Below are positions 1-64,000 of a stretch of 64,000 nucleotides of DNA, one piece after another. Location of the stretch: positions 87,038 through 151,037 of the forward strand of contig JAKUQA010000001.1 in the NCBI GenBank assembly GCA_022450525.1, given 5' to 3'. The DNA comes from Dehalococcoidia bacterium (GTDB lineage: Bacteria; Chloroflexota; Dehalococcoidia; Lucifugimonadales; UBA6952). The position numbers and the translations under genes were made by a program. The notes under the pieces are model-generated. The model had not been told where the DNA came from and made no database searches. It worked only from the letters and a program-made list of their open reading frames with translations. Numbering within the stretch: position 1 is the stretch's first letter; each line of letters starts with the position of its first letter.

Positions 1-134
1 CTTCGTTGAGGACATCCAGGACCTCTTGTTATCTTGTTTTTTAAGGTATTTTGAACCACTCTCAATGCAGGAGCTTTTGTCCTTTTTTGAGAACTAGTAC
101 GACCTTTTCTTACTAACTGATTAACTGTAGGCAT
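1..134 (-). CDS. rpsL: 30S ribosomal protein S12 (uS12), N-terminal part; the gene runs off the window edge
   Basis: Reverse-strand translation from the ATG at 134-132 gives [45 protein letters not shown]. This has the conserved MPT(I/V)NQL(I/V)RKGR...PAL...PQ(K/R)RG pattern. About 14 aa are inserted between PAL and PQRRG, as in Bacillus subtilis S12. Not in the ORF track because it is shorter than 60 aa. Confidence 0.85.
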
Positions 135-190
135 GATCTAATTCTTTCCAAATAAAAATATTGCCTCTGAATAGAAGGCAACAGAAACGG

Positions 191-219
191 ATAATAACAA
201 TATACCCCTTTATTGTCAA
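191..219 (-). promoter_or_regulatory. Sigma70-like promoter upstream of rpsL (TTGACA-17 nt-TATTAT)
   Basis: The reverse strand reads cTTGACAataaaggggtatattgtTATTATccg. A short hairpin (161-181, 6-bp stem) followed by a U-rich run lies between the promoter and the start codon. Confidence 0.5.
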
Positions 220-253
220 GTTTAATTTCTATTTGGAAGAAGAAAAAAAAATA

Positions 254-1147
254 TTACACATCTTGCCATAATTCTACTAGGATGCCCATATTGCTTTTTG
301 GATGATAAAAAGTCACTCTGCTACCACCTTCATCTGCACCTGTAACTTCTCCTATTTGAACTAATCCTGCGGTATTCAATCTCGCAACATCACTTTCTAT
401 GTCTTCAGAATAAAAACAAACATGGTGAATACCAGACCCGCGATTAGCTAAAAATTTAGCAGTTCCACTTGTTTCATCTTGGGGTACGCTAACTTCAATC
501 CGTGATTCTCCTACAAGAAATTCGAGAATTTTTACATTATCACTTTCGGCAAATCTACCATCAGGCAAAGGTGTCTTTACATCATCAATTTTGAGACCAT
601 AAGTGTCCCGAAATAATGCTAAGGCTTCTTCAAAATTATTACATACCACACCGACATGATGAACATAGGTAAGACTACCACCTTTTCCTCTCGGGGGTTC
701 TGGGACAATGCCATTAACTGGCATGTTTTGCCATATTTCTAATAAGAAACCTAAATTAGACTTTGGATGTGCAAAAGCTACTCTTGAGCCACCTTCTTGA
801 TCCGCACTACCTGTTGGAGGTACAACGATTTGTTGTCCTGCATCGATTAGCCTTTTTACATCAGCATCCATATCGTCTGAATATAAACATATATGGTGTG
901 GTCCCGCTCCTCTTCTTTCCAAAAACTTTCCTGTACCACTATTAGGATCATTTGCCATATTAATTTCTAGTTCGCTCTCTCCCACAGGTATGTCGAGTAT
1001 ATTTACATTATCTAATTGAACATTTCTACCATCAGGTAAGGGAGATCTTTCTTCGTCAACTGAAAAACCATATGTATCTAACCAGAGACTTTTAGCAGCT
1101 TCTAAATCACCTACTACTAATCCTAAATGATGTAATCTTGTAAACAT
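254..1147 (-). CDS. Tandem two-domain VOC/glyoxalase-family protein (methylmalonyl-CoA epimerase-like repeats)
   Basis: 297 aa. Two similar halves each start with (L/V)HH(L/V)G(L/V)VV..(L/F)E.A and end with AF.HPKSN.G.L.E.WQ. Confidence 0.7.
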   Translation of the reverse strand: MFTRLHHLGLVVGDLEAAKSLWLDTYGFSVDEERSPLPDGRNVQLDNVNILDIPVGESELEINMANDPNSGTGKFLERRGAGPHHICLYSDDMDADVKRLIDAGQQIVVPPTGSADQEGGSRVAFAHPKSNLGFLLEIWQNMPVNGIVPEPPRGKGGSLTYVHHVGVVCNNFEEALALFRDTYGLKIDDVKTPLPDGRFAESDNVKILEFLVGESRIEVSVPQDETSGTAKFLANRGSGIHHVCFYSEDIESDVARLNTAGLVQIGEVTGADEGGSRVTFYHPKSNMGILVELWQDV

Positions 1148-1149
1148 AA

Positions 1150-1659
1150 TTATTTCACCTCTTTTAAGTTTTTCAAATATCTATCTCTATTTCTTTGGTA
1201 ATTGGCAGCAGTTCTTGCCGTCATCTCTAAATTTTCTTGAGATGGTTCTCTAGCAACTTTTCCCGGGATCCCTAATACAAGGGAATTTTTAGGAATGTTG
1301 GATCCTGGTATAACCACTGAACCTGCTCCTATCACACAATTTTCTCCTATCTCTGCCGGTCCAAAAACCAAAGCGCCATTTCCTATAATTACATTATTGC
1401 CTACAGTACATCTATGAACCAAGCATTGATGAGCCACAACACAGTTTTCACCTATGGTGGTTTCTTCATGTATAACAGTACCATCCTGTATATTGGTACC
1501 CTTACCTATTGTAATTTTTCCAGCGTCTCCTCTCAAAACACAATTAAACCAAACACTAGCACCCTCTAAAATTTCCACATCCCCTATGATTTGTGCGCTT
1601 GGGGCTACAAAAGCAGTTTCGTGAATTTTAGGAGAAAGGTCTTCAAGACTATATAGCAT
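1150..1659 (-). CDS. Gamma-carbonic-anhydrase-like / hexapeptide-repeat (left-handed beta-helix) protein
   Basis: 169 aa. Shows VWFNCVLRGD..KITIGKGTNIQDGTVIH and repeated hexapeptide G-x-I/V units, typical of the YrdA/PaaY family. Confidence 0.75.
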   Translation of the reverse strand: MLYSLEDLSPKIHETAFVAPSAQIIGDVEILEGASVWFNCVLRGDAGKITIGKGTNIQDGTVIHEETTIGENCVVAHQCLVHRCTVGNNVIIGNGALVFGPAEIGENCVIGAGSVVIPGSNIPKNSLVLGIPGKVAREPSQENLEMTARTAANYQRNRDRYLKNLKEVK

Positions 1660-1688
1660 ATTATCCCTACTTTCTATAAATTAACACT

Positions 1689-1763
1689 TGGAGCGGGAGA
1701 CGGGATTCGAACCCGCGACCCTTTGCTTGGGAAGCAAATGCTCTTCCTCTGAGCTACTCCCGC
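1689..1763 (-). tRNA. tRNA-Gly (anticodon CCC), CCA encoded
   Basis: The reverse complement GCGGGAGTAGCTCAGAGGAAGAGCATTTGCTTCCCAAGCAAAGGGTCGCGGGTTCGAATCCCGTCTCCCGCTCCA folds as a cloverleaf. The anticodon loop is TTCCCAA. Confidence 0.9.
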
Positions 1764-1829
1764 TTACTTTCTATCACAATCGTGACAGTGTAACACAAAC
1801 TTTTTATAATTTCAGGTGAGAATAATGCG

Positions 1830-2762
1830 CTATTGAAGTGCTTCCTTTTTAGCATCGTTTATATGCTCGGCTATTCGAGTTTGTAAAGAAACAAGCTCAT
1901 AACCTAAATCTTGATACATTCGACTTGAATCAACATTATAAACGTGAGGAACTGGTTTATTCCCAGTTTTAATACTTGCATCGGGTATAATTTCCATCAC
2001 AATATCTATCATGTCTTGAATTGTTGCTAAGTGGCCTCCGCTTATATATATCGGATAATTTAATTTACTTGCTAGAGATGTTCTTACAAATATCTCTGCA
2101 GCGTCTTCCACATGAATCATAGGAGATGGCTCTTCGGGCCTGAATTCCATTTCAACTGGTTTTCCAACAGCTGGCAAAGACATTAATAAACCGCCTATCA
2201 TTCCTGTCATACCAGTAACTCTACCGTGGCCAAAAACTGTACAAATCCTTATTGCCCTAATATCCAAACCATATTGATCTCTATATTTAGATGCTGAAAA
2301 ATCATTAACAGCTTTGGTCATTCCATACATATTAATCGGGGCTGGTTGGTCATCCTCATTAATAGGCCTATCTCCAAATGTTTCTTGCACACCATAAACT
2401 GCAATCGAGCTTGCATAAACAACACGTTGTATATTAGTCCAACGCGCAGCCTCAAAAATATTATTTGTGCCTTGAATATTAACCAACATGCTGTAGTGTG
2501 GCCTTTCTTCTGTATCTGGCGGAAGAAGTGCGGCCAGATGAATTATTTTATGTACTTTATGTTCGTTAATCGCCTCCAAAATATGTGACAATTGCGATAC
2601 GTCCCCTCGATAAAATTTCATTAATCCTCGAAATGGTTGTAGGTTAATTTGTGGAGGATTTAAATCAAAGCAAACAACTTCTTCTCCTCTTTCTAAAAGC
2701 TTGCGTATAATTCTTCTTCCTATAAAACCCGATCCCCCGGTCACCATGGTAGACATACTCAT
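1830..2762 (-). CDS. NAD-dependent epimerase/dehydratase (extended SDR)
   Basis: 310 aa. N-terminal Rossmann motif VTGGSGFIGRRI and a YxxxK-type motif (YGMTK). Confidence 0.75.
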   Translation of the reverse strand: MSMSTMVTGGSGFIGRRIIRKLLERGEEVVCFDLNPPQINLQPFRGLMKFYRGDVSQLSHILEAINEHKVHKIIHLAALLPPDTEERPHYSMLVNIQGTNNIFEAARWTNIQRVVYASSIAVYGVQETFGDRPINEDDQPAPINMYGMTKAVNDFSASKYRDQYGLDIRAIRICTVFGHGRVTGMTGMIGGLLMSLPAVGKPVEMEFRPEEPSPMIHVEDAAEIFVRTSLASKLNYPIYISGGHLATIQDMIDIVMEIIPDASIKTGNKPVPHVYNVDSSRMYQDLGYELVSLQTRIAEHINDAKKEALQ

Positions 2763-2834
2763 ACTCCTAATAAAGGGTTATTAATAATATTAAACATAAG
2801 TCTAACAACGGATAAATCCATTATCAATATTCTT

Positions 2835-3470
2835 TTAATCTCGATCATAAAGAAGGCGATTCATGAATTGTTTTTTTGTTAATATTGTAGGGATGACGTT
2901 TTCTTGGAAAATTCTTTTATAGCTAAGTATGATTACAATTGGCGAGCATACAAACAACAATAGTTCTTTAGAATTATAAAGTTGATTATTTACAGGGAAA
3001 AAATATACAAGAGCTAGTATTAATGGCATGGATAGCAATACAGCCAACGCTGAGTCTTTAAATAATAGTTTTACCATTACAATAAATAGGGATCCAATAA
3101 ACATAGGAAGCGTAATAATTGAGTATAGAATCCCTGCTGAAATAATAACACCCCTGCCTCCTTTATTTGTTTTTTGAATAGGAAAAACATGCCCCAAAAC
3201 CATACTAATTACACAATAATGAAAAATTTTATCCGTGTCTGTTGATAAATAAATAAACAACAGCCCAAAAGAAAGACCTTTTATAAAATCAATTAAAACA
3301 ACAAAAGTTGCTATTCGATAATTTGTTTGTTCAAAGATTGCCGAAGCGCCAGTATGCCGAAAAACTATGTTTTTTTTATTGTATATAATTCTCGTGAGTA
3401 CATAGCCTGTGGAAATAGTTCCTAATAGATATGAAAAAACAACACCTGCAAATAATACTGCAAGATTTAT
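2835..3470 (-). CDS. plsY: PlsY-like acyl-phosphate:glycerol-3-phosphate acyltransferase homologue, extended 70 codons upstream of the ORF-track start to a putative ATA start
   Basis: The track ORF (2835..3260) begins in the middle of the fold. The same frame stays open up to 3470 and encodes (M)NLAVLFAGVVFSYLLGTISTGYVL...LIDFIKG...GHVFPIQKTNKGGRGV. This matches the PlsY layout YL(I/L)GSIP...DxxKG...GHxFPxxxxFKGGKG. No ATG, GTG or TTG is available in that stretch. GGAG lies 8 nt before the ATA at 3470-3468. Confidence 0.55.
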   Translation of the reverse strand: MNLAVLFAGVVFSYLLGTISTGYVLTRIIYNKKNIVFRHTGASAIFEQTNYRIATFVVLIDFIKGLSFGLLFIYLSTDTDKIFHYCVISMVLGHVFPIQKTNKGGRGVIISAGILYSIITLPMFIGSLFIVMVKLLFKDSALAVLLSMPLILALVYFFPVNNQLYNSKELLLFVCSPIVIILSYKRIFQENVIPTILTKKQFMNRLLYDRD

Positions 3471-3472
3471 GT

Positions 3473-4429
3473 TTATTTCTCCGTTGAAGCTTCTGGATTT
3501 GGGGTCTCTAAATACTTGAGCAGATCGCTGTCAGATGATAAGACGACAGTGGTGTTATCACCAGGTAAAGTCTTCTTGTAGGCTTCAAGTGATCTTGTAA
3601 AAGCATAAAATTCAGGATCTTGTTCTAAGGCTGAAGCAAATATGGTAATCGCTTCAGCTTCACCAGCACCTCTTAATTCATTCGCAGTTTTTTCTGCGGT
3701 TGCTCGGATAACAGTAATTTGTCTGTCAACACCAGCCCTAAGTGTAAGGCTTTGTTCCTCACCTTCAGCTCGTAATTTTTGTGCTTGAACCTGTCTCTCA
3801 GTTCTCATCCTTGTGTATACACTCTGTTCTACTGAAAGAGGAAAGTCAGCTGCTTTTATTCTTACATCTGTTATGTCTATTCCAAAATTATTTTCATTAC
3901 TTTTTACTGCTGCGTTGGCGCCAATCAAAACCTCTCTGGTTATAAATTCTCTGGTAGCAACGTCGGTTTCAGTTTTTTTAGGCTTAACCAGAGTTGTTCC
4001 ATCTAGTTGTTTCTCAGGAACACCGCCAATAATAGTGGTTTGTTCATTTGCTGCCACAACTCTTCTTATTTCAGAGATAACGATATTGCCTATTCTGCTT
4101 TGAGCAGTAAGCTCGTCTCTTAAAGTTAATAAAAATCTTTGAGGATCCATAATTTTGTATCGTACATATGCGTCAATTTCTAAAAATTGTTGATCTTGGT
4201 CTGGCATTGATTCTGTTCTAACGTCAATTCTAAGTAATCTATTATCAAATTTTTGAACGGTCTCAATAAGAGGTATTTTTACTTTAAGGCCTGGGGTTTT
4301 TTCGATTCTCTGTATAGCACCAAACCTAACAATTGCGGCATATTCCGTTTCGTCAACAATAAATAAGGCCTGGATCCCGAAGAATCCTGCTATGACCAAA
4401 GCTCCGATTAATAGTTGTAGTTTTCTCAC
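3473..4429 (-). CDS. hflC: HflC (SPFH/band-7 protease modulator subunit)
   Basis: 318 aa with an N-terminal TM helix and an SPFH domain. Its start overlaps the hflK-like gene end by 4 nt, the classic hflK-hflC order. Confidence 0.8.
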   Translation of the reverse strand: MRKLQLLIGALVIAGFFGIQALFIVDETEYAAIVRFGAIQRIEKTPGLKVKIPLIETVQKFDNRLLRIDVRTESMPDQDQQFLEIDAYVRYKIMDPQRFLLTLRDELTAQSRIGNIVISEIRRVVAANEQTTIIGGVPEKQLDGTTLVKPKKTETDVATREFITREVLIGANAAVKSNENNFGIDITDVRIKAADFPLSVEQSVYTRMRTERQVQAQKLRAEGEEQSLTLRAGVDRQITVIRATAEKTANELRGAGEAEAITIFASALEQDPEFYAFTRSLEAYKKTLPGDNTTVVLSSDSDLLKYLETPNPEASTEK

Positions 4430-5508
4430 GGTGTTGTACTACTACTTTCGTTTAATGGTAAAAATTGCAATAAGTTGCCTTCATTTTCAGGGTCAAGAAC
4501 ATACTTTTTAACACCAGGAAGAACTTCTTCCATTGCCTCTAGATATAGTCGCTGTCTTGTTACCTCTTTTGATTTTTCATATTCACCAAGTAGGGCAGAA
4601 AATCTATTTGCCTCACCTGTTGCTTTTAATATTCTTTCTTCCTTGTATGCTTGAGCTGCATTAGTGACCTTCTCTGCGTCACCTCTTGCTTTAGGAAGCT
4701 GGTCTTGTTCGTAAGCCAATGCCGCGTTTATAACGGACTCTTTGTCGACCCTTGCTCGAACAACATCATCAAAATCTTCTCTAACTTCGTCAGGTGGCCT
4801 TACGTTTTGAAGTCGTACTTCAAGAACATCAATACCTGTTTCGTAAGAGTTAAGCATTTCTTGCAACATAAGAAGAGTGTCTGTTTGAACAGCTTCTTTG
4901 TTTGTGGTCAAAATATCATCAACACTTCTTTGCCCAACTACCTGCCGCAACGATGCTTCCGTGGCATCAAGAATTGTTAGTCCGTCTGGAACACCCTCTC
5001 TAATTTCTCTATCTGGACTTCCAGGATCGTCTACATTATACAAATAAGCACCTAGGTCACCGATTCTATACTGAACAATGAGTTGCACATCAACAAGATT
5101 AAGGTCTCCTGTAATCATTAATGCTTCTTCGCCAACATCTTGTATTGCACCACCCGGACCTGTTCTAAATCCAACTTCAAGTCGTTTGGTTTCTGTAACA
5201 ACCTCTTTTTGAACCTGTCCTATAGGTGCTGGCCAAAACCAATGGAGGCCTGGTCCCCTTAGATTATTGGTAAAAGATCCAAGTAATTTTTCGGCAGCCT
5301 GTTCGGATGGTTCAACCCTATAAAGTCCAGTTGCTGCCCATACAAGTATTAAGGCAAGAAGTATGCCGGGTATGAAAAAACGTCCAATTTGGGGACTAAA
5401 TCCACCAAAACCACCAGAAAACGAACTTTTGATTTTTTCAAAAAGTTCGTCTAAATCTATTTCTTGTTGAGGCCTTTGTTGAAAAAGGCTTAAGATCTTA
5501 CTTTTCAT
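4426..5508 (-). CDS. hflK: HflK (SPFH/band-7 protease modulator subunit)
   Basis: 360 aa with a TM helix followed by an SPFH domain and a coiled-coil tail. It is paired with hflC. Confidence 0.8.
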   Translation of the reverse strand: MKSKILSLFQQRPQQEIDLDELFEKIKSSFSGGFGGFSPQIGRFFIPGILLALILVWAATGLYRVEPSEQAAEKLLGSFTNNLRGPGLHWFWPAPIGQVQKEVVTETKRLEVGFRTGPGGAIQDVGEEALMITGDLNLVDVQLIVQYRIGDLGAYLYNVDDPGSPDREIREGVPDGLTILDATEASLRQVVGQRSVDDILTTNKEAVQTDTLLMLQEMLNSYETGIDVLEVRLQNVRPPDEVREDFDDVVRARVDKESVINAALAYEQDQLPKARGDAEKVTNAAQAYKEERILKATGEANRFSALLGEYEKSKEVTRQRLYLEAMEEVLPGVKKYVLDPENEGNLLQFLPLNESSSTTP

Positions 5509-5572
5509 ATGTTTCCTATTAATTCAACGTAATACCAGTTTATTATTTTTTAGGTTGAATTACAAGGGTTAG

Positions 5573-5649
5573 TGGTGGGCGATCCTGGACTCGAACCAGG
5601 GACCTCAGTCTTATCAGGACTGCGCTCTAACCAGCTGAGCTAATCGCCC
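5573..5649 (-). tRNA. tRNA-Ile (anticodon GAU), CCA encoded, not inside an rRNA operon
   Basis: The reverse complement is GGGCGATTAGCTCAGCTGGTTAGAGCGCAGTCCTGATAAGACTGAGGTCCCTGGTTCGAGTCCAGGATCGCCCACCA. The anticodon loop is CTGATAA. Confidence 0.92.
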
Positions 5650-5808
5650 AAAAGTTTATTTGCTCTATCTATCAGAAGTATATATATTCAAAAAATGATG
5701 TCAAGAAAGTATTATTGATTATAATTAATAATATAACTATATATATTAATATATTTATATAATATGTAATGATAATAATACTAATAATAGTAAGAGAGTT
5801 AAATAAGA

Positions 5809-7038
5809 GTGGAAACAGAAATAAATATAACTTTTCAGGGAGGAACTGGTGGAAACGGATGTATTAGTTTCCGAAGAGAAAAATACGTTCCTAAAGGTGG
5901 ACCTGACGGGGGAGATGGTGGGTTTGGTGGAAGTGTTATTCTCAAAGGAACTACCGCTGAATACGACTTACGAAAAATTAAAGGTAGAAATATTATAAAA
6001 GCAGCCAGGGGAGAAGAGGGAAAAAGTAGGAAGAAAACAGGAAAAGCAGGGGAAAATAATATTATAAATGTTCCGTTGGGAACTAGGGTTAGTGACACAG
6101 TAACTGGGAAAATTATAGGAGAAATAATGGAAGAAGGGGAACAGTTATTGGTGGCTCAGGGGGGAGTTTATGGAAAAGGAAACACTCGCTTTTCTACTTC
6201 TCGAAATAAAATACCTCTTTTAGCAGAAACAGGAGGTCCTGGGGAAGAAAAAAAAGTAGTAATGGAACTTTTCCCCTTGGTAGATATTTGTGTAATGGGT
6301 GATCTTTCGGGATATGCTAAAAGTATATTTGAAAGTATAACCAATATTAACCGTGGTCAACAGAATGAAGAGGTTAATATCGCACCACATAGCCCCTTTC
6401 AGGTAAGAGAAGTAGAACTGAATTGGACTAAGTACCAAATTGGATTAATCTCTTTTTCAAATAACAATGTTGATCAGTTGCAAGAAAGCTTAAATTTAAT
6501 TAAAAGGGCCAAGGTTATAATCCTAGTTTTAGAACTTGATGAAGTTGATATAAATATTGAAAATATTGCTCAATTTTTAGCTTCAAATACTATATATACC
6601 CGTAGTCCAGAAATTACATTTATTAAGGAAGAGCTTGATTTATCAGGGGAAGAATATATTGAGCAAAAACAAGCTGAATATGTAAGCTTAATCCAGTATG
6701 AAAAAGAATCAGAAAACATAATAAGGCATATAAAAGAGAAAGCCATAAATATTTTAAATAAAGAATTTTTATACAAAAAACAATTGGAACAAAACAATGT
6801 TATTCATGCAACTGAAGAAAAAAACATAACTAAGGTTGAAAAAAACAGCGAAGGATATGTTGTTTTTAATTCTAGAGCTGAAAGACTCGTTGTGTTACCG
6901 GACCAAAGAAGTTTTGCTGCAAGAATACAATTAAGAAAAGAGCTAAATACTATGGGGGTAATAGATGCTCTTGAAAAGGCAGGGGTAAAACAAGGAGACA
7001 ATGTAAAAATAGGCAAGAAAGAGTTCATATGGGAATAA
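5809..7038 (+). CDS. obg: Obg-family protein with an intact Obg fold and OCT domain but a degenerate GTPase domain
   Basis: The N-terminus GGTGGNGCISFRREKYVPKGGPDGGDGGFGGSV is the glycine-rich Obg fold. The C-terminus ...MGVIDALEKAGVKQGDNVKIGKKEFIWE is the OCT domain. In the central region, GDLSGYAKS replaces GxxxxGKS, and no DxxG or NKxD motif is present. The gene overlaps nadD, which is conserved synteny. Confidence 0.8.
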   Translation: METEINITFQGGTGGNGCISFRREKYVPKGGPDGGDGGFGGSVILKGTTAEYDLRKIKGRNIIKAARGEEGKSRKKTGKAGENNIINVPLGTRVSDTVTGKIIGEIMEEGEQLLVAQGGVYGKGNTRFSTSRNKIPLLAETGGPGEEKKVVMELFPLVDICVMGDLSGYAKSIFESITNINRGQQNEEVNIAPHSPFQVREVELNWTKYQIGLISFSNNNVDQLQESLNLIKRAKVIILVLELDEVDINIENIAQFLASNTIYTRSPEITFIKEELDLSGEEYIEQKQAEYVSLIQYEKESENIIRHIKEKAINILNKEFLYKKQLEQNNVIHATEEKNITKVEKNSEGYVVFNSRAERLVVLPDQRSFAARIQLRKELNTMGVIDALEKAGVKQGDNVKIGKKEFIWE

Positions 7039-7616
7039 ATAAGATAGGCATACTTGGAGGAACTTTTGACCCTATTCATACAGCACACATAAAGTTAGCA
7101 GAAATAGCGATGGTTGAGTGCAATTTGGATAAAGTTTTATTTATACCAGCAGGTAATCCTTGGATGAAAAAAGACACGTTGATTACAAGTCCAATCCATA
7201 GATTAAATATGGTTAATTTGGCTATAGGAAATAATTCTTCATTTTGTATTTCTGATATAGAAATAAAGAGACTAGGAAACACATACACAATAGACACACT
7301 AAAGGAACTAGGTGTAGATAAATCCCAAAAAGAATATCATTTAATTTTAGGCAGTGATTCTTATAAAGAAATAAGTAGATGGAAAAATCCAGAAGAAATT
7401 ATCGAAATTGTGAGGATAATATTATTTACTCGCAAGGGTGACACTCTACCAGAAACTATAAATCATACTGTTACCATAATTGATGAAGAAATAGAGGAAA
7501 TAAGCAGCACTTTAATAAGAAAAAAGGTTCAAACCAATGATTCGTTACAAGGACTTGTGCCTAAAAACGTAGAAGAGTATATTTTTAAAAATAATTTATA
7601 TAAAAAACAAGTGTAA
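7029..7616 (+). CDS. nadD: Nicotinate-nucleotide adenylyltransferase
   Basis: 195 aa with the GILGGTFDPIHTAH (T/H)xGH-type nucleotidyltransferase motif and a C-terminal ISST.IR motif. Confidence 0.88.
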   Translation: MGINKIGILGGTFDPIHTAHIKLAEIAMVECNLDKVLFIPAGNPWMKKDTLITSPIHRLNMVNLAIGNNSSFCISDIEIKRLGNTYTIDTLKELGVDKSQKEYHLILGSDSYKEISRWKNPEEIIEIVRIILFTRKGDTLPETINHTVTIIDEEIEEISSTLIRKKVQTNDSLQGLVPKNVEEYIFKNNLYKKQV

Positions 7617-8242
7617 TGAATAAAACAATTCCAGAAAAAATTTTATCAAACCAGGCTGTTGTCGTAGATCCAACAATGCCTTATATATTAGCTTCAGGTG
7701 TAAATAGTCCAATTTACTGTGATATGAGGAAGCTCTTATCGGATGTAGAAACACGTGGAGAGATTATAAATAAGATAGCTGATCTAATCGAAAGAGAAAG
7801 GTTTAATAACTACGTGGTAGTGGGAGTTGCTACTGCTGGTATTCCTTGGGCATCTTTATTAGCACAAAGGCTTAATAAACCCTTAGCATATGTTAGACCA
7901 GAGCCAAAAGATCATGGTCTAGGAAAACAAATCGAAGGCAGTATAGATAAGGGACAAAAAGTTATTGTTATAGAGGATTTAACTAGCACTGGTGGTTCTG
8001 CGATTAGATCTGTAGAGGCGATTCATTCAGAAAACATAGAAGTTCTTTCTTGTTATAGTATATGCTCTTACAAATCAAAATTAGCCAAAGAAAGATTTCA
8101 AGAACTACAAATAAAACACTCATTTTTGTTTGGGATTGACGAAATCTTACAAACCGCACTCAAAAATAACTATCTTTCCTCGACAGAAATTAAACTAGTT
8201 GAAGATTGGTTAAGAACAGGCCCTTTTAACTCAGACATTTAA
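7616..8242 (+). CDS. pyrE: Orotate phosphoribosyltransferase
   Basis: 208 aa with the PRPP-binding loop VIVIEDLTSTGGS. The start overlaps the nadD stop (TAATG). Confidence 0.8.
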   Translation: MNKTIPEKILSNQAVVVDPTMPYILASGVNSPIYCDMRKLLSDVETRGEIINKIADLIERERFNNYVVVGVATAGIPWASLLAQRLNKPLAYVRPEPKDHGLGKQIEGSIDKGQKVIVIEDLTSTGGSAIRSVEAIHSENIEVLSCYSICSYKSKLAKERFQELQIKHSFLFGIDEILQTALKNNYLSSTEIKLVEDWLRTGPFNSDI

Positions 8243-8254
8243 TATATAAATCAA
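8205..8254 (+). repeat. Left copy of a perfect 50-bp direct repeat (pyrE 3' end plus 12 nt)
   Basis: ATTGGTTAAGAACAGGCCCTTTTAACTCAGACATTTAATATATAAATCAA is identical at 10084..10133. Confidence 0.97.
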
Positions 8255-8269
8255 TAAGGAAACCAATCA

Positions 8270-9916
8270 GTGACGCAATCAACCCAAAGGCCTAATATTG
8301 TTTTTATATTTGCGGATGACTGGGGAAGGTATGCAAATGCTTACGCCAAGTTCGAAGGCCCTGATTCTATAAATGCACTTATCGAAACACCTAATTTCAA
8401 TAGAGTTGTAGATGAAGGCGCTATATTTACCAACGCTCATGTCCCTGTGCCAAGCTGCACCCCATGTAGGAGCTCTATTCTGTCCGGCACATACTTCTGG
8501 GAGACAGGATTGGGGGCTATACTGGAGGGTGGTCGTTGGGATGAATCTATACCTACCTACCCGCTAATCCTTGAAGAAAAAGGCTATCACATTGGCTATA
8601 CGTACAAGGTCTGGTCTCCTGGAATTGCGGAAGACGCACCACATGGGGGCTACCGGGCTAAATACGAACCATCAGGTAACAAATGGCGGGAATTTTCAAT
8701 TGAAGCTACCAAGCTTGTTCCCGAGATGGGTGTGGAAGCGGCCAAGGAAGTCCTGTATGACGAAACCCGTAGTAACTTTGCTTCATTTCTGGAAGATGTC
8801 CCTGAAGGTGATCCGTTCTGCTACTGGTGGGGACCCGTTAATACCCACAGAGTATGGGAAAAAGGATCTGGGAAAGACTTGTGGGGTCTGGATCCGGATA
8901 AATTAAAAGGGAAAATGCCGGATTTTCTGCCAGACGTACACGAAATACGGGAAGATTTTAACGATTATCTTGGCGAAGCTCAGGCTGTTGACGCAGGAAT
9001 CGGAATAATACTCGAAGAATTGGATAACATCGGAGAATTGGACAACACATTGATTGTAATTAGTGGCGACCACGGGATTCCGGGGTTTCCTCGTTCAAAG
9101 GCAAATCTCTACGATATTGGAACCCAAGTTACCCTTGCTGCCAGATGGCCCCAAAATATACAGCCAGGAAAAGTGATACACGAATTCGTTAATCTAATGA
9201 ACCTTGCCCCAACTTTTCTCGAAGCTGCTGGTGAAACTCCTCCTGATCAAATGGTGGAAAGTCTTCTTCCTTTAATGACAGCATCGACCTCAGGTGAATC
9301 AAGTTTTGGCTCCGGTTACGTTATTACAGGTAGGGAACGGCACGTTGCGTTGTCTCAACAGGATGGCAAACCCTATCCTTCTAGAGCCATCAGGACTCAA
9401 GACTACTTGTATATACGTAATTTCGCTCCTGATAGATGGCCGAGTGGGCATCCGGGAGAATTGATTGATCCGAACATAGTGGACCCAGAGAAAATGGCCG
9501 AATTAGGAGCTTTTCGTGGCATGCGCAGTTCAGTTTATCACGACTTAGATGGTGGCCCGACAAAAGAATGGCTCCTAACGAATCGAAGTAAGCCCGACGT
9601 GAAACCGAAATTTGACCTTTGCTTTGGAAAGAGGCCTGCAGAAGAGCTATATGATTTGAAATCTGACCCAGACTATTTAATCAATGTGGCAGGAGATCCA
9701 GAGTACTCTGAAACTGTGAAAGAGCTTTCATCTAAACTCCTCAAAACGTTACAAGATCGCAATGATCCGAGACTCGAAGGGGAAAATTGTAAATTTGAAC
9801 ATCCCCCTTTTGCAGGACCAGTGGAAGCAAAATGGTATGAAGAACGTTATAGTCAAATTGAGGATAGAAAACGCAGAGCACGTGCTAATTCATCTAAGCA
9901 TCTCAAATCACAATAA
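8270..9916 (+). CDS. Sulfatase (formylglycine-dependent arylsulfatase family), no evident signal peptide
   Basis: 548 aa. N-terminal NIVFIFADDWG, the CxPxR maturation motif SCTPCRSSILSG, and GDHG in the metal site. GTG start. Confidence 0.85.
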   Translation: MTQSTQRPNIVFIFADDWGRYANAYAKFEGPDSINALIETPNFNRVVDEGAIFTNAHVPVPSCTPCRSSILSGTYFWETGLGAILEGGRWDESIPTYPLILEEKGYHIGYTYKVWSPGIAEDAPHGGYRAKYEPSGNKWREFSIEATKLVPEMGVEAAKEVLYDETRSNFASFLEDVPEGDPFCYWWGPVNTHRVWEKGSGKDLWGLDPDKLKGKMPDFLPDVHEIREDFNDYLGEAQAVDAGIGIILEELDNIGELDNTLIVISGDHGIPGFPRSKANLYDIGTQVTLAARWPQNIQPGKVIHEFVNLMNLAPTFLEAAGETPPDQMVESLLPLMTASTSGESSFGSGYVITGRERHVALSQQDGKPYPSRAIRTQDYLYIRNFAPDRWPSGHPGELIDPNIVDPEKMAELGAFRGMRSSVYHDLDGGPTKEWLLTNRSKPDVKPKFDLCFGKRPAEELYDLKSDPDYLINVAGDPEYSETVKELSSKLLKTLQDRNDPRLEGENCKFEHPPFAGPVEAKWYEERYSQIEDRKRRARANSSKHLKSQ

Positions 9917-10083
9917 TGTCTAAGATATAGAATTGCGGCATATCATGCATTGAGGGCTCTCAGTAATGTAGTATGCACTTGGATGTATAAATTGATTTTT
10001 CTGAGCAAACCTAACAAGTACTGCTATAAAGCTATTAGAGAATCCTAATATTCAGAATAAGGAGAATGAATTGTCCAAACAAA

Positions 10084-10133
10084 ATTGGTTAAGAACAGGC
10101 CCTTTTAACTCAGACATTTAATATATAAATCAA
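10084..10133 (+). repeat. Right copy of the perfect 50-bp direct repeat
   Basis: Identical to 8205..8254. It carries a non-functional copy of the last 12 pyrE codons, and its last 4 nt overlap the stop codon of the minus-strand gene 10130..11077. Confidence 0.97.
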
Positions 10134-11077
10134 AGAGGGAGATTTACTGAAGCCAGAGAAGTGGTTTGGCCTAACTGATTTGTTCCCCTTACTTCAAGGT
10201 CTAACCTTTTTTCTTTTTCGGTGTTATTAATTGTAATTACTTTTCCAGAATAAGTAATTATATCACCAGGGCGTACGGGTTCGAGGGCTCGTTCATTAAA
10301 AGTGCTGTTAATAATGGCTTTTTGGCCAAAAGTTTTTTCTACTAGATGGAGCATAAATCCAACAGCTGTAGGGCCAGATAATGTTGTTCCGCTAAAAACA
10401 GTAGCTTCCGCAAAAGCCTCGTCCACATGTAGCAGGGCGGTTGGACTAGGTTCTTTGTTAGACCAGTTGTTTAGTTCGTGGTACTTGTTGATAGTTTCTT
10501 GTGAGATGATTCGTTGTAATTGAGGAATTACATCTCCTTCAGTTATATTATTAATATCAAAACTATTTGCTTCAGTGCTAATATTTGTACTCGCAGTTTG
10601 ATTAGCCCCAGTAGTTCTTGCTTTTTGTCCTTTAGAAAATTCCCACATTACATTATATCTATAATTAATAACAGGTTCGTTTGTTTGGTTTTTTGCCTCT
10701 ACTCCTATAGATAAAAACCTATTACCCGAAGAGCTTTCCCATTTCTTTTCAAAGAAAGCAGTACTTGTAATAATATCGTTTTCTTTAATCGCATTTCCTA
10801 ACCATTCTATATCTGTTCCAACAAAAGGTGTGGATCGACTATTGGTCTCTGCCTCTTCTGGTGAAATAAACCCGTTTTCATGCATTACATCTAATCGCCG
10901 TGCTGGTGCATAAATAAAAAACATACCAGCAGGAGCCTGTAAAAGCTCCCCTGAATTACCAGCAGTATTATCCTCAATAGATTTTTTGTAATTAATTATC
11001 ATCTCTTTTGTGATATTTATTGAGGTTGGTTTTGCAGATGTACCTACTAAAATCTGGTCCCATTCTAAAACATTCAT
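10130..11077 (-). CDS. MaoC-like double hot-dog fold (enoyl-CoA) hydratase/dehydratase
   Basis: 315 aa with two hot-dog-like halves. The C-terminal half has a MaoC-like V(R)PGD(I)I...G.V pattern. The family call rests on pattern only. Confidence 0.5.
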   Translation of the reverse strand: MNVLEWDQILVGTSAKPTSINITKEMIINYKKSIEDNTAGNSGELLQAPAGMFFIYAPARRLDVMHENGFISPEEAETNSRSTPFVGTDIEWLGNAIKENDIITSTAFFEKKWESSSGNRFLSIGVEAKNQTNEPVINYRYNVMWEFSKGQKARTTGANQTASTNISTEANSFDINNITEGDVIPQLQRIISQETINKYHELNNWSNKEPSPTALLHVDEAFAEATVFSGTTLSGPTAVGFMLHLVEKTFGQKAIINSTFNERALEPVRPGDIITYSGKVITINNTEKEKRLDLEVRGTNQLGQTTSLASVNLPL

Positions 11078-11079
11078 AA

Positions 11080-11526
11080 TTATTGTTCTCCTTCGCTTAA
11101 TTCCGCTATAAATACGGGAATTATTCTATTTGTTTTTTCTTGATAATCTTTATAAGGGGGGTATGCTGAAACGGCTAGATCCCATAGTCGTTTACGTTCC
11201 TCGCCTTCGTGAACCTCCCTGACCTTCATATCATAAACATTTGTTCTGTCTCGTATTTTAACTAAAGGATTATTTTTTAAATTATGATACCACAGGGGGT
11301 TTTTGGGAGCTCCTCCCATTGAAGCAATTAAAACATAATTGTTACCATCTTGAACCGTCATTACAGGTGTTTTTCTTATAGCTCCTGTTTTCCATCCGAT
11401 GTGGGTAATTATAATACAAGGTAGGCCGGTATCTCTTAAGGTTAGCCCTTTTGTGCCTCCACTTTTTTCATATAATTCAACTTGGTCGGCAACCCACTGT
11501 CGTGGACTTGGAATATATTCTTTCAT
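11080..11526 (-). CDS. Deazaflavin (F420)-dependent nitroreductase-family protein (Ddn/DUF385-like)
   Basis: 148 aa. GGAPKNPLWYHNLKNNPLVKIR is the signature segment of this family. Confidence 0.7.
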   Translation of the reverse strand: MKEYIPSPRQWVADQVELYEKSGGTKGLTLRDTGLPCIIITHIGWKTGAIRKTPVMTVQDGNNYVLIASMGGAPKNPLWYHNLKNNPLVKIRDRTNVYDMKVREVHEGEERKRLWDLAVSAYPPYKDYQEKTNRIIPVFIAELSEGEQ

Positions 11527-11530
11527 TTTT

Positions 11531-12919
11531 TTACCTTTCGATAATCAAAGCATCTAATAGGGCCGTTATGTTTTTTTGATTTTCTAAGTCCCAAATTAAA
11601 GAGGATATTGTTTTTGCATGTTGTTTAGAAATCATGGTTTCTGCCAAGTTTGTAAATTTATTTTCCAATTCATCGTCTGTAAGCGGGTTTTGTGAATGAC
11701 CTTTGGGGTAACTAGTTTCTTTAGTAATAATCTTTCCGTTATTAAGCTCTACTATCATTTTACAGTTTGACTCTTCGGGTCGCTTGTTTGTGAATGAAGA
11801 GTTTTCTATTATGGTTAATTTTGAAATAATATCTCTGATTTTTTGACTTGCTATTTTTTCATCAGTAAAACTGTTTATTCCTATATCTCCGTACAAAAAA
11901 GCTGAAGCAACCATAAAAGGAATACTATGATCTGCACTTTCTCTTGTTTTTGGGTCCCATTTTTCTGGATGGCTTTCAGGAGTGCTTACACAATTAGAAT
12001 ACGTTTCTATTACTATGGATTTTATTTCATTTATATCAATTAATTTTTCTATTTCTAATGCAAGCCCTGTAGGTGCTTGGGTTAGAATTTGAGCTGGAAA
12101 AAATTTAAAATCTGTTCTTGTTATACCAAAAGGTTCAAATTGTGATGAAATAGCGGAAGTTATATTTATTATCCCAGGTTTTCCCGTGTCTACATTTAGT
12201 TTTTCCCATAGGCCATTTTTTCCTTCAAATGGCTCATATGGTCCCTCCATTCCTTCTTTTGCTAAAATAGAGGCAAACACCCCGGCTTTGGTTGCATGAG
12301 CTGTAGCACAACCTTTCCATAAAGATAGTTCGCCCACTCTTGTAGCAAGAAGTGGTAAATTAGGAACAATAGAAATAGATAGAGAATGGCCTAATTCTTC
12401 TTGTGATAGGCTAAGTAATTTACCGGAAGAAAGCGCTGCCCCCATTCCTACACAAAGACCTTGATCCCATTCCCTGCCACCCAACATAGGGGCAACATCG
12501 GAGATACTACAAAAAACCTGATAAGCCAAGGCGATACTAGTAATAATGTTTTTTCCAGAAGATCTGCAATATTCTCCTGCTGCTAGTGAGGCAGAGATCA
12601 TATCGCTTGGATGGCCTCCCCCAGGCGTAAAATATGAATCATTAAAATCTAAATATCTAATAGAAATAGCGTTTGCAAATGCAGCAATATCGATGGATGT
12701 GTTATTTGTTGTTCCGATTATACTTGATGTGGGGCTTTCAGTTACTTTTGGCGCTACTTTTCGAGCTATTATTGCTGTTTTAGAATTAAATCCTCCTATG
12801 AGGCAACCAATGCTATCCAATAATGTTCTTTTGACCTGATGAATTGTTTTATCATCAAGATCTGAAAACGACAACTCGTAAGCATATGAGCTCAGCGTAT
12901 CTTTAGTTGCATCCACCAT
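11531..12919 (-). CDS. MmgE/PrpD-family protein (2-methylcitrate dehydratase family)
   Basis: 462 aa with family-typical length and an N-terminal LLDSIGC.IGG segment. Confidence 0.65.
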   Translation of the reverse strand: MVDATKDTLSSYAYELSFSDLDDKTIHQVKRTLLDSIGCLIGGFNSKTAIIARKVAPKVTESPTSSIIGTTNNTSIDIAAFANAISIRYLDFNDSYFTPGGGHPSDMISASLAAGEYCRSSGKNIITSIALAYQVFCSISDVAPMLGGREWDQGLCVGMGAALSSGKLLSLSQEELGHSLSISIVPNLPLLATRVGELSLWKGCATAHATKAGVFASILAKEGMEGPYEPFEGKNGLWEKLNVDTGKPGIINITSAISSQFEPFGITRTDFKFFPAQILTQAPTGLALEIEKLIDINEIKSIVIETYSNCVSTPESHPEKWDPKTRESADHSIPFMVASAFLYGDIGINSFTDEKIASQKIRDIISKLTIIENSSFTNKRPEESNCKMIVELNNGKIITKETSYPKGHSQNPLTDDELENKFTNLAETMISKQHAKTISSLIWDLENQKNITALLDALIIER

Positions 12920-12927
12920 CCACTCAC

Positions 12928-15477
<2,550 letters not shown>

Positions 15478-15640
15478 TCATTAAGTTTTACTATCTTTTA
15501 ATCGTCTTGTAATATGTGCTATGTTTGCTTATACAGATACATTATTTTAACAAAATAGATATATACAGTCAAAGTAATAAACACCAATATTTGTACTTAA
15601 GCGCTAAGAATGCACAATATATGGTATTGAATGGAGAATA

Positions 15641-16678
15641 ATGATAATACTAGGAATAGAGACGTCGTGTGATGAAACAGCTATATCTGTTGTAGAAAAT
15701 GGTTCAAATCTATTGTCAAATGTAATTCGATCTCAGGTAGAAATTCATGCTCAACATGGAGGAATTGTGCCAGAAATCGCATCACGGGCACATGTTGCTG
15801 CAATTATCCCAGCTCTACAACAATCTCTAAATAATGCGAACGTAAAAATTGAAGAAGTGGATAAAATAGGAGTAACTTTTGGCCCAGGGTTGGCTGGATC
15901 ACTTTTGGTAGGTGTAAATCTGGCAAAAACGCTAGCCTATATTTATAAAAAACCCTTATTGGGTATTAACCATATAGAAGCACATATATATAGTTCTTGG
16001 CTAGAAAAAGACAACTTTTCTCCAAAATTTCCTTTGATTTGTATGGTGGCTTCTGGCGGTCATACAGAATTAATACTAATGAAAAACCACGGAGAATATC
16101 AGATTTTAGGACAGACGAAAGATGACGCAGCAGGAGAAGCTTTTGATAAAGCAGCTAGGGTGCTTGGCCTCAGTTACCCTGGAGGGCCAGAGATACAAAA
16201 ACATGCATCAGATGAATTAGATGTTTCTGATTTAGGCATGCCAAGGCCCCTTTTAAGAGAAGGTTTGGATTTTAGCTTTAGTGGTTTAAAAACAGCTTTT
16301 TTAAATAAAGCTAGGTCAAAATCTGCAGAAATTGGTTTTGACCTGACACAAGACCCCCAACTTGTCTCAAGGATGGCTTGGGAATTTCAAGAAGCTATTA
16401 CAGAAGTCTTGGCAACAAAAATTGAACGGGCTGTTAATTTATCTGGGGCAAAGATGGCTATTGTTGGAGGCGGAGTAGCCGCAAATGCAAGGTTAAGACA
16501 AAGAATTGAAGATCAAATTAAACAAGTACCCGTAGTGATACCTCGTCCTGGATTATGTATTGATAATGGAGCTATGATAGCTGCATGTGCCTATTTTAAA
16601 GGGTATGAGCATAATATAGAATTAGATGTTAATCCCGGTCTATCCATAGAGGATAATCCAATTAGTAATTATCTGTAG
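15641..16678 (+). CDS. tsaD: tRNA N6-adenosine threonylcarbamoyltransferase TsaD (Kae1/Gcp)
   Basis: 345 aa. ILGIETSCDETA and HIEAHIY motifs. Confidence 0.9.
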   Translation: MIILGIETSCDETAISVVENGSNLLSNVIRSQVEIHAQHGGIVPEIASRAHVAAIIPALQQSLNNANVKIEEVDKIGVTFGPGLAGSLLVGVNLAKTLAYIYKKPLLGINHIEAHIYSSWLEKDNFSPKFPLICMVASGGHTELILMKNHGEYQILGQTKDDAAGEAFDKAARVLGLSYPGGPEIQKHASDELDVSDLGMPRPLLREGLDFSFSGLKTAFLNKARSKSAEIGFDLTQDPQLVSRMAWEFQEAITEVLATKIERAVNLSGAKMAIVGGGVAANARLRQRIEDQIKQVPVVIPRPGLCIDNGAMIAACAYFKGYEHNIELDVNPGLSIEDNPISNYL

Positions 16679-17213
16679 ATATAGGCACACCAAGGCCAAT
16701 ACTGTGGCTATATATATAGTTAATAATTTCTTCAGAGTCTTTTAGTGCTGTTTTCGACATTAGGTCAATAATAAGTTTGTTTGAGTTAGTGTTTACAATT
16801 AATTTAGGAATTTCATGGGTAGCAAAATAAGAGAAAAGATTAACGCCAGAATATCCTGCAATTCCCAATAAAATTAACCAAGTAAGAATAGATGTAAATC
16901 CAAAGGCAAAAGAAAACCATACCCAAACAAGAGAAGCAATACCAAAAATTATTCCATATATCAAATCTGTAAAAGTTTTTTTTGGTAAAGATAATTCTGT
17001 ACTCGAAATATCATTTGTTTTAATTATTTGAGTTAGATCTTTTTCATCTGTAAAGGATTCATAGATAAGGCGAAAATTAGTTAATGTTAAAAATTCTGAG
17101 TCGTTATTATCAGTAATGCTATATCTACTCGTATGAATTTTTCCAGTTTCATTGCCAAAAAGATAGACAACTTTTTCGTTGTCTAGTAATGAAAAATGAC
17201 GATGTTTTTCCAA
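16662..17213 (-). CDS. Hypothetical membrane protein (soluble N-terminal domain plus two TM helices)
   Basis: 183 aa with a hydrophobic stretch IYGIIFGIASLVWVWFSFAFGFTSILTWLILLGIAGY. I recognise no family. Confidence 0.45.
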   Translation of the reverse strand: MEKHRHFSLLDNEKVVYLFGNETGKIHTSRYSITDNNDSEFLTLTNFRLIYESFTDEKDLTQIIKTNDISSTELSLPKKTFTDLIYGIIFGIASLVWVWFSFAFGFTSILTWLILLGIAGYSGVNLFSYFATHEIPKLIVNTNSNKLIIDLMSKTALKDSEEIINYIYSHSIGLGVPISTDNY

Positions 17214-17275
17214 TTAAGTCACCCAATCCTAATATATTTATAATTAACTATACAAATATATTTCTGTAATCTCAA

Positions 17276-18655
17276 CTAATTAAGTTTATAAGAAAGTTTT
17301 GGGGAAATAATTGATTTTATTGTAGAGATTTTTTTTGAGAATTCTGTATTCGAAATCAATTCGTTTTTTACCCAGTTATTTGAAGCCCTAATCGTTTTTG
17401 TTGTCCAGTTTCCACAAAGTGGAATTACCTCTTGGTATCTTAGTTTTAAGGTTTCCAGCGCTAAGTACATTACAACTTTTTGTGGTTCAGAGGCCCTGCC
17501 ACTTTGTTTAGTTTGTATTTTTTCCACGCTGATCTTGTAATATTTCGACACAATGGATATCAAATCCTCAGGAGAAACGTCAATGATAGGCAAATTATAC
17601 GATTCAGCATCAATACCCAGTGCTAATTTTGCCAAATCTAAATTTATGTTTAGTCCAGAAAATTCTGAGTATGCAATTAATTTATTTAAATTACCTTCCA
17701 ATTCTCTGATACTGTGAGTATATAGAGTTGCAAGCAAGCTAGTTACATCTTCTGTGATGGGTATATTTGCCTGCTCTGCTTTTTTTAAAACAATAGCAGC
17801 TCTAGTTTCAATTTCTGGGCTTTGAATATCAGCGACCAATCCCCATTGAAATCGAGACAATAAACGGTCATGGATAAAATCAACATATTGAGGATGTCGG
17901 TCACAAGCCAATACAATTTGTTTGTTTGAGTCGTGTAGATCATTAAAAGTATGGAATAACCCTTCTTGGGTTTGTTCTTTACCTTGGAGAAATTGTATAT
18001 CATCTAAAATAAGTGCGTCAGTATTTCGATACTTAGAGCGAAACTCGTCTGTTTTTCTTTTCTGTATGGCTGTTACAAATTCGTTAGTGAATTGTTCAGT
18101 TGTTACGTAAAGAATATTCTGACTATTTTTTCTCATTCTGTCTGCAATTGATTGTAAAAGGTGAGTTTTGCCTAATCCAACACCTGAATAAATAAATAGC
18201 GGATTAAATCTTCCTCCAGGTTCTGTAGCCACACTTAAAGCAGAAGAATATGCAAGCTTGTTAGATTCACCAACCACGAAATTGTCAAATCGATAAGTTG
18301 ATTTATCAAATTTCGAAGTTATTTTTTTGGTTGTTTCCTTTTCTGTATTGGTTGAGTCGGCTGACGATTTTTTAGGGACTTCTTTATTTTTTGCAACAGT
18401 AAAAACAACCTTCAGTTTTATTGAGCTCACTTCTTTGATAGCGGATTCTATTTGCGTTTTCATTTTCTTGTTCAGCCATTCTGAAACAAATAATGATGAA
18501 ACGCCAATAGTTAAAACATTATTTTTTGAACTCAAAACAAATGTGTCTTTTAGCCATGTTTCAAAGCTGGCTTTTGGAATTTTCATTTCAAGTAAACCAA
18601 GAGTTGCTGACCAGATATTATTATGTTCCGGGATATTTTGTGTCATAGTAAACAT
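17276..18655 (-). CDS. dnaA: Chromosomal replication initiator DnaA (divergent domain IV)
   Basis: 459 aa. Walker A GVGLGKTHLLQSI, Walker B LILDDIQF, sensor and arginine-finger elements (SRFQWG, SIRELEGNL). In the C-terminal DNA-binding domain, CGNWTTKTIRA replaces GGRDHTTV(L/I)HA. Confidence 0.9.
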   Translation of the reverse strand: MFTMTQNIPEHNNIWSATLGLLEMKIPKASFETWLKDTFVLSSKNNVLTIGVSSLFVSEWLNKKMKTQIESAIKEVSSIKLKVVFTVAKNKEVPKKSSADSTNTEKETTKKITSKFDKSTYRFDNFVVGESNKLAYSSALSVATEPGGRFNPLFIYSGVGLGKTHLLQSIADRMRKNSQNILYVTTEQFTNEFVTAIQKRKTDEFRSKYRNTDALILDDIQFLQGKEQTQEGLFHTFNDLHDSNKQIVLACDRHPQYVDFIHDRLLSRFQWGLVADIQSPEIETRAAIVLKKAEQANIPITEDVTSLLATLYTHSIRELEGNLNKLIAYSEFSGLNINLDLAKLALGIDAESYNLPIIDVSPEDLISIVSKYYKISVEKIQTKQSGRASEPQKVVMYLALETLKLRYQEVIPLCGNWTTKTIRASNNWVKNELISNTEFSKKISTIKSIISPKLSYKLN

Positions 18656-18787
18656 AATTCCGATGTTAGTTAGGGCCGGAAAACTAGGATATCATTTTTA
18701 CTACATCCTACTGCAAGAGAGAAGAAATGCAATTTTTGTGAATTTTGATGTATTCTGTACCAAAGTAATGATAAAAGGCAAAAAAAA

Positions 18788-19756
18788 ATGAAATCAGCAA
18801 AAATCAAGATAATTTATTTTGGAACTCCCGATATATCTGCCCATGTACTTGAAAAAATTAGCCAAGAAGAGATTAACATAGTTAGTGTTTTTACAAGACC
18901 AGATAGTTTTTACGGAAGAGGAAAGAAATTATTTGAAAGCCCTGTAAAGCAAATGGCAAAAAAGTTAAACTTGTCCGTAGTTGAACCAAAATCTCTTAAG
19001 AACAACGACATTGTTCAACAGATTATAGGATTATCTCCAGATTTAATAATTGTAGCAGCGTATGGGTTAATAATACCTAAGGAAATATTAGATATACCTA
19101 GATATGGAGTTATAAATATACACCCATCTTTGCTACCTAAATATCAAGGTCCTTCGCCTGTTGCCTCGGCATTGTTGAGCGGGGATTTGATAACAGGAGT
19201 AAGCATTATGCTACTTGATGAAGGTATGGATACTGGACCAATACTTGCAACCGAGAAACTAACTATATCAACTGAGCATAATACACAAACATTGACTGAA
19301 GAGTTATTTCAAATTGGGTCTAAGCTTCTTGTTGAGACAATCCCTTTATGGGTTTCTGGTGAAATAATTCCTATACAACAAAATACAAACGACGCAATAA
19401 TTACTAAATTATTAAAAAAAGACGACGGAGAGATACATTGGAATTTTAATTGTGAATTTATCGCTAGGCAAATTCGTGCTTTTAATCCTTGGCCAAGCAC
19501 CTTCACAAAATTTGATTCAAAAAGATTAATCATTGAAAAAGCTTTTTCAATAACTAGCCCACATCTTGATTCGGGGCGCAAAAACTGTCCAGGTTACGTT
19601 ACTCAAACTGAGATAAATGGCGAAATTTTTACAGGGGTTGTATGCGGAGAAGGGTTTCTTGTAATTTCTAAGGTCAAATTAGAAGGAAGTTCTTCTCAGG
19701 ATATTGTGGATTTTATTCGAGGTAAGCCAAATTTTATAGGCGCAACCTTAGGATAG
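18788..19756 (+). CDS. fmt: Methionyl-tRNA formyltransferase
   Basis: 322 aa. IIYFGTPD start and the NIHPSLLPKYQGPSP motif. Confidence 0.88.
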   Translation: MKSAKIKIIYFGTPDISAHVLEKISQEEINIVSVFTRPDSFYGRGKKLFESPVKQMAKKLNLSVVEPKSLKNNDIVQQIIGLSPDLIIVAAYGLIIPKEILDIPRYGVINIHPSLLPKYQGPSPVASALLSGDLITGVSIMLLDEGMDTGPILATEKLTISTEHNTQTLTEELFQIGSKLLVETIPLWVSGEIIPIQQNTNDAIITKLLKKDDGEIHWNFNCEFIARQIRAFNPWPSTFTKFDSKRLIIEKAFSITSPHLDSGRKNCPGYVTQTEINGEIFTGVVCGEGFLVISKVKLEGSSSQDIVDFIRGKPNFIGATLG

Positions 19757-19757
19757 T

Positions 19758-20426
19758 TTATTGACCTTCTGTAATTTCTTCTTCAGTGCCTTCATCTGAA
19801 GGTGCTACGTTTGAAGTTACTTCTTCTTCAATTTCACTACCACCACCAGTAGTTGCAGCTCTTCTAGGTGCAGATATCCTAACTACTACAGATTCCGAAT
19901 CTGTAAGCAAAGTAACATCGCTAGAAATTTCAATATCAGATACTCGTAAAACTTTTTCGAACGTGTCTAGAAATGACAGGTCTATCTCTAGCCTTTCAGG
20001 CAGGTCTTTCGGTAGGGCAGAAACGCGTATAGTCCGCATAGTCTGGTTTACTCTCCCTCCATAAGATTTAATGGCTGGTGATTCTCCAATCAAACCTACA
20101 GAAATATTAGATATAATTTCTTCAGTAGTAGAAACCTCAAGAAAATCTACATGTAGAACTTTTTCAGTCACAGGATGTTTTTGAACTTCTCTTAAGTATG
20201 TAAAACGAGGCTCGCTATCATTATCAATTGTTATCGATACTGGTGTGTTTGGGCCTGCTCGATTTAAGAGCCTTGTTAATTCATCAGTTTCTATTTCCAA
20301 TGAAACTGATTCCACGCCATTACCGTAAAGATGTATTGGTGTTTTGCCATTTTTTCGAAGAAAACGAACATTTTTCCCAACAACATCTCTTTTTTGAACT
20401 TTTATCTCTAAAACTGAATTTGCCAT
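19758..20426 (-). CDS. rplY: 50S ribosomal protein L25 / general stress protein Ctc
   Basis: 222 aa. Has the L25 N-domain (RKNGKTPIHLYG) and the Ctc-type C-domain plus an acidic tail. Confidence 0.8.
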   Translation of the reverse strand: MANSVLEIKVQKRDVVGKNVRFLRKNGKTPIHLYGNGVESVSLEIETDELTRLLNRAGPNTPVSITIDNDSEPRFTYLREVQKHPVTEKVLHVDFLEVSTTEEIISNISVGLIGESPAIKSYGGRVNQTMRTIRVSALPKDLPERLEIDLSFLDTFEKVLRVSDIEISSDVTLLTDSESVVVRISAPRRAATTGGGSEIEEEVTSNVAPSDEGTEEEITEGQ

Positions 20427-20605
20427 TTCTTTATATTTCCTGCGATTCTTTCATTTATTAATCTCTAAGAAATAACTATTCTAAGAAGTTTATAAATTAT
20501 GTCAACCTTTAACGATAAAGAGGGCTTGGTTTTGCTATTTTACATAAAGCTAAGATATCATGTATAGTCTATACTTCATAAGAAACAAAAACTTTTGAGG
20601 GGGCT

Positions 20606-21439
20606 GTGATGACTCAAGGCAAAGCGTTAACGCCTGAACAAGTCAATAGATATAGTAGACATATAATTATGCCTCAAATTGGCAGTTTGGGCCAAAGAAA
20701 ACTGATAAATTCAAAAGCAGTTGTGATTGGTGCTGGAGGACTCGGTGGTCCAGTTGCTCTCTATCTTGCCTTAGCTGGCGTAGGTACTATTGGTATTGTT
20801 GATTTTGATACTGTAGATCTAACAAATCTACAAAGACAGGTTTTACATGATAGCGAATCAATTGGAATGCCCAAAGTAGAATCCGCATCTAAAACACTAA
20901 AAAGATACAATCCAAATGTTAATGTTGTAACTCATGAAACTCCAATAAATTCTACAAATGCCATGGAGATTTTAGGCCAATACGATATTGTAATAAATGG
21001 CGCTGATAATTTTCCAACACGCTATCTCGTTAATGATGCTTGCTACTTTTTGAAAAAACCTTTAGTAGATGGAAGTATACTTATGTTTGATGGTCAAGCA
21101 ACAACTTATATACCTGGATCCGATAATGCCTGCTATAGATGTTTATTTAAAGAACCTCCACCTCCTGGGTCCGTGCCAACATGTGCCGAAGCTGGTGTTT
21201 TAGGTGCGCTTACTGCTACCATTGGAAGCATACAGGCAACTGAGGTAGTTAAAGTATTATTGGATATAGGAACTCCTTTGGTAAATAGACTCCTATTGTA
21301 TGATGGTTTAAGTTTAGATTTCAGAGTTGTTAAGTATAGAAAAAATAAAGAGTGTCCATTGTGTAATGGATCACAAACAGAACTTATTGATTATTTAGAA
21401 TTTTGTGGATTGCCCGCTTCAAGTGAATTGGTTGGCTAA
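20606..21439 (+). CDS. ThiF/MoeB/HesA-family E1-like adenylyltransferase (no rhodanese domain)
   Basis: 277 aa. YSRHI...GxGGLGG nucleotide loop, and the CxxC...CAEAGVLG zinc and active-site cysteine region. Confidence 0.85.
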   Translation: MMTQGKALTPEQVNRYSRHIIMPQIGSLGQRKLINSKAVVIGAGGLGGPVALYLALAGVGTIGIVDFDTVDLTNLQRQVLHDSESIGMPKVESASKTLKRYNPNVNVVTHETPINSTNAMEILGQYDIVINGADNFPTRYLVNDACYFLKKPLVDGSILMFDGQATTYIPGSDNACYRCLFKEPPPPGSVPTCAEAGVLGALTATIGSIQATEVVKVLLDIGTPLVNRLLLYDGLSLDFRVVKYRKNKECPLCNGSQTELIDYLEFCGLPASSELVG

Positions 21440-21456
21440 TTAAGATAGGTAAAATA

Positions 21457-22428
21457 TTGTCTTCTAAGGAATTAAAGTCAAAGAATAATAACCAAACTGA
21501 TCGTCCTGGGATTTTGAAAGCTGTAGGAAATACTCCTTTAGTTGAAATGCCAAATATTTCTATTAATGAAAATGTGAGACTTTTTGCTAAATTAGAAGGA
21601 ACAAATCCAACTGGAAGTGTTAAAGACCGAATAGCTTTAAAAATGATCGAGATGGCCGAAGAAAAGGGTGAAATCAAAAAGGGTGACACCGTTCTTGAGC
21701 CTTCAAGTGGTAATACTGGAATAGGTTTAGCGATGGTTTGTAAATTAAAAGGCTATAAACTTGAAATTGTGCTTCCTGAAAATGTAAGTCCAGAGAGAGT
21801 ACAATTATTGACTGCCTATGGTGCAAAAATCCATTTTTCTGATGGTGAAAAAGGTACAAATGGTTCCATAGAAGTTGCCAAAGAAATGGTATCTTCAGGA
21901 AATTATTTCTTCCCTTATCAATATGGTAATGAAGCAAATCCTTTAGCGCATTATTATGGAACAGGTAAGGAAATAATAGATCAATTGCCAGAGGTGGATA
22001 TTTTTGTTGCGGGTTTAGGCACAGGCGGTACATTAATGGGTACGGGTAGAAGGTTGAAGGAATTTAACCCAGAAATAAAAGTTGTTGCAGCTGCTCCACA
22101 GCCTGGGGACGCCATACAAGCATTAAGAAGTATAGAGGATGGATTTGTTCCACCAATATTAGATCTCGACCTATTAGATGCAAGAATAATGGTGTCTAGT
22201 GAAGAAGCTTTTAAGGCAACAAAAATGCTATTAGATGATGAGGGAATATTTGCTGGAATATCATGCGGAGCTGTTGTGGCAAGTGCATTAAAGGTTGCTA
22301 GACGTTTAGATAAAGGAAACATTGTTTGTCTTTTGGCCGATGCTGGTTGGAAATATTTGAGTACAAATCTATGGACTAAAGAATATTCGGACCTTCAGGA
22401 AGAGCTCGAAAGTAAACTTTGGTGGTAA
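21457..22428 (+). CDS. PLP-dependent cysteine synthase (CysK/CysM family)
   Basis: 323 aa. NPTGSVKDR PLP-lysine motif and the SSGNTG loop. TTG start 17 nt after the E1-like gene. Confidence 0.85.
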   Translation: MSSKELKSKNNNQTDRPGILKAVGNTPLVEMPNISINENVRLFAKLEGTNPTGSVKDRIALKMIEMAEEKGEIKKGDTVLEPSSGNTGIGLAMVCKLKGYKLEIVLPENVSPERVQLLTAYGAKIHFSDGEKGTNGSIEVAKEMVSSGNYFFPYQYGNEANPLAHYYGTGKEIIDQLPEVDIFVAGLGTGGTLMGTGRRLKEFNPEIKVVAAAPQPGDAIQALRSIEDGFVPPILDLDLLDARIMVSSEEAFKATKMLLDDEGIFAGISCGAVVASALKVARRLDKGNIVCLLADAGWKYLSTNLWTKEYSDLQEELESKLWW

Positions 22429-22446
22429 TATTATAAATGGAGAGCA

Positions 22447-23097
22447 ATGTTAAATTTATTCGTTATTTCAACAAATGGTAAAATATCTGAAGAATTAGAA
22501 TCTGCACTTAAGGCAGAAGATATTTCATTTAATTCTGATTATGGACCAAATGACTCTTCAGATGAACACGATGGAGTTCTCCTTGAACTTACAAAAATAG
22601 ATCATGAGCTCATAAATCAAGCCGAAGATATATCTACAAAGCTGAAAGTACCACTATTTTTGGCAGTAACAAAAGAAGTTCTTCCTTTTTATGATAACTC
22701 ATGGGGTGGTCGCGACTTTTTAACAAATCCGTATCATTTAGGTGAATTTACCGCAAGAATAAAGCAAAAATCCGAAAATAACTCAGGACCAAATCAATCT
22801 ATACCAACTATTATTACAGCACAAAATTTAAGAATTGATACTGAGAAATATGAAGTTTTTGTCGCAGACGTAAAAGTAATGCTAACCTACAAAGAATATA
22901 GATTACTTTGTATTTTGGCAGCAAATCCAGGCAGGGTATTTTCTCGAGAAGTTTTATTAACTGATATTTGGGAATACGATTATTATGGTGGGACCCGTAC
23001 AGTTGATGTTCATATAAGAAGGTTAAGAAGCAAGATAGAAATTAACGGTAATTTTTTTATAGAAACTATACGAAATGTCGGGTATAAGTTCATCTAA
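22447..23097 (+). CDS. OmpR/PhoB-family winged-helix regulator with a degenerate (pseudo-)receiver domain; GlnR-like candidate
   Basis: 216 aa. The C-terminus LTYKEYRLLCILAANPGRVFSREVLL..IW......GTRTVDVHIRRLRSKI...IETIRNVGYKF is a canonical OmpR effector domain. In the N-terminal half, FVISTNG replaces the acidic pair, LLELT replaces the phospho-Asp, and NPY replaces KPF. Confidence 0.75.
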   Translation: MLNLFVISTNGKISEELESALKAEDISFNSDYGPNDSSDEHDGVLLELTKIDHELINQAEDISTKLKVPLFLAVTKEVLPFYDNSWGGRDFLTNPYHLGEFTARIKQKSENNSGPNQSIPTIITAQNLRIDTEKYEVFVADVKVMLTYKEYRLLCILAANPGRVFSREVLLTDIWEYDYYGGTRTVDVHIRRLRSKIEINGNFFIETIRNVGYKFI

Positions 23098-23123
23098 ATA
23101 TTTTGCTGAATTCAATTAATAAA

Positions 23124-23161
23124 TTTACACATAATTAACATTTAATTAACTTCTGTGTAAT
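23124..23161 (+). promoter_or_regulatory. Four 11-bp-phased pentamers TTTAC-n6-TTAAC-n6-TTAAC-n6-GTAAT upstream of amt
   Basis: Read directly from the sequence. The pentamers start at 23124, 23135, 23146 and 23157. Confidence 0.45.
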
Positions 23162-23187
23162 TATTTCTTTATTTTTTTTACCAATAT

Positions 23188-23214
23188 TTAACATTCAAGA
23201 AATAACTATGTAAT
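23188..23214 (+). promoter_or_regulatory. Three 11-bp-phased pentamers TTAAC-n6-GAAAT-n6-GTAAT upstream of amt
   Basis: Read directly from the sequence. The pentamers start at 23188, 23199 and 23210, about 80-100 nt before the amt ATG. Confidence 0.45.
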
Positions 23215-23291
23215 TTTACCGATGCATCATTAATTTAATTATTTCACTAATGTCGATGTTTATTATTCGGCAATTCTATTTGGAGGTTAAA

Positions 23292-24497
23292 ATGAATGAT
23301 ACTGGTAATTTAGCATGGATGATCACCGCGAGCGCATTAGTCCTATTAATGACGCCCGGGTTAGCTTTTTTCTATGGGGGTTTGGTACGAGCTAAAAACA
23401 TAGTAAATACCATGATGTTCAGCTTTATTTCTATGGGTCTTGCAACCATTGTATGGGTTCTCTGGGGGTATAGTTTAGCATTTAGTGGTGGCGGTCCTTT
23501 TATTGGTAACTTAGAAATGATTGGATTAAACGGTTTAGACGTAACTGATGGAGATGCAATTATATTTGTGGCATTTCAAGGTATGTTTGCAATTATTACC
23601 CCTGCACTAATTACAGGAGCATTTGCTGAAAGATTTAAGTTTTCAACATATATGGTTTTCTTAGTTCTTTGGCTAACTTTTGTATACGCTCCTATTTGCC
23701 ACTGGGTTTGGGCTGCAGATGGTTGGTTATTTAAGAGAGGTGCTTTAGATTTTGCTGGTGGTACTGTAGTTCATATCAATGCAGGAATTGCAGCAGTGGC
23801 GGCAGCATGGCTTCTGGGCCCTAGAAGAAATATAAGTTCGGGGATTGAGCCACACAGTGTACCCTTTGTTTTATTAGGAGCAGGATTGCTTTGGTTTGGA
23901 TGGTTTGGTTTTAATGCAGGGTCTGAACTCGCATCTGATGCTCGGGCAACTATGGCCTTTTTAGTGACCAACATAGCCGCAGGAACAGCTCTAACTGTTT
24001 GGGTGATATTACAATACATAAAGACCGGCAGATTTAGTGCTGTAGGTGCTGCATCTGGGGCTGTAGGTGGTTTAGTAGCTATTACTCCTGCCTCAGGTTT
24101 TGTGAATCCATTAGGAGCACTTGTTATTGGTGCAGGCGCTGGCGCTCTTTGTTATGGTGCAGTTATAGTACGCTCAAATTTTAATCTAGACGATGCTTTA
24201 GAGGTTTTTCCTGTTCATGGTATAGGTGGTATTTGGGGAGCAATTATGACTGGAGTTTTTGCAGTCGAAGCCATAGGGGGCACCAAGGGACTACTAGAAG
24301 GAAATGGATCAATTATGATTGAGCAAATAATAGCTGTAGTAGCTACCCTTGTTTATGGTTTTATTGTAAGTGCGGTAATACTTAAAGTCTTAGATATGGT
24401 GATGGGATTACGCGTTTCTGAAACCGATGAAGATATTGGAACAGATTTAACATCTCATGGAGAGCGTGGATATGTAGCTGATGGTGCTGATGCGTAG
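23292..24497 (+). CDS. amt: Ammonium transporter (Amt/AmtB family)
   Basis: Multi-TM protein with Amt signatures (DFAGGTVVHINAG, GWFGFNAGS, VHGIGGIWG). I moved the start from the track's 23250 to the ATG at 23292, which follows GGAGG by 6 nt and gives a typical MNDTGNLAWM N-terminus. Confidence 0.9.
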   Translation: MNDTGNLAWMITASALVLLMTPGLAFFYGGLVRAKNIVNTMMFSFISMGLATIVWVLWGYSLAFSGGGPFIGNLEMIGLNGLDVTDGDAIIFVAFQGMFAIITPALITGAFAERFKFSTYMVFLVLWLTFVYAPICHWVWAADGWLFKRGALDFAGGTVVHINAGIAAVAAAWLLGPRRNISSGIEPHSVPFVLLGAGLLWFGWFGFNAGSELASDARATMAFLVTNIAAGTALTVWVILQYIKTGRFSAVGAASGAVGGLVAITPASGFVNPLGALVIGAGAGALCYGAVIVRSNFNLDDALEVFPVHGIGGIWGAIMTGVFAVEAIGGTKGLLEGNGSIMIEQIIAVVATLVYGFIVSAVILKVLDMVMGLRVSETDEDIGTDLTSHGERGYVADGADA

Positions 24498-24512
24498 AGT
24501 GTATTTAATTTG

Positions 24513-24565
24513 TTAACACAATTGTAACCAAAAAGCGAAGAAAAATTCTAACTGTTTGGTATAAT
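24513..24565 (+). promoter_or_regulatory. glnA control region: TTAAC-n6-GTAAC box (24513-24528) plus an extended -10 TGgTATAAT (24557-24565)
   Basis: Read directly from the sequence. The box ends about 32 nt upstream of the -10, so it covers and flanks the -35 region. Confidence 0.45.
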
Positions 24566-24570
24566 CACTA

Positions 24571-24622
24571 GATCGGTATATGTAATTCTTAATCAAGCCT
24601 CGAAGAAATGCATATATCGATC
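24571..24622 (+). other. Hairpin in the glnA 5' leader (12-bp stem, 28-nt loop)
   Basis: GATCGGTATATG (24571-24582) pairs with CATATATCGATC (24611-24622) with one G-U pair. It lies between the predicted -10 and the RBS. Confidence 0.5.
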
Positions 24623-24665
24623 AGTGCTATAAGGAAATCAAAAAAGTGAAGGTTTGAGGTGAAAG

Positions 24666-26108
24666 ATGGCAAATGAACCAAAAAATATAGGCGATGTACT
24701 AAAACTAATGCAAGATACGGGGAGTGATATCCTTGATATTAAATTTATAGATTTACCAGGTACATGGCAACACGTTTCTGTTCCCACAAGTGAAGTTACA
24801 GAGTCTTTGTTTCAAGACGGAACAGGATTTGACGGATCATCGATACGAGGTTTTCAATCAATTGATGAATCGGATATGTTGCTGGTTCCGGATATATCTA
24901 CCGTTAAGAAAGATCCTTTTAACGATGGTCAATTAACAGTTATTGCAGATATAAGAGACCCATTGACTGGTGAAAGTTATTCTAGGGATCCTAGAAATGT
25001 TGCAAAAAAAGCTGAAGCATATTTAAAGACCACGGGAATTGGCGACAATTCATTTTGGGGTCCGGAAGTAGAATTTTTTATATTTGATTCAGTGAGATTT
25101 AGCTATGGGGCAAATCACGGGTATCATTTTGTTGATTCAGATGAAGGTATATGGAATTCTGGTGATTTGACAATGCTAGACGGTACAACCCTTAATAAAG
25201 GAATGAGGCCTAGACATAAAGAAGGATATTTCCCAGTACCCCCTGTTGATACTTTACAAGATATTCGTTCAGAAATGGTTAGGACTTTAATAAATGGATT
25301 TAATATTGCTGTTGAAAAACATCATCATGAAGTTGCTACAGGAGGACAAGGCGAAATAGATATAGTTTTTGATAGTCTTGTACAAACAGCAGATAATGTA
25401 ATGAACTATAAATATGTTGTGAAAAATGTAGCCGCTAAATATGATAAAGTCGTTACATTTATGCCAAAACCACTCTTTAACGATAACGGGACAGGAATGC
25501 ATACACACCAATCTATTTGGAAAGATGGAGTTCCGTTATTTGCTGGTGATGAATATGCCGGTCTATCAAAGCTTGCTTTAAACTATATTGGTGGGCTTAT
25601 CAAACATGGAAAAGCATTAATGGCTTTGGCAGCACCAACTACAAACTCATATAAACGACTAACTCCTGGATTTGAAGCACCGACAATTTTGGCACTTTCG
25701 GCAAGGAATAGATCTGCTGCATGTAGGATTCCTATGTATTTTCAAAATCCTAAGGCTAAGAGAGTAGAATTCCGTTCGGCAGACCCAACATGTAATCCAT
25801 ATTTAACATTCGCCGCAATGTTAATGGCAGGATTAGATGGCATAGAAAATGGCTATGAGCCAGGAGACCCACTAGAATCAGACCTTTTTTCATTAAGTGC
25901 TGAAGATATGGCAAAATTACCTCAAGTTCCAAGTAGTTTGGAAGAAGCACTGCAGGCATTAGAGGACGACCATGAATTTTTATTAAAAGGTGGTGTCTTT
26001 ACTGAGGACTTAATTAGAGGATGGATTGATTTTAAACGTGAAAATGACGTGGATCCTGTTAGGCTTCGCCCTCATCCATATGAATTCTATTTAAGTTTTG
26101 ATGCTTAA
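24666..26108 (+). CDS. glnA: Glutamine synthetase type I (480 aa form)
   Basis: Has the GS beta-grasp and catalytic domain motifs (FDGSSIRGF, NGTGMHTHQS, RVEFRSADPTCNPYL). The adenylylation-site Tyr is replaced (DLFSLSAED versus NLYDLPPEE). Confidence 0.92.
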   Translation: MANEPKNIGDVLKLMQDTGSDILDIKFIDLPGTWQHVSVPTSEVTESLFQDGTGFDGSSIRGFQSIDESDMLLVPDISTVKKDPFNDGQLTVIADIRDPLTGESYSRDPRNVAKKAEAYLKTTGIGDNSFWGPEVEFFIFDSVRFSYGANHGYHFVDSDEGIWNSGDLTMLDGTTLNKGMRPRHKEGYFPVPPVDTLQDIRSEMVRTLINGFNIAVEKHHHEVATGGQGEIDIVFDSLVQTADNVMNYKYVVKNVAAKYDKVVTFMPKPLFNDNGTGMHTHQSIWKDGVPLFAGDEYAGLSKLALNYIGGLIKHGKALMALAAPTTNSYKRLTPGFEAPTILALSARNRSAACRIPMYFQNPKAKRVEFRSADPTCNPYLTFAAMLMAGLDGIENGYEPGDPLESDLFSLSAEDMAKLPQVPSSLEEALQALEDDHEFLLKGGVFTEDLIRGWIDFKRENDVDPVRLRPHPYEFYLSFDA

Positions 26109-26162
26109 TTATTGATATGTATGCCCAGTAAATTTTAGCTATTTAAGTACGAGTAGATTTCG

Positions 26163-26191
26163 TTGACAAGTACAAATCTATTACTTACACT
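26163..26191 (+). promoter_or_regulatory. Sigma70-like promoter TTGACA-17 nt-TACACT ahead of the second GS / gltBD genes
   Basis: Read directly from the sequence: TTGACA at 26163-26168 and TACACT at 26186-26191. Confidence 0.5.
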
Positions 26192-26224
26192 AAACTTAAG
26201 CGTTATTGTAGCAATAAGAACTCA

Positions 26225-26253
26225 AATAGGGGAGACTTTAGTTCTCCCCTATT
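26225..26253 (+). other. Perfect 11-bp stem / 7-nt loop hairpin (AATAGGGGAGA ctttagt TCTCCCCTATT), 21 nt before the second GS start
   Basis: Read directly from the sequence. No U-tract follows on the plus strand, so it is not a textbook intrinsic terminator. Confidence 0.6.
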
Positions 26254-26274
26254 CTTGTCAGAAATGGAATTTCT

Positions 26275-27621
26275 ATGGACCAAGAAAAAAGTAGAGATGA
26301 AGCTATTAAATTTGTCACAGAGACCGTACATGGCAGTGATGTTCGATTTGTGCGACTTTGGTTTACTGATATTTTAGGTAATTTAAAGGGTGTGTCATTA
26401 AATGTGGCTGAGCTCGAAAATTCTCTAAGAGATGGTATGACTTTTGACGGAGCATCTATAGGAGCAATAGCTAGAAACGAGGAAAGCGACCTAGTTTTAA
26501 TGCCGGACCCCACTACATTTAAGGTTTTACCATGGCGTCCTTCAGACGGGGCTGTTGGTAAAATGTTCTGCGATGTGTATCGACCAGACGGTTCTCCTCA
26601 TTTAGGTGATCCTAGGGCTATACTAAAATCAAACTTAGAAAGGGCCTACCAGCTTGGGTACACCTTTTTATTGTCTCCAGAAACAGAATATTATTATTTC
26701 AAAGACTCTAATTCAACTGAGATATTAGATTCTGCTGGATATTTTGATCAAACCTCTGATATAGGAACAGAACTTCGAAGAGAAACAGTATTAGCTTTAG
26801 AAGAAATAGGAATACCTGTTGAATATAGCCATCACGAAGTGTCTCCCAGTCAACATGAAATAAACTTACGCCATACAGATGCGTTAACTATGGCAGATAA
26901 TGTTATGACCTATAAACTTGCTGTCAAGGAAATTGCACAGAAACACGGAATTCACGCCAGTTTTATGCCCAAACCAATAGAAGGTTTACATGGTAATGGA
27001 ATGCATATGGATATGTCTTTGTTTAAAGGAGATATAAATCAATTTTATAAAGACGGTGGAACAGGTGACGATTTTATTTCAGATACTGCGAAGTATTTTA
27101 TTGCTGGGCTTATGAAGCATGCCAAAGAAATTACGGCTATAACCAATCAATGGGTCAACTCTTACAAACGACTTGTTTCTGGATTTGAAGCACCAGGATA
27201 CATTTCGTGGTCAAAACTTAACAGGGGAGATCTTATTAGGGTTCCATCATACAGAAAAGGAAGAGAAAATTCTGTTAGAATTGAATATCGATCACCTGAT
27301 TCTGCATGTAATCCCTATCTAGCATTTAGTGCTATTCTTGCAGCAGGTTTGGCAGGTATAGAAAACAAGTACGAGATTCCTGTTCCCGTTGAACAAGATA
27401 TAAACAAAATGGACCAGATACAAAGAACTGCCCAGAGTATAGAGTCTTTACCCACTAATCTTTCGGAAGCATTGCACTTTTTTGAGAATAGTGAATTAAT
27501 GTACAATTGTCTTGGAGAAGATGCGTTTTATAACTTTATAAAAAATAAAAAATTAGAATGGGCCGAATATAGCCGTCACGTTAGTGGTTATGAAATAGAT
27601 AAATACCTATCTATGCTTTAG
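26275..27621 (+). CDS. Glutamine synthetase, second paralogue (448 aa, short GSI-alpha-like form)
   Basis: VRFVRLWFTDILG, FDGASI, GNGMHMDMSL and RIEYRSPDSACNPYL motifs. Confidence 0.88.
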   Translation: MDQEKSRDEAIKFVTETVHGSDVRFVRLWFTDILGNLKGVSLNVAELENSLRDGMTFDGASIGAIARNEESDLVLMPDPTTFKVLPWRPSDGAVGKMFCDVYRPDGSPHLGDPRAILKSNLERAYQLGYTFLLSPETEYYYFKDSNSTEILDSAGYFDQTSDIGTELRRETVLALEEIGIPVEYSHHEVSPSQHEINLRHTDALTMADNVMTYKLAVKEIAQKHGIHASFMPKPIEGLHGNGMHMDMSLFKGDINQFYKDGGTGDDFISDTAKYFIAGLMKHAKEITAITNQWVNSYKRLVSGFEAPGYISWSKLNRGDLIRVPSYRKGRENSVRIEYRSPDSACNPYLAFSAILAAGLAGIENKYEIPVPVEQDINKMDQIQRTAQSIESLPTNLSEALHFFENSELMYNCLGEDAFYNFIKNKKLEWAEYSRHVSGYEIDKYLSML

Positions 27622-27632
27622 GAAGGGGAATC

Positions 27633-30600
27633 GTGAGTTTTAATTATAATAATAAAAATAAAGGTCTGTATTATCCATCATTCGATCACGATGCATGTGG
27701 TGTTGGAATGGTTGCGAACATTCATGGTAAGGCCTCAAATAAAATAATTGAGCAAGGGCTAACAATTCTTGATAATTTAGCTCATAGAGGTGCTTGTGGA
27801 GCTGATCCCGATACTGGAGATGGAGGAGGTATATTACTTTCAATTCCACATGAATTTTTTGCAAAACAATTAAATGCAAGTAATGTGAACATACCTGATA
27901 TAGGCGAATATGCTGTAGGTATGGTTTTTATACCCAATAATGCAAAAGACAAAGAGGTCTGCAAAAAGCTAATTGAGGAAATAATTAAAGACGAAAATAT
28001 TGAATTATTGTCATGGAGAGAAGTTCCGATAAAGGATGAAATAATTGGTTATGATGCAAAATCATCTATGCCTTTAATCATGCAGGTTTTTGTTAAAAAG
28101 CCTACTAATATCAATAATGAAGATGATTTTGAAAAAAAATTATACGTACTTAGAAGAAGGATAGAAATTTCTTCCACCAAATTAGATTTAAACAGTCCTG
28201 ATGATTTTTATTTCTGTAGTTTTTCTTGTCGAACAGTTGTTTACAAAGGGCTATTAACCCCTGAACAAGTAAAAGACTTCTATCCAGATTTGAAAGATAC
28301 TTTATTTAAATCTTGGTTTGGATTAGTTCATTCTCGATTTAGTACGAACACTTTAGGGAAATGGAAATTATCACACCCTTACAGATATGTTGCACATAAT
28401 GGAGAAATTAATACTGTTAGAGGAAATAGTAATTGGATGTCTTCTAGAGAAAAGATTATAACATCCGACTCTTTTGGGGAAGATGTTACAAAAATTGTTC
28501 CTATACTTGAACAAGGCGATAGCGACACAGCTTCTCTAGACAAAGTATTTGAATTACTTACATTGAGTGGTCGTTCATTACCACATGTAATGGCTATGAT
28601 GGTACCACAGGCATGGGAGGGTGATAATTCTATTTCTCCTGAACTCCGGGCATTTTATGAATATCATTCGTGTCTTATGGAGCCTTGGGATGGACCTGCT
28701 CTCGTTGCGTTTACCAATGGAAAACAAATTGGTGCCAATTTAGACAGAAATGGATTAAGGCCATTTCGTTTTTCTGTTACAAATGATGGTTTAATTGTGA
28801 TGTCTTCAGAAACAGGTGTTTTAGAACTAGATTCTGAAAAAATTCAAACCAGAGGAAGACTACAACCAGGAAAAATGATGATTGTTGACCCAGAACAAGG
28901 GAGGATTATTTTTGACAATGAAATAAAAGAAGATCTTGCAAAACTACAACCTTATCAGAAATGGGTGACTGAAAATCTAACTAGATTAGAGAATTTACCT
29001 GAAATATCTACTGCCGAAACAAAAGATAATATTGAGAATTTATCACAATTACAAAGATCTTTCGGTTATACGGATGAAGAATTAAGGATGCTTTTAGTGC
29101 CAATGGGACAAAATGGAGCTGAGGCTATTGGTTCTATGGGAACAGATACACCTATCGCTATTCTTTCAAATAAAACACAATCTGTATTTTCTTATTTTAA
29201 ACAATTATTTGCACAGGTTAGTAATCCGCCATTAGATGCAATAAGAGAAGAGTTGGTGACTTCATTAGAGGCACCTGTTGGTTGCGAGCAGGAATTGTTT
29301 AAGGAAACTGACATTCATTGCCAGCAATTAAAGCTATCATCACCTATTTTAACTAATCAAGAATTAGCAAAAATAAAAAACTTGAATAATCCAGGTTTAA
29401 AAACAGCAACTGTCAGTTGTTTGTATAGTATTGAAAATAAAAATGAGGATTTAGAAGAAACCATCAACAAAATTTGTGAAAGAGTTTCAGATGCTATAAA
29501 TGAAGGAAATACTCTAATAGTTTTATCTGATCGGGGTGTTTCGGGTGAAATGGCTGCAATTCCCTCACTTTTAATTCTTGCTGCAGTTCATCATGATTTA
29601 ATTAGAAGAGGTTTACGCTCCAAGGCTGGATTAATTGTTGAATCTGGAGAACCTAGGGAAGTCATGCACTTTGCTCTTTTGCTAGGTTATGGTGCAGCAG
29701 CAATTAATCCTTATCTAGCTTACGCAACTCTTGATTCAATGTTAGATAAGAAAGAAATAAATGTTAAAGATTTAGAATATGCTGTTCTAAATTACAAAAA
29801 AGCTATTCATAAAGGTTTGTTAAAAATCGCGTCTAAAATGGGTATTTCTACTATACAGAGTTATCGTGGAGCCCAAATATTTGAGTGCATAGGTTTTAAT
29901 GATAAATTAATAGAAAAATACTTCTGCTGGACTCCATCAAGAATCGGTGGAATTGGTATAGAAGAATTAGAACTAGATATGATTGAAAGACATTCTAAGG
30001 GGTTTTCTGAGGAGAGAAGTCCTACGTTACTAGATTTGGATTCAGGAGGACAATATCAATGGAGGCGTGATGGTGAATATCATATGTATAATCCTTTTGC
30101 TATAGCCAAACTCCAGGAATCAGCCCGAATAGGATCATATTCTGTCTACAAAGAATTTGCAGAATTGATTGACAAACAAGATCAGCAATTATCTACCTTG
30201 CGCGGCTTATTAGAATTTAAGGAAATATCAACACCTTTAGATATCTCTGAAGTTGAATCTGCTGACAATATAGTTAAAAGGTTTGCTACAGGTGCCATAT
30301 CACTAGGGGCAATTAGTCCTGAAGCTCATGAAACCTTAGCTATTGCCATGAACAAAATAGGAGCTCGTAGCAATACAGGTGAAGGCGGCGAAGATTCAAG
30401 AAGGTTTTCTTTAGATGAAGATGGTGAAAATAGAAATAGCGCTATAAAACAAGTGGCCTCTGGTAGATTTGGCGTAACTACTAACTATTTAGTCAATGCA
30501 ACAGATTTGCAAATTAAAATGGCACAAGGCTCAAAACCTGGAGAAGGCGGGCAATTACCAGGACATAAAGTGGATGATTATATTGGATGGGTTAGACATA

Positions 30601-32183
30601 CAACACCTGGAGTTGAATTAATATCACCACCACCCCATCATGATATTTATTCCATAGAGGACTTAGCACAACTTATTCATGATTTAAAAAATGTAAACTC
30701 AAATGCAAGAATACATGTAAAGCTGGTAGCTGAAGCAGGAGTTGGTACGATTGCTGCTGGTGTATCAAAAGGCCATGGCGACGTCGTGCTTATAAGTGGA
30801 GATAGCGGGGGAACAGGAGCCTCTCCTGAAACATCTATTAAACATGCTGGATTGCCTTGGGAGTTAGGTATTGCTGAAACTCAACAGGTTTTAGTGGAAA
30901 ATGATTTAAGAGGAAGAATTGTTGTCCAGGCAGATGGGCAACTTAAAACTGGTAGAGATGTAGCAATTGCTTGTTTGCTTGGTGCAGAGGAATTTGGTTT
31001 TGCTACAGCACCTTTGGTAACAATGGGTTGTATTATGTTGAGAAAATGCCACTTAAACGCTTGTTCTGTAGGTATAGCAACACAAGATTCTGAACTCAGG
31101 AAAAATTTTGCAGGAAAACCTGAACACGTTATTAATTATTTTTATTTCATAGCTGAACATATGCGAGAAATTATGGCAAGTTTAGGATTTAAAACAGTTA
31201 ATGAAATGATTGGTCGTGTAGATAAGCTGGATAGTAGAGTAGCGATTGATCACTGGAAGGCAAAGGGATTAGATTTTTCTAAATTACTATATAAACCACA
31301 AAGATTTGACGAAGTAGATACATACTGTGTGTCAGATCAAGACCATGCATTGGATAAAGCGTTAGATAATATTTTGATTGAAAACGCAGAATTAGCTATT
31401 AATAACGGGGAAAACGTAACCATTTCACATCAAATTAAGAATTCTAATAGAACAGTTGGTGCGATGTTAAGTGGCGAGGTGGCAAAAAAATATGGTGAGG
31501 ACGGGCTAAAGGAGAATACCATAAATGTAGAGTTTAAAGGTTCTGCAGGTCAGAGTTTTGGAGCCTTTTTGGCCAAAGGAATTACTTTCAATTTAGAAGG
31601 TGATGCAAATGATTACATCGGTAAGGGAATGTCTGGAGGAAGAATTTCGGTAAGACCCCCCAAGGAATCTAAATTTATTCCTGAAGAAAATATCATTACT
31701 GGTAACGTTAGTTTATATGGAGCTACTGGTGGCGAAATGTATTTGAGAGGAATGGCTGGCGAACGATTTGCTGTAAGAAATAGTGGTGCAATGGCGGTTG
31801 TTGAAGGTGTTGGTGATCATGGCTGTGAATATATGACTGGCGGGATAGTTGTTGTTTTAGGAAGTACTGGCAGAAATTTTGCAGCAGGTATGAGTGGCGG
31901 TATTTCATATGTTTATGATCCAGATGGAACATTTATTGATAAATGTAATAGTGAAATGGTAAAAATTGGTCCTTTAGATATTTCTGAAGATGAGATTGTT
32001 TTGAAAAATTTGATTGAAAATCATCTTGAATATACAGGTAGTGAAAATGCAAATAAAATCCTCAATAATTGGGAACAATCAAAAGAATCATTTATAAAAG
32101 TTATGCCAAGTGCATATGCATTGGTTTTGGAACAACAAGGTTTAGCGTTACCGAAAGAAATGGAGAAGATTTTGAATGGGTAA
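27633..32183 (+). CDS. gltB: Glutamate synthase large subunit
   Basis: 1516 aa. N-terminal amidotransferase Cys (HDACGVG), the FMN / 3Fe-4S region, and a C-terminal GXGXG beta-helix. GTG start 11 nt after the preceding gene. Confidence 0.95.
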   Translation: MSFNYNNKNKGLYYPSFDHDACGVGMVANIHGKASNKIIEQGLTILDNLAHRGACGADPDTGDGGGILLSIPHEFFAKQLNASNVNIPDIGEYAVGMVFIPNNAKDKEVCKKLIEEIIKDENIELLSWREVPIKDEIIGYDAKSSMPLIMQVFVKKPTNINNEDDFEKKLYVLRRRIEISSTKLDLNSPDDFYFCSFSCRTVVYKGLLTPEQVKDFYPDLKDTLFKSWFGLVHSRFSTNTLGKWKLSHPYRYVAHNGEINTVRGNSNWMSSREKIITSDSFGEDVTKIVPILEQGDSDTASLDKVFELLTLSGRSLPHVMAMMVPQAWEGDNSISPELRAFYEYHSCLMEPWDGPALVAFTNGKQIGANLDRNGLRPFRFSVTNDGLIVMSSETGVLELDSEKIQTRGRLQPGKMMIVDPEQGRIIFDNEIKEDLAKLQPYQKWVTENLTRLENLPEISTAETKDNIENLSQLQRSFGYTDEELRMLLVPMGQNGAEAIGSMGTDTPIAILSNKTQSVFSYFKQLFAQVSNPPLDAIREELVTSLEAPVGCEQELFKETDIHCQQLKLSSPILTNQELAKIKNLNNPGLKTATVSCLYSIENKNEDLEETINKICERVSDAINEGNTLIVLSDRGVSGEMAAIPSLLILAAVHHDLIRRGLRSKAGLIVESGEPREVMHFALLLGYGAAAINPYLAYATLDSMLDKKEINVKDLEYAVLNYKKAIHKGLLKIASKMGISTIQSYRGAQIFECIGFNDKLIEKYFCWTPSRIGGIGIEELELDMIERHSKGFSEERSPTLLDLDSGGQYQWRRDGEYHMYNPFAIAKLQESARIGSYSVYKEFAELIDKQDQQLSTLRGLLEFKEISTPLDISEVESADNIVKRFATGAISLGAISPEAHETLAIAMNKIGARSNTGEGGEDSRRFSLDEDGENRNSAIKQVASGRFGVTTNYLVNATDLQIKMAQGSKPGEGGQLPGHKVDDYIGWVRHTTPGVELISPPPHHDIYSIEDLAQLIHDLKNVNSNARIHVKLVAEAGVGTIAAGVSKGHGDVVLISGDSGGTGASPETSIKHAGLPWELGIAETQQVLVENDLRGRIVVQADGQLKTGRDVAIACLLGAEEFGFATAPLVTMGCIMLRKCHLNACSVGIATQDSELRKNFAGKPEHVINYFYFIAEHMREIMASLGFKTVNEMIGRVDKLDSRVAIDHWKAKGLDFSKLLYKPQRFDEVDTYCVSDQDHALDKALDNILIENAELAINNGENVTISHQIKNSNRTVGAMLSGEVAKKYGEDGLKENTINVEFKGSAGQSFGAFLAKGITFNLEGDANDYIGKGMSGGRISVRPPKESKFIPEENIITGNVSLYGATGGEMYLRGMAGERFAVRNSGAMAVVEGVGDHGCEYMTGGIVVVLGSTGRNFAAGMSGGISYVYDPDGTFIDKCNSEMVKIGPLDISEDEIVLKNLIENHLEYTGSENANKILNNWEQSKESFIKVMPSAYALVLEQQGLALPKEMEKILNG

Positions 32184-33639
32184 ACCATTGGGATTCAAGG
32201 ATTTTAAAAGAGAGACACCAAAAAAAATAGATGCTAATGCAAGAATAGCAAATTGGAAAGAAATATATTTGAAATGGCCAGAATCAGAGATAAGAGATCA
32301 AGGAGCTCGCTGCATGGATTGTGGCGTTCCATTTTGTCACACTGGATGTCCTTTAGGAAATATAATTCCAGAATTTAATGATCTAGTTTATAAAGGCGAA
32401 TGGCAAAAGGCACTGGAAGTATTGCATTCAACAAATAATTTCCCTGAATTTACAGGAAGAATTTGCCCTGCTCCATGTGAAGCAGCTTGTGTTTTAAATA
32501 TTAATCAGGATCCTGTGACTATAGAATACATCGAAAAATCGATTATAGAAACAGGTTTTGAAAACGGATGGGTTGTGCCTCAAGAACCCAAAATAAGAAC
32601 TGGGAAAAAGGTCGCTGTTGTTGGTTCAGGACCAGCAGGCTTAGCTGCTGCACATCAATTAAATAAATCTGGACACACAGTCACAGTCTATGAGAGAGAT
32701 GATTACATTGGAGGATTACTACGAATCGGAATTCCTGAATTTAAACTAGAAAAATCTGTTGTTCAGAGAAGAGTTGATTTAATGTCTGAAGAAGGGATTA
32801 AGTTTGTAACTGGAACTAATATAGGAATTGATATAAAGCACGATGAATTATTAGATTCGTTCGATGCTATCTGTTTAAGTGGAGGGTCTACTATACCTCG
32901 AGATTTACCAATCCCTGGAAGAGATCTTAAGGGAGTTTATTTTGCGATGGAATATCTAAGTCAGCAAAATAAAGAACTTTCTGGAGAGTATATAGATTCA
33001 GATGAAAAAATTTCAGCAGAAGGTAAGAAGGTTGTTATTATTGGTGGTGGTGATACTGGTGCAGATTGTTTAGGAACAGCACATAGACAAGGGGCAGAAA
33101 TAATATATCAATACGAATTACTTTCAGAACCTCCTCTCGAAAGATCAAACAATAATCCGTGGCCTTATTGGCCCCTTATACTCAGAATTTCCTCTGCTCA
33201 TGAAGAAGGTGGTACAAGAGAATTTAGCGTATTAACAAAATCCTTTTCTGGTGAGAATGGTGTACTGAAATCATTGCAAGGTGTCAAAATTGAATGGATA
33301 CAAGATGAGAATGGTAGACCAATAATGTCTGAAATTCCAGGGACTGAATTTGAAATAGAAGTCGATTTAGTTTTATTAGCAATGGGTTTTGTTCATCCGC
33401 AACAGGAAGGAATTATTGACCAACTAGGAATTGAACTGGATGGACGCAATAACGTTAATACGAATATTCAACATATGACGAATGTTGATAAAGTTTTTTC
33501 TGCTGGTGATATGCATAGAGGACAATCGCTTGTTGTTTGGGCTATAGCTGAAGGTAGGGAAGCTGCATATCATATAGACAAATATCTTATGGGTGTTACT
33601 GAACTACCTCAGAGTTTACCCGGGGCATTACCTAGATAA
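32176..33639 (+). CDS. gltD: Glutamate synthase small subunit (NAD(P)H-dependent)
   Basis: 487 aa. Cys clusters CMDCGVPFCH and CPAPCEAAC, plus the dinucleotide fold VAVVGSGPAGLAAA. Overlaps gltB by 8 nt. Confidence 0.93.
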   Translation: MGKPLGFKDFKRETPKKIDANARIANWKEIYLKWPESEIRDQGARCMDCGVPFCHTGCPLGNIIPEFNDLVYKGEWQKALEVLHSTNNFPEFTGRICPAPCEAACVLNINQDPVTIEYIEKSIIETGFENGWVVPQEPKIRTGKKVAVVGSGPAGLAAAHQLNKSGHTVTVYERDDYIGGLLRIGIPEFKLEKSVVQRRVDLMSEEGIKFVTGTNIGIDIKHDELLDSFDAICLSGGSTIPRDLPIPGRDLKGVYFAMEYLSQQNKELSGEYIDSDEKISAEGKKVVIIGGGDTGADCLGTAHRQGAEIIYQYELLSEPPLERSNNNPWPYWPLILRISSAHEEGGTREFSVLTKSFSGENGVLKSLQGVKIEWIQDENGRPIMSEIPGTEFEIEVDLVLLAMGFVHPQQEGIIDQLGIELDGRNNVNTNIQHMTNVDKVFSAGDMHRGQSLVVWAIAEGREAAYHIDKYLMGVTELPQSLPGALPR

Positions 33640-33694
33640 TATATACGATTAAAGACTATGATATACTTCAGTTTATTTACTTTTTGTATTAGGT

Positions 33695-35386
33695 GTGGAT
33701 ATGCAAACGCTTAGGATAGCAATGGCACAAATTAATCCTGTTGTGGGCGATATTCAAGGCAACACGGATAAGATTAAGAATTACATAAAACAAGCTCAAA
33801 AGGAAAATGTGGATGTTATAACCTTTCCTGAACTTGCGTTAACTGGATATCCACCTGAAGATTTATTATTCAAGACCCACTTCATAAACGACATCAAGAA
33901 ACATTTAGAAGAAGTTACAAAATCTACACAAGGAATAACTGCAATCATTGGTTTAGCGCGAGAGGAAAATGGATTACTAAATTCTGCAGCAGTTATATAT
34001 GACAGAAAAATCATTAATTTTTATGATAAAAAAATCCTTCCCAATTATGGCGTATTCGACGAAAAGAGATATTTTATATCTGGTAAAAATAACCCTGTAT
34101 ATTTAATTAATGGAATAACTGTAGGTATAAATATATGTGAAGATATTTGGTTTGAAGATGGACCAACCAAAGATCAAGCTGATTTAGGCGCACAATTAAT
34201 ATTGAATATTAATGGTTCTCCTTTTGATACTGAAAAAAGAGATATTCGTGAAAATATGCTTAAAGAGCGTGCATTACACAATAATTTGTATATTAGTTAT
34301 ACGAATATGGTTGGTGGACAAGATGAGCTTGTTTTTGATGGTGGAAGTGTACTTTTAAATCCAGCTGGAGAAATTATTTCCCGAGGAAAAGCTTTTGAGG
34401 AAGATCTCATAATCACCGATCTATATCTGGAAGAAACTACAAATTTTGTAGAAAGTAATACAAATATTTTTGTTTCAAACACTTTTAAAAATAAAAATCC
34501 CAGAACAATACCTGATAATCACATTGTAGAAATCAGTAAATTGGAGCAAATCCATAAAGCATTAATTTTAGGCACTCGAGATTATGTAAATAAAAGCGGA
34601 TTTACGAAAGTTATATTAGGTTTGTCAGGAGGCATTGATTCTGCGTTAACATGCTATATAGCTGTTAAGGCTTTTGGTAAAGAAAATGTATTAGGAGTTA
34701 TTATGCCTTCCCGTTTTTCTTCAGAGGGTAGTATTACTGATTCACAATTATTGGCAAATAATCTTGGTATAGATACAAAAATAATACCGATTGAGCCTGC
34801 ATATTCGTCATTTTTAGACATGTTATCTGAGTCTTTTGAAGGCACAAGTGTAGATGTTGCTGAAGAAAACCTTCAGGCAAGAATACGAGGTAATATATTA
34901 ATGGCCTTATCTAATAAATTTAATTGGATTACTTTAATTACTGGGAATAAAAGCGAAATGGCAACTGGTTATAGTACTTTGTATGGTGATATGGCTGGTG
35001 GATTTGCAGTACTAAAAGATGTTCCGAAAACATTAGTGTATGAATTATGTAGATATATAAATACCTTACAAGATACAGATTTAATACCTGAAACGATAAT
35101 TACCAAACCACCTAGTGCAGAATTAAGAGAAGATCAAAAAGATGAAGATTCTTTACCTCCCTATGACATACTAGATGCAATCTTAAAATATTATGTGGAG
35201 GAAGATAGATCTTTTCAAGAAATTGTTGATCTAGGTTATGATGAAGCGGTAGTTAAAAGAACTACATTGTTACTTGATAGGAGTGAATATAAAAGAAAAC
35301 AGTCTCCCCCCGGGGTGAAAATCACCCCTAGAAATTTTGGTAGGGATAGAAGGATTCCGTTAATTAATAAGTATAAAAATTGGTGA
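33695..35386 (+). CDS. nadE: Glutamine-dependent NAD+ synthetase (nitrilase-like domain plus synthetase domain)
   Basis: 563 aa. CN-hydrolase N-domain (FPELALTGYPPEDL, ICED) and the SGGIDS PP-loop. The true start may be the ATG at 33701. Confidence 0.9.
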   Translation: MDMQTLRIAMAQINPVVGDIQGNTDKIKNYIKQAQKENVDVITFPELALTGYPPEDLLFKTHFINDIKKHLEEVTKSTQGITAIIGLAREENGLLNSAAVIYDRKIINFYDKKILPNYGVFDEKRYFISGKNNPVYLINGITVGINICEDIWFEDGPTKDQADLGAQLILNINGSPFDTEKRDIRENMLKERALHNNLYISYTNMVGGQDELVFDGGSVLLNPAGEIISRGKAFEEDLIITDLYLEETTNFVESNTNIFVSNTFKNKNPRTIPDNHIVEISKLEQIHKALILGTRDYVNKSGFTKVILGLSGGIDSALTCYIAVKAFGKENVLGVIMPSRFSSEGSITDSQLLANNLGIDTKIIPIEPAYSSFLDMLSESFEGTSVDVAEENLQARIRGNILMALSNKFNWITLITGNKSEMATGYSTLYGDMAGGFAVLKDVPKTLVYELCRYINTLQDTDLIPETIITKPPSAELREDQKDEDSLPPYDILDAILKYYVEEDRSFQEIVDLGYDEAVVKRTTLLLDRSEYKRKQSPPGVKITPRNFGRDRRIPLINKYKNW

Positions 35387-35395
35387 GGATTTTTT

Positions 35396-36640
35396 ATGGC
35401 ACTAATAATTAAAAATTGTAATGTGATTGATGGTACGGGCAATGCTCCAGTTAAAAACCAATCAATCCGCGTTGATAGCGGAAAAATTGAATGGATTGGT
35501 AATAGTGATGAGTTTCCGTATGAAATAAATATAGATGATCAAGTGTTAGATATCGCTGGAATTACTGTCATGCCAGGTATGATGGATACTCATATTCATA
35601 TCACACAGGGTTATGAAGTAGACCAAAGTGGATTTTTAACTGAAACGATTCCATTTCTAACTGTTAGAGCAATAGATAGTTGTGAAAAGATTCTGCAATC
35701 TGGATTCACTACTGTAAGAAATATGGGGACATATGGATTTGTAGACGTGGCTATGAAAAATGCTTTTCAAAGAGGAATGATTGCTGGCCCCAGAATGATT
35801 GCTTCTGGCGAGATGCTTATGTCAACTGTTTCAGGTGAGCTTGGGTATTTGAGACATGAAATAGATATACCTGATATGAAATCTGGTATATTTTCTGGTG
35901 CAGATGAGGCGCGAAGAGCTGCAAGGTATCAGTTTTATCATGGAGCTGACGTTATTAAATTAATCGCTAGTGGTAGAGTTGGATCAGACGCATATACTCT
36001 TCCATGGGATACTGAAGTAGAACGATCAGAAATAAAAGCTATTACAGATGAAGCTCATAGATTAAATCGCAAGGTTGCAGCACACGCATATTCATCTGAA
36101 TCGGTTAGAGACTGTGTGTTAGAAGGTATTGATAGTATCGAACATGGAGTCATGATTGATTTGGAAACTATAAAATTAATGGCTGATAATGGTACATTTT
36201 TAGTACCTACCATGAATGCATTTAATAGTTATCTACAACCTGACGCTGAGCAACGTTATCCTCAATACAGATTAAATCGTGGAAGACCAATGGCTACGAT
36301 ACAAAGAGATAATTTTGAAGAATACCTTAAACATAAACTACCAATTGCCGTTGGTTCAGATGGACCAAGACCTGGTTCACCACCAGGTTCAAACGCCAGA
36401 GAAATTGAATTATTAGTAAGTGCTGGTATGGATAATTTATCAGCAATTAATTCAGCAACATTAAAAAGTGCTGAGTTACTAGGTATTGATAAAGAATTAG
36501 GATCAATAGAAGTTGGAAAAACTGCTGATATCATATTAGTTGATGGTAATCCTGAAAAAGACATATCAATTTTAAAAGATATTGATAAAATTAAAGTTGT
36601 TATTATTGAAGGTAAAGTTGTAAAAGACATTAGTAATTAA
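35396..36640 (+). CDS. Amidohydrolase-superfamily metal-dependent hydrolase
   Basis: 414 aa. The pattern I.N..V.DGTG..., PG.MDTHIH, and a C-terminal G.I.VGK.ADI..VDGNP is typical of this superfamily. Confidence 0.75.
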   Translation: MALIIKNCNVIDGTGNAPVKNQSIRVDSGKIEWIGNSDEFPYEINIDDQVLDIAGITVMPGMMDTHIHITQGYEVDQSGFLTETIPFLTVRAIDSCEKILQSGFTTVRNMGTYGFVDVAMKNAFQRGMIAGPRMIASGEMLMSTVSGELGYLRHEIDIPDMKSGIFSGADEARRAARYQFYHGADVIKLIASGRVGSDAYTLPWDTEVERSEIKAITDEAHRLNRKVAAHAYSSESVRDCVLEGIDSIEHGVMIDLETIKLMADNGTFLVPTMNAFNSYLQPDAEQRYPQYRLNRGRPMATIQRDNFEEYLKHKLPIAVGSDGPRPGSPPGSNAREIELLVSAGMDNLSAINSATLKSAELLGIDKELGSIEVGKTADIILVDGNPEKDISILKDIDKIKVVIIEGKVVKDISN

Positions 36641-36660
36641 AATCTTGTTTTTAACTGGGC

Positions 36661-38046
36661 GTGGCTATGAGTTCAAATTCGATAAAATTATCATTAGTTG
36701 TATTTACTAATGTATTTTTTGTGGTTTTCATTGGTTTTAATTTATTAGATTTAGATTTAGCTCTCAACGCAAGAATTACATTTGTAGTTTTACTTTTGGC
36801 AATATCATTATGGATAACTGAGATAATACCTGCATTTCTTACAGGTTTATTGGCTATTACAATCTTGGGATTATTTGCAGACAAAACAAGTGTAGCTAAC
36901 GTTTTTATTGGTTTCTCAAATCCTATAACACTATTTTTATTTGGGGTTTTAGGTATGGGTGTAATTGTCAGAGAAATTGGTCTGGGAGAAAAAATGGCAT
37001 ATATATTAATAGGGTTAGCAAAAAGTAACCCTATATTACTTTTCTTTCAAACCTTACTTTCGTTTGTAGTACTAACATTTTTCATTCCTTCCGCCACAAC
37101 GAGGAATGCGATTTTAGTTCCAGTTTATGATGAAGTATTCAGCTTATGGAATATAGACCCTAGTGGTGGATTTGGTAAAGCGATAACTTTATCTTTAGGG
37201 TCCCTGAATCGATTAGCATCCTCGGCTGTTTTAACTGGTGGTATCGCTCCAATTGCAGCAGCAGGTTTGCTAGATATGAATATTTCCTGGTTTAAATGGT
37301 TTGTTCTCTTAAGTATTCCTTATTATTTCATATTGTTTATTGGGGGACTATTTTTATTTTTTATATATAGGAAAGGTTTTCAAACTGTTGAAAAGAAAAA
37401 TTGGAATTTGGAAAAAACTAATTTAAATTCAGATCAAATAAAAGTTATAGTGCTCTTACTTTTTGCAGGTTTTGTATGGTTTACTGATTCTTTTCATGAT
37501 ATACATCCTGCAATTCCAATACTTATTGCAAATATAATATTGATTCTACCTAAATTTGGCGTTGTTTCGTGGAAAGTTGTGGAGCAGGGCATTGATTGGG
37601 GTACAATAATACTGATAGCCGCTTCGTTTTCTCTAGCTTTTGCGATAACAGATTCAGGTTTGGCAAATTGGATTAAAGACATAACCAATAGCTTTGTTGA
37701 ATTAGGTAGTGACAGTACTTTTACAGTACTGTTGTTGTTAACAGTAGTTTGTTCTGTTATCCGTTTTTTAATACCCAATATTGTTGGATACCTTGCAATA
37801 GTAATACCAGTAGCAACTTTAATTGGAACTACTTATGGCATAGATCCAATTATTACAGGTTTAATGGCATTAATATTAGGAGACGGTGTAGTTTTTTATG
37901 TATCTGCTGGTACATCTGGGATATTAGTATTTGGTAAAGGAAATGTGCCTGGCCCTGAGATTTTTCGATTTGCTCTATTAATGCTTTTAGTATGTGTAAT
38001 CGTTGTATTATTTGTAGGAGTACCTTGGTGGACTTTAAACATATAG
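36661..38046 (+). CDS. Multi-TM anion permease (ArsB/NhaD / DASS-like superfamily)
   Basis: 461 aa with about 12 or more hydrophobic segments and a two-fold repeat architecture. The substrate is unknown. Confidence 0.5.
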   Translation: MAMSSNSIKLSLVVFTNVFFVVFIGFNLLDLDLALNARITFVVLLLAISLWITEIIPAFLTGLLAITILGLFADKTSVANVFIGFSNPITLFLFGVLGMGVIVREIGLGEKMAYILIGLAKSNPILLFFQTLLSFVVLTFFIPSATTRNAILVPVYDEVFSLWNIDPSGGFGKAITLSLGSLNRLASSAVLTGGIAPIAAAGLLDMNISWFKWFVLLSIPYYFILFIGGLFLFFIYRKGFQTVEKKNWNLEKTNLNSDQIKVIVLLLFAGFVWFTDSFHDIHPAIPILIANIILILPKFGVVSWKVVEQGIDWGTIILIAASFSLAFAITDSGLANWIKDITNSFVELGSDSTFTVLLLLTVVCSVIRFLIPNIVGYLAIVIPVATLIGTTYGIDPIITGLMALILGDGVVFYVSAGTSGILVFGKGNVPGPEIFRFALLMLLVCVIVVLFVGVPWWTLNI

Positions 38047-38065
38047 TCATTTAATAGGAGATGAA

Positions 38066-39049
38066 ATGAAATTTTCTTTATTATTATTTAGTGGTTCTGC
38101 GAATCATAATTCAAAAGATTGGTTAGATAATATTGAACAACAAACTTTAACTGCTCAAGAATCTGGTTTTGATGGAATATGGGGTGCTGGAGGCCATGCT
38201 AGTGGTGATGGAATGCTTAATACTACATTACTTCTGTCAAGACTTTCAGGTAAGTTAACAAATATGGAGTTTGGGGCTTTATATTTACTACCTCTTGAGA
38301 ATCCCGTTACCTTGGCAGAAGAAATTGCAGCCTTGGATGTGCTTACGGAAGGTAAACTTACTATAGCCGTTTCATTAGGCTGGAGGGAATTTCAGTTTAA
38401 AGCATTCGGACTTGATCCCAAAGAGAGATTGCCACGGTTTTTGGAAACTTTAGAAATTATGAAATCTTTATGGCAAGAAACCACATTTAAACATAAAGGA
38501 AGATTTTATGATTTAGAATTTGAAAGAGGAATAAAAAAACCTCAGCAAAAACCTTACCCCAAAATACTTATTGCAGCAAATGCAGATGTAGGAATTAAGC
38601 GATCTGCAAGAATAGCAAATGGATGGTTGATAAGTACGAGGGCGAAATACGAGACTATAGCAAGACAATCACTTTTACATAAAGACGCCCTAGCAGAGTA
38701 CAACACTGAAGGCACAATATGGGCCTGGAGAGAATGTTACGTCCATGAAAGCAAGGCAAAGGCAATAGAAACCATAAGGCCATATGCTGAGGCTCTATAT
38801 GCAGACAGAGCTTCGTTGGGACATGCTAGAGATTTGCCTGACGCAGACCGACTAGATACATCTTTTGATGAAATAGTGAAAGATAGATTTATAATTGGTG
38901 ATGTAGAAGAATGTGTCGAAGAGATTAAAAGATATGAATCTTTAGGGGTTGAAAGTATAATTTTCAGAATGCAGTGGCCAGAAATGCCACAAGAATTAAC
39001 AATAAATTCAATAAAAAAAATGAAGGAAGTAATAAAACATTTTAGATAA
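38066..39049 (+). CDS. Luciferase-like monooxygenase (LLM) family oxidoreductase
   Basis: 327 aa. LLM-typical segments (LAEEIAALDVLTEGKLTIAVSLGW; FIIGDVEECVEEIKRYE.LGV). The cofactor (FMN or F420) cannot be determined from the sequence. Confidence 0.65.
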   Translation: MKFSLLLFSGSANHNSKDWLDNIEQQTLTAQESGFDGIWGAGGHASGDGMLNTTLLLSRLSGKLTNMEFGALYLLPLENPVTLAEEIAALDVLTEGKLTIAVSLGWREFQFKAFGLDPKERLPRFLETLEIMKSLWQETTFKHKGRFYDLEFERGIKKPQQKPYPKILIAANADVGIKRSARIANGWLISTRAKYETIARQSLLHKDALAEYNTEGTIWAWRECYVHESKAKAIETIRPYAEALYADRASLGHARDLPDADRLDTSFDEIVKDRFIIGDVEECVEEIKRYESLGVESIIFRMQWPEMPQELTINSIKKMKEVIKHFR

Positions 39050-39050
39050 A

Positions 39051-39069
39051 ATACAAATACTTGTATAAT
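39051..39069 (+). promoter_or_regulatory. Perfect 16-bp palindrome ATACAAATACTTGTAT overlapping a TATAAT -10 upstream of recA
   Basis: Read directly from the sequence: palindrome at 39051-39066 and TATAAT at 39064-39069. The recA ATG is at 39138. Confidence 0.45.
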
Positions 39070-39137
39070 TTATTCTGTTTAGATATATACTGGTTATAAT
39101 ATAAAATAGGTATGATAATTAATTAAAGAGGAACGCC

Positions 39138-40136
39138 ATGACTACAGAAAAAGAAAAAGCATTGGATTTAGCTATTAATCAAATAGAAAAAGAATTTGGT
39201 AAAGGCTCAATTATGAGACTTGGTGCCTCAGATGCAGTTTCAGTGGAGGTTATTTCTTCAGGTTCGTTAGCAGTTGATGTGGCATTGGGTGCTGGGGGCA
39301 TACCAAAAGGTAGAATAACCGAAATATTTGGTGCAGAATCATCAGGAAAAACAACATTAGCTTATCATGTTGCTGCTGAGACACAGAAAGCAGGCGGAAT
39401 AGCCGCATTCATCGACGTGGAGCATGCTCTTGATCCACTATATGCAGAAAAATGCGGAATTAATATAGAAGACTTACTTATTTCACAACCTGATGATGCT
39501 GAGCAGGCCTTGGAAATTGTAGATTATTTGGTACGAAGTGGTGGTGTTGATCTCGTTGTTGTTGATAGTGTAGCAGCATTAGTGCCTCGAGCTGAGCTAG
39601 AAGGCGACATGGGGGATTCGCATATGGGTCTTCAAGCTCGTTTGTTATCTCAGGCGTTGCGAAAGCTGACAGGTGGTGTAAGTAAATCCAATACAGCAGT
39701 TATTTTTATTAACCAAATCCGAGAAAAAATTGGTGTAGTATTTGGTAATCCAGAGGTTACACCGGGTGGTCGAGCTTTAAAATACTACAGTTCTGTACGA
39801 ATCGATTTGAGAAGAGTTGAAACCTTGAAAAAAGGGACTGAAAATATTGGTAATAGATCAAGAGCAAGAATAGTGAAAAATAAAGTTTCTGCTCCATTTA
39901 GTGTAGCGGAATTTGATATTATGTTTGGTCAGGGAATAAGTAGAGAGGCTGATATCGTAGACCTTGGTGTTACAGAAGAAGTCTTAACAAAAAGCGGTTC
40001 TTTTTATTCATATGGCGACGTCAGACTTGGCCAAGGAAGAGAACAGGTTAAAGAGTATCTCAAAGAAAACCAAGATATATGTGAAGATATTGAGAATAAA
40101 ATTCGCGAATCAAGAAAAGCAAAATCTAGTGTATAG
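39138..40136 (+). CDS. recA: Recombinase RecA
   Basis: 332 aa. Has [11 protein letters not shown] (Walker A), the VVVDSVAAL segment and the L2 loop region [27 protein letters not shown]. Confidence 0.96.
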
Positions 40137-40147
40137 GAGATAGGTTT

Positions 40148-40909
40148 ATGTCAGGTCACTCAAAATGGTCAACAATTAAACGAAAAAAAGGTGCTGCGGA
40201 TGCTAAAAGAGGTCAGTTATTTACTAAATTAACAAGAGAGATATTAATAGCTGCAAGATCTGGTGGGGCTGATGCTGATATGAATTTTCAGTTAAGATTG
40301 GCTGTGCAAAAAGCAAGAGATAGCAATATGCCCTTGGCAAATATAGAACGTGCAATTCAAAGAGGCGGAGGAACTTCTGGTGATAGTACAGAACGATTTG
40401 AAGAAGTTTCCTATGAAGGGTATGCATCTGGAGGGGCAGCTATATTTATTGAAGCTGTAACTGATAATTTGAATCGTACAGTAGCAGAAATACGTAGTAC
40501 TTTTTCAAAATCAGGCGGAAACCTGGGTGAGCCTGGATCTGTTTCTTGGAATTTTGAATCTAAAGGTATTGTGGTTGTTGAAACTGGAGATTTTGATCAA
40601 GATGAAGTAGTATTATTTGCCATTGATAATGGAGCTGAAGATGTGGATATTAATGATGATAATATTGAAATAAGAACCCCTATCGAAATGTTAGAAAATG
40701 TCCGAAAGAGTTTGGAAGAGTTTGGGGTAGTTATAATCAAATCCGAATTATCTAAAATTCCAAAAACATTATTGAATGTTGAGACCAATGTTGCCATTCA
40801 AATATTAAAATTACTAGATAAATTTGAAGATCTAGACGATGTTCAAAAAGTGTATACTAATGCTGATTTTTCAGATCAAGCTTTGGAAGCGTATGCTCAA
40901 ACGATTTAA
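40148..40909 (+). CDS. YebC/PmpR-family protein
   Basis: 253 aa. The MSGHSKWSTIKRKKGAADAKRG N-terminus is diagnostic. Confidence 0.9.
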   Translation: MSGHSKWSTIKRKKGAADAKRGQLFTKLTREILIAARSGGADADMNFQLRLAVQKARDSNMPLANIERAIQRGGGTSGDSTERFEEVSYEGYASGGAAIFIEAVTDNLNRTVAEIRSTFSKSGGNLGEPGSVSWNFESKGIVVVETGDFDQDEVVLFAIDNGAEDVDINDDNIEIRTPIEMLENVRKSLEEFGVVIIKSELSKIPKTLLNVETNVAIQILKLLDKFEDLDDVQKVYTNADFSDQALEAYAQTI

Positions 40910-40936
40910 ATTCACTCATTTAATGGGAAATTAAAT

Positions 40937-41422
40937 TTGAAGATTATTGGGTTCGATCCAGGAACAATTAAAATGGGATATGGGGTTATTGAAGTTCAAC
41001 AATCCGCAATCGAACTTGTTGAATTTGGTGTATTAAAAGCTAAACCAAATTTAGATTTGAGTAAACGCCTATATTTAATCTATCAGCAATTAATGGAAGT
41101 TTTGAATATCCATAATCCCTCCGAGTTGGCAGTTGAACATCCTTTTGTTGATAAAAACGTAAGATCTGCAATTGCAATAGGTCAGGCACAGAGTTTAGTT
41201 TTTCTTGGTTCTGGGGAGAAAGATATTCCCTGCCAAAGCTATTCTCCAAGAGAGGTGAAAATCAATATAACTGGATATGGGAATTCTTCCAAGATCCAAG
41301 TCGAAAATAGTGTTAAAATGCAATTACAAGTTAAAGAAGGTCTTTCTTTTGATTCGGCAGATGCTATAGCTGTTGCTTTAACACACGCTCAGCAAATCAA
41401 AATGAACAAAATAATAGGATAA
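40937..41422 (+). CDS. ruvC: Holliday junction resolvase RuvC
   Basis: 161 aa. IIGFDPG start and the C-terminal DSADAIAVAL.HA motif. TTG start. Confidence 0.85.
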   Translation: MKIIGFDPGTIKMGYGVIEVQQSAIELVEFGVLKAKPNLDLSKRLYLIYQQLMEVLNIHNPSELAVEHPFVDKNVRSAIAIGQAQSLVFLGSGEKDIPCQSYSPREVKINITGYGNSSKIQVENSVKMQLQVKEGLSFDSADAIAVALTHAQQIKMNKIIG

Positions 41423-41424
41423 TT

Positions 41425-42009
41425 ATGATTGCATATATAGAAGGAATAATAGATGAAATTTTTGATGACTCCATCATTTTAAAAGTTGGAGGATTTGGTA
41501 TTTCAATAAATGTTTTAACTAAGTCAGGCAATTTATATAATTTAATCGGAAAACGAGCAGTATTATATACAAGTTTAGTTGTAAAGGATGGCTATCCAAC
41601 GATTTACGGTTTTGTAAATTCAAGTCAAAAAACCATGTTTACTTTTCTTACTAGTGTTAGTGGTATTGGGCCTAAAAATGCGATGGCAATATTAGATTCA
41701 TTAGAAATTAGCCAAATTGTTAATTCGATTACAATTGGCGATTCAACAATGCTAAATTCAGTTTCTGGGATAGGTCCAAAAACGGCAGCAAGAATAGTTT
41801 TGGAGCTCAAAGATAAATTAGACCAATTTGTAGGACTTCATACAGAAGAAACCTTTTCTGATGATGTTGATATTTTTTCAGCTATGCAAGGTCTTGGTTA
41901 TTCAGACAGAGAAATAAGAATTGCAATTAGAGACACAAAATTTGAAGATAATCTTTCCTTTGAAGATAAAATTAAAACCTTACTACAAAAAATTGCGGAA
42001 TTGAATTAA
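41425..42009 (+). CDS. ruvA: Holliday junction DNA helicase subunit RuvA
   Basis: 194 aa. MIAYIEG start and two helix-hairpin-helix motifs (SVSGIGPK twice). Confidence 0.88.
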
Positions 42010-44075
42010 TGGTAAGCGATAATACAATTGCAGGATATGATGAATCGGTTCCATTTAAAATTGTTTCGGATTTTTCACCAACAGGAGATCAACCTAAAGC
42101 AATAAATAATTTGGTTAATGGATTGCAAGAAGGTATGTCGAAACAGGTGCTTTTGGGTGTTACAGGCTCTGGTAAAACTTTTACTATGGCTAAAACAATA
42201 GAAAAAATGCAAAAACCTGCTCTTATTATGGCGCCAAATAAAACATTAGCTGCTCAACTAGCAACCGAATTTAGGGAATTTTTCCCCCATAATGCCGTTG
42301 AATATTTTGTTAGTTATTATGATTACTATCAACCTGAGGCATATGTCCCCCAAACAGATACATACATCGAAAAAGATGCAAGTATTAATGAACATATTGA
42401 TAAACTTAGACTTTCAGCGACCAGATCTTTGCTTAGCAGAAAAGATGTGATAATTGTTGCCTCAGTTTCTTGTATTTATGGCCTTGGGGATCCTCATGAC
42501 TATCAGAGTTTTGTTCTTACTGTATCTACTGGAGACAAGAAGAAAATTGGCCTATTGATTCGGCAACTAATTGGGATGCAATATGATAGAAACGATATGG
42601 ATTTAGCACGTGGAAGGTTTCGATTAAAGGGCGATATTATTGATTTAATCCCTGCATATCAAGATTTTGCTGTTCGAATTCAGTTTTGGGGAGATGAGAT
42701 TGAAAAAATTCAAGATTTTGATCAACTAACTGGTGAAGTTTTGAGAGAGAGAGAAAGTGTAGAATTATATCCTGCCAAGCATTTTGTGACTCCAGAAGAA
42801 AAATTATTAACTAGCATTGGAACCATTAGAGATGAATTAGATTTAAGATTAAATGAATTGAGAATAGAGGAAAAATTATTAGAAGTACAACGTCTCGAAT
42901 CAAGAACCAATTTTGATTTGGAAATGCTTCAACAACTGGGTTATTGTTCTGGAATAGAAAATTATTCAAGACATTTATCTCAGCGTTCTAAAGGTAGTGC
43001 TCCCTGGACTCTTTTAGATTATTTCCCAGACGATTTTTTAGTATTTTTAGATGAGTCACATATGACATTACCACAGTTGCATGGTATGTATCGTGGTGAT
43101 ATGTCGCGAAAAACAACCTTAGTTGAGTATGGTTTTAGACTTCCATCCGCATTAGATAATCGTCCATTAAATTATGATGAGTTTACAGAAAAGGTGAATC
43201 AAATTGTGTATGTATCTGCTACACCCGGAGAATTTGAACTAAAGAACAGTGAATCTATCGTAGAACAGGTAATAAGACCAACAGGGTTACTGGATCCTGT
43301 TGTAGAAGTAAGACCAACAATAGGACAAATTGATGATCTTCTTGAAGAAATTAGAGATAGAATTCATAAAAAACAAAGATGTTTAATTACAACTTTAACT
43401 AAAAGAATGGCTGAAGAGTTAGCAGAATATCTCCTTGAGATGAAAATAAAAACAGCATATTTACACTCAGACCTAGATACACTAGAACGGACTGATCGTT
43501 TGCGAGATTTACGATTTGGTATTTATGATGTTGTTGTAGGCATAAATTTACTTCGTGAAGGACTTGATTTACCCGAAGTTAGTTTAATTGCTATTTTGGA
43601 TGCTGATAAGGAAGGTTACTTGAGGTCACAGTCTGCTCTAATACAAACTATAGGTAGAGCAGCAAGACACGTTGAAGGTCATGTAATAATGTATGCTGAT
43701 AAATTAACAAGATCAATGAATTTGGCAATTAATGAAACAAACCGACGTCGTGAACTTCAAATGCAGTATAATGTTCAGCATAATATAGAACCTATAGGAA
43801 TTAGTAAAAGTATCAAAGATATTACCGATCGAGTACGTGAGATTTCAGGATTTAATGAAAGTTCTAATCCTAAATCAAATGAACCTTTAATTGTGGATAA
43901 AGCTCAGATAGCAAATATGATTAAAGATTTAGAAAGAGATATGAAAAAATATGCAACTCAACTGGAGTTTGAAAAAGCTGCATTGATTAGAGATCAAATA
44001 AAAGAATTGCGAAATATATTGATTATTGAAGATGATGATAAACTACCTATAATGGCAATTGAAGAGAATAAATGA
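42009..44075 (+). CDS. uvrB: Excinuclease ABC subunit B
   Basis: 688 aa. [10 protein letters not shown] Walker A, DESH box, and a C-terminal UVR motif ([14 protein letters not shown]). The start overlaps the ruvA stop (TAATG). Confidence 0.95.
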
Positions 44076-44082
44076 GGATTGT

Positions 44083-44274
44083 ATGAAGCCAAAATTTTTT
44101 GAAGGGTGTAAAGTTAAAATTCAAAATTTTGATCGTGGATACGATGGTAGAATTGGTATATTAGAAACTATTGGATCTAAGCAAAATAAAGAATGGAAAG
44201 TAGTTTTTGAATGGCCTCTTGGTGGTTTAGCTGGGCATGTAGTAGTACCAGAAGACAACTTACAGGTGTTATAA
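44083..44274 (+). CDS. Small hypothetical protein (63 aa)
   Basis: I moved the start to the ATG at 44083, preceded by GAGGA. I recognise no family. Confidence 0.35.
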   Translation: MKPKFFEGCKVKIQNFDRGYDGRIGILETIGSKQNKEWKVVFEWPLGGLAGHVVVPEDNLQVL

Positions 44275-44343
44275 TTCTAGTTGTTGTTTACAATTCGATG
44301 TATAATAAAAACAAGAAATAGTAGTTTATGCGGAGGTTTTATA

Positions 44344-44646
44344 ATGAGTGATGTTTCTAGAGCTCAAGTATTAGAAAAATTAAAAGAAGTTTATGATCCA
44401 GAAATTCCTGTCAATGTAGTAGATCTAGGATTAATATACAATATTGATGTGAGTGACAATAATATCCACGTGTTGATGACTTTAACAGCACCAGGATGTG
44501 GCATGGGTCCATATATCGCTCAGCAAGCTGAATGGGCAATCGCTGAAATAGATGAAATTAATGATGTAAGTGTTGAAATGACATTTGATCCTCCATGGTC
44601 TCCAGATCTTATTACAGAGGATGGAAAAGCTGTACTAGGTATTTGA
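44344..44646 (+). CDS. DUF59 / SufT-like Fe-S assembly protein
   Basis: I moved the start to the ATG at 44344, after GGAGG. VYDPEIPVNVVDLGLIY and TLTAPGCGMG are DUF59 hallmarks. Confidence 0.75.
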   Translation: MSDVSRAQVLEKLKEVYDPEIPVNVVDLGLIYNIDVSDNNIHVLMTLTAPGCGMGPYIAQQAEWAIAEIDEINDVSVEMTFDPPWSPDLITEDGKAVLGI

Positions 44647-44674
44647 TCGCTATATAACAAAGCAGGGATGTGTA

Positions 44675-45466
44675 ATGAATCAGCCAAACAATGCTAAATT
44701 GGAGGCCTTGAAAAAATCTTGGCAACAAAAAAAAGCAATTAACGATAAATTAGATAAAATAGGCTTTAAAATTGGTGTTTATAGTGGAAAAGGTGGAGTG
44801 GGTAAAACTACTGTAGCGGTCAATTTGGCAGTTTCACTAGGTAATAAAGATAAACAAGTTGGTATATTAGATACAGATGTTGATTGTCCTAATGTTCCAA
44901 AAATTATTGGAGTTCACCAAGATGCAATTTATCAAAATGGAGTTATAACTCCAGGTCAAGCATTTGGAGTCAAAGTAGTATCTATGGGATTTTTTCAAGA
45001 GAATGAAGAAGAAGCTATAATTTGGCGTGGACCTATGATTCATAATGCAATTAATCAATTTTTGCAAACGACTGAATGGGGAGATTTAGATATTCTTGTA
45101 GTAGACTTGCCTCCTGGAACCTCAGATGCACCTTTGAGCGTGATGCAGAATTTACAACTTGACGGATTTGTCGTGGTTACTACTCCTCATGAATTAGCAA
45201 AACTAGACGCAAAACGATCTATAAACATGATCAGAAAAATGAATGTAGATGTGATAGGCGTGGTTGAAAACTTTTCAGGTGGCCAATTTGGCAGCGGAGG
45301 TGGAGAAAGTTTGGCACAAGAGATGGATGTACCATTTTTAGGATGTATAAATCTTCGTGATGATTATCAGTTGATGGATAGCCCAACTATTGTAAAAAAC
45401 AAAGAAGCCAATGCTGAATACGAGGTCATTGCAAATCAAGTTTTATCAAGTTTAACAAACAAGTAG
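44675..45466 (+). CDS. Mrp/NBP35/ApbC-family Fe-S cluster carrier ATPase
   Basis: 263 aa. Deviant Walker A GKGGVGKTT and DLPPGTSD. Confidence 0.85.
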   Translation: MNQPNNAKLEALKKSWQQKKAINDKLDKIGFKIGVYSGKGGVGKTTVAVNLAVSLGNKDKQVGILDTDVDCPNVPKIIGVHQDAIYQNGVITPGQAFGVKVVSMGFFQENEEEAIIWRGPMIHNAINQFLQTTEWGDLDILVVDLPPGTSDAPLSVMQNLQLDGFVVVTTPHELAKLDAKRSINMIRKMNVDVIGVVENFSGGQFGSGGGESLAQEMDVPFLGCINLRDDYQLMDSPTIVKNKEANAEYEVIANQVLSSLTNK

Positions 45467-45937
45467 TTATTTGTTTTTAATAGAGTCTCGTATATGATTT
45501 AATCTGTTGTTAGTCATTTCCATGACGTGCCCTACTATTCTTTTTATAGTGTACCTATTTTCGCCAGCACTAACTGAGGCAAGATTACCTAAATCGGTTT
45601 TTTCTTCTATATCTTTATTCATATTTTCATCACTTAATGAGTGAATGATACTTGTTAGATAAGCTCTTGAAGCTCTAATTTCTGCAATGTTAGTTTCGAC
45701 CTCCGAAACAGGGAAACCTAGCTTTTTTCTTACTTTGATTATATGTTGTATATGATCTTTGTGGTGTGTGTTAATCCTATGAAGTAATCTTCTCACAGTC
45801 ATAGGTCCCTCTTCTCCAGTATCTTCAGAATGGAATGTTTCAAGATCTTTTTCAGATAAACTGTTGACTAATTCTATCGCGGCATTTAATTGATCATTTA
45901 ATTCGTTTGTTAATTCGGATGAAATTCCATCGCTCAT
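45467..45937 (-). CDS. DinB-like helical-bundle protein
   Basis: 156 aa. The His-rich helix TVRRLLHRINTHHKDHIQHI resembles the DinB superfamily. The call is weak. Confidence 0.4.
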   Translation of the reverse strand: MSDGISSELTNELNDQLNAAIELVNSLSEKDLETFHSEDTGEEGPMTVRRLLHRINTHHKDHIQHIIKVRKKLGFPVSEVETNIAEIRASRAYLTSIIHSLSDENMNKDIEEKTDLGNLASVSAGENRYTIKRIVGHVMEMTNNRLNHIRDSIKNK

Positions 45938-45967
45938 AATACAACACCTCTATAATATTTAAATGGA

Positions 45968-46369
45968 TTACTTATTTTCTTTTAATAAAGATAGTAACTG
46001 TTTTTCCAATAACAACATTTTGTTTATAAGACTTTCAGCAGATTCTCCTTCAGCTGGAGCTACGTTTTGTTCTAATTGGTTATCATTCATATCTAAAAAG
46101 TATGAAATAAATTCTATGCGAGCTGCAGATAAATCTGCAATCAAGCTTCTGCTTTCGCTTCGTGGAATTCCTTGTCCCCATTTTGTCCATAAGAGCTGTT
46201 CACGTGTGCCGTGGTATTCACTGATAAGATTTTGTAATACTGTGCGGACACTTTGTTTTGAACTTAGTTCTGTATCTAATGTACTGTCATTGATTTCTTG
46301 GGTGTACAAAGTTGTTTGATCATACGTTTCCTCAAGGGATTTTTTATATTTATCACTTTTATTGTTCAT
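45968..46369 (-). CDS. Hypothetical protein (possibly DinB-like)
   Basis: 133 aa. I prefer it to the overlapping plus-strand ORF 45963..46319 on composition and operon context. Confidence 0.4.
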   Translation of the reverse strand: MNNKSDKYKKSLEETYDQTTLYTQEINDSTLDTELSSKQSVRTVLQNLISEYHGTREQLLWTKWGQGIPRSESRSLIADLSAARIEFISYFLDMNDNQLEQNVAPAEGESAESLINKMLLLEKQLLSLLKENK

Positions 46370-46383
46370 AACCTATTCCTTTG

Positions 46384-46653
46384 TTAAAAAGTACCTCCAC
46401 CTATAGTTGGAACAAAATGTATTTCAAATCCATCTTCAAGATGTTCCAATAAAGGATTATTTGATATTTCATCATTGATAACAACAGACAATCCGTCTTT
46501 AATAAGATTTCCCTCAGTTAATTGTTGCTTCATTCCTGGATATTCTTTGTCTAGCTTATTTATTAATTCAGTAATACTCGAAGCATTAATTTCAACGATA
46601 TGTTTATCGTTGGTTAGTTTTCGCATTAATGATGGAATAAATACCTGTAACAT
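46384..46653 (-). CDS. MoaD/ThiS-family ubiquitin-like (beta-grasp) protein with C-terminal GGG-TF
   Basis: MLQVFIPSL...VVINDE......L.DG.EIHFVPTIGGGTF matches the MoaD/ThiS layout. The ATG at 46653-46651 overlaps the TAA of the upstream Mo-hydroxylase gene (TAATG). The track start is a TTG at 46659. Confidence 0.65.
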   Translation of the reverse strand: MLQVFIPSLMRKLTNDKHIVEINASSITELINKLDKEYPGMKQQLTEGNLIKDGLSVVINDEISNNPLLEHLEDGFEIHFVPTIGGGTF

Positions 46654-48953
46654 TAGCAATTCATGGAATTTAATATGTCAGATCTGTGATCCTGAATACC
46701 TTTAGTTATTGAAGCTGGATTCATTGGTAAGCTGGATTGTCTTACTCCAGTTGCATTGTAAATTGCATTTGCTACTGCAGCGGGAGGTGAAACGATATTA
46801 GCTTCTCCAACACCTCTAACTCCGTAAGGATGTCCATCGCTAGGGACTTCAACAATTATTGTGTCAATCATTGGTAAATCTAAAGAAGTAGGCATACGAT
46901 AGTCAAGTAAACTAGAGTTTGTCATTCTGCCATCATCTGTCATAAAGTATTCTTCGTTTAATGCCCAGCCAATACCCTGTACACTTCCACCCTGCATTTG
47001 TCCTTCAACAAAGCTTGGGTATATTGCCTTACCAGCATCTTGTACACAGGTGAATCTTAAAACAGTAGTTTTTCCAGTTTCAGGATCAATTTTTACATCA
47101 CATATCGCACCTGCAAATGATCCTCCTCCTGCACCCATTCCTCCTTTACTTACACTTCCTCTTCCTACAATAGGTGCTCCAGATTTTGCTGCTAATTCTT
47201 TAAATGTCATTTTTAATTCGGTATCTTGTTTGGAAAAGAATACCCCATCTTCAAATTCAACATTGTCAGCATCAATAGACCAAATACCGGCGACTTTGGA
47301 TATCATTTGATTTTTAACGTCAATTGCTGCTTCGTATGCAGCCCATCCTGTGGCGTAGGTAGTACGACTTCCACCAGTTACAGATGTAAATCCTATAGAA
47401 TCAGTATCAACAACAGAAGGTATAACATCTTCAGGTAACAAACCAAGTACTTCCGCAGCTTGCATTGCTATTGACGTTCTTGTGCCACCAATATCTGTTG
47501 ATCCTTCAACAAGGTTTATGGTTCCATTTTTGCTAAGGCTGATAGTACATGCAGATTCTAGTCCCACATTGAACCAATAACCTATAGCTATTCCTCGGCC
47601 AACATGTGGTTCTGTAATAGGAGAATTATAATGCTCACTATCTTTAATAGTCTTTATTACTTCTTCACAGCCAATAGTTGGATATACTGGACCGTCAGCT
47701 CGACGAGTTCCTTTTTTTGCTGTATTTATTAGTCGTATTTCTGCAGGGTCCATCTGTAATTTTTCTGCAACTTCATCAATTACTGTTTCAGTTGCAAAAG
47801 CAGCCATTGTAGCCCCCGGAGCCCGGTAAGCAGCAGTTTTAGCCTTATTAACAATAACATCATATCCGTCTATTAATACATTAGGGATGTCATATGCTGC
47901 AAACACGCAGTAACTCCCAGCAGCTACAGGTGATCCCGGGAAGGCTCCTGCTTCGAATTCAAGGTGTGCTTGTGCCGCAATGAATTTACCAGATTTGTCT
48001 GCGCCTATTTTAACTCGCATTAATGTTCCAGGAGTTGGGCCAGTGCATTCAAATACTTCTTTTCTAGACATAACCAATTTAACAGGATGACCAGAAGCTC
48101 TCGACAATAATGCAGCTACAGGTTCTAAATAAACTGGTATTTTCCCTCCAAAGCCTCCGCCAATTTCTAAAGGTACGACTTTGACTTGTGAAATGGGTAC
48201 CCCTAAGATATCTGCTGTTGTATCTCTTGCTGGAAATGCACCCTGTGTGCTACACCAAACTGTTATTCGACCATCTTTGCTCCATGAAGCAGTAGCAGCA
48301 TGAGGTTCTATATAGCCTTGATGTACAGTTTCAGTGGTTAATTCTCTTTCTACAATTATTTCAGCATGCTTAAAAGCTTCTTCAGGGTCACCAAGTTTAT
48401 GCTGAATATGTTCTGCTAAGTTTGTTTTACCAGGCACTTTTGTGCCTAACTCTTTAGTTTCAAGTTCTTGGTGGATAATAGATTTAGAAGACAAACCCTG
48501 AGTTGTATTCAGTACGGGCTCTAAAGTTTCATATTCAAGTTCTATAAGACTTATAGCTTCTTCTGCTATATGTGATGAGGTTGCAGCAACTGCAGCTACA
48601 GGCTGGCCTATATATAAGAGTTTGTCTGAAGCCAGAACATTATCTCGAAGATATTTAAGCCTAGTGGTTTCACCTTCGTTTCTATCTTCCGCAGTCTCTA
48701 TATTTTTATCTGATGAACCAATAAAGTCTTTAGAAGTGACAATTGCTCGTACACCAGGCAATTTTTCTGCTTTTGAAGTGTCTATTTTTTTAATAATTCC
48801 ATGAGCGATTGGGCTTCTTAGAACCTTCCCATGAAGTAAGTCTGAAATTGAAAAATCAGCACTATAGATAGCTTTTCCTGTTACTTTGTCTACTCCGTCA
48901 TGCCGTACTGGACGACTTCCAATAACTTTATAATCTTTTTTTACAGTTGCCAT
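46653..48953 (-). CDS. Molybdopterin-dependent hydroxylase large subunit (xanthine dehydrogenase / CoxL family, not form I CO dehydrogenase)
   Basis: 766 aa with xanthine dehydrogenase-family architecture. The active-site loop reads AAYRAPGAT, not the form I motif VAYRCSFR. Confidence 0.85.
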   Translation of the reverse strand: MATVKKDYKVIGSRPVRHDGVDKVTGKAIYSADFSISDLLHGKVLRSPIAHGIIKKIDTSKAEKLPGVRAIVTSKDFIGSSDKNIETAEDRNEGETTRLKYLRDNVLASDKLLYIGQPVAAVAATSSHIAEEAISLIELEYETLEPVLNTTQGLSSKSIIHQELETKELGTKVPGKTNLAEHIQHKLGDPEEAFKHAEIIVERELTTETVHQGYIEPHAATASWSKDGRITVWCSTQGAFPARDTTADILGVPISQVKVVPLEIGGGFGGKIPVYLEPVAALLSRASGHPVKLVMSRKEVFECTGPTPGTLMRVKIGADKSGKFIAAQAHLEFEAGAFPGSPVAAGSYCVFAAYDIPNVLIDGYDVIVNKAKTAAYRAPGATMAAFATETVIDEVAEKLQMDPAEIRLINTAKKGTRRADGPVYPTIGCEEVIKTIKDSEHYNSPITEPHVGRGIAIGYWFNVGLESACTISLSKNGTINLVEGSTDIGGTRTSIAMQAAEVLGLLPEDVIPSVVDTDSIGFTSVTGGSRTTYATGWAAYEAAIDVKNQMISKVAGIWSIDADNVEFEDGVFFSKQDTELKMTFKELAAKSGAPIVGRGSVSKGGMGAGGGSFAGAICDVKIDPETGKTTVLRFTCVQDAGKAIYPSFVEGQMQGGSVQGIGWALNEEYFMTDDGRMTNSSLLDYRMPTSLDLPMIDTIIVEVPSDGHPYGVRGVGEANIVSPPAAVANAIYNATGVRQSSLPMNPASITKGIQDHRSDILNSMNC

Positions 48954-48955
48954 TA

Positions 48956-49438
48956 TTATCCCTCTCTTATCTTTTCACCAGCTTTGACTACGGCTCGGAC
49001 TATTTTGTCATAACCTGTGCATCGACATAGATTATTTGCTAACCAAAACCTAATTTCTTCCTCGGTTGGATTAGGATTTGTATCTAATAGAGCCTTAGAT
49101 GCTATTAGAAATCCTGGAGTGCATATTCCACATTGTAAAGCAGCTTCTTCAAGAAAGGCTTGTTGTACTGGGTGGAGTCCTTCGGGTGAAGCCATACCTT
49201 CTATAGTGGTAATTGTTTTACCATTAACTTCAACTCCAAGAACCAAGCAACTAGTAACAATTCTGTCATCTAGCATTATAGTACAAGCTCCGCAGTTCCC
49301 ATCATTACAACCTTCTTTTGTTCCAGTTAGTCGTAAGACGTCTCTAAGACATTCAAGAAGACTTTGTCTTGGTTCACATAGAAATTCTGTGTCCTCTCCA
49401 TTTATTGTGCAACGTACATATGTTTTTGATTGTGTCAT
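48956..49438 (-). CDS. [2Fe-2S] small subunit of the Mo-hydroxylase (CoxS-like)
   Basis: 160 aa. Cys patterns CNDGNCGACT and CGICTPG...CRCTGY. Confidence 0.9.
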   Translation of the reverse strand: MTQSKTYVRCTINGEDTEFLCEPRQSLLECLRDVLRLTGTKEGCNDGNCGACTIMLDDRIVTSCLVLGVEVNGKTITTIEGMASPEGLHPVQQAFLEEAALQCGICTPGFLIASKALLDTNPNPTEEEIRFWLANNLCRCTGYDKIVRAVVKAGEKIREG

Positions 49439-50352
49439 TATGCTTCCTTGGCCCTTTCTATAGCTGTTATCAAAGCTCTTCTAGTGAGAACTTCACAAAG
49501 ATGTTGTCTAAATTCTGCAGTACCTCTCATATCGCTTATAGGTTTAGAAGCATTTTTAGCCATATTTGATACTACTCTAATACTTTCATCATTTATTTCT
49601 TGCCCAGAGACTTCTTTATCAATGCCGTCCACAAAAATTGGGGTTGGCCCAACTGAAGCAAGGGAAACCCTTACAGATTCGAAATTCTTTTTATTAGAAC
49701 TCAAGGTTACTGAAACGCCTGTGCCTACAACAGCAATATCCATTTCATTTCTTGGTATAAATCGGATGTAATTAGCTCCAGATAAATCTGACTTTTTTGG
49801 TATTGTGATTGAAATAAGAAGTTCATTTGGCTCAAGTACGGTTTGGCCTGGACCTGAGAACAAATCTTCTAATGCTATAGTTCTTTCTCCATTAACGCTT
49901 TGTACATTACATGTTGCGCCCAGAGATATTAATAGAGGTACCGAATCAGCACTTGGAGCAGCATTACAAATATTTCCCCCAAACGAGGCTCTTCCTTGTA
50001 TTTGGGTACCACCAATGATAGAGGCAGAATCTTTCAATTCTGGGCGAAGATTCATAATGTCATCATTGTTATATATTTTGTAACAAGGGATCGCAGATCC
50101 TATTGTTAAATCATTATTTGAATTAATATTTACTTGGTTTAGTTCAGGTATTGATTTAATGTCAATGATTTGACCCGGATTAATGCGGTCTGCTCTCATT
50201 TTAACAATTAAATCAGTTCCTCCTGCTAAAATACCTGCATCTTTTTGATGTTCATTAAGTAGAGATAAGGCTTCAGCAAGGGTTTCTGGACTACTATAAT
50301 CTATCCATTTCAATTCAGCACCCCCCGGTTTCATATTGAAAAACTTTGCCAA
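49438..50352 (-). CDS. FAD-binding medium subunit of the Mo-hydroxylase (CoxM-like)
   Basis: 304 aa. LAGGTDL FAD-binding motif. Overlaps the coxS-like start by 1 nt (TAATG). Confidence 0.85.
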   Translation of the reverse strand: MAKFFNMKPGGAELKWIDYSSPETLAEALSLLNEHQKDAGILAGGTDLIVKMRADRINPGQIIDIKSIPELNQVNINSNNDLTIGSAIPCYKIYNNDDIMNLRPELKDSASIIGGTQIQGRASFGGNICNAAPSADSVPLLISLGATCNVQSVNGERTIALEDLFSGPGQTVLEPNELLISITIPKKSDLSGANYIRFIPRNEMDIAVVGTGVSVTLSSNKKNFESVRVSLASVGPTPIFVDGIDKEVSGQEINDESIRVVSNMAKNASKPISDMRGTAEFRQHLCEVLTRRALITAIERAKEA

Positions 50353-50466
50353 TAAGGCTTTTTTGGCGATATGGCGAGAATTATATCATATTTTTTTGTT
50401 GATATCACAAGCTATAATAACAATTGTTTTGTATAAATTTTAATAATTGGGTAGAAAAGATTTAGT

Positions 50467-51201
50467 ATGGATAAAACTTATGAATGTATAACCTTTGATT
50501 TATGGCAAACTCTCATAGTAGATCAACAAGAATGGGGTAAAACACGTTCGGATGTACGTATAAATAGTTCTTACGAAATACTTAGAGAGAATAATATTTC
50601 TGTAGAATTAGATCAAATTACACTTGCTTATAAACAAACTTATGAAGAATGTGATGAGCTAAGAAAAAATGGTGTAGATATATCTTTTCGAGATCAGGTT
50701 TTAATGTATTTATCATTTATCAAAGAGGGAATTGTTGAAGAGTTAAGTGAATCTTCTATCAGAAAAATTATAAATGATTATGGCTTTGCTTTTTATGAGG
50801 CCCCACCTGAATTGGCAATAGGTGCATTAGATATACTTGAGTACGCCCAGTCTAAGCAGTTGAAAATAGGTTTAATTTCTAATTCTGGAACGACACCAGG
50901 GATAATTGTAAAAGCATATTTAGAGCAACTAGGAATACTTGAATTTTTTCATTCTATGGTTTTTTCAGATGAATTATTGATTAGCAAGCCATCTGGAAAA
51001 ATATTTATGAAAAGCTTAATTGATTTACAAGTTATGCCTGAAGACACAATCCATGTAGGAGACAATTTATATTCAGATATTCATGGCGCTATAAGTAATG
51101 GCTTAAGTGCAATATGGATAAAAGGGTATGATAATAGAGATATTATAACTTCTCCGACACATACAATTGAAAGATTGGAAGAAATCAAAGATATAATTTA
51201 A
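50467..51201 (+). CDS. HAD-superfamily hydrolase
   Basis: 244 aa. Motif I (ITFDLWQTL), motif II (SNS) and motif IV (GDNLYSDI). Confidence 0.7.
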   Translation: MDKTYECITFDLWQTLIVDQQEWGKTRSDVRINSSYEILRENNISVELDQITLAYKQTYEECDELRKNGVDISFRDQVLMYLSFIKEGIVEELSESSIRKIINDYGFAFYEAPPELAIGALDILEYAQSKQLKIGLISNSGTTPGIIVKAYLEQLGILEFFHSMVFSDELLISKPSGKIFMKSLIDLQVMPEDTIHVGDNLYSDIHGAISNGLSAIWIKGYDNRDIITSPTHTIERLEEIKDII

Positions 51202-51226
51202 ATTCAAAATTATTGTCAGAAAAACA

Positions 51227-51255
51227 TTGACGTTATTGAAGGGAATTGGTAATAT
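51227..51255 (+). promoter_or_regulatory. Sigma70-like promoter TTGACG-17 nt-TAATAT
   Basis: Read directly from the sequence. It lies about 75 nt upstream of a terminator-like hairpin. Confidence 0.4.
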
Positions 51256-51330
51256 TGTAGTTCAGTTTAAATTTGGAGTGTGAATTGACAATAATTTTAG
51301 TCTAACATAAAAGATTTAAAGACCAGACTT

Positions 51331-51369
51331 AAGGCGGTGCTAGAAGTTTCTGGCAGCGTCTTTATTTTT
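51331..51369 (+). terminator. Intrinsic-terminator-like hairpin followed by TTTATTTTT
   Basis: AAGGCGGTGCTAGAAGTTTCTGGCAGCGTCTT forms a stem of about 13 bp (one mismatch, G-U pairs) followed by a T-run. It could end the HAD transcript or a short transcript from the 51227 promoter. Confidence 0.55.
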
Positions 51370-51590
51370 ACCTTAATAATTGAATAGTTTTTCTTAATAT
51401 AAGAGTAGTTCCTAACTAAAGGTTTATCTCCAGTTAGTTAGAGAACTATAAATGACATTGATGATTCCCTACAATGCGGATTCATTAATGTTGAAGTTGA
51501 CAAAAAGAATGAAGAATTTTAATTCTTCATTTCTCGAAAACAAAACTAATTTTTATTAGTTTCTGTCTTTTTTTCTGTCAGGGATTTTTT

Positions 51591-54593
<3,003 letters not shown>

Positions 54594-54679
54594 AAGAAAT
54601 TTCATACAGAAAAGGATACAGAAACTAGGTAAATTAAGAAAAGTAACGCGTGTGAGAGGATTATACTGATTATTAACGG

Positions 54680-54754
54680 CGCGGGGTGGAGCAGTGGCAG
54701 CTCGTCGGGCTCATAACCCGAAGGTCGGCGGTTCGAATCCGTCCCCCGCTACCA
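54680..54754 (+). tRNA. Initiator tRNA-fMet (anticodon CAU), CCA encoded
   Basis: CGCGGGGTGGAGCAGTGGCAGCTCGTCGGGCTCATAACCCGAAGGTCGGCGGTTCGAATCCGTCCCCCGCTACCA. Initiator hallmarks are present: an unpaired 1:72 position (C1/U72), A11:U24, and three consecutive G:C pairs in the anticodon stem. Confidence 0.9.
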
Positions 54755-54786
54755 ATTTACCCTTTAAGAAAAACTATCAATTGTGA

Positions 54787-54818
54787 AGAGAACCTAAAAA
54801 TCAGGTTCTCTTTTTTTT
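54787..54818 (+). terminator. Rho-independent terminator after tRNA-fMet
   Basis: AGAGAACCT aaaaatc AGGTTCTCT followed by T8. Confidence 0.85.
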
Positions 54819-54837
54819 GGTTTTGAAGGAAATGCTA

Positions 54838-54856
54838 TGTAACATGATTGTAACAT
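54838..54856 (+). repeat. Copy 1 of the exact 19-bp element TGTAACATGATTGTAACAT (GTAAC-n6-GTAAC direct repeat)
   Basis: Identical to 54930..54948. It abuts a possible -35 position for the TATATT at 54880-54885. Confidence 0.9.
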
Positions 54857-54929
54857 ATAACGAAAACCACCATTAATTTTATATTTATGTATTTTAATCG
54901 CTTGTCTATTGCTTTTTTCGTTTTGGGTG

Positions 54930-54948
54930 TGTAACATGATTGTAACAT
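54930..54948 (+). repeat. Copy 2 of the exact 19-bp element TGTAACATGATTGTAACAT
   Basis: Lies 92 bp downstream of copy 1 and ends 28 nt before the PII-like ATG. Confidence 0.9.
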
Positions 54949-54976
54949 TTAGTTGAGCTTTGAAAGGAGTATATTA

Positions 54977-55336
54977 ATGATTAAAGTTGAAGCTGTGGTT
55001 AGGCCAGAAAAGGTTAATCAGGTTCTTAATGCATTACAAGAAGCTGGATGTGGTGGATTTCATTATGGAAATGTAACTGGTCAGGGAAAACAACAGGGAG
55101 TAGAAGTCTTTACTGGACGTGGTGGACAATTAGTAAATAGAGCTGCTATGCCTAAAACTGTTATTACAACGGTTATTTCTGATGACAAAAAAGATGCTGT
55201 AATTAATGCTATCTTAGAATCTGCCAGAACTAATGGAGGATCCGTTGGTGACGGAAAGATTTTTCTTAGTAAAGTAGATGAGGCAATTCGTGTAAGTTCT
55301 GGTGAATCAGGAGAAATTGCTATTTCAAAGGCGTAG
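54977..55336 (+). CDS. PII-family nitrogen signal-transduction protein with an atypical T-loop
   Basis: I moved the start to the ATG at 54977, after AAAGGAG. MIKVEAVVRPEKV...GDGKIFLSKVDEAIRV..GE matches the PII fold. The T-loop reads GQGKQQGVEVFTGRGGQ and contains no Tyr. Confidence 0.8.
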   Translation: MIKVEAVVRPEKVNQVLNALQEAGCGGFHYGNVTGQGKQQGVEVFTGRGGQLVNRAAMPKTVITTVISDDKKDAVINAILESARTNGGSVGDGKIFLSKVDEAIRVSSGESGEIAISKA

Positions 55337-55361
55337 ATTACGTACTATACCTCTTAAATAT

Positions 55362-55396
55362 AAAAAGGGAACGTAACTTATCACGTTCCTTTTTTA
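55362..55396 (+). terminator. Rho-independent terminator after the PII-like gene
   Basis: AAAAAGGGAACGT aacttatc ACGTTCCTTTTTT followed by ATTT. Confidence 0.8.
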
Positions 55397-55459
55397 TTTG
55401 CATTCTGCTAAATCTTGGATAATAATAGCCCTAATTATTTAACCATGGTGGAGGTTATT

Positions 55460-56080
55460 ATGAATTCAAGAAGTTTGGCGAGTTGGTTTTTGATTATCGG
55501 TCCAATTTTGTGTTTTGCAACATTTCCTTTTTGGCCTCAGATGCCTACTGCATCAGAAGAATTGATAGAATTAGTGAAAAATAGCCAACTAAGTCTCCTG
55601 CTTATGATTTCATTTGCTACAGGTATGACACTTTTATTTTGTGGTCTTAGTATGGCATCGAGAGAGGTTGCAGGTAGTGATACAAAAAATTCTTCATTAG
55701 CTATACCTGCAGCAATATTATTCCCAATAGCCATGGCAGTAATAGCTATTGGCATTGCATTGAATATAGGAGCTCTTCAGATGTATGAAACATCACCAGA
55801 TATGGCCCAGTCTGTTTATTTAATTGGTTATTATTCATTTGAAGGAACTGGAGTGTGCTTATTTTTATCTTTTGCTTTACTAGGAACAGCACTTATTACA
55901 GGATATGAAAGTATGATCTGTAAGATTATCGGTGCGTTATATGTAGTAGTTGCAATTGCCCATTTTACAGGTCTATTTTTTACTCCAAATAGTACAGTTG
56001 ACGTTGTTGGATGGATGGGTATGTTTATTGTTTCGATACTATTCGGGATTGTTTCTTTAAGAGGTCAAACTCAAGAGTAA
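55460..56080 (+). CDS. Hypothetical integral membrane protein (about 6 TM)
   Basis: I moved the start to the ATG at 55460, after GGAGG. The protein is hydrophobic throughout and I recognise no family. Confidence 0.5.
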   Translation: MNSRSLASWFLIIGPILCFATFPFWPQMPTASEELIELVKNSQLSLLLMISFATGMTLLFCGLSMASREVAGSDTKNSSLAIPAAILFPIAMAVIAIGIALNIGALQMYETSPDMAQSVYLIGYYSFEGTGVCLFLSFALLGTALITGYESMICKIIGALYVVVAIAHFTGLFFTPNSTVDVVGWMGMFIVSILFGIVSLRGQTQE

Positions 56081-56099
56081 TTTTAAAATATTTCTAATT

Positions 56100-56140
56100 A
56101 AACAGGGTGGGTTTTGAGTAATCTACCCTGTTTTGATTTT
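56100..56140 (+). terminator. Hairpin plus T-run between convergent genes
   Basis: AAACAGGGT ... ACCCTGTTT followed by TGATTTT. Confidence 0.5.
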
Positions 56141-56149
56141 ATAAAAGTC

Positions 56150-56806
56150 TCAATTGTTTTTTTGCCATTCTATGTACCGAGAAGGTTCAAGTTTGTTATT
56201 TTGATAGCGATCATATAATGAATTAAATTCTTCAGTAACTTTATTCGTTAATATGGCGATACTTTCATTATTCATAATCAATAAATCAGAAGCAGGCTCT
56301 CTTTCTTGCCAAGATTTTTGACTAGCTATTCTTTGCATAGCTTCTTCTTCAGAAAAATTATTTCTTTTCATTAGTCGATGTAGCGCAATTTTTTCATCAC
56401 AACCTACAAGCCATGTTACATCGGTCCATTGACTATAACCCGCTTCTATTAAATTGACTGCTTCTAGTACCCCTATTCCGTTTTCTGGAAGTGTGTTTCT
56501 CCAACTCAGTATAGTATCGTGGATTGCTTCAGATATGTTACCAATTGAACTTGTAAGAAGTTTCATGGCTTCAGGTTTTCCAAAAACTTTAGCACCTAGC
56601 TTTTTACGGTCAATAAATTCATCGGATTGAATTATATCATTTCCAAAAGCTTCTATAATTCTGTAATATGCTGGTTTTCCTGGTTCATACAAAGCATGAA
56701 CAATTTTATCAGCATCGCCATGGATGGCACCAAATCCTGTAAGTATTTCAGAAACCGCACCCTTTCCAGAAGCAATTGAACCTGTTAAACCAATAATAAG
56801 TGGCAT
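56150..56806 (-). CDS. coaE: Dephospho-CoA kinase
   Basis: 218 aa. IGLTGSIASGKG P-loop at the N-terminus, with family-typical order of motifs. Confidence 0.8.
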   Translation of the reverse strand: MPLIIGLTGSIASGKGAVSEILTGFGAIHGDADKIVHALYEPGKPAYYRIIEAFGNDIIQSDEFIDRKKLGAKVFGKPEAMKLLTSSIGNISEAIHDTILSWRNTLPENGIGVLEAVNLIEAGYSQWTDVTWLVGCDEKIALHRLMKRNNFSEEEAMQRIASQKSWQEREPASDLLIMNNESIAILTNKVTEEFNSLYDRYQNNKLEPSRYIEWQKNN

Positions 56807-56858
56807 TTATTCCTCGATATATTAAATAACATCGATAATACTATTTTGAATGTATTTT

Positions 56859-57587
56859 TTATAGAGGTCTTTTTGAAGGTATCCCATTTTTTCTTGGATA
56901 TCTATTTTCAGTGCTATTTAACTTTTGTATTTTGATTACTACCTTGTCGTTATCCAAAAAAGACGAATTGATTTTATGTATATAAAGAGAAGACCCTCCT
57001 AGTAAATGACTTATTTGGTTGAGATTTTCATGATTACTGATTAAATCTTCCTTACTATAATCCAATAAGATTCCATTTAATTTTACTAGAGGTATTCCAT
57101 ATTCGAGTAAGGTGGAAATTTTACTTACAGCTCTTGCTGTAACTAAATCAAAAGACTCTCTATATAATTCATTTTGTCCTATTTCTTCAATTCTTTCTGA
57201 AATAATTTCAACATTTGTTAATTGTAATTCTGTCGTTATATGTTGAAGAAATGTACATTTTTTCTTTGAGCTTTCAATTAGGGTCAATTTACTCTCAGGA
57301 TAAAGTATTTTTATTGGTATTCCAGGGAAACCAGCGCCTGTTCCTATGTCACATATACTAAAATTAGGAGATATTATGGTATTGGAAAAAGGTATAGCAG
57401 AAATCGAATCAAGGAAATGAAGGGTATATATGTCTTTCATTGTATTAATAGCGGTAAGATTGAACTTAGAATTCCAACTGATTAATTCTTCGGCAAAATA
57501 CTGGAACTGAGCTGCCTGTTGATCTGTCATAGATAGATTTAATTCCAATAAACCTTCTTCTAAAATCTTGCTATTATTGTTCTTCAT
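56859..57587 (-). CDS. rsmG: 16S rRNA (guanine527-N7)-methyltransferase RsmG/GidB
   Basis: NLTAI...FLDS... and the SAM motif ICDIGTGAGFPGIPIKI. I moved the start from the track's 57698 to the ATG at 57587, because the N-terminal 37 aa have no homologue-like content. Confidence 0.75.
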   Translation of the reverse strand: MKNNNSKILEEGLLELNLSMTDQQAAQFQYFAEELISWNSKFNLTAINTMKDIYTLHFLDSISAIPFSNTIISPNFSICDIGTGAGFPGIPIKILYPESKLTLIESSKKKCTFLQHITTELQLTNVEIISERIEEIGQNELYRESFDLVTARAVSKISTLLEYGIPLVKLNGILLDYSKEDLISNHENLNQISHLLGGSSLYIHKINSSFLDNDKVVIKIQKLNSTENRYPRKNGIPSKRPL

Positions 57588-57742
57588 GGATATATGTAAC
57601 CTTGATCGACTATTTGTTGTCAACAAGGTTTGTATTTGATTGACACTCCTATTGTAGGTAATTAGAATATCATTTACACTAATTCTATATATACTCACTA
57701 TATAAAATTTTGTGATGAATATAAATCCAAGGAGATTGTGAA

Positions 57743-58900
57743 ATGGATTTCGAATTTTCTACAGAATATGAAGATTTTAGAAAAGAATTACGCGCATTTG
57801 CAGAAAATGATATGCCCGAGGGATTTGATCCTGATGAAGCAGATAAAGACGAGATTCAAGGTATTCGACAAAAAATTGCTAAAAAGGGTTGGTTAACTTT
57901 ACCTTGGCCTGAAGAATATGGAGGAATGGGTGCTCCTCATCTAAAGCAAATGGTTTTTAATGAAGAAACAGCATATAGAAGAATTCCTGCAAATGATAAT
58001 GCTATTTCAATGCTTGGACCTATATTGATGTTAGAAGGCACAGACGAGCAAAAGCAAAAGTTTTTACCACCAATAGCCAAAGCAGAAGTACGTTGGGCAC
58101 AAGGCTATAGTGAACCTCAATCTGGTTCAGACTTAGCTTCTTTACAGACTAGAGCTGTTGAAGATGGTGACGATTTTGTTATTAACGGTACAAAAATATG
58201 GACTTCTGGCGCGCATGAAGCCGATTGGTTATTTATGTTAGCTAGAACTGACCCAGATGCTCCTAAACATAGAGGTATTAGTTTTTTACTTGTTGATATG
58301 AAAGCACCAGGTGTTGAAGTTCGACCTATCATTGATATGGCCGGAAGACATAATTTCAATCAACTATTTTTTGACAACGTGAGAGTACCAAAACAAAACT
58401 TAGTAGGCGAATACAATAGGGGTTGGTATGTTGGAGCAAGATTATTAGACTTTGAAAGATCTGGAGTTAATAGGTCTGCATCGGCTAGAAGAACCTTAGA
58501 AGAAATTACAGATTTTGCAAAAAATAACACATTAAATGGCAAAGCTATGTCATCAATTTCCCGAGTTAAAAATAATCTGGCTAATATGGCAATAGAAGTA
58601 GAAGTAAGCAGAATGATTTCCTATAGAATTGGTTATTTACAAAGCAAAGGTGAAGTATTTAACAAAGAAGCATCTATGGGGAAAATGTTTGGTACTGAAA
58701 TGGTACAGAGAATTTATTCTGCAGGAATGGATATGTTGGGTCTATATGGCACCTTGCAACAGGGTAGTAAATATGCTCCACTCAATGGGAGAATACAAAA
58801 AGGATATTTAGCATCCTATAGTGCAACTATTGCTGCAGGAACATCAGAAATACAGAGAAATGTTGTAGCCACAAGAGGATTAGGATTACCTCGAGCTTAA
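57743..58900 (+). CDS. Acyl-CoA dehydrogenase (catalytic Glu present)
   Basis: 385 aa. GYSEPQSGSDLASL and a C-terminal GTSEIQRNVVA motif. Confidence 0.85.
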   Translation: MDFEFSTEYEDFRKELRAFAENDMPEGFDPDEADKDEIQGIRQKIAKKGWLTLPWPEEYGGMGAPHLKQMVFNEETAYRRIPANDNAISMLGPILMLEGTDEQKQKFLPPIAKAEVRWAQGYSEPQSGSDLASLQTRAVEDGDDFVINGTKIWTSGAHEADWLFMLARTDPDAPKHRGISFLLVDMKAPGVEVRPIIDMAGRHNFNQLFFDNVRVPKQNLVGEYNRGWYVGARLLDFERSGVNRSASARRTLEEITDFAKNNTLNGKAMSSISRVKNNLANMAIEVEVSRMISYRIGYLQSKGEVFNKEASMGKMFGTEMVQRIYSAGMDMLGLYGTLQQGSKYAPLNGRIQKGYLASYSATIAAGTSEIQRNVVATRGLGLPRA

Positions 58901-58926
58901 ACAGTAATTTATATCTGGAGTAAATA

Positions 58927-60105
58927 ATGGATTTTAAATTTAGTACAGAAGAAGAAACTTTTCAAAACGATGTTAATGGTTTCTTGAAACAAGAACTTCC
59001 GAGTGATTGGACAGGTGAAACTGCTTATGCATCGAGTGATGATGGCTGGAACTTTAACCTTAAGATGAAAAAAAAGTTAGCGGAAAAAGGTTGGTTAACT
59101 TTAGGATGGCCTAAAGAATATGGAGGCATGGAAGCTTCTATTATGAGCCAAGTTCTTTTTAACGAACAAATGGCATATAACCGCGCTCCAGGGATAGATA
59201 TCTGGGGAATTAAAATGTTAGCTCCAACACTGATGGTTCATGGTACTGAGGAACAAAAGCAAAGATTTTTACCACCTGTTGCTAATGGAGAAGTTCAATG
59301 GTGTCAGGGTTATAGTGAGCCAGGATCAGGATCTGATTTGGCTTCACTACAAACACGGGCTGAGGTAGATGGTGACGAATATGTTGTCAACGGTACAAAA
59401 ATATGGACATCTAATGGGCATAGAGCAGATTGGATAATATTGTTAGCTCGAACAGATACTGATGCACCAAAACACCGTGGAATAACAATGTTGCTTGTAG
59501 ATATGAAGACACCAGGTATAAGTGTAAATCCAATAGTAAATATGGCTGGTATGCATGAGTTTAATCAAGTTTTCTTTGATAACGTCCGTGTACCAAAAAG
59601 AAATTTAGTTGGAGAAGAAAATAGAGGTTGGTATGTCGGTGCAACATTATTAGATTTCGAGAGATCTGGGGTTCAGTATTCTGCTGAAGCAAGAAGGACG
59701 ATTGATGATCTAGTGGGTTTTATCAAAGATAATCCTTCCTCTAATTTTGATTTATCAGGTAGAGAGCATTTAAGAAACCGTTTAGCTGATATGGCGATTG
59801 AAACTGAAGTAAGTCGAATGATTTCATATAATATTGGATTTATGCAAAGTCAGGGATTTGTACCAAATAAAGAAGCATCAATTTGTAAGTCTTTTAGTAC
59901 AGAAATGGAACAAAGAGTTGCTGAAACAGGAATGCACATACTTGGTTTGTATGGGCAGCTTACCAGTGATTCAAAATGGGCTCCTTTACGGGGTAGAATT
60001 GAAAGAACTTTTTTGCGTCATCACTCAGCTACTTTGGCTTCGGGCACATCAGAAATACAGAGAAATATAATTGCGACACGTGGCTTAGGTCTTCCACGTG
60101 CTTAA
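58927..60105 (+). CDS. Acyl-CoA dehydrogenase, close tandem paralogue of the previous gene
   Basis: 392 aa and collinear with the previous protein (GYSEPGSGSDLASL; GTSEIQRNIIATRGLGLPRA). Confidence 0.85.
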   Translation: MDFKFSTEEETFQNDVNGFLKQELPSDWTGETAYASSDDGWNFNLKMKKKLAEKGWLTLGWPKEYGGMEASIMSQVLFNEQMAYNRAPGIDIWGIKMLAPTLMVHGTEEQKQRFLPPVANGEVQWCQGYSEPGSGSDLASLQTRAEVDGDEYVVNGTKIWTSNGHRADWIILLARTDTDAPKHRGITMLLVDMKTPGISVNPIVNMAGMHEFNQVFFDNVRVPKRNLVGEENRGWYVGATLLDFERSGVQYSAEARRTIDDLVGFIKDNPSSNFDLSGREHLRNRLADMAIETEVSRMISYNIGFMQSQGFVPNKEASICKSFSTEMEQRVAETGMHILGLYGQLTSDSKWAPLRGRIERTFLRHHSATLASGTSEIQRNIIATRGLGLPRA

Positions 60106-60131
60106 GGTATTCATAATTTAAGGAGAAAATC

Positions 60132-61265
60132 ATGGATTTGGGATTTGATGAAGTTCAGATGTTACTTAAAAATAGTGCTCGTGAGGTATTGGAGCAAGAG
60201 TGCCCTATTACTTTAGTACGTGCAATGGAAGAAGATGAAAGAGGATTTACTTCTGAATTATGGCAAAACATGGCTGAATTGGGATGGTTAGGTTTATCCA
60301 TACCTGAACAATATGGCGGACAGGGTATGTCCTTTTTTGATTTAGCCATATTGCTTGAAGAGACTGGTCGATTTTTGGTACCTGGTCCATTTTTTTCAAC
60401 AGTAGTTTTAAGTTCATCAATTCTAACTGAATATGGAACGGAGTCTCAAAAATCTGAAATACTACCTAAAATAGCTAATGGAGATTTGATCGCAACGGTA
60501 GCGATAACCGAACCTTCTGCAACATATGAATCAAATGGTATACAACTAACCGCAACTAAAGATGGATCAAATTATGTGTTAAATGGGACTAAACTTTTTG
60601 TAAATGATGCCCAAATAGCTGACATAATTTTAGTGGTTGCCAAAACTGATGATAAAGGCGACGAATCTAATGGTTTTACAGTTTTTATTGTCGATAAAAA
60701 TACTTCGGGAATGACAATTACTCCATTAGATACTATAGCATCAGATAAACAGGCAGAAATAGTTTTTGAGTCTGTATCAATTTCAGAAGAAAATGTTTTA
60801 GGTGAAGTTGGAAAGGGTTGGGATATAGCAAAACGTGTTATTGATTTAGGTTCATCAGCCAAGTGTATAGAAATGCTAGGCGGTGCTGACCGGGTTTTGG
60901 AAATGACTGTAGAATATGTAAAAGATAGGACACAATTTGGACGTCCTATTGGTAGTTTTCAAGCTATTCAGCATCATTGCGCCAATATGGCAACTGATGT
61001 TGAGGGATGTAGATATGTAGCGTATCATGCCGTTTGGAGGATATCTGAAGGTCTGGAAGCTCAAAAAGAAATTTCAATAGCAAAGGCTTGGGTTAGTGAT
61101 GCATATAGAAGAGTATGTGCAATAGGTCACCAGTCTCACGGTGCTATAGGATTTACTAAAGAATATGATTTGCAGTTATATACGAGAAGAGCAAAGGCTC
61201 AGGAACTTGCTTTTGGTGATTCATCATATCATCGAGAAATTGTAGCACAACAGTTAGGAATATAA
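60132..61265 (+). CDS. Acyl-CoA dehydrogenase-family protein lacking the C-terminal catalytic Glu
   Basis: 377 aa with the ACAD fold (ITEPSATYES..., FQAIQHH). The segment aligned to GTSEIQRN reads GDSSYHRE, so Ser takes the place of the catalytic Glu. Confidence 0.75.
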   Translation: MDLGFDEVQMLLKNSAREVLEQECPITLVRAMEEDERGFTSELWQNMAELGWLGLSIPEQYGGQGMSFFDLAILLEETGRFLVPGPFFSTVVLSSSILTEYGTESQKSEILPKIANGDLIATVAITEPSATYESNGIQLTATKDGSNYVLNGTKLFVNDAQIADIILVVAKTDDKGDESNGFTVFIVDKNTSGMTITPLDTIASDKQAEIVFESVSISEENVLGEVGKGWDIAKRVIDLGSSAKCIEMLGGADRVLEMTVEYVKDRTQFGRPIGSFQAIQHHCANMATDVEGCRYVAYHAVWRISEGLEAQKEISIAKAWVSDAYRRVCAIGHQSHGAIGFTKEYDLQLYTRRAKAQELAFGDSSYHREIVAQQLGI

Positions 61266-61286
61266 TATTTAGGGGAGAATATTCTT

Positions 61287-61628
61287 ATGGCAGAAAGTAT
61301 ATTTCAAAAAATTGCTCGCGGGGAAACTGATACAGAGATATTATTTCAGGATGATAGATGTTTTGTTATTAGAGACTTAAATCCAGTTGCACCTGTCCAC
61401 CTATTAATAATTCCTTTTTGGAAGTGCACTTCTCTTGCATATATTGGACCTGGTCAAGAACCCCTTATAGGGCATTTACTTGCTGTTGCAGAGGAAATGG
61501 CAAGGCGTGAAGGTGTTGCTTTAAGCGGTTATAGACTTGTTGTTAATCAAGGACCTGATTCAGGTCAAGAAATTGATCATCTACATGTACATTTAATTGG
61601 CGGTACTAAGTTATCTAATATTGGTTAA
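61287..61628 (+). CDS. HIT-family (histidine triad) protein
   Basis: 113 aa. HLHVHLIGG triad. Confidence 0.88.
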   Translation: MAESIFQKIARGETDTEILFQDDRCFVIRDLNPVAPVHLLIIPFWKCTSLAYIGPGQEPLIGHLLAVAEEMARREGVALSGYRLVVNQGPDSGQEIDHLHVHLIGGTKLSNIG

Positions 61629-61634
61629 TAACTT

Positions 61635-62216
61635 ATGGCAATTATCAAAGATCAATTGATTGAACATATAGAGAATAAACTTCCTGATTCTCTAAAGACG
61701 CATATATATCGTTCGTGTGAAGTTGGTCGTAAGTTGTGTGGAATTCATAGTGTTGATACAGAAAAAGTAGAAATTGCACTACTTGGACATGATCTATATA
61801 GAGCATATTCTGACAATGAGATGCTAAATGTTGCAGAGGAAAAAGAAATTGAAATTTCATATGTTGAAAAAGCCTCTCCATTACTATTACATGGAGTTTT
61901 AGCATCAATAACAATGCAGGAGCAATACAAAGTTTCTGACAAACAAATCATAGAGTCAATTAAGTATCATACAAGTGGTATGGAAGAGATGGATGAAGTA
62001 TTTATGACAGTATTTTTAGCTGATAAATTGGATCCAAAGAAAATCGAAAAAAATTCACAATTAGAACCAATAAACCAAACTGCTCAATACAGTTTGTCAG
62101 ATGCTACACTTATGTACCTAAATATGAAAATTTCTTCTATAATCGATAGTGGTCATTTGGTGCATCCTGATTCCTTAGATGCTCGCAATTCACTTTTATT
62201 GAAAACAAGAATATAA
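61635..62216 (+). CDS. HD-domain phosphohydrolase (YqeK-like)
   Basis: 193 aa with an HD pair (LLGHDLYR). Size and layout resemble YqeK-type Ap4A hydrolases. The call is weak. Confidence 0.5.
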   Translation: MAIIKDQLIEHIENKLPDSLKTHIYRSCEVGRKLCGIHSVDTEKVEIALLGHDLYRAYSDNEMLNVAEEKEIEISYVEKASPLLLHGVLASITMQEQYKVSDKQIIESIKYHTSGMEEMDEVFMTVFLADKLDPKKIEKNSQLEPINQTAQYSLSDATLMYLNMKISSIIDSGHLVHPDSLDARNSLLLKTRI

Positions 62217-62245
62217 TATCAGAATGTTTTTTGGAGGATATTAAA

Positions 62246-62551
62246 TTGCCGATATATGTATATAAATGTGATAAATGTTCTAATCAATTTGAATTAAAGC
62301 AAGGTTTTGATGCAGAAAGCACACAGCCTTGTCCTGATTGTTCTGGCGGTATTGGTAAGCGTCAATTTTATTCTCCTGCAGTGATTTATAAAGGTTCGGG
62401 TTGGTATACAACTGATTATGCTCGAAAGAGTGTAAATCCAGCAGGTCCTGTAGATACTAAAAGTGAGGATACATCAAAATCATCAGATTCTGAAACCACA
62501 AAAGAAACTGTAACAAAATCTAATACAGAAACTGATACAAAATCATCGTAA
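62246..62551 (+). CDS. FmdB-family zinc-ribbon protein with a Ser/Thr/Asp/Lys-rich tail
   Basis: I moved the start to the TTG at 62246, 8 nt after GGAGG. This gives (M)PIYVYKCDKC...CPDC, the typical FmdB N-terminus. Confidence 0.7.
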   Translation: MPIYVYKCDKCSNQFELKQGFDAESTQPCPDCSGGIGKRQFYSPAVIYKGSGWYTTDYARKSVNPAGPVDTKSEDTSKSSDSETTKETVTKSNTETDTKSS

Positions 62552-62557
62552 TTTGTT

Positions 62558-63019
62558 ATGAAGTTAGTTGTACAACGTGTAACACGAGCATCAGTAGCTA
62601 TAAACAACAAGGTTCACAATTCTATAAATTCTGGTTTGCTTGTTTTGTGTGGTATTGAAACAAATGATGGAGAGGAAGATATAGATTACTTGGTAAATAA
62701 ACTAACTAATCTTAGAATTTTTTCTGACGATGATAATGATTTTAATAATTCAATTCTTGATATAACTGGGGAAATTTTACTAATCAGTCAATTTACTTTA
62801 CTAGCTAATACAAGAAAAGGGAGAAGACCTTCTTGGGATTTAGCAGCAAATTCTGATATAGCTAAACCAATTTATAATTTGCTTTTGGATAAATTACAAA
62901 ATCAAGATTTGATAGTAAAAGATGGTATATTTGGGAGTGATATGCAAATAGAACTTGTTAATGATGGGCCAGTTACAATAATTATAGATAGTAAAGACAG
63001 GTTAGCTCCAAGAAAATAA
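62558..63019 (+). CDS. dtd: D-aminoacyl-tRNA deacylase
   Basis: 153 aa. MKLVVQRV start, SQFTL motif, and the C-terminal NDGPVT motif. Confidence 0.88.
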   Translation: MKLVVQRVTRASVAINNKVHNSINSGLLVLCGIETNDGEEDIDYLVNKLTNLRIFSDDDNDFNNSILDITGEILLISQFTLLANTRKGRRPSWDLAANSDIAKPIYNLLLDKLQNQDLIVKDGIFGSDMQIELVNDGPVTIIIDSKDRLAPRK

Positions 63020-63850
63020 CTATCTTGACTCGCTACCTTTCCACTCTCCTTTATTGTTATTAGTTTGCCTAAACTTTTTTATCATTTGGTAGTTTTTTAT
63101 TGCAATTTGCCATGTCGGAATATTATATGGCCTATCAGTCATCCCCCGTAATTTATTCATCAGGTCGTCTTCTAAGATTGGGCCATGACCACAAATGCCT
63201 ATTTCTGCATCGATATTTCGTAAACTAGTTAAAGACTCATCAAGTAGTTTCCTATTGCTGCTTGCCCATGTTAAAGGCCTACTTAATCTATCGACATTAT
63301 TTATTACCGAGTCACCTAAAAAAAGAATTTTATGTTTTGCTAAATATAAACAGATACTTCCTGGTGTATGCCCGGGTGTATGTAAGATTTGTAATCCACC
63401 TAAATAAGGGAGAACTTCATTATCTTCAACTGTTTGATGTACTTCAGTTTTTTCAAATACCACCCGTCTGGAATCATGATTCGAATTTCTACTAACTGAA
63501 AGAGCAGTAGCTAAACCAAATGTCCAGCGGTACCAAAATGGGGGTCTTCCACCCTCGGTGCCAGTTCTTAGGATATTATCTTTTAGTATTTCACCTTTAT
63601 GTGCCGTAATTGAAGCACCAGTAAGGTTGTGAAGTTCTTGCGCGCCACCCGAATGGTCGTGATGAAAATGGGTTAGGATAATATTTTTAATTTCTTCAGG
63701 TTTTCTACCAATACTTTTAACATAATCAACTATAGTTTGTGCGTTGCCAGGATTTCCAGTATCCACAACTGCGATATTTTTATCTAGAAGCAATATACAG
63801 TTACTTCCTGATGTGTCGTCAACTCGATGTACATTTTCTGCAATTTCCAT
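63020..63850 (-). CDS. Metallo-beta-lactamase-fold hydrolase
   Basis: 276 aa. THFHHDHSGG, TPGHTPGS and a later GHG motif. Confidence 0.8.
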   Translation of the reverse strand: MEIAENVHRVDDTSGSNCILLLDKNIAVVDTGNPGNAQTIVDYVKSIGRKPEEIKNIILTHFHHDHSGGAQELHNLTGASITAHKGEILKDNILRTGTEGGRPPFWYRWTFGLATALSVSRNSNHDSRRVVFEKTEVHQTVEDNEVLPYLGGLQILHTPGHTPGSICLYLAKHKILFLGDSVINNVDRLSRPLTWASSNRKLLDESLTSLRNIDAEIGICGHGPILEDDLMNKLRGMTDRPYNIPTWQIAIKNYQMIKKFRQTNNNKGEWKGSESR

Positions 63851-64000
63851 AGGTGTAATTCTACTTATTATGCTTGCTAATTTATATAATTTTCTATGTC
63901 TAAACTGATATCCAAAGACGAAAATGAGTGAGTGATAGCACCTACTGATATCAAATCAACACCCTGCTCAGCTATTTTGCGAACCGTTGTTAAGTTAACT

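What the first reader, a model, noticed from the sequence alone, without database searches (positions are those of the whole stretch)
8205..10133. Higher-GC sulfatase gene bracketed by perfect 50-bp direct repeats that duplicate the pyrE 3' end: an integrase-less insertion
The 50-mer ATTGGTTAAGAACAGGCCCTTTTAACTCAGACATTTAATATATAAATCAA occurs twice without a mismatch, at 8205-8254 and 10084-10133.
- Copy 1 supplies the real last 12 codons and stop of pyrE.
- Copy 2 is a dead copy of that tail, and its last bases overlap the stop codon of the convergent MaoC-like gene.
- Between the copies lie only one gene and 167 nt of spacer. The gene is a cytoplasmic-looking sulfatase with a CxPxR motif.
- 60-nt lines I counted by hand are about 47% G+C inside (8641, 9121), against about 32% in pyrE and about 40% in the MaoC-like gene. 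G/C-ending codons are visibly more frequent inside.

Removing one repeat plus the 1,829-bp insert restores a tight convergent pyrE / MaoC-like junction. The window contains no integrase, transposase or inverted repeats.

This geometry is what a Campbell-type integration would leave if a small circle carried 50 bp of identity to the chromosome. It is also a ready substrate for precise excision. Copy 2 is preceded by AAGGAG-n6-TTG, which creates a 16-codon mini-ORF (MSKQNWLRTGPFNSDI) ending in the pyrE tail.
Basis: partly seen in the sequence, partly recalled or inferred. Interest (0 to 1): 0.75.

Follow-up and report, generated by a model that had tools for sequence, protein, structure and literature searches.

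The report
Sulfatase gene pasted in by microhomology
A single foreign sulfatase gene sits between two perfect 50-base copies of the end of pyrE in an ocean SAR202 bacterium; the source locus and the untouched target site, both recovered from seawater metagenomes, show that the copies are a by-product of sloppy end-joining at two 6-base matches rather than the footprint of a mobile element.

Summary
The 50-mer occurs exactly twice (8205-8254, 10084-10133). It brackets a 548-aa S1 sulfatase whose GC3 (0.38 vs 0.22) and codon adaptation lie 5.8 sd from 50 other window genes.

It is not an assembly artefact. At least 13 independent assemblies carry both copies, and the 50-mer has twice the flank depth.

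The host is a low-GC marine SAR202/Dehalococcoidia species. Conspecific contigs (97.8% identical) and two sister species have pyrE abutting the MaoC-like gene. The empty junction equals the window minus one repeat and the 1,829-bp insert, base for base.

The decisive result is the donor-type locus, seen in three contigs of about 45% GC: two sulfatases, an aldolase, a sialidase, this sulfatase, then a CehA/McbA hydrolase. It matches the window over exactly 8249-10089 (99.1-99.6%, ungapped). That stretch runs from AATCAA, the last 6 nt of copy 1, to ATTGGT, the first 6 nt of copy 2.

The repeat is therefore a target duplication bounded by two microhomology joints. It is not an att site, and the incoming DNA did not carry 50 bp of homology. 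The "mini-ORF" is the donor's next gene, cut after codon 6.

The same gene lies at four or more other loci at over 99% identity, again with junctions close to its ends. This is illegitimate recombination, a known kind of event, caught unusually completely.

The parts
7616..8242 (+). pyrE (orotate phosphoribosyltransferase, 208 aa). It is intact, and its last 12 codons and stop lie in repeat copy 1.
   Evidence: ORF. Pfam Pribosyltran and NCBIfam pyrE TIGR00336 at 120 bits, above the cut-off of 106.8.
8205..8254 (.). Repeat copy 1 (50 bp): the functional pyrE tail, the 8-nt intergenic stretch and a spare copy of the MaoC stop-codon triplet.
   Evidence: Exact match. Identical to the single copy in empty sites.
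8249..8254 (.). AATCAA: the left-junction microhomology. It is present in the recipient empty site and in the donor 16-21 nt upstream of the sulfatase start.
   Evidence: Three-way alignment of donor, empty site and product. Donor identity to the window begins at 8249.
8249..10089 (+). Segment identical to the donor-type gene cluster: 1,841 bp, 99.1-99.6% identity, no gaps.
   Evidence: BLAST of L068, L074 and L065 against the window.
8255..8269 (+). Donor-derived 15-nt leader carrying the sulfatase ribosome-binding site (AAGGAA/AAGGAG). No donor promoter came with it.
   Evidence: Sequence. The same leader is present in all other contexts.
8270..9916 (+). S1-family (formylglycine-type) sulfatase, 548 aa, CTPCR motif, no signal peptide. 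It is the only complete gene of the insert.
   Evidence: Pfam PF00884 at 2e-29 and SGSH_C at 2.6e-14. Closest solved structures are carbohydrate sulfatases such as 5g2v GlcNAc-6-sulfatase at 9e-27. GC3 and CAI are outliers. Present in metatranscriptome contigs.
9917..10070 (+). Donor intergenic spacer between the sulfatase and the donor's next gene, including that gene's ribosome-binding site AAGGAG at 10059-10064.
   Evidence: Collinear with L065, L068 and L074. No Rfam family matches it.
10071..10121 (+). The "mini-ORF". Codons 1-6 (TTG TCC AAA CAA AAT TGG, MSKQNW) are the start of the donor's 301-aa CehA/McbA-family metallohydrolase. They are fused in frame to the dead pyrE tail (LRTGPFNSDI*).
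   Evidence: The donor continues MSKQNWYKGNLHTHTTESDGD.... NCBIfam NF038032 at 1e-30, 107 bits, above the cut-off of 80.
10084..10089 (.). ATTGGT: the right-junction microhomology. It is present in pyrE codons 196-198 of the recipient and in codons 5-7 of the donor's CehA/McbA gene.
   Evidence: Three-way alignment. Donor identity to the window ends at 10089.
10084..10133 (.). Repeat copy 2 (50 bp): a non-coding duplicate of the pyrE tail. It supplies the real stop codon of the MaoC-like gene. Some contigs carry G>T at 10088.
   Evidence: X11: 27 of 103 depth carries T.
10130..11077 (-). MaoC-like dehydratase-fold gene (315 aa), convergent with pyrE and intact.
   Evidence: ORF. Pfam MaoC_dehydratas at 6e-7. 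The exact protein is found next to both empty and occupied sites.

Best explanation
**What happened**
- A 1.83-kb piece of a gene cluster from a higher-GC (about 45%) Chloroflexota relative was joined into the 8-bp gap between the convergent pyrE and MaoC-like genes of a low-GC SAR202 species.
- That cluster reads sulfatase, sulfatase, HpcH/HpaI aldolase, sialidase, this sulfatase, CehA/McbA hydrolase.
- The joining was illegitimate, microhomology-mediated recombination.

**The two joints**
- The left end of the donor piece joined at AATCAA, just after the pyrE stop.
- The right end joined at ATTGGT, 44 bp further upstream, inside pyrE.
- Because the joints are staggered in this crossed order, the 50 bp from ATTGGT to AATCAA ended up on both sides of the insert.
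- The duplication is what lets both essential-looking flanking genes keep complete reading frames. This may be why this product survived.

**Expression**
- The sulfatase arrived without a promoter, 27 nt behind pyrE and in the same orientation. It is probably read through from the obg-nadD-pyrE transcript.

**Shown**
- The donor-type locus, the empty site and the product.
- The exact positions of both joints and their 6-bp microhomologies.
- The truncated donor gene.
- The direction of transfer.

**Inferred**
- The enzymology, which could be template switching at a replication fork, integration of taken-up single-stranded DNA, or end-joining.
- Whether both joints formed in one event. The alternative is that the right joint is older and the left joint came later, by deletion, by homology-facilitated illegitimate recombination, or by re-circularisation at AATCAA followed by a crossover in the 50-mer.
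For: **Donor locus and joints**
- Three independent contigs (L065, L068, L074; flanks 42-48% GC) match the window over exactly 8249-10089 at 99.1-99.6% without gaps. They continue with unrelated sequence on both sides.
- The three-way alignment shows recipient sequence, then a shared hexamer, then donor sequence at both joints.
- Under random joining, P(microhomology >= 6) is 1.6e-3 per joint.

**Empty sites**
- The empty site in conspecifics equals the window with one repeat plus the insert removed.
- Six empty-site loci from five distinct contigs were seen.
- Sister species at 83-86% nt identity are also empty. There the two hexamers are diverged.

**Direction of transfer**
- The insert's GC, GC3 and CAI match the donor flanks, not the recipient.
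- In the donor the spacer leads into an intact 301-aa CehA/McbA gene. Only its first 6 codons survive in the window.

**No element features**
- No recombinase in the window.
- No terminal inverted repeats.
- The 50-mer does not fold better than shuffles, z = 0.24.
- No copy of the 45-mer in 2.9 M viral contigs.

**The same process elsewhere**
- Downstream of a giant fn3 gene, the junction uses a 9-10-bp microhomology, AAGAGGTAT.
- A fifth left junction lies at -14, in 88-106-kb contigs.

**Laboratory precedent**
- Illegitimate joints in HFIR carry 3-10 bp of microhomology (introduction of PMC3240628).
- Single strands annealing at microhomologies can be built in during replication (abstract of 10.1101/2023.11.22.568220).
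Against: **Order of events**
- The same right joint (spacer-ATTGGT-pyrE tail-MaoC) is also found attached to three other left contexts. Those carry 14-29 more donor bases upstream than the window does.
- One of these (A-left) is the only entry, and R1 the only exit, of the sulfatase contig in run X10. A B-left branch enters in run X14 with no donor-type exit.
- The right joint may therefore predate the window's left joint, and the one-step version may be wrong.

**Other weaknesses**
- Textbook HFIR and double illegitimate recombination products usually carry a deletion of recipient DNA rather than a duplication.
- All evidence comes from metagenome contigs.
- Competence, Ku/LigD and similar functions of the recipient were not examined.
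Confidence: 0.75

Rival explanations
1. Campbell-type homologous integration. A small circle carrying the sulfatase and one copy of the 50-mer recombined with the chromosomal 50-mer through RecA. The repeats are the duplicated homology.
For: - The geometry is exactly what a single crossover gives.
- recA, ruvC and ruvA are in the window.
- In E. coli, duplications of the homologous segment arose by single crossover of re-circularised molecules (PMC3240628).
- A fragment from a genome that already had the right joint could re-circularise at the two AATCAA hexamers. That would give just such a 1,879-bp circle.
- Occupied sites sit on at least 3 flanking haplotypes, some shared with empty sites. 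This needs spread or loss by recombination.
Against: - It cannot be the origin. The donor locus has no 50-mer, and the repeat ends coincide with donor-recipient microhomologies. At least one illegitimate joint must come first.
- 50 bp is near the lower limit for RecA-dependent exchange. This is my own knowledge and was not tested here.
- Spread between strains is explained more simply by ordinary homologous exchange using the long identical flanks.
- No contig with the circle junction was met, although no search aimed at it could be run.
Confidence: 0.15
2. Remnant of a site-specific integrative element (an integrase-less, att-flanked island of the CIME type). On this reading the 50-mers are attL and attR of an element that targets the 3' end of pyrE, mobilised in trans or decayed.
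For: - Direct repeats that restore the 3' end of a housekeeping gene are typical of tyrosine-integrase islands (own knowledge).
- Such integrases do act in these genomes. In other contigs the same sulfatase lies in tRNA-Thr island arrays, bounded by 71-87-nt partial tRNA repeats next to a tyrosine-integrase fragment (PF00589, 1e-12).
Against: - The sequence that would be attP does not exist in the donor context.
- The repeat is the recipient's own species-specific tail. Sister species differ at 6-8 positions and are empty.
- No integrase lies in 64 kb.
- No other cargo was seen at pyrE among 23 contigs holding the identical pyrE protein.
- The 45-mer is absent from viral contigs. In the JGI metagenome set it occurs only as an empty site.
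Confidence: 0.04
3. The empty sites are secondary. On this reading the insertion is ancestral in the species, and the empty form arises by precise deletion between the 50-bp repeats.
For: - Perfect 50-bp direct repeats 1.9 kb apart are a good substrate for deletion.
- Empty and occupied sites share some flanking haplotypes.
Against: - Two sister species have the empty arrangement with diverged tails, so empty is the ancestral state of the locus.
- The insert is still 99.1-99.6% identical to the donor-type locus, while conspecific genomes differ by 2.2%. The insertion is therefore younger than the species' diversity.
- Some individual empty sites could still be revertants.
Confidence: 0.1
4. 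Assembly artefact: a collapsed or chimeric join creates a spurious duplication.
For: The window comes from uncultured, metagenome-type data. Contigs that join other left contexts to the same right side show that this region is hard to assemble.
Against: - Both copies are present in at least 13 assemblies from different samples and assemblers.
- The 50-mer has twice the depth of its flanks in three runs, including a 1.47-Mb single-genome-sized data set.
- The insert's depth equals the flank depth there.
Confidence: 0.01

Closest known systems
Homology-facilitated and double illegitimate recombination of foreign DNA (HFIR/DIR), described in Acinetobacter baylyi, Streptococcus pneumoniae and Pseudomonas stutzeri. 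Summarised in PMC3240628. Hulter and Wackernagel 2008 is cited in 10.1101/2025.01.24.634696.
   Same: - Foreign DNA with no mobile-element functions is fixed by joints at 3-10-bp microhomologies.
- The insert is of kilobase size.
- The donor sequence continues past the joints in the donor genome.
   Different: - Laboratory products usually delete about as much recipient DNA as they insert. Here 50 bp are duplicated and nothing is lost.
- This event is seen in a wild, uncultured population, and competence of the host is unknown.
- Whether one end used a homologous anchor cannot be told.
Short-patch double illegitimate recombination and replication-fork template switching (SPDIR; 10.1101/2023.11.22.568220, 10.1101/2024.07.02.601687).
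   Same: A strand pairs at two microhomologies and is built in during replication. A return to the template behind the point of departure naturally gives a flanking duplication.
   Different: SPDIR patches are tens of bases long, not 1.8 kb. The mechanism here is inferred from geometry only.
Integrase-less, att-flanked islands at the 3' end of housekeeping genes (CIMEs at fda in Streptococcus thermophilus; decayed islands at tRNA genes). This comparison rests on my own knowledge.
   Same: One cargo gene with no recombinase, between direct repeats that duplicate the 3' end of a housekeeping gene, with presence/absence polymorphism.
   Different: The repeats here are not a recombination site carried by the incoming DNA. 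The donor shares only 6 bp at each end, and no cognate integrase or sister element is known.
Stepwise growth of gene arrays by HFIR anchored on conserved flanks (Vibrio cholerae T6SS effector-immunity arrays, PMC5361080).
   Same: Repeated illegitimate events at one locus produce nested variants. An earlier-acquired sequence can serve as the homologous anchor for the next acquisition. This fits the sialidase-side extension seen in some contigs.
   Different: The genes are different. Here the same single gene also reappears at several unrelated loci.
SAR202 group I/II sulfatase paralogue expansions (PMC6946804, PMC10444878).
   Same: The host clade and enzyme family are the same. Cytoplasmic S1 sulfatases are a known trait of surface SAR202.
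   Different: Those papers attribute paralogue diversity mainly to ancient duplication. This copy is a very recent transfer, over 99% identical across genomes of 36% and 45% GC.

Membership tests
Site-specific integrative island (attL/attR repeats made by a tyrosine or serine recombinase) | The repeated sequence is carried by the incoming element (attP) as well as by the target (attB). | tested here: not met
   The donor-type locus shares only AATCAA and ATTGGT with the target. Identity ends at 8249 and 10089.
Site-specific integrative island (attL/attR repeats made by a tyrosine or serine recombinase) | A recombinase gene lies inside or next to the element, or a cognate element uses the same site. 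| tested here: not met
   - No integrase or transposase domain in 47 window ORFs.
- pyrE sites in 23 conspecific contigs and 2 sister species are either empty or hold this insert only.
- No viral contig carries the 45-mer.
- The rest of the genome was not seen.
Campbell-type integration by homologous recombination | A circular intermediate carrying one copy of the duplicated segment. | tested here: inconclusive
   - No such molecule was met in the contigs examined.
- Reads could not be searched for the circle junction.
- It is excluded as the first event because the donor lacks the 50-mer.
Illegitimate (microhomology-mediated) recombination of foreign DNA, HFIR/DIR type | Joints fall at short microhomologies (3-10 bp) between donor and recipient. 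| tested here: met
   - 6 bp at each joint, with a random expectation of P(>=6) = 1.6e-3 per joint.
- 9-10 bp at the independent junction behind the giant gene.
Illegitimate (microhomology-mediated) recombination of foreign DNA, HFIR/DIR type | Donor and recipient sequences both continue unrelated beyond the joints. The insert is an arbitrary piece of the donor, not a defined element. | tested here: met
   - The insert starts in the sialidase-sulfatase intergenic region and ends in codon 7 of the next gene.
- Other copies have different end points: -49, -34, -14 upstream and +10, +24 downstream.
Illegitimate (microhomology-mediated) recombination of foreign DNA, HFIR/DIR type | A DNA uptake route and the enzymes involved (competence genes, RecJ, ligase, Ku/LigD) are present in the recipient. 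| not tested
   Only 64 kb of the genome was available. RecA, RuvA and RuvC are present.
Transposon or insertion sequence with target-site duplication | Terminal inverted repeats, a transposase, and a short fixed-length duplication. | tested here: not met
   - No terminal inverted repeats. The only 19-nt imperfect pair has one arm in the MaoC gene.
- No transposase.
- 50 bp is far above usual target duplications (own knowledge).
Integron gene cassette | A folded attC site at the cassette's 3' end and an attI/intI platform. | tested here: not met
   - The spacer and repeat have no significant structure, z = 0.24.
- No Rfam hit.
- No integrase.
S1 (formylglycine-dependent) sulfatase family | The sulfatase fold, with the C/S-x-P-x-R maturation motif near the N terminus. 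| tested here: met
   - PF00884 at E 2e-29 over residues 8-321.
- Motif CTPCR in ...VPSCTPCRSSILSG....
- PDB relatives are carbohydrate sulfatases.
S1 (formylglycine-dependent) sulfatase family | A maturation enzyme (FGE or anSME) in the same genome. | not tested
   None was found among the window ORFs scanned. The rest of the genome was not available.

The most novel reading that the evidence does not exclude
The sulfatase gene may behave as a gene-sized mobile unit moved by a dedicated or at least strongly biased process.

- Five different left junctions fall within 50 nt upstream of its start codon, at -49, -34, -20, -14, plus the donor itself.
- Four right junctions fall within 173 nt after its stop.
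- These lie in at least five loci, at over 99% identity.
- That boundary pattern resembles a transcript more than a random DNA fragment.
- A copy-choice or reverse-transcription-like route, or a replication template-switch hot spot peculiar to these streamlined genomes, is not excluded by the data.
Probability: 0.07. Interest if true: 0.85.

Novelty: new member of a known kind. Interest (0 to 1): 0.5.

Why it matters
**The open question.** How abundant, streamlined ocean bacteria with almost no mobile elements gain genes is unresolved.

**What this locus offers.** All three states of one acquisition are recovered from wild populations:
- the donor locus,
- the untouched target,
- the product.

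The joints can therefore be read to the base. They show gene gain by plain illegitimate recombination, without phage, plasmid, integrase or transposon.

**A caution for annotation.** A perfect 50-bp direct repeat that duplicates the 3' end of a gene is normally taken as the signature of an integrase. Here it arises from two staggered microhomology joints.

**What follows from it.**
- The same sulfatase has since reached several other loci and genomic backgrounds. It is present in metatranscriptome assemblies. This suggests selection for a sulfated-glycan trait in surface SAR202.
- The inserted gene gives a natural marker for measuring recombination in an uncultured population.

Tried and rejected
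**Tested and rejected**
1. An att site or integrase island. I looked for the 45-mer core in viral contigs (0 hits) and JGI metagenome contigs (1 hit, an empty site). I also looked for recombinases in the window. Rejected.
2. RNA gene or structured site in the repeat or spacer. Rfam at E <= 1 found nothing. Folding gave z = 0.24.
3. Terminal inverted repeats. Only chance-level pairs were found.
4. Donor from another phylum. The best hits are unnamed marine proteins at 85% and 69%, then Chloroflexi, SAR202 and Caldilineaceae at 58-68%. Rejected.
5. The 85%-identical homologue P0002 as the donor. It sits next to a tRNA-Leu gene in a 41% GC genome, shares only the coding region at 79.5% nt, and has no shared flanks. 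It is not the donor.

**Left open**
6. Whether contigs that join other left contexts (aconitase-ABM, sialidase, giant fn3 gene) to the pyrE-tail side are assembly chimeras.
   - SNP patterns in the gene are compatible with switches.
   - Logan contigs argue that at least two of these forms are real molecules. In X10 the A-left context is the only entry and R1 the only exit. In X14 there is a B-left entry and no donor-type exit.
   - Depth bookkeeping in X10 (13.5 + 26.6 against 21.4) does not add up.
7. The far-left end of the sialidase-side extension.
   - All contigs stop within about 1.5 kb beyond the 485-aa sulfatase, at most at the end of the NHL-repeat gene that follows it.
   - A related MAG contig continues with 40-45% GC genes.

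**Could not be done**
No long-read run was listed.
9. The native ABM locus of the same species was not found. Only an 84% relative (L073) was recovered, so the microhomology at that junction is uncertain.


Full report
**1.

The 50-mer occurs exactly twice in the 64-kb window, at 8205-8254 and 10084-10133. No further match appears even with three mismatches, and none appeared in 100 shuffles. It is the only long near-perfect direct repeat in this part of the window.

- Copy 1 ends pyrE (7616-8242).
- Copy 2 holds the stop codon of the convergent MaoC-like gene (10130-11077).

Between the copies lie 1,829 bp:
- a 15-nt leader;
- one ORF of 548 aa (8270-9916);
- 167 nt of spacer.

The ORF is an S1 sulfatase with Pfam E 2e-29. 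It has the CTPCR motif and no signal peptide. Its nearest solved relatives are carbohydrate sulfatases.

Composition is clearly foreign:
- GC3 is 0.384 against 0.224 +/- 0.028 for 50 other window genes, whose maximum is 0.267.
- CAI is 0.541 against 0.703 +/- 0.028.
- Both lie 5.8 sd away.

No integrase or transposase domain was found in 47 ORFs. recA, ruvC and ruvA are present. There are no terminal inverted repeats, no Rfam family, and no unusual fold of the repeat.

**2. It is real, and it is a presence/absence polymorphism**

The identical sulfatase protein is indexed in 105 blocks of marine metagenome assemblies. At least 13 distinct contigs from different samples and assemblers carry pyrE, copy 1, the sulfatase, copy 2 and MaoC.

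In k=31 contig sets the 50-mer has twice the depth of its flanks:
- 293.8 vs 140.9/138.7 in X3, a 1.47-Mb data set;
- 293.8 vs 148 in X14;
- 62.7 vs 33.6 in X16.

Contigs that encode the identical pyrE and MaoC proteins also exist with the two genes abutting: L012/L022, L021, L028, L030 and L031. The junction of L012 equals the window with one repeat and the insert removed, over the 210 bases compared. L012 is 97.8% identical to the window over 19.2 kb.

The host is a low-GC (36%) marine Chloroflexota of the SAR202/Dehalococcoidia group. This follows from the names attached to cluster members and genome records. Two sister species (83-86% nt identity) have the empty arrangement with a diverged tail, so empty is the ancestral state.

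**3. Where the insert came from**

The same gene at over 99% nt identity turned up in other contexts. One of these is a gene cluster of about 45% GC:
- a 485-aa sulfatase;
- a 593-aa sulfatase;
- an HpcH/HpaI aldolase;
- a 90-aa ORF;
- a BNR sialidase;
- this sulfatase;
- a 301-aa protein;
- and, in L068, a P-type ATPase further on.

Three independent contigs show this arrangement (L065, L068, L074). A related Chloroflexota MAG contig continues the left side for 9 kb at 40-45% GC.

Identity of these contigs to the window runs over exactly 8249-10089. That is 1,841 bp at 99.13-99.62% with no gaps.

In them the window's "spacer" is simply the intergenic region. It leads into the 301-aa gene, a CehA/McbA-family metallohydrolase (NF038032, 1e-30, above cut-off). 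Its product begins MSKQNWYKGNLHTHT.

Three things fix the direction of transfer as donor cluster to pyrE locus:
- the composition of the insert;
- the truncated gene;
- the ancestral empty site.

**4. What the repeat is**

The three-way alignment reads as follows.

| Joint | Donor | Empty recipient | Product |
|---|---|---|---|
| Left | ...GGTATATGC[AATCAA]TAAGGAG... | ...AATATATA[AATCAA]AGAGGGAG... | ...AATATATA[AATCAA]TAAGGAA... |
| Right | ...CCAAACAAA[ATTGGT]ATAAAGG... | ...AGTTGAAG[ATTGGT]TAAGAAC... | ...CCAAACAAA[ATTGGT]TAAGAAC... |

ATTGGT is the first hexamer of the 50-mer, and AATCAA is the last. The repeat is thus exactly the recipient sequence between two microhomology joints that lie in crossed order. 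Under random joining, a microhomology of 6 or more has P = 1.6e-3 per joint.

Nothing resembling the pyrE tail exists in the donor. This rules out two readings as the origin:
- an att site carried by an element;

The duplication has a functional consequence. pyrE and MaoC are separated by only 8 bp, and the duplicated block contains the end of pyrE and the MaoC stop codon, so both genes stay whole. I infer that this is why a duplication product was the one to survive, rather than the usual insertion-with-deletion product.

**5. The same gene elsewhere: more joints close to its ends**

- *Behind a 1,800-aa fn3 protein.* The junction uses AAGAGGTAT. This is present both in the native locus (...TTATAAAAGAGGTAT|TCTATAC...) and upstream of the sulfatase in the donor.
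- *In 88-106-kb contigs.* The gene replaces the 655-aa and giant genes of that locus, with a left joint at -14. The right joint reads ...AAAATTGG|AGATTTACTGAAG|AGTGG|AACATTC... This retains 13 + 5 nt of the sequence that follows copy 2 in the window (10141-10153, 10160-10164). That copy therefore descends from the pyrE-locus right joint.
- *In an ABM gene.* Another left joint truncates an ABM gene at codon 42. A related species has the intact 95-aa gene.
- *In tRNA-Thr island arrays.* A piece of the ABM context travels with the sulfatase. There, cassettes are separated by partial tRNA repeats next to a tyrosine-integrase fragment.

Left joints thus lie at -49, -34, -20 and -14. Right joints lie at +10, +24 and +172/173.

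A plausible reason for this clustering is that the AT-rich intergenic stretches are where a 45%-GC donor offers microhomology to a 36%-GC genome. Selection for an intact gene placed behind a transcribed host gene would add to this. Both points are inference.

**6. What remains unresolved**

The window's right joint is also found attached to the ABM, sialidase and giant-gene left contexts (L009; L010, L047, L063; L005, L049). These could be assembly chimeras across the shared 1.8 kb.

Evidence that at least two of these forms are real molecules:
- In run X10 one unbranched contig runs from the ABM context through the gene into copy 2, and the window's left joint is absent.
- In X14 a sialidase-side branch (depth 9.8) enters the gene, and no donor-type exit exists.

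Evidence that leaves the matter open:
- Alleles in the sialidase-linked contigs switch from donor-type to window-type inside the gene, at different places.
- This fits homologous exchange with an incoming donor strand anchored on the already acquired gene. It also fits chimeras.
- Depths in X10 do not balance.

The order of events is therefore open. Either both joints formed at once, or the right joint came first and the window's left joint arose later. A later left joint could come from deletion between the two AATCAA hexamers, from homology-facilitated illegitimate recombination with the joint falling inside the anchor, or from re-circularisation at AATCAA followed by a crossover in the 50-mer. 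All four routes give the same sequence.

Flanking haplotypes show the insert on at least three backgrounds, some shared with empty sites. Ordinary homologous exchange, or loss through the repeats, has therefore shuffled it since. Metagenome consensus sequences make this a soft result.

**7. Expression and function**

The sulfatase is present in metatranscriptome contigs at depths like those of its neighbours. One RNA contig spans the ABM-side junction. Contig depth is a poor measure, and DNA carry-over is possible.

In the window the gene has only 15 nt of its own leader, behind pyrE. Read-through from the obg-nadD-pyrE unit is the likely source of transcription (inference).

The donor cluster suggests desulfation of a sulfated, sialylated glycan (inference). 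Sulfatase paralogues are a known feature of SAR202 groups I and II (PMC6946804, PMC10444878).

**8. Comparison with what is known**

The event works like laboratory HFIR and double illegitimate recombination: microhomology joints, kilobase inserts and no element functions (PMC3240628 and the abstracts of the SPDIR preprints). It differs in leaving a duplication instead of a deletion.

It looks like an integrase-less att-flanked island but fails that family's defining test. I file it as a new, unusually well documented member of a known kind of event.

I score interest at 0.5. The mechanism is not new. What is uncommon is recovering donor, target and product together in a wild streamlined bacterium. 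It is also useful to know that a perfect 50-bp gene-end duplication can arise without an integrase, and that one gene has been re-placed at several loci.

Noticed in passing
window 5809-7038: The Obg-like protein (409 aa) matches only the GTP1_OBG N-domain and the C-terminal DUF1967. No GTPase-domain hit was reported. Where the P-loop should be it reads VDICVMGDLSGYAKSIF. The same 409-aa product is called in all related contigs.
   Followed up: no
window 51546-54754: A 23S rRNA gene (51594-54592) stands alone. No 16S lies upstream and no 5S was found up to 55500. It is framed by a 56-nt inverted repeat (51546-51601 / 54583-54638) and followed by tRNA-Met. This looks like an unlinked rRNA gene.
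   Followed up: partly
window 57743-61265 and 24666-27621: Three tandem acyl-CoA dehydrogenase paralogues (about 71-75% nt identity at 1.2-kb spacing) and two adjacent glutamine synthetase paralogues.
   Followed up: no
L045 8000-13400; L046 9650-11740; L053 1-4200: tRNA-Thr(cgt)/tRNA-Gly(tcc) island arrays. Cassettes are separated by 71-87-nt partial tRNA-Thr repeats, and cassette order is permuted between contigs. A C-terminal tyrosine-integrase fragment (PF00589, 1e-12) lies at L053 about 2480-2840, and its last bases are repeated at L053 1-50. The sulfatase, with an 83-nt piece of an ABM gene, is one of the cassettes.
   Followed up: partly
L055-L062, L080, L083 (znuCBA-zur locus): The region after an 81-aa gene is hypervariable. 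Most contigs have a 655-aa gene and a roughly 1,800-aa fn3 protein followed by different genes. Others have the sulfatase in their place. Several long contigs end right after the giant gene.
   Followed up: partly
L080 10001-10447; L075 351-797 (minus strand): A 148-aa fusion ORF (MCKQNW | RFTEEW | NILVALKDH...). It is built from the donor CehA/McbA start, an 18-nt remnant of the antisense of the MaoC gene end, and a helicase-associated (HA) domain gene. The exact protein occurs in 13 contigs of up to 266 kb.
   Followed up: partly
window 10088 (copy 2): A G/T polymorphism inside the dead copy only (ATTGGT > ATTGTT). It is seen in L001, L004 and L009 and in about a quarter of the depth in run X11. 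Copy 1 was invariant in all contigs examined.
   Followed up: partly
window 8258-8276 and 10169-10187: A 19-nt imperfect inverted repeat (79%). One arm is in the insert's leader and the start of the sulfatase gene. The other is in the MaoC gene, which is also present in empty sites. These are not element termini and the match is probably chance.
   Followed up: yes
L042 10651-10736: The closest distinct homologue of the sulfatase (85% aa) lies about 170 nt from a tRNA-Leu(caa) gene in a 41% GC genome. This is another island-like position for this gene family.
   Followed up: no

Follow-up and report, generated by a model that had tools for sequence, protein, structure and literature searches.

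The literature describes GlnR as the master regulator of nitrogen in actinomycetes. Nitrogen control in other phyla belongs to MerR-type GlnR/TnrA (Bacillota), NtcA (Cyanobacteria), and NtrC (Proteobacteria). These regulators exert the same control of amt, glnA, and PII by nitrogen supply that is predicted here, but they are members of unrelated families with different operator architectures, and none of them was seen in the window, the 64-kb stretch of DNA from a marine SAR202 bacterium (Chloroflexota, Dehalococcoidia) that we analysed. Two structures of actinobacterial GlnR are available as PDB entries 8HIG and 8HIH (PMC10235972). The conserved aspartate of GlnR, D50 in A. mediterranei and D48 in M. 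smegmatis, is structural, is not phosphorylated, and is required for dimerisation (PMC10704036, PMC12632262). Phosphorylation-independent regulators with pseudo-receivers also include HP1043 of H. pylori, ChxR of C. trachomatis, and cyanobacterial NblR (PMC12632262). We compared one gene of the window with these systems, using for actinobacterial GlnR the proteins of M. tuberculosis (Rv0818), S. coelicolor, A. mediterranei, and S. erythraea and the PDB entries 8HIH, 8HML, and 8HIG. The product of this gene is likely to be a transcription factor of the GlnR family: an orphan OmpR/PhoB-type protein with a pseudo-receiver that is homologous to actinobacterial GlnR and regulates nitrogen genes as proposed below.

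The open reading frame of the glnR-like gene starts with ATG, which is preceded at a distance of 5 nt by a GGAG ribosome-binding site (Table 1). RNA contigs from marine metatranscriptomes cover the gene, which is transcribed in the sea. The sole Pfam domain of the product is Trans_reg_C at residues 143–215, in agreement with the OmpR/PhoB winged helix that the preliminary description had recognised in the C-terminal half. Response_reg and GlnR_1st gave no Pfam match in the protein, even at E <= 10, and the match of the N-terminal half alone to AreA_N (E = 0.17) is meaningless. In the AlphaFold model (pLDDT 84, pTM 0.77), the N-terminal half still has a receiver-like α/β fold. Helix α2 is absent from the model (residues 30–42, low confidence), α4 is vestigial, and the winged helix follows. 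Foldseek aligned the whole chain with full-length OmpR/PhoB regulators and gave a TM score of 0.84 at 48% identity against the GlnR DNA-binding domains 8hml and 8hig.

The missing α2, the vestigial α4, and the lack of a Pfam receiver match could mean that what is left of the N-terminal half is decaying and that the DNA-binding domain works alone, as a constitutive binder. However, the dN/dS ratio is 0.19–0.22 in the receiver-like half, compared with 0.08–0.11 in the DNA-binding half and 0.13–0.16 in the whole gene. Both halves of the protein are under purifying selection, and the receiver-like half is not decaying. Residues of this half, L45, P69, Y82, D83, P95, E100, and R104 among them, are invariant or nearly so across the family, and the receiver-like fold is predicted with confidence. 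A decaying N-terminal half is thus highly improbable.

Table 1 Features of the glnR-like gene and its surroundings (positions in the window)
Feature	Position	Strand	Evidence or remark
thiF/moeB-like and cysK/M-like genes	20606..22428	+	probably co-transcribed with the regulator, 18-nt gap
glnR-like gene, 216 aa	22447..23097	+	ORF, domain, model, and alignment evidence
Parts of the GlnR-like protein			pseudo-receiver, residues ~1–112; linker, 113–122; winged-helix DNA-binding domain, 123–216
Codons S8–T9, replacing the acidic pair (PhoB E9/D10)	22468..22473	+	MAFFT alignment with E. coli PhoB
Codon E47, phospho-acceptor position (PhoB D53; structural Asp of GlnR)	22585..22587	+	alignment
Codons N94–P95, replacing PhoB K105–P106	22726..22731	+	alignment; Pro of KPF retained
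Trans_reg_C winged helix of the glnR-like gene	22873..23091	+	Pfam 2.6e-25
amt upstream array 1, TTTAC-n6-TTAAC-n6-TTAAC-n6-GTAAT, 11-bp register	23124..23161	+	partly conserved in L001, L003
amt upstream array 2, TTTAC-n6-TTAAC-n6-GAAAT-n6-GTAAT	23177..23214	+	conserved in L001; phased equivalent in L003
Ammonium transporter amt, predicted target	23250..24497	+	Pfam Ammonium_transp 3.3e-124
glnA upstream box, TTAAC-n6-GTAAC	24513..24528	+	within 23 invariant columns (window, L001, L003)
Extended −10 of glnA, TGGTATAAT, no −35	24557..24565	+	conserved in L001 and L003; putative promoter
Glutamine synthetase type I glnA, predicted target	24666..26108	+	TIGR00653 7.9e-184
Second GS, gltB, gltD, nadE	26275..35386	+	co-located nitrogen genes; putative regulon membership; second GS 26275–27621, gltB 27633–32183, gltD 32176–33639, nadE 33695–35386
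PII upstream box 1, GGAAA-n6-GTAAC-n6-GTAAC-n6-CGAAA	54828..54865	+	two-site score 19.4
PII upstream box 2, core GTAAC-n6-GTAAC at 54931–54946	54920..54957	+	two-site score 19.9
PII-family gene, predicted target	54977..55336	+	Pfam P-II 3.5e-20

A search of PDB sequences with the single protein ranked the GlnR entries 8hig_A and 8hih_O first (2.3e-25). With a profile of the family, whose alignment with GlnR begins at about residue 40, the values were 4.5e-47 for 8hig_A and 1e-45 for 8hih_O, followed by 6.7e-38 for RegX3. Entry 2hqr, of the HP1043/ChxR/NblR type, appeared among both fold and sequence matches, but at 3.2e-14 it was far weaker than GlnR at 4.5e-47. The protein resembles HP1043, ChxR, and NblR in its degenerate receiver; the constitutive dimer and direct-repeat binding without a kinase that are known from them (PMC12632262) are predicted here, whereas regulons and recognition residues differ. 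Relatives at 40–50% identity matched the Pfam family GlnR_1st (PF21695) with 28.9 bits (P0117; cut-off 27) and 26 bits (P0108), and others with E values from 4e-4 to 0.04. A scan of species-representative genomes returned Dehalococcoidia and SAR202 genomes first and then Actinomycetota, whose GlnR proteins are the nearest relatives outside Chloroflexota in these genomes. Two trees, both of them quick searches with a thin outgroup of only eight canonical regulators, placed actinobacterial GlnR together with the Chloroflexota family and apart from the canonical regulators with SH-aLRT support of 100 and 99. The window protein lies on a long branch (0.9–1.0). Crude ORF extraction gave rise in the second tree to a 16-row group with a branch length of 5, which was treated as a wrong-N-terminus artefact, and this tree was used solely for the split from the canonical regulators and for where the window protein falls.

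All fourteen DNA contacts listed for M. tuberculosis GlnR in PMC10235972 are identical in the window protein (T, K, R, W, R, T, H, R, R, R, T, R, N, and Y), compared with eleven in PhoB and ten in RegX3. N214 and the G185–G186 pair (GlnR numbering) are common to GlnR and the window family only. PhoB, RegX3, and MtrA share the overall fold, and the part RTVDVHIRRLR of the recognition helix is common to PhoB and the window protein. Nevertheless, these three regulators keep the D-D-D-T-K set, which the window protein does not have, and partner kinases; they score below GlnR, and the branch that separates the canonical regulators in the trees is supported at 99–100%. A PhoB-like phosphate regulator was rejected: the recognition helix is partly shared, but K149, G181–G182, and N210 follow GlnR (K153, G185–G186, and N214), as do gene context and box sequence. 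These comparisons support common descent with actinobacterial GlnR, and not mere analogy. The GlnR-like regulator of the preliminary description thus stands as to family, dead receiver, orphan status within the window, and position, whereas the word "analogous" gives way to homology in the light of structures, tree, and contacts. The window protein differs from actinobacterial GlnR in coming from Chloroflexota, in its length of 216 instead of ~255 residues, and in having neither the C-terminal tail nor α2.

The alignment with PhoB shows that none of the five residues of the D-D-D-T-K active-site set of canonical response regulators is present. In addition to the replacements listed in Table 1, T83 of PhoB corresponds to V74. 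The three motifs FVISTNG, LLELT, and NPY, previously read as substitutes for the acidic pocket, the phospho-acceptor Asp, and the lysine of KPF, are borne out by the alignment. The acidic pocket, Thr, and Lys have been lost family-wide and likewise in actinobacterial GlnR, which also has V at the Thr position; the retained Pro of KPF distinguishes the window protein from GlnR. Since the losses are common to the family and actinobacterial GlnR, the pseudo-receiver is ancestral to the family, the result of an old loss and not peculiar to this gene.

The position of E47 is occupied by D in 101 of 155 family sequences, by E in 21, by N in 10, and by S in 6, and Glu is common to the window protein and its close clade. 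Glu47 had been put forward as a possible phosphomimic. This reading was rejected, because the family ancestor was already a pseudo-receiver. Because most family members keep the Asp that is structural in GlnR, Glu47 is better read as a conservative swap, most likely a charge-conserving replacement of the structural Asp. The essential Asp of A. mediterranei GlnR has an Arg partner, for which no obvious equivalent is evident in the window protein.

Phosphotransfer can survive substitutions of DD, T, or K (PMC12632262), and the protein could accordingly be imagined as a working phospho-dependent response regulator with its cognate kinase encoded elsewhere in the genome. However, its acceptor residue is Glu, the acidic pair, Thr, and Lys are all missing, the same losses occur throughout the family and in actinobacterial GlnR, and the latter is not phosphorylated on its Asp (PMC10704036). 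The preliminary description mentioned that no histidine kinase gene is adjacent; searches by tblastn with EnvZ, CpxA, and CreC found none in the 64-kb window, where the only HATPase domain is that of GyrB (12928–15468). Phospho-dependent function seems extremely unlikely and, on the residues present, is already close to excluded.

Domain matches identified the neighbours of the regulator as the nitrogen genes that had been named before, from amt to nadE (Table 1). The probable true start of amt is the ATG at 23292, which is preceded by GGAGG. glnA has high coverage in the metatranscriptome contigs. The PII gene was also detected by tblastn with the PII proteins of the relatives' loci L005 and L007 (2e-28). 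The gene order regulator-amt-(PII)-glnA-GS-gltB is conserved at 47% protein identity, and the regulator adjoins GS or amt in eight further Chloroflexota loci; more distant family members do not adjoin nitrogen genes. Whereas the window gene adjoins its predicted targets, none of the actinobacterial loci examined had nitrogen genes nearby.

Direct pentamers phased at 11 bp are a signature of OmpR/PhoB proteins. Actinobacterial GlnR and the window share the architecture pentamer-n6-pentamer with a GTAAC-type consensus, often as four sites around the −35 position, and amt, glnA, and PII, core targets of actinobacterial GlnR, are the predicted targets here. The motif KTAAC-n6-KTAAC occurs four times in the 64 kb, compared with 0.70 expected, on the + strand in every case and each time immediately in front of amt, glnA, or PII (PII twice). 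A weight matrix trained only on the relatives' loci L005 and L007 gave the two PII sites the highest two-site scores in the window, exceeding every simulated maximum (all 60 in the case of box 1). With this matrix, the amt and glnA sites do not stand out from the background of the window (36% GC genome), and three- and four-site scores in this AT-rich window did not exceed the simulated maxima; what speaks for these candidate sites is their position, register, and conservation. Within the glnA intergenic region, conservation is highest in the box and its extended −10. Weaker phased pentamers follow the box at 24535 and 24546, and the extended −10 begins ~10 nt past the fourth pentamer position. 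No box was found upstream of the second GS-gltB-gltD-nadE block, which is preceded by a sigma-70-like TTGACA-17-TACACT. Scans for consensus promoters and terminators in the surroundings of the regulator, amt, and PII gave counts no higher than in shuffles and thus no evidence of promoters. In an Rfam search of the window and three relatives, neither riboswitches nor leader families turned up close to amt, glnA, or PII.

In the first sixteen relatives' loci (L001–L016), KTAAC-n6-KTAAC is present only upstream of amt or glnA. Relatives with 56–68% GC carry 11-bp-phased four-site GTAAC arrays before amt, glnA, and PII genes: three arrays are in L005 (58% GC) and two in L007 (60% GC), compared with none in order-2 Markov simulations, and further box cases are in L044 (68% GC), L051, and L022. 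Small hydrophobic peptides are located behind some of the KTAAC-type boxes.

The regulator might instead control the probably co-transcribed sulfur and cysteine genes thiF/moeB-cysK or an unrelated regulon, while another protein reads the boxes of the nitrogen genes. The gap of 18 nt to cysK is bridged by RNA contigs X1 (22333–23022) and X3 (21165–22558), and synteny of thiF-cysK with the regulator recurs in L007, L051, L029, and L033. On the other hand, there is no KTAAC-type box upstream of thiF or cysK, and the linkage of the regulator to amt/glnA persists in L005, where the upstream flank is devoid of thiF-cysK. Moreover, the phased direct pentamers are typical of OmpR/PhoB proteins, their sequence is the GlnR consensus, and the protein has the complete set of GlnR DNA contacts. 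Control of sulfur genes or an unrelated regulon in place of the nitrogen genes therefore appears improbable.

For the GlnR homologue, the following course of regulation is proposed. The pseudo-receiver would keep the protein dimeric or higher-oligomeric without phosphorylation, and Glu47 would provide the carboxylate that the conserved Asp provides in GlnR. The winged helices would bind the phased pentamers head-to-tail. The arrays would take the place of the −35 element and end ~10 nt upstream of −10-like hexamers; from this position, the bound protein would bring in RNA polymerase and switch on amt, glnA, and PII when nitrogen is limiting, in the manner of the activation complex of M. tuberculosis GlnR. 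The activation geometry is an extrapolation, because only five of the eight sigma-region-4 contacts and three of the six β-flap contacts of M. tuberculosis GlnR are kept. Nitrogen status could reach the protein through its abundance, through the Ser/Thr phosphorylation or acetylation known from Streptomyces, or through PII or a metabolite. In this scheme, DNA binding, the nitrogen signal, and the choice between activation and repression are inferred.

The partial conservation of RNA polymerase contacts, in which the window protein differs from actinobacterial GlnR, would also suit a GlnR homologue that is mainly a repressor or a dual regulator and silences amt, glnA, and PII under nitrogen excess. 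PII box 2 is located ~30 nt before the ATG, in the probable leader, a location more in keeping with repression or a roadblock than with activation, and actinobacterial GlnR is known to repress some targets, such as ald (PMC4140684). In contrast, the arrays at glnA and amt, like their counterparts in L005, L007, and L044, stand in place of a −35 and end ~10 nt before −10-like hexamers, as in the activating arrangement of the GlnR complex (PMC10235972), and glnA has an extended −10 without a −35. We regard a predominantly repressing role as unlikely and favour activation.

Few bacterial groups of the ocean are as abundant as SAR202 or as hard to work with. Public annotations name the proteins of this family only "response regulator" or "PhoP", and among the papers of the library searched, none was found that links a GlnR-type protein to Chloroflexota, Dehalococcoidia, or SAR202. 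We tentatively raise the possibility that GlnR-type nitrogen control is not an actinobacterial invention but an old system common to Chloroflexota and Actinomycetota, in which the pseudo-receiver serves as a dedicated oligomerisation or sensing module and its carboxylate, Asp or Glu, is structural. Such a system may descend from a common Terrabacteria ancestor or from a single ancient exchange. If this is true, KTAAC-n6-KTAAC would mark the nitrogen regulon throughout Dehalococcoidia and SAR202, and the small hydrophobic peptides would belong to it. If the reading of the window protein as a GlnR homologue holds, a well-studied regulatory system would be extended to a second phylum, and the replacement of Asp by Glu would be a natural experiment bearing on how pseudo-receivers work without phosphorylation. 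For SAR202, the regulator would then have a name and its operator a definition, amt, glnA, and PII would form a first regulon, and nitrogen control in these marine Chloroflexota would become directly testable.

By most tests, the regulator belongs with actinobacterial GlnR and would work like it. The top phmmer matches among all PDB chains were 8hig_A, 8hml_A and 8hih_O (2.3e-25 to 5e-23), from entries of S. erythraea and M. tuberculosis GlnR (PMC10235972). A profile of 30 relatives from a large protein database (A1) scored GlnR at 164 and 159 bits, versus 134 for RegX3, 131 for VbrR and 128 for MtrA, and its alignment with GlnR spans from approximately residue 40 to the C-terminus. Two maximum-likelihood trees separated eight canonical regulators, used as the outgroup (E. 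coli PhoB, OmpR, CpxR, KdpE, CreB and ArcA, M. tuberculosis RegX3, and VbrR), from a clan of actinobacterial GlnR and Chloroflexota proteins (SH-aLRT 100 and 99). In both trees, the regulator lies on a long stem within a well-supported Chloroflexota subclade; an artefactual long-branch group from crude ORF extraction was left out of the reading of the second tree. The Pfam model GlnR_1st (PF21695) was matched by several relatives, of which P0117 exceeds the gathering score; the regulator itself gives no match to this N-terminal model, even at E ≤ 10. The suggestion of the preliminary description that this is a GlnR-like candidate outside Actinobacteria thus holds as homology, based on the PDB search, the GlnR_1st relatives, the trees, and the DNA-contacting residues.

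Matches in the large protein database begin with an identical cluster, followed by a tight clade of 80–88% identity, and beyond it hundreds of 205–240-residue proteins at 40–50% identity. All named relatives are from SAR202, Dehalococcoidia or Chloroflexi/Chloroflexota MAGs and are annotated merely as response regulators. With E ≤ 1e-30 as the cut-off, an exhaustive profile search yielded 1,850 cluster representatives. When one genome was scanned for each GTDB species, Dehalococcoidia, SAR202, Tepidiformaceae and Chloroflexota genomes ranked at the top, followed by Actinomycetota (among them Glycomyces, Isoptericola, Arthrobacter, Streptomyces and Kribbella); odd labels were attached to a few MAGs. 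Family members at four loci (L040, L042, L043, L078) are in MAGs labelled Omnitrophota, Haliangiales and one unclassified bacterium, which may reflect mis-binning or transfer beyond Chloroflexota and Actinomycetota. The groups in the two trees are phylum-coherent, with no sign of recent transfer, and the presence of the family in both phyla may be due to vertical inheritance or to a single ancient transfer between them.

The only Pfam match of the regulator is the OmpR/PhoB winged helix (Trans_reg_C, residues 143–215, E = 2.6e-25); no Pfam receiver model, Response_reg included, matched even at E ≤ 10. NCBIfam models of MtrA, PhoB, YycF and similar proteins matched below threshold only, mostly across the C-terminal half. 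In an alignment with E. coli PhoB (sequence from NC_000913), S8/T9 stand where PhoB has the acidic pair, E47 replaces the phospho-acceptor Asp, V74 the Thr and N94 the Lys, with the following Pro95 kept. The winged helix joined to a receiver without phosphorylation residues, and LLELT in place of the acceptor Asp, had thus been read correctly from the sequence. An AlphaFold model based on 30 relatives (pLDDT 84, pTM 0.77) retains a receiver-like α/β domain in which strand 3 ends at E47, helix α2 is absent and α4 is vestigial; a flexible linker connects this domain to the winged helix. In Foldseek, the entire chain aligns to full-length OmpR/PhoB regulators, among which GlnR chain 8hih_N ranks second and has the highest identity (29%). 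Purifying selection acts on the receiver-like half (dN/dS 0.19–0.22 vs 0.08–0.11 in the DNA-binding half), which keeps the family-invariant residues L45, P69, Y82, D83, P95, E100 and R104. Presumably, D90, E100 and R104 correspond to PhoB D101, E111 and R115, on the α4-β5-α5 face of the PhoB dimer.

The glutamate had been considered a possible phosphomimic. Across 155 family sequences, the acidic pair is practically missing, the Thr position holds V, L or I, which matches actinobacterial GlnR, and the Lys position varies. The acceptor position is Asp in 101 sequences, Glu in 21 and Asn in 10; the Glu is present in the clade of the regulator itself (P0001, P0003, P0006, P0007, P0011), which thereby lacks the Asp, one of the defining features of actinobacterial GlnR. 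The pseudo-receiver appears to be old and the Glu recent. Because the lineage had already lost phosphorylation, Glu47 is most likely not a mimic of it. In actinobacterial GlnR, the Asp is unphosphorylated, yet required for homodimer stability and function (PMC10704036, PMC12632262). The simplest reading is that Glu47 would serve as a conserved structural carboxylate.

The DNA contacts of M. tuberculosis GlnR (T151, K153, R171, W179, R188, T189, H193, R195, R196, R198, T211, R213, N214, Y217; PMC10235972) are identical in the regulator at all 14 positions, compared with 11 in PhoB and 10 in RegX3. GlnR and the family share N214 and, ahead of the recognition helix, the pair G185-G186 (GlnR numbering), neither of which occurs in any of the eight outgroup proteins. 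RNA polymerase contacts are partly retained (five of eight to sigma region 4, three of six to the beta flap).

The clearest cis-element signal comes from GC-rich relatives, in which pentamers are phased in an 11-bp register (core KTAAC-n6-KTAAC). In locus L005 (58% GC), the regulator is followed by amt, PII, a second amt and glnA. L007 (60% GC) has equivalent four-site arrays upstream of amt and glnA, and no such array arose in order-2 Markov simulations of L005 and L007 (100 trials each). Additional examples are in L044 (68% GC), L051 and L022. In these relatives, and at glnA of the window, the last pentamer ends approximately 10 nt before a −10-like hexamer without a −35 element, the same layout as in the GlnR activation complex. 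In a Tepidiformaceae genome with 72% GC, the regulator gene is itself preceded by GTAAC-n6-GTAAC at a distance of about 45 nt (L092:3667-3682), suggesting that this lineage autoregulates it. The GC-rich relatives also carry a conserved hydrophobic ORF of 28–31 residues, e.g. MSIEAIAGLVSFFVGMVAWIVLPTRVPAQD, placed after the four-site array and before the second amt or before glnA (L005:8679-8771, 10324-10419; L007 ~8653-8737). Its product may be a leader peptide or a small membrane peptide that is co-regulated; a tblastn search of the window found no equivalent.

Regulator gene and candidate binding sites in the window and in locus L005
Feature	Position	Strand	Description
Regulator ORF	22447-23097	+	216 residues; GGAG ribosome-binding site 5 nt before ATG
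KTAAC-n6-KTAAC before amt	23135	+	pattern search of window
KTAAC-n6-KTAAC before glnA	24513	+	pattern search of window
KTAAC-n6-KTAAC (two) before PII gene (ATG 54977)	54839, 54931	+	pattern search of window
Four-pentamer arrays (two) upstream of amt	23124-23161, 23177-23214	+	register, position, conservation
L005 array upstream of amt			GTAAC-n6-GTAAC-n6-GAAAC-n6-GTAAC
L005 arrays upstream of second amt and of glnA (each)			GTAAC-n6-TTAAC-n6-GCAAT-n6-GTAAC

The core pattern occurs in the window four times, versus 0.70 expected. It was found solely before amt or glnA in the first 16 loci fetched (L001-L016), and later loci contained a few matches elsewhere, some within L096 coding regions. A weight matrix trained on L005 and L007 alone placed the two PII sites at the top of the window (two-site scores 19.9 and 19.4; simulated maxima 14.1 ± 1.4, largest 17.1). 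The amt and glnA sites have unremarkable scores in this 36% GC genome, and their candidacy is supported by register, position and conservation. The glnA box lies within 23 columns invariant across lineages with synonymous divergence of 0.5–1.0, and is followed by conserved TGGTATAAT. The glnA leader also holds an inverted repeat (24571-24625; GATCGGTATAT ... ATATATCGATC), conserved in L001 and L003 and without an Rfam match. Upstream of the PII gene, TGTAACATGATTGTAACAT occurs twice (54837-54856 and 54929-54948, 92 bp apart), of which one copy follows the rRNA/tRNA terminator and the second lies in a probable leader, where the box may serve repression. The second GS/gltBD/nadE block, upstream of which no box was found, carries a sigma-70 promoter close to consensus (TTGACA-17-TACACT, 26163-26253) and may be controlled otherwise than amt and glnA. 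A perfect hairpin in the same interval is conserved in L001 and L003.

Pfam and NCBIfam confirmed amt, glnA, the second GS, gltB, gltD and nadE downstream of the regulator. As had been noted, no histidine kinase gene is adjacent, and tblastn found none within the 64-kb window; the lone weak match, with CreC, is within GyrB. The order regulator-amt-(PII)-glnA-GS-gltB is kept down to 47% identity, and GS or amt adjoins the regulator in eight further Chloroflexota species genomes and in none of the actinobacterial loci examined. More distant family members adjoin either D-glutamate cyclase or the rpsU-purQL genes. In marine metatranscriptomes, contigs covering the regulator extend across the 18-nt gap to cysK (22333-23022, 21165-22558); therefore, the regulator is transcribed, probably together with thiF-cysK. 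Coverage is greatest for glnA, and depth drops to about zero over the amt upstream region, although in assembled contigs missing cover proves nothing. The listed amt start (23250) lacks a ribosome-binding site, and an ATG at 23292 after GGAGG gives the usual Amt N-terminus; the L003 gene call (401 aa) matches this shorter form. A tRNA (54680-54751) lies 87 nt beyond the 23S rRNA gene (51594-54592), and the 5S gene seems unlinked because Rfam shows no 5S rRNA in the window.

We propose that the regulator would oligomerise independently of phosphorylation, bind phased pentamers head-to-tail and, once bound, activate transcription in place of a −35 element. A literature search, with subscription journals outside its scope, found no paper tying GlnR-type regulators to Chloroflexota. 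The finding is not a new mechanism; it adds a phylum to those with a GlnR-type regulator, here as a natural Asp-to-Glu variant, and provides a clear, testable handle on SAR202 nitrogen regulation.
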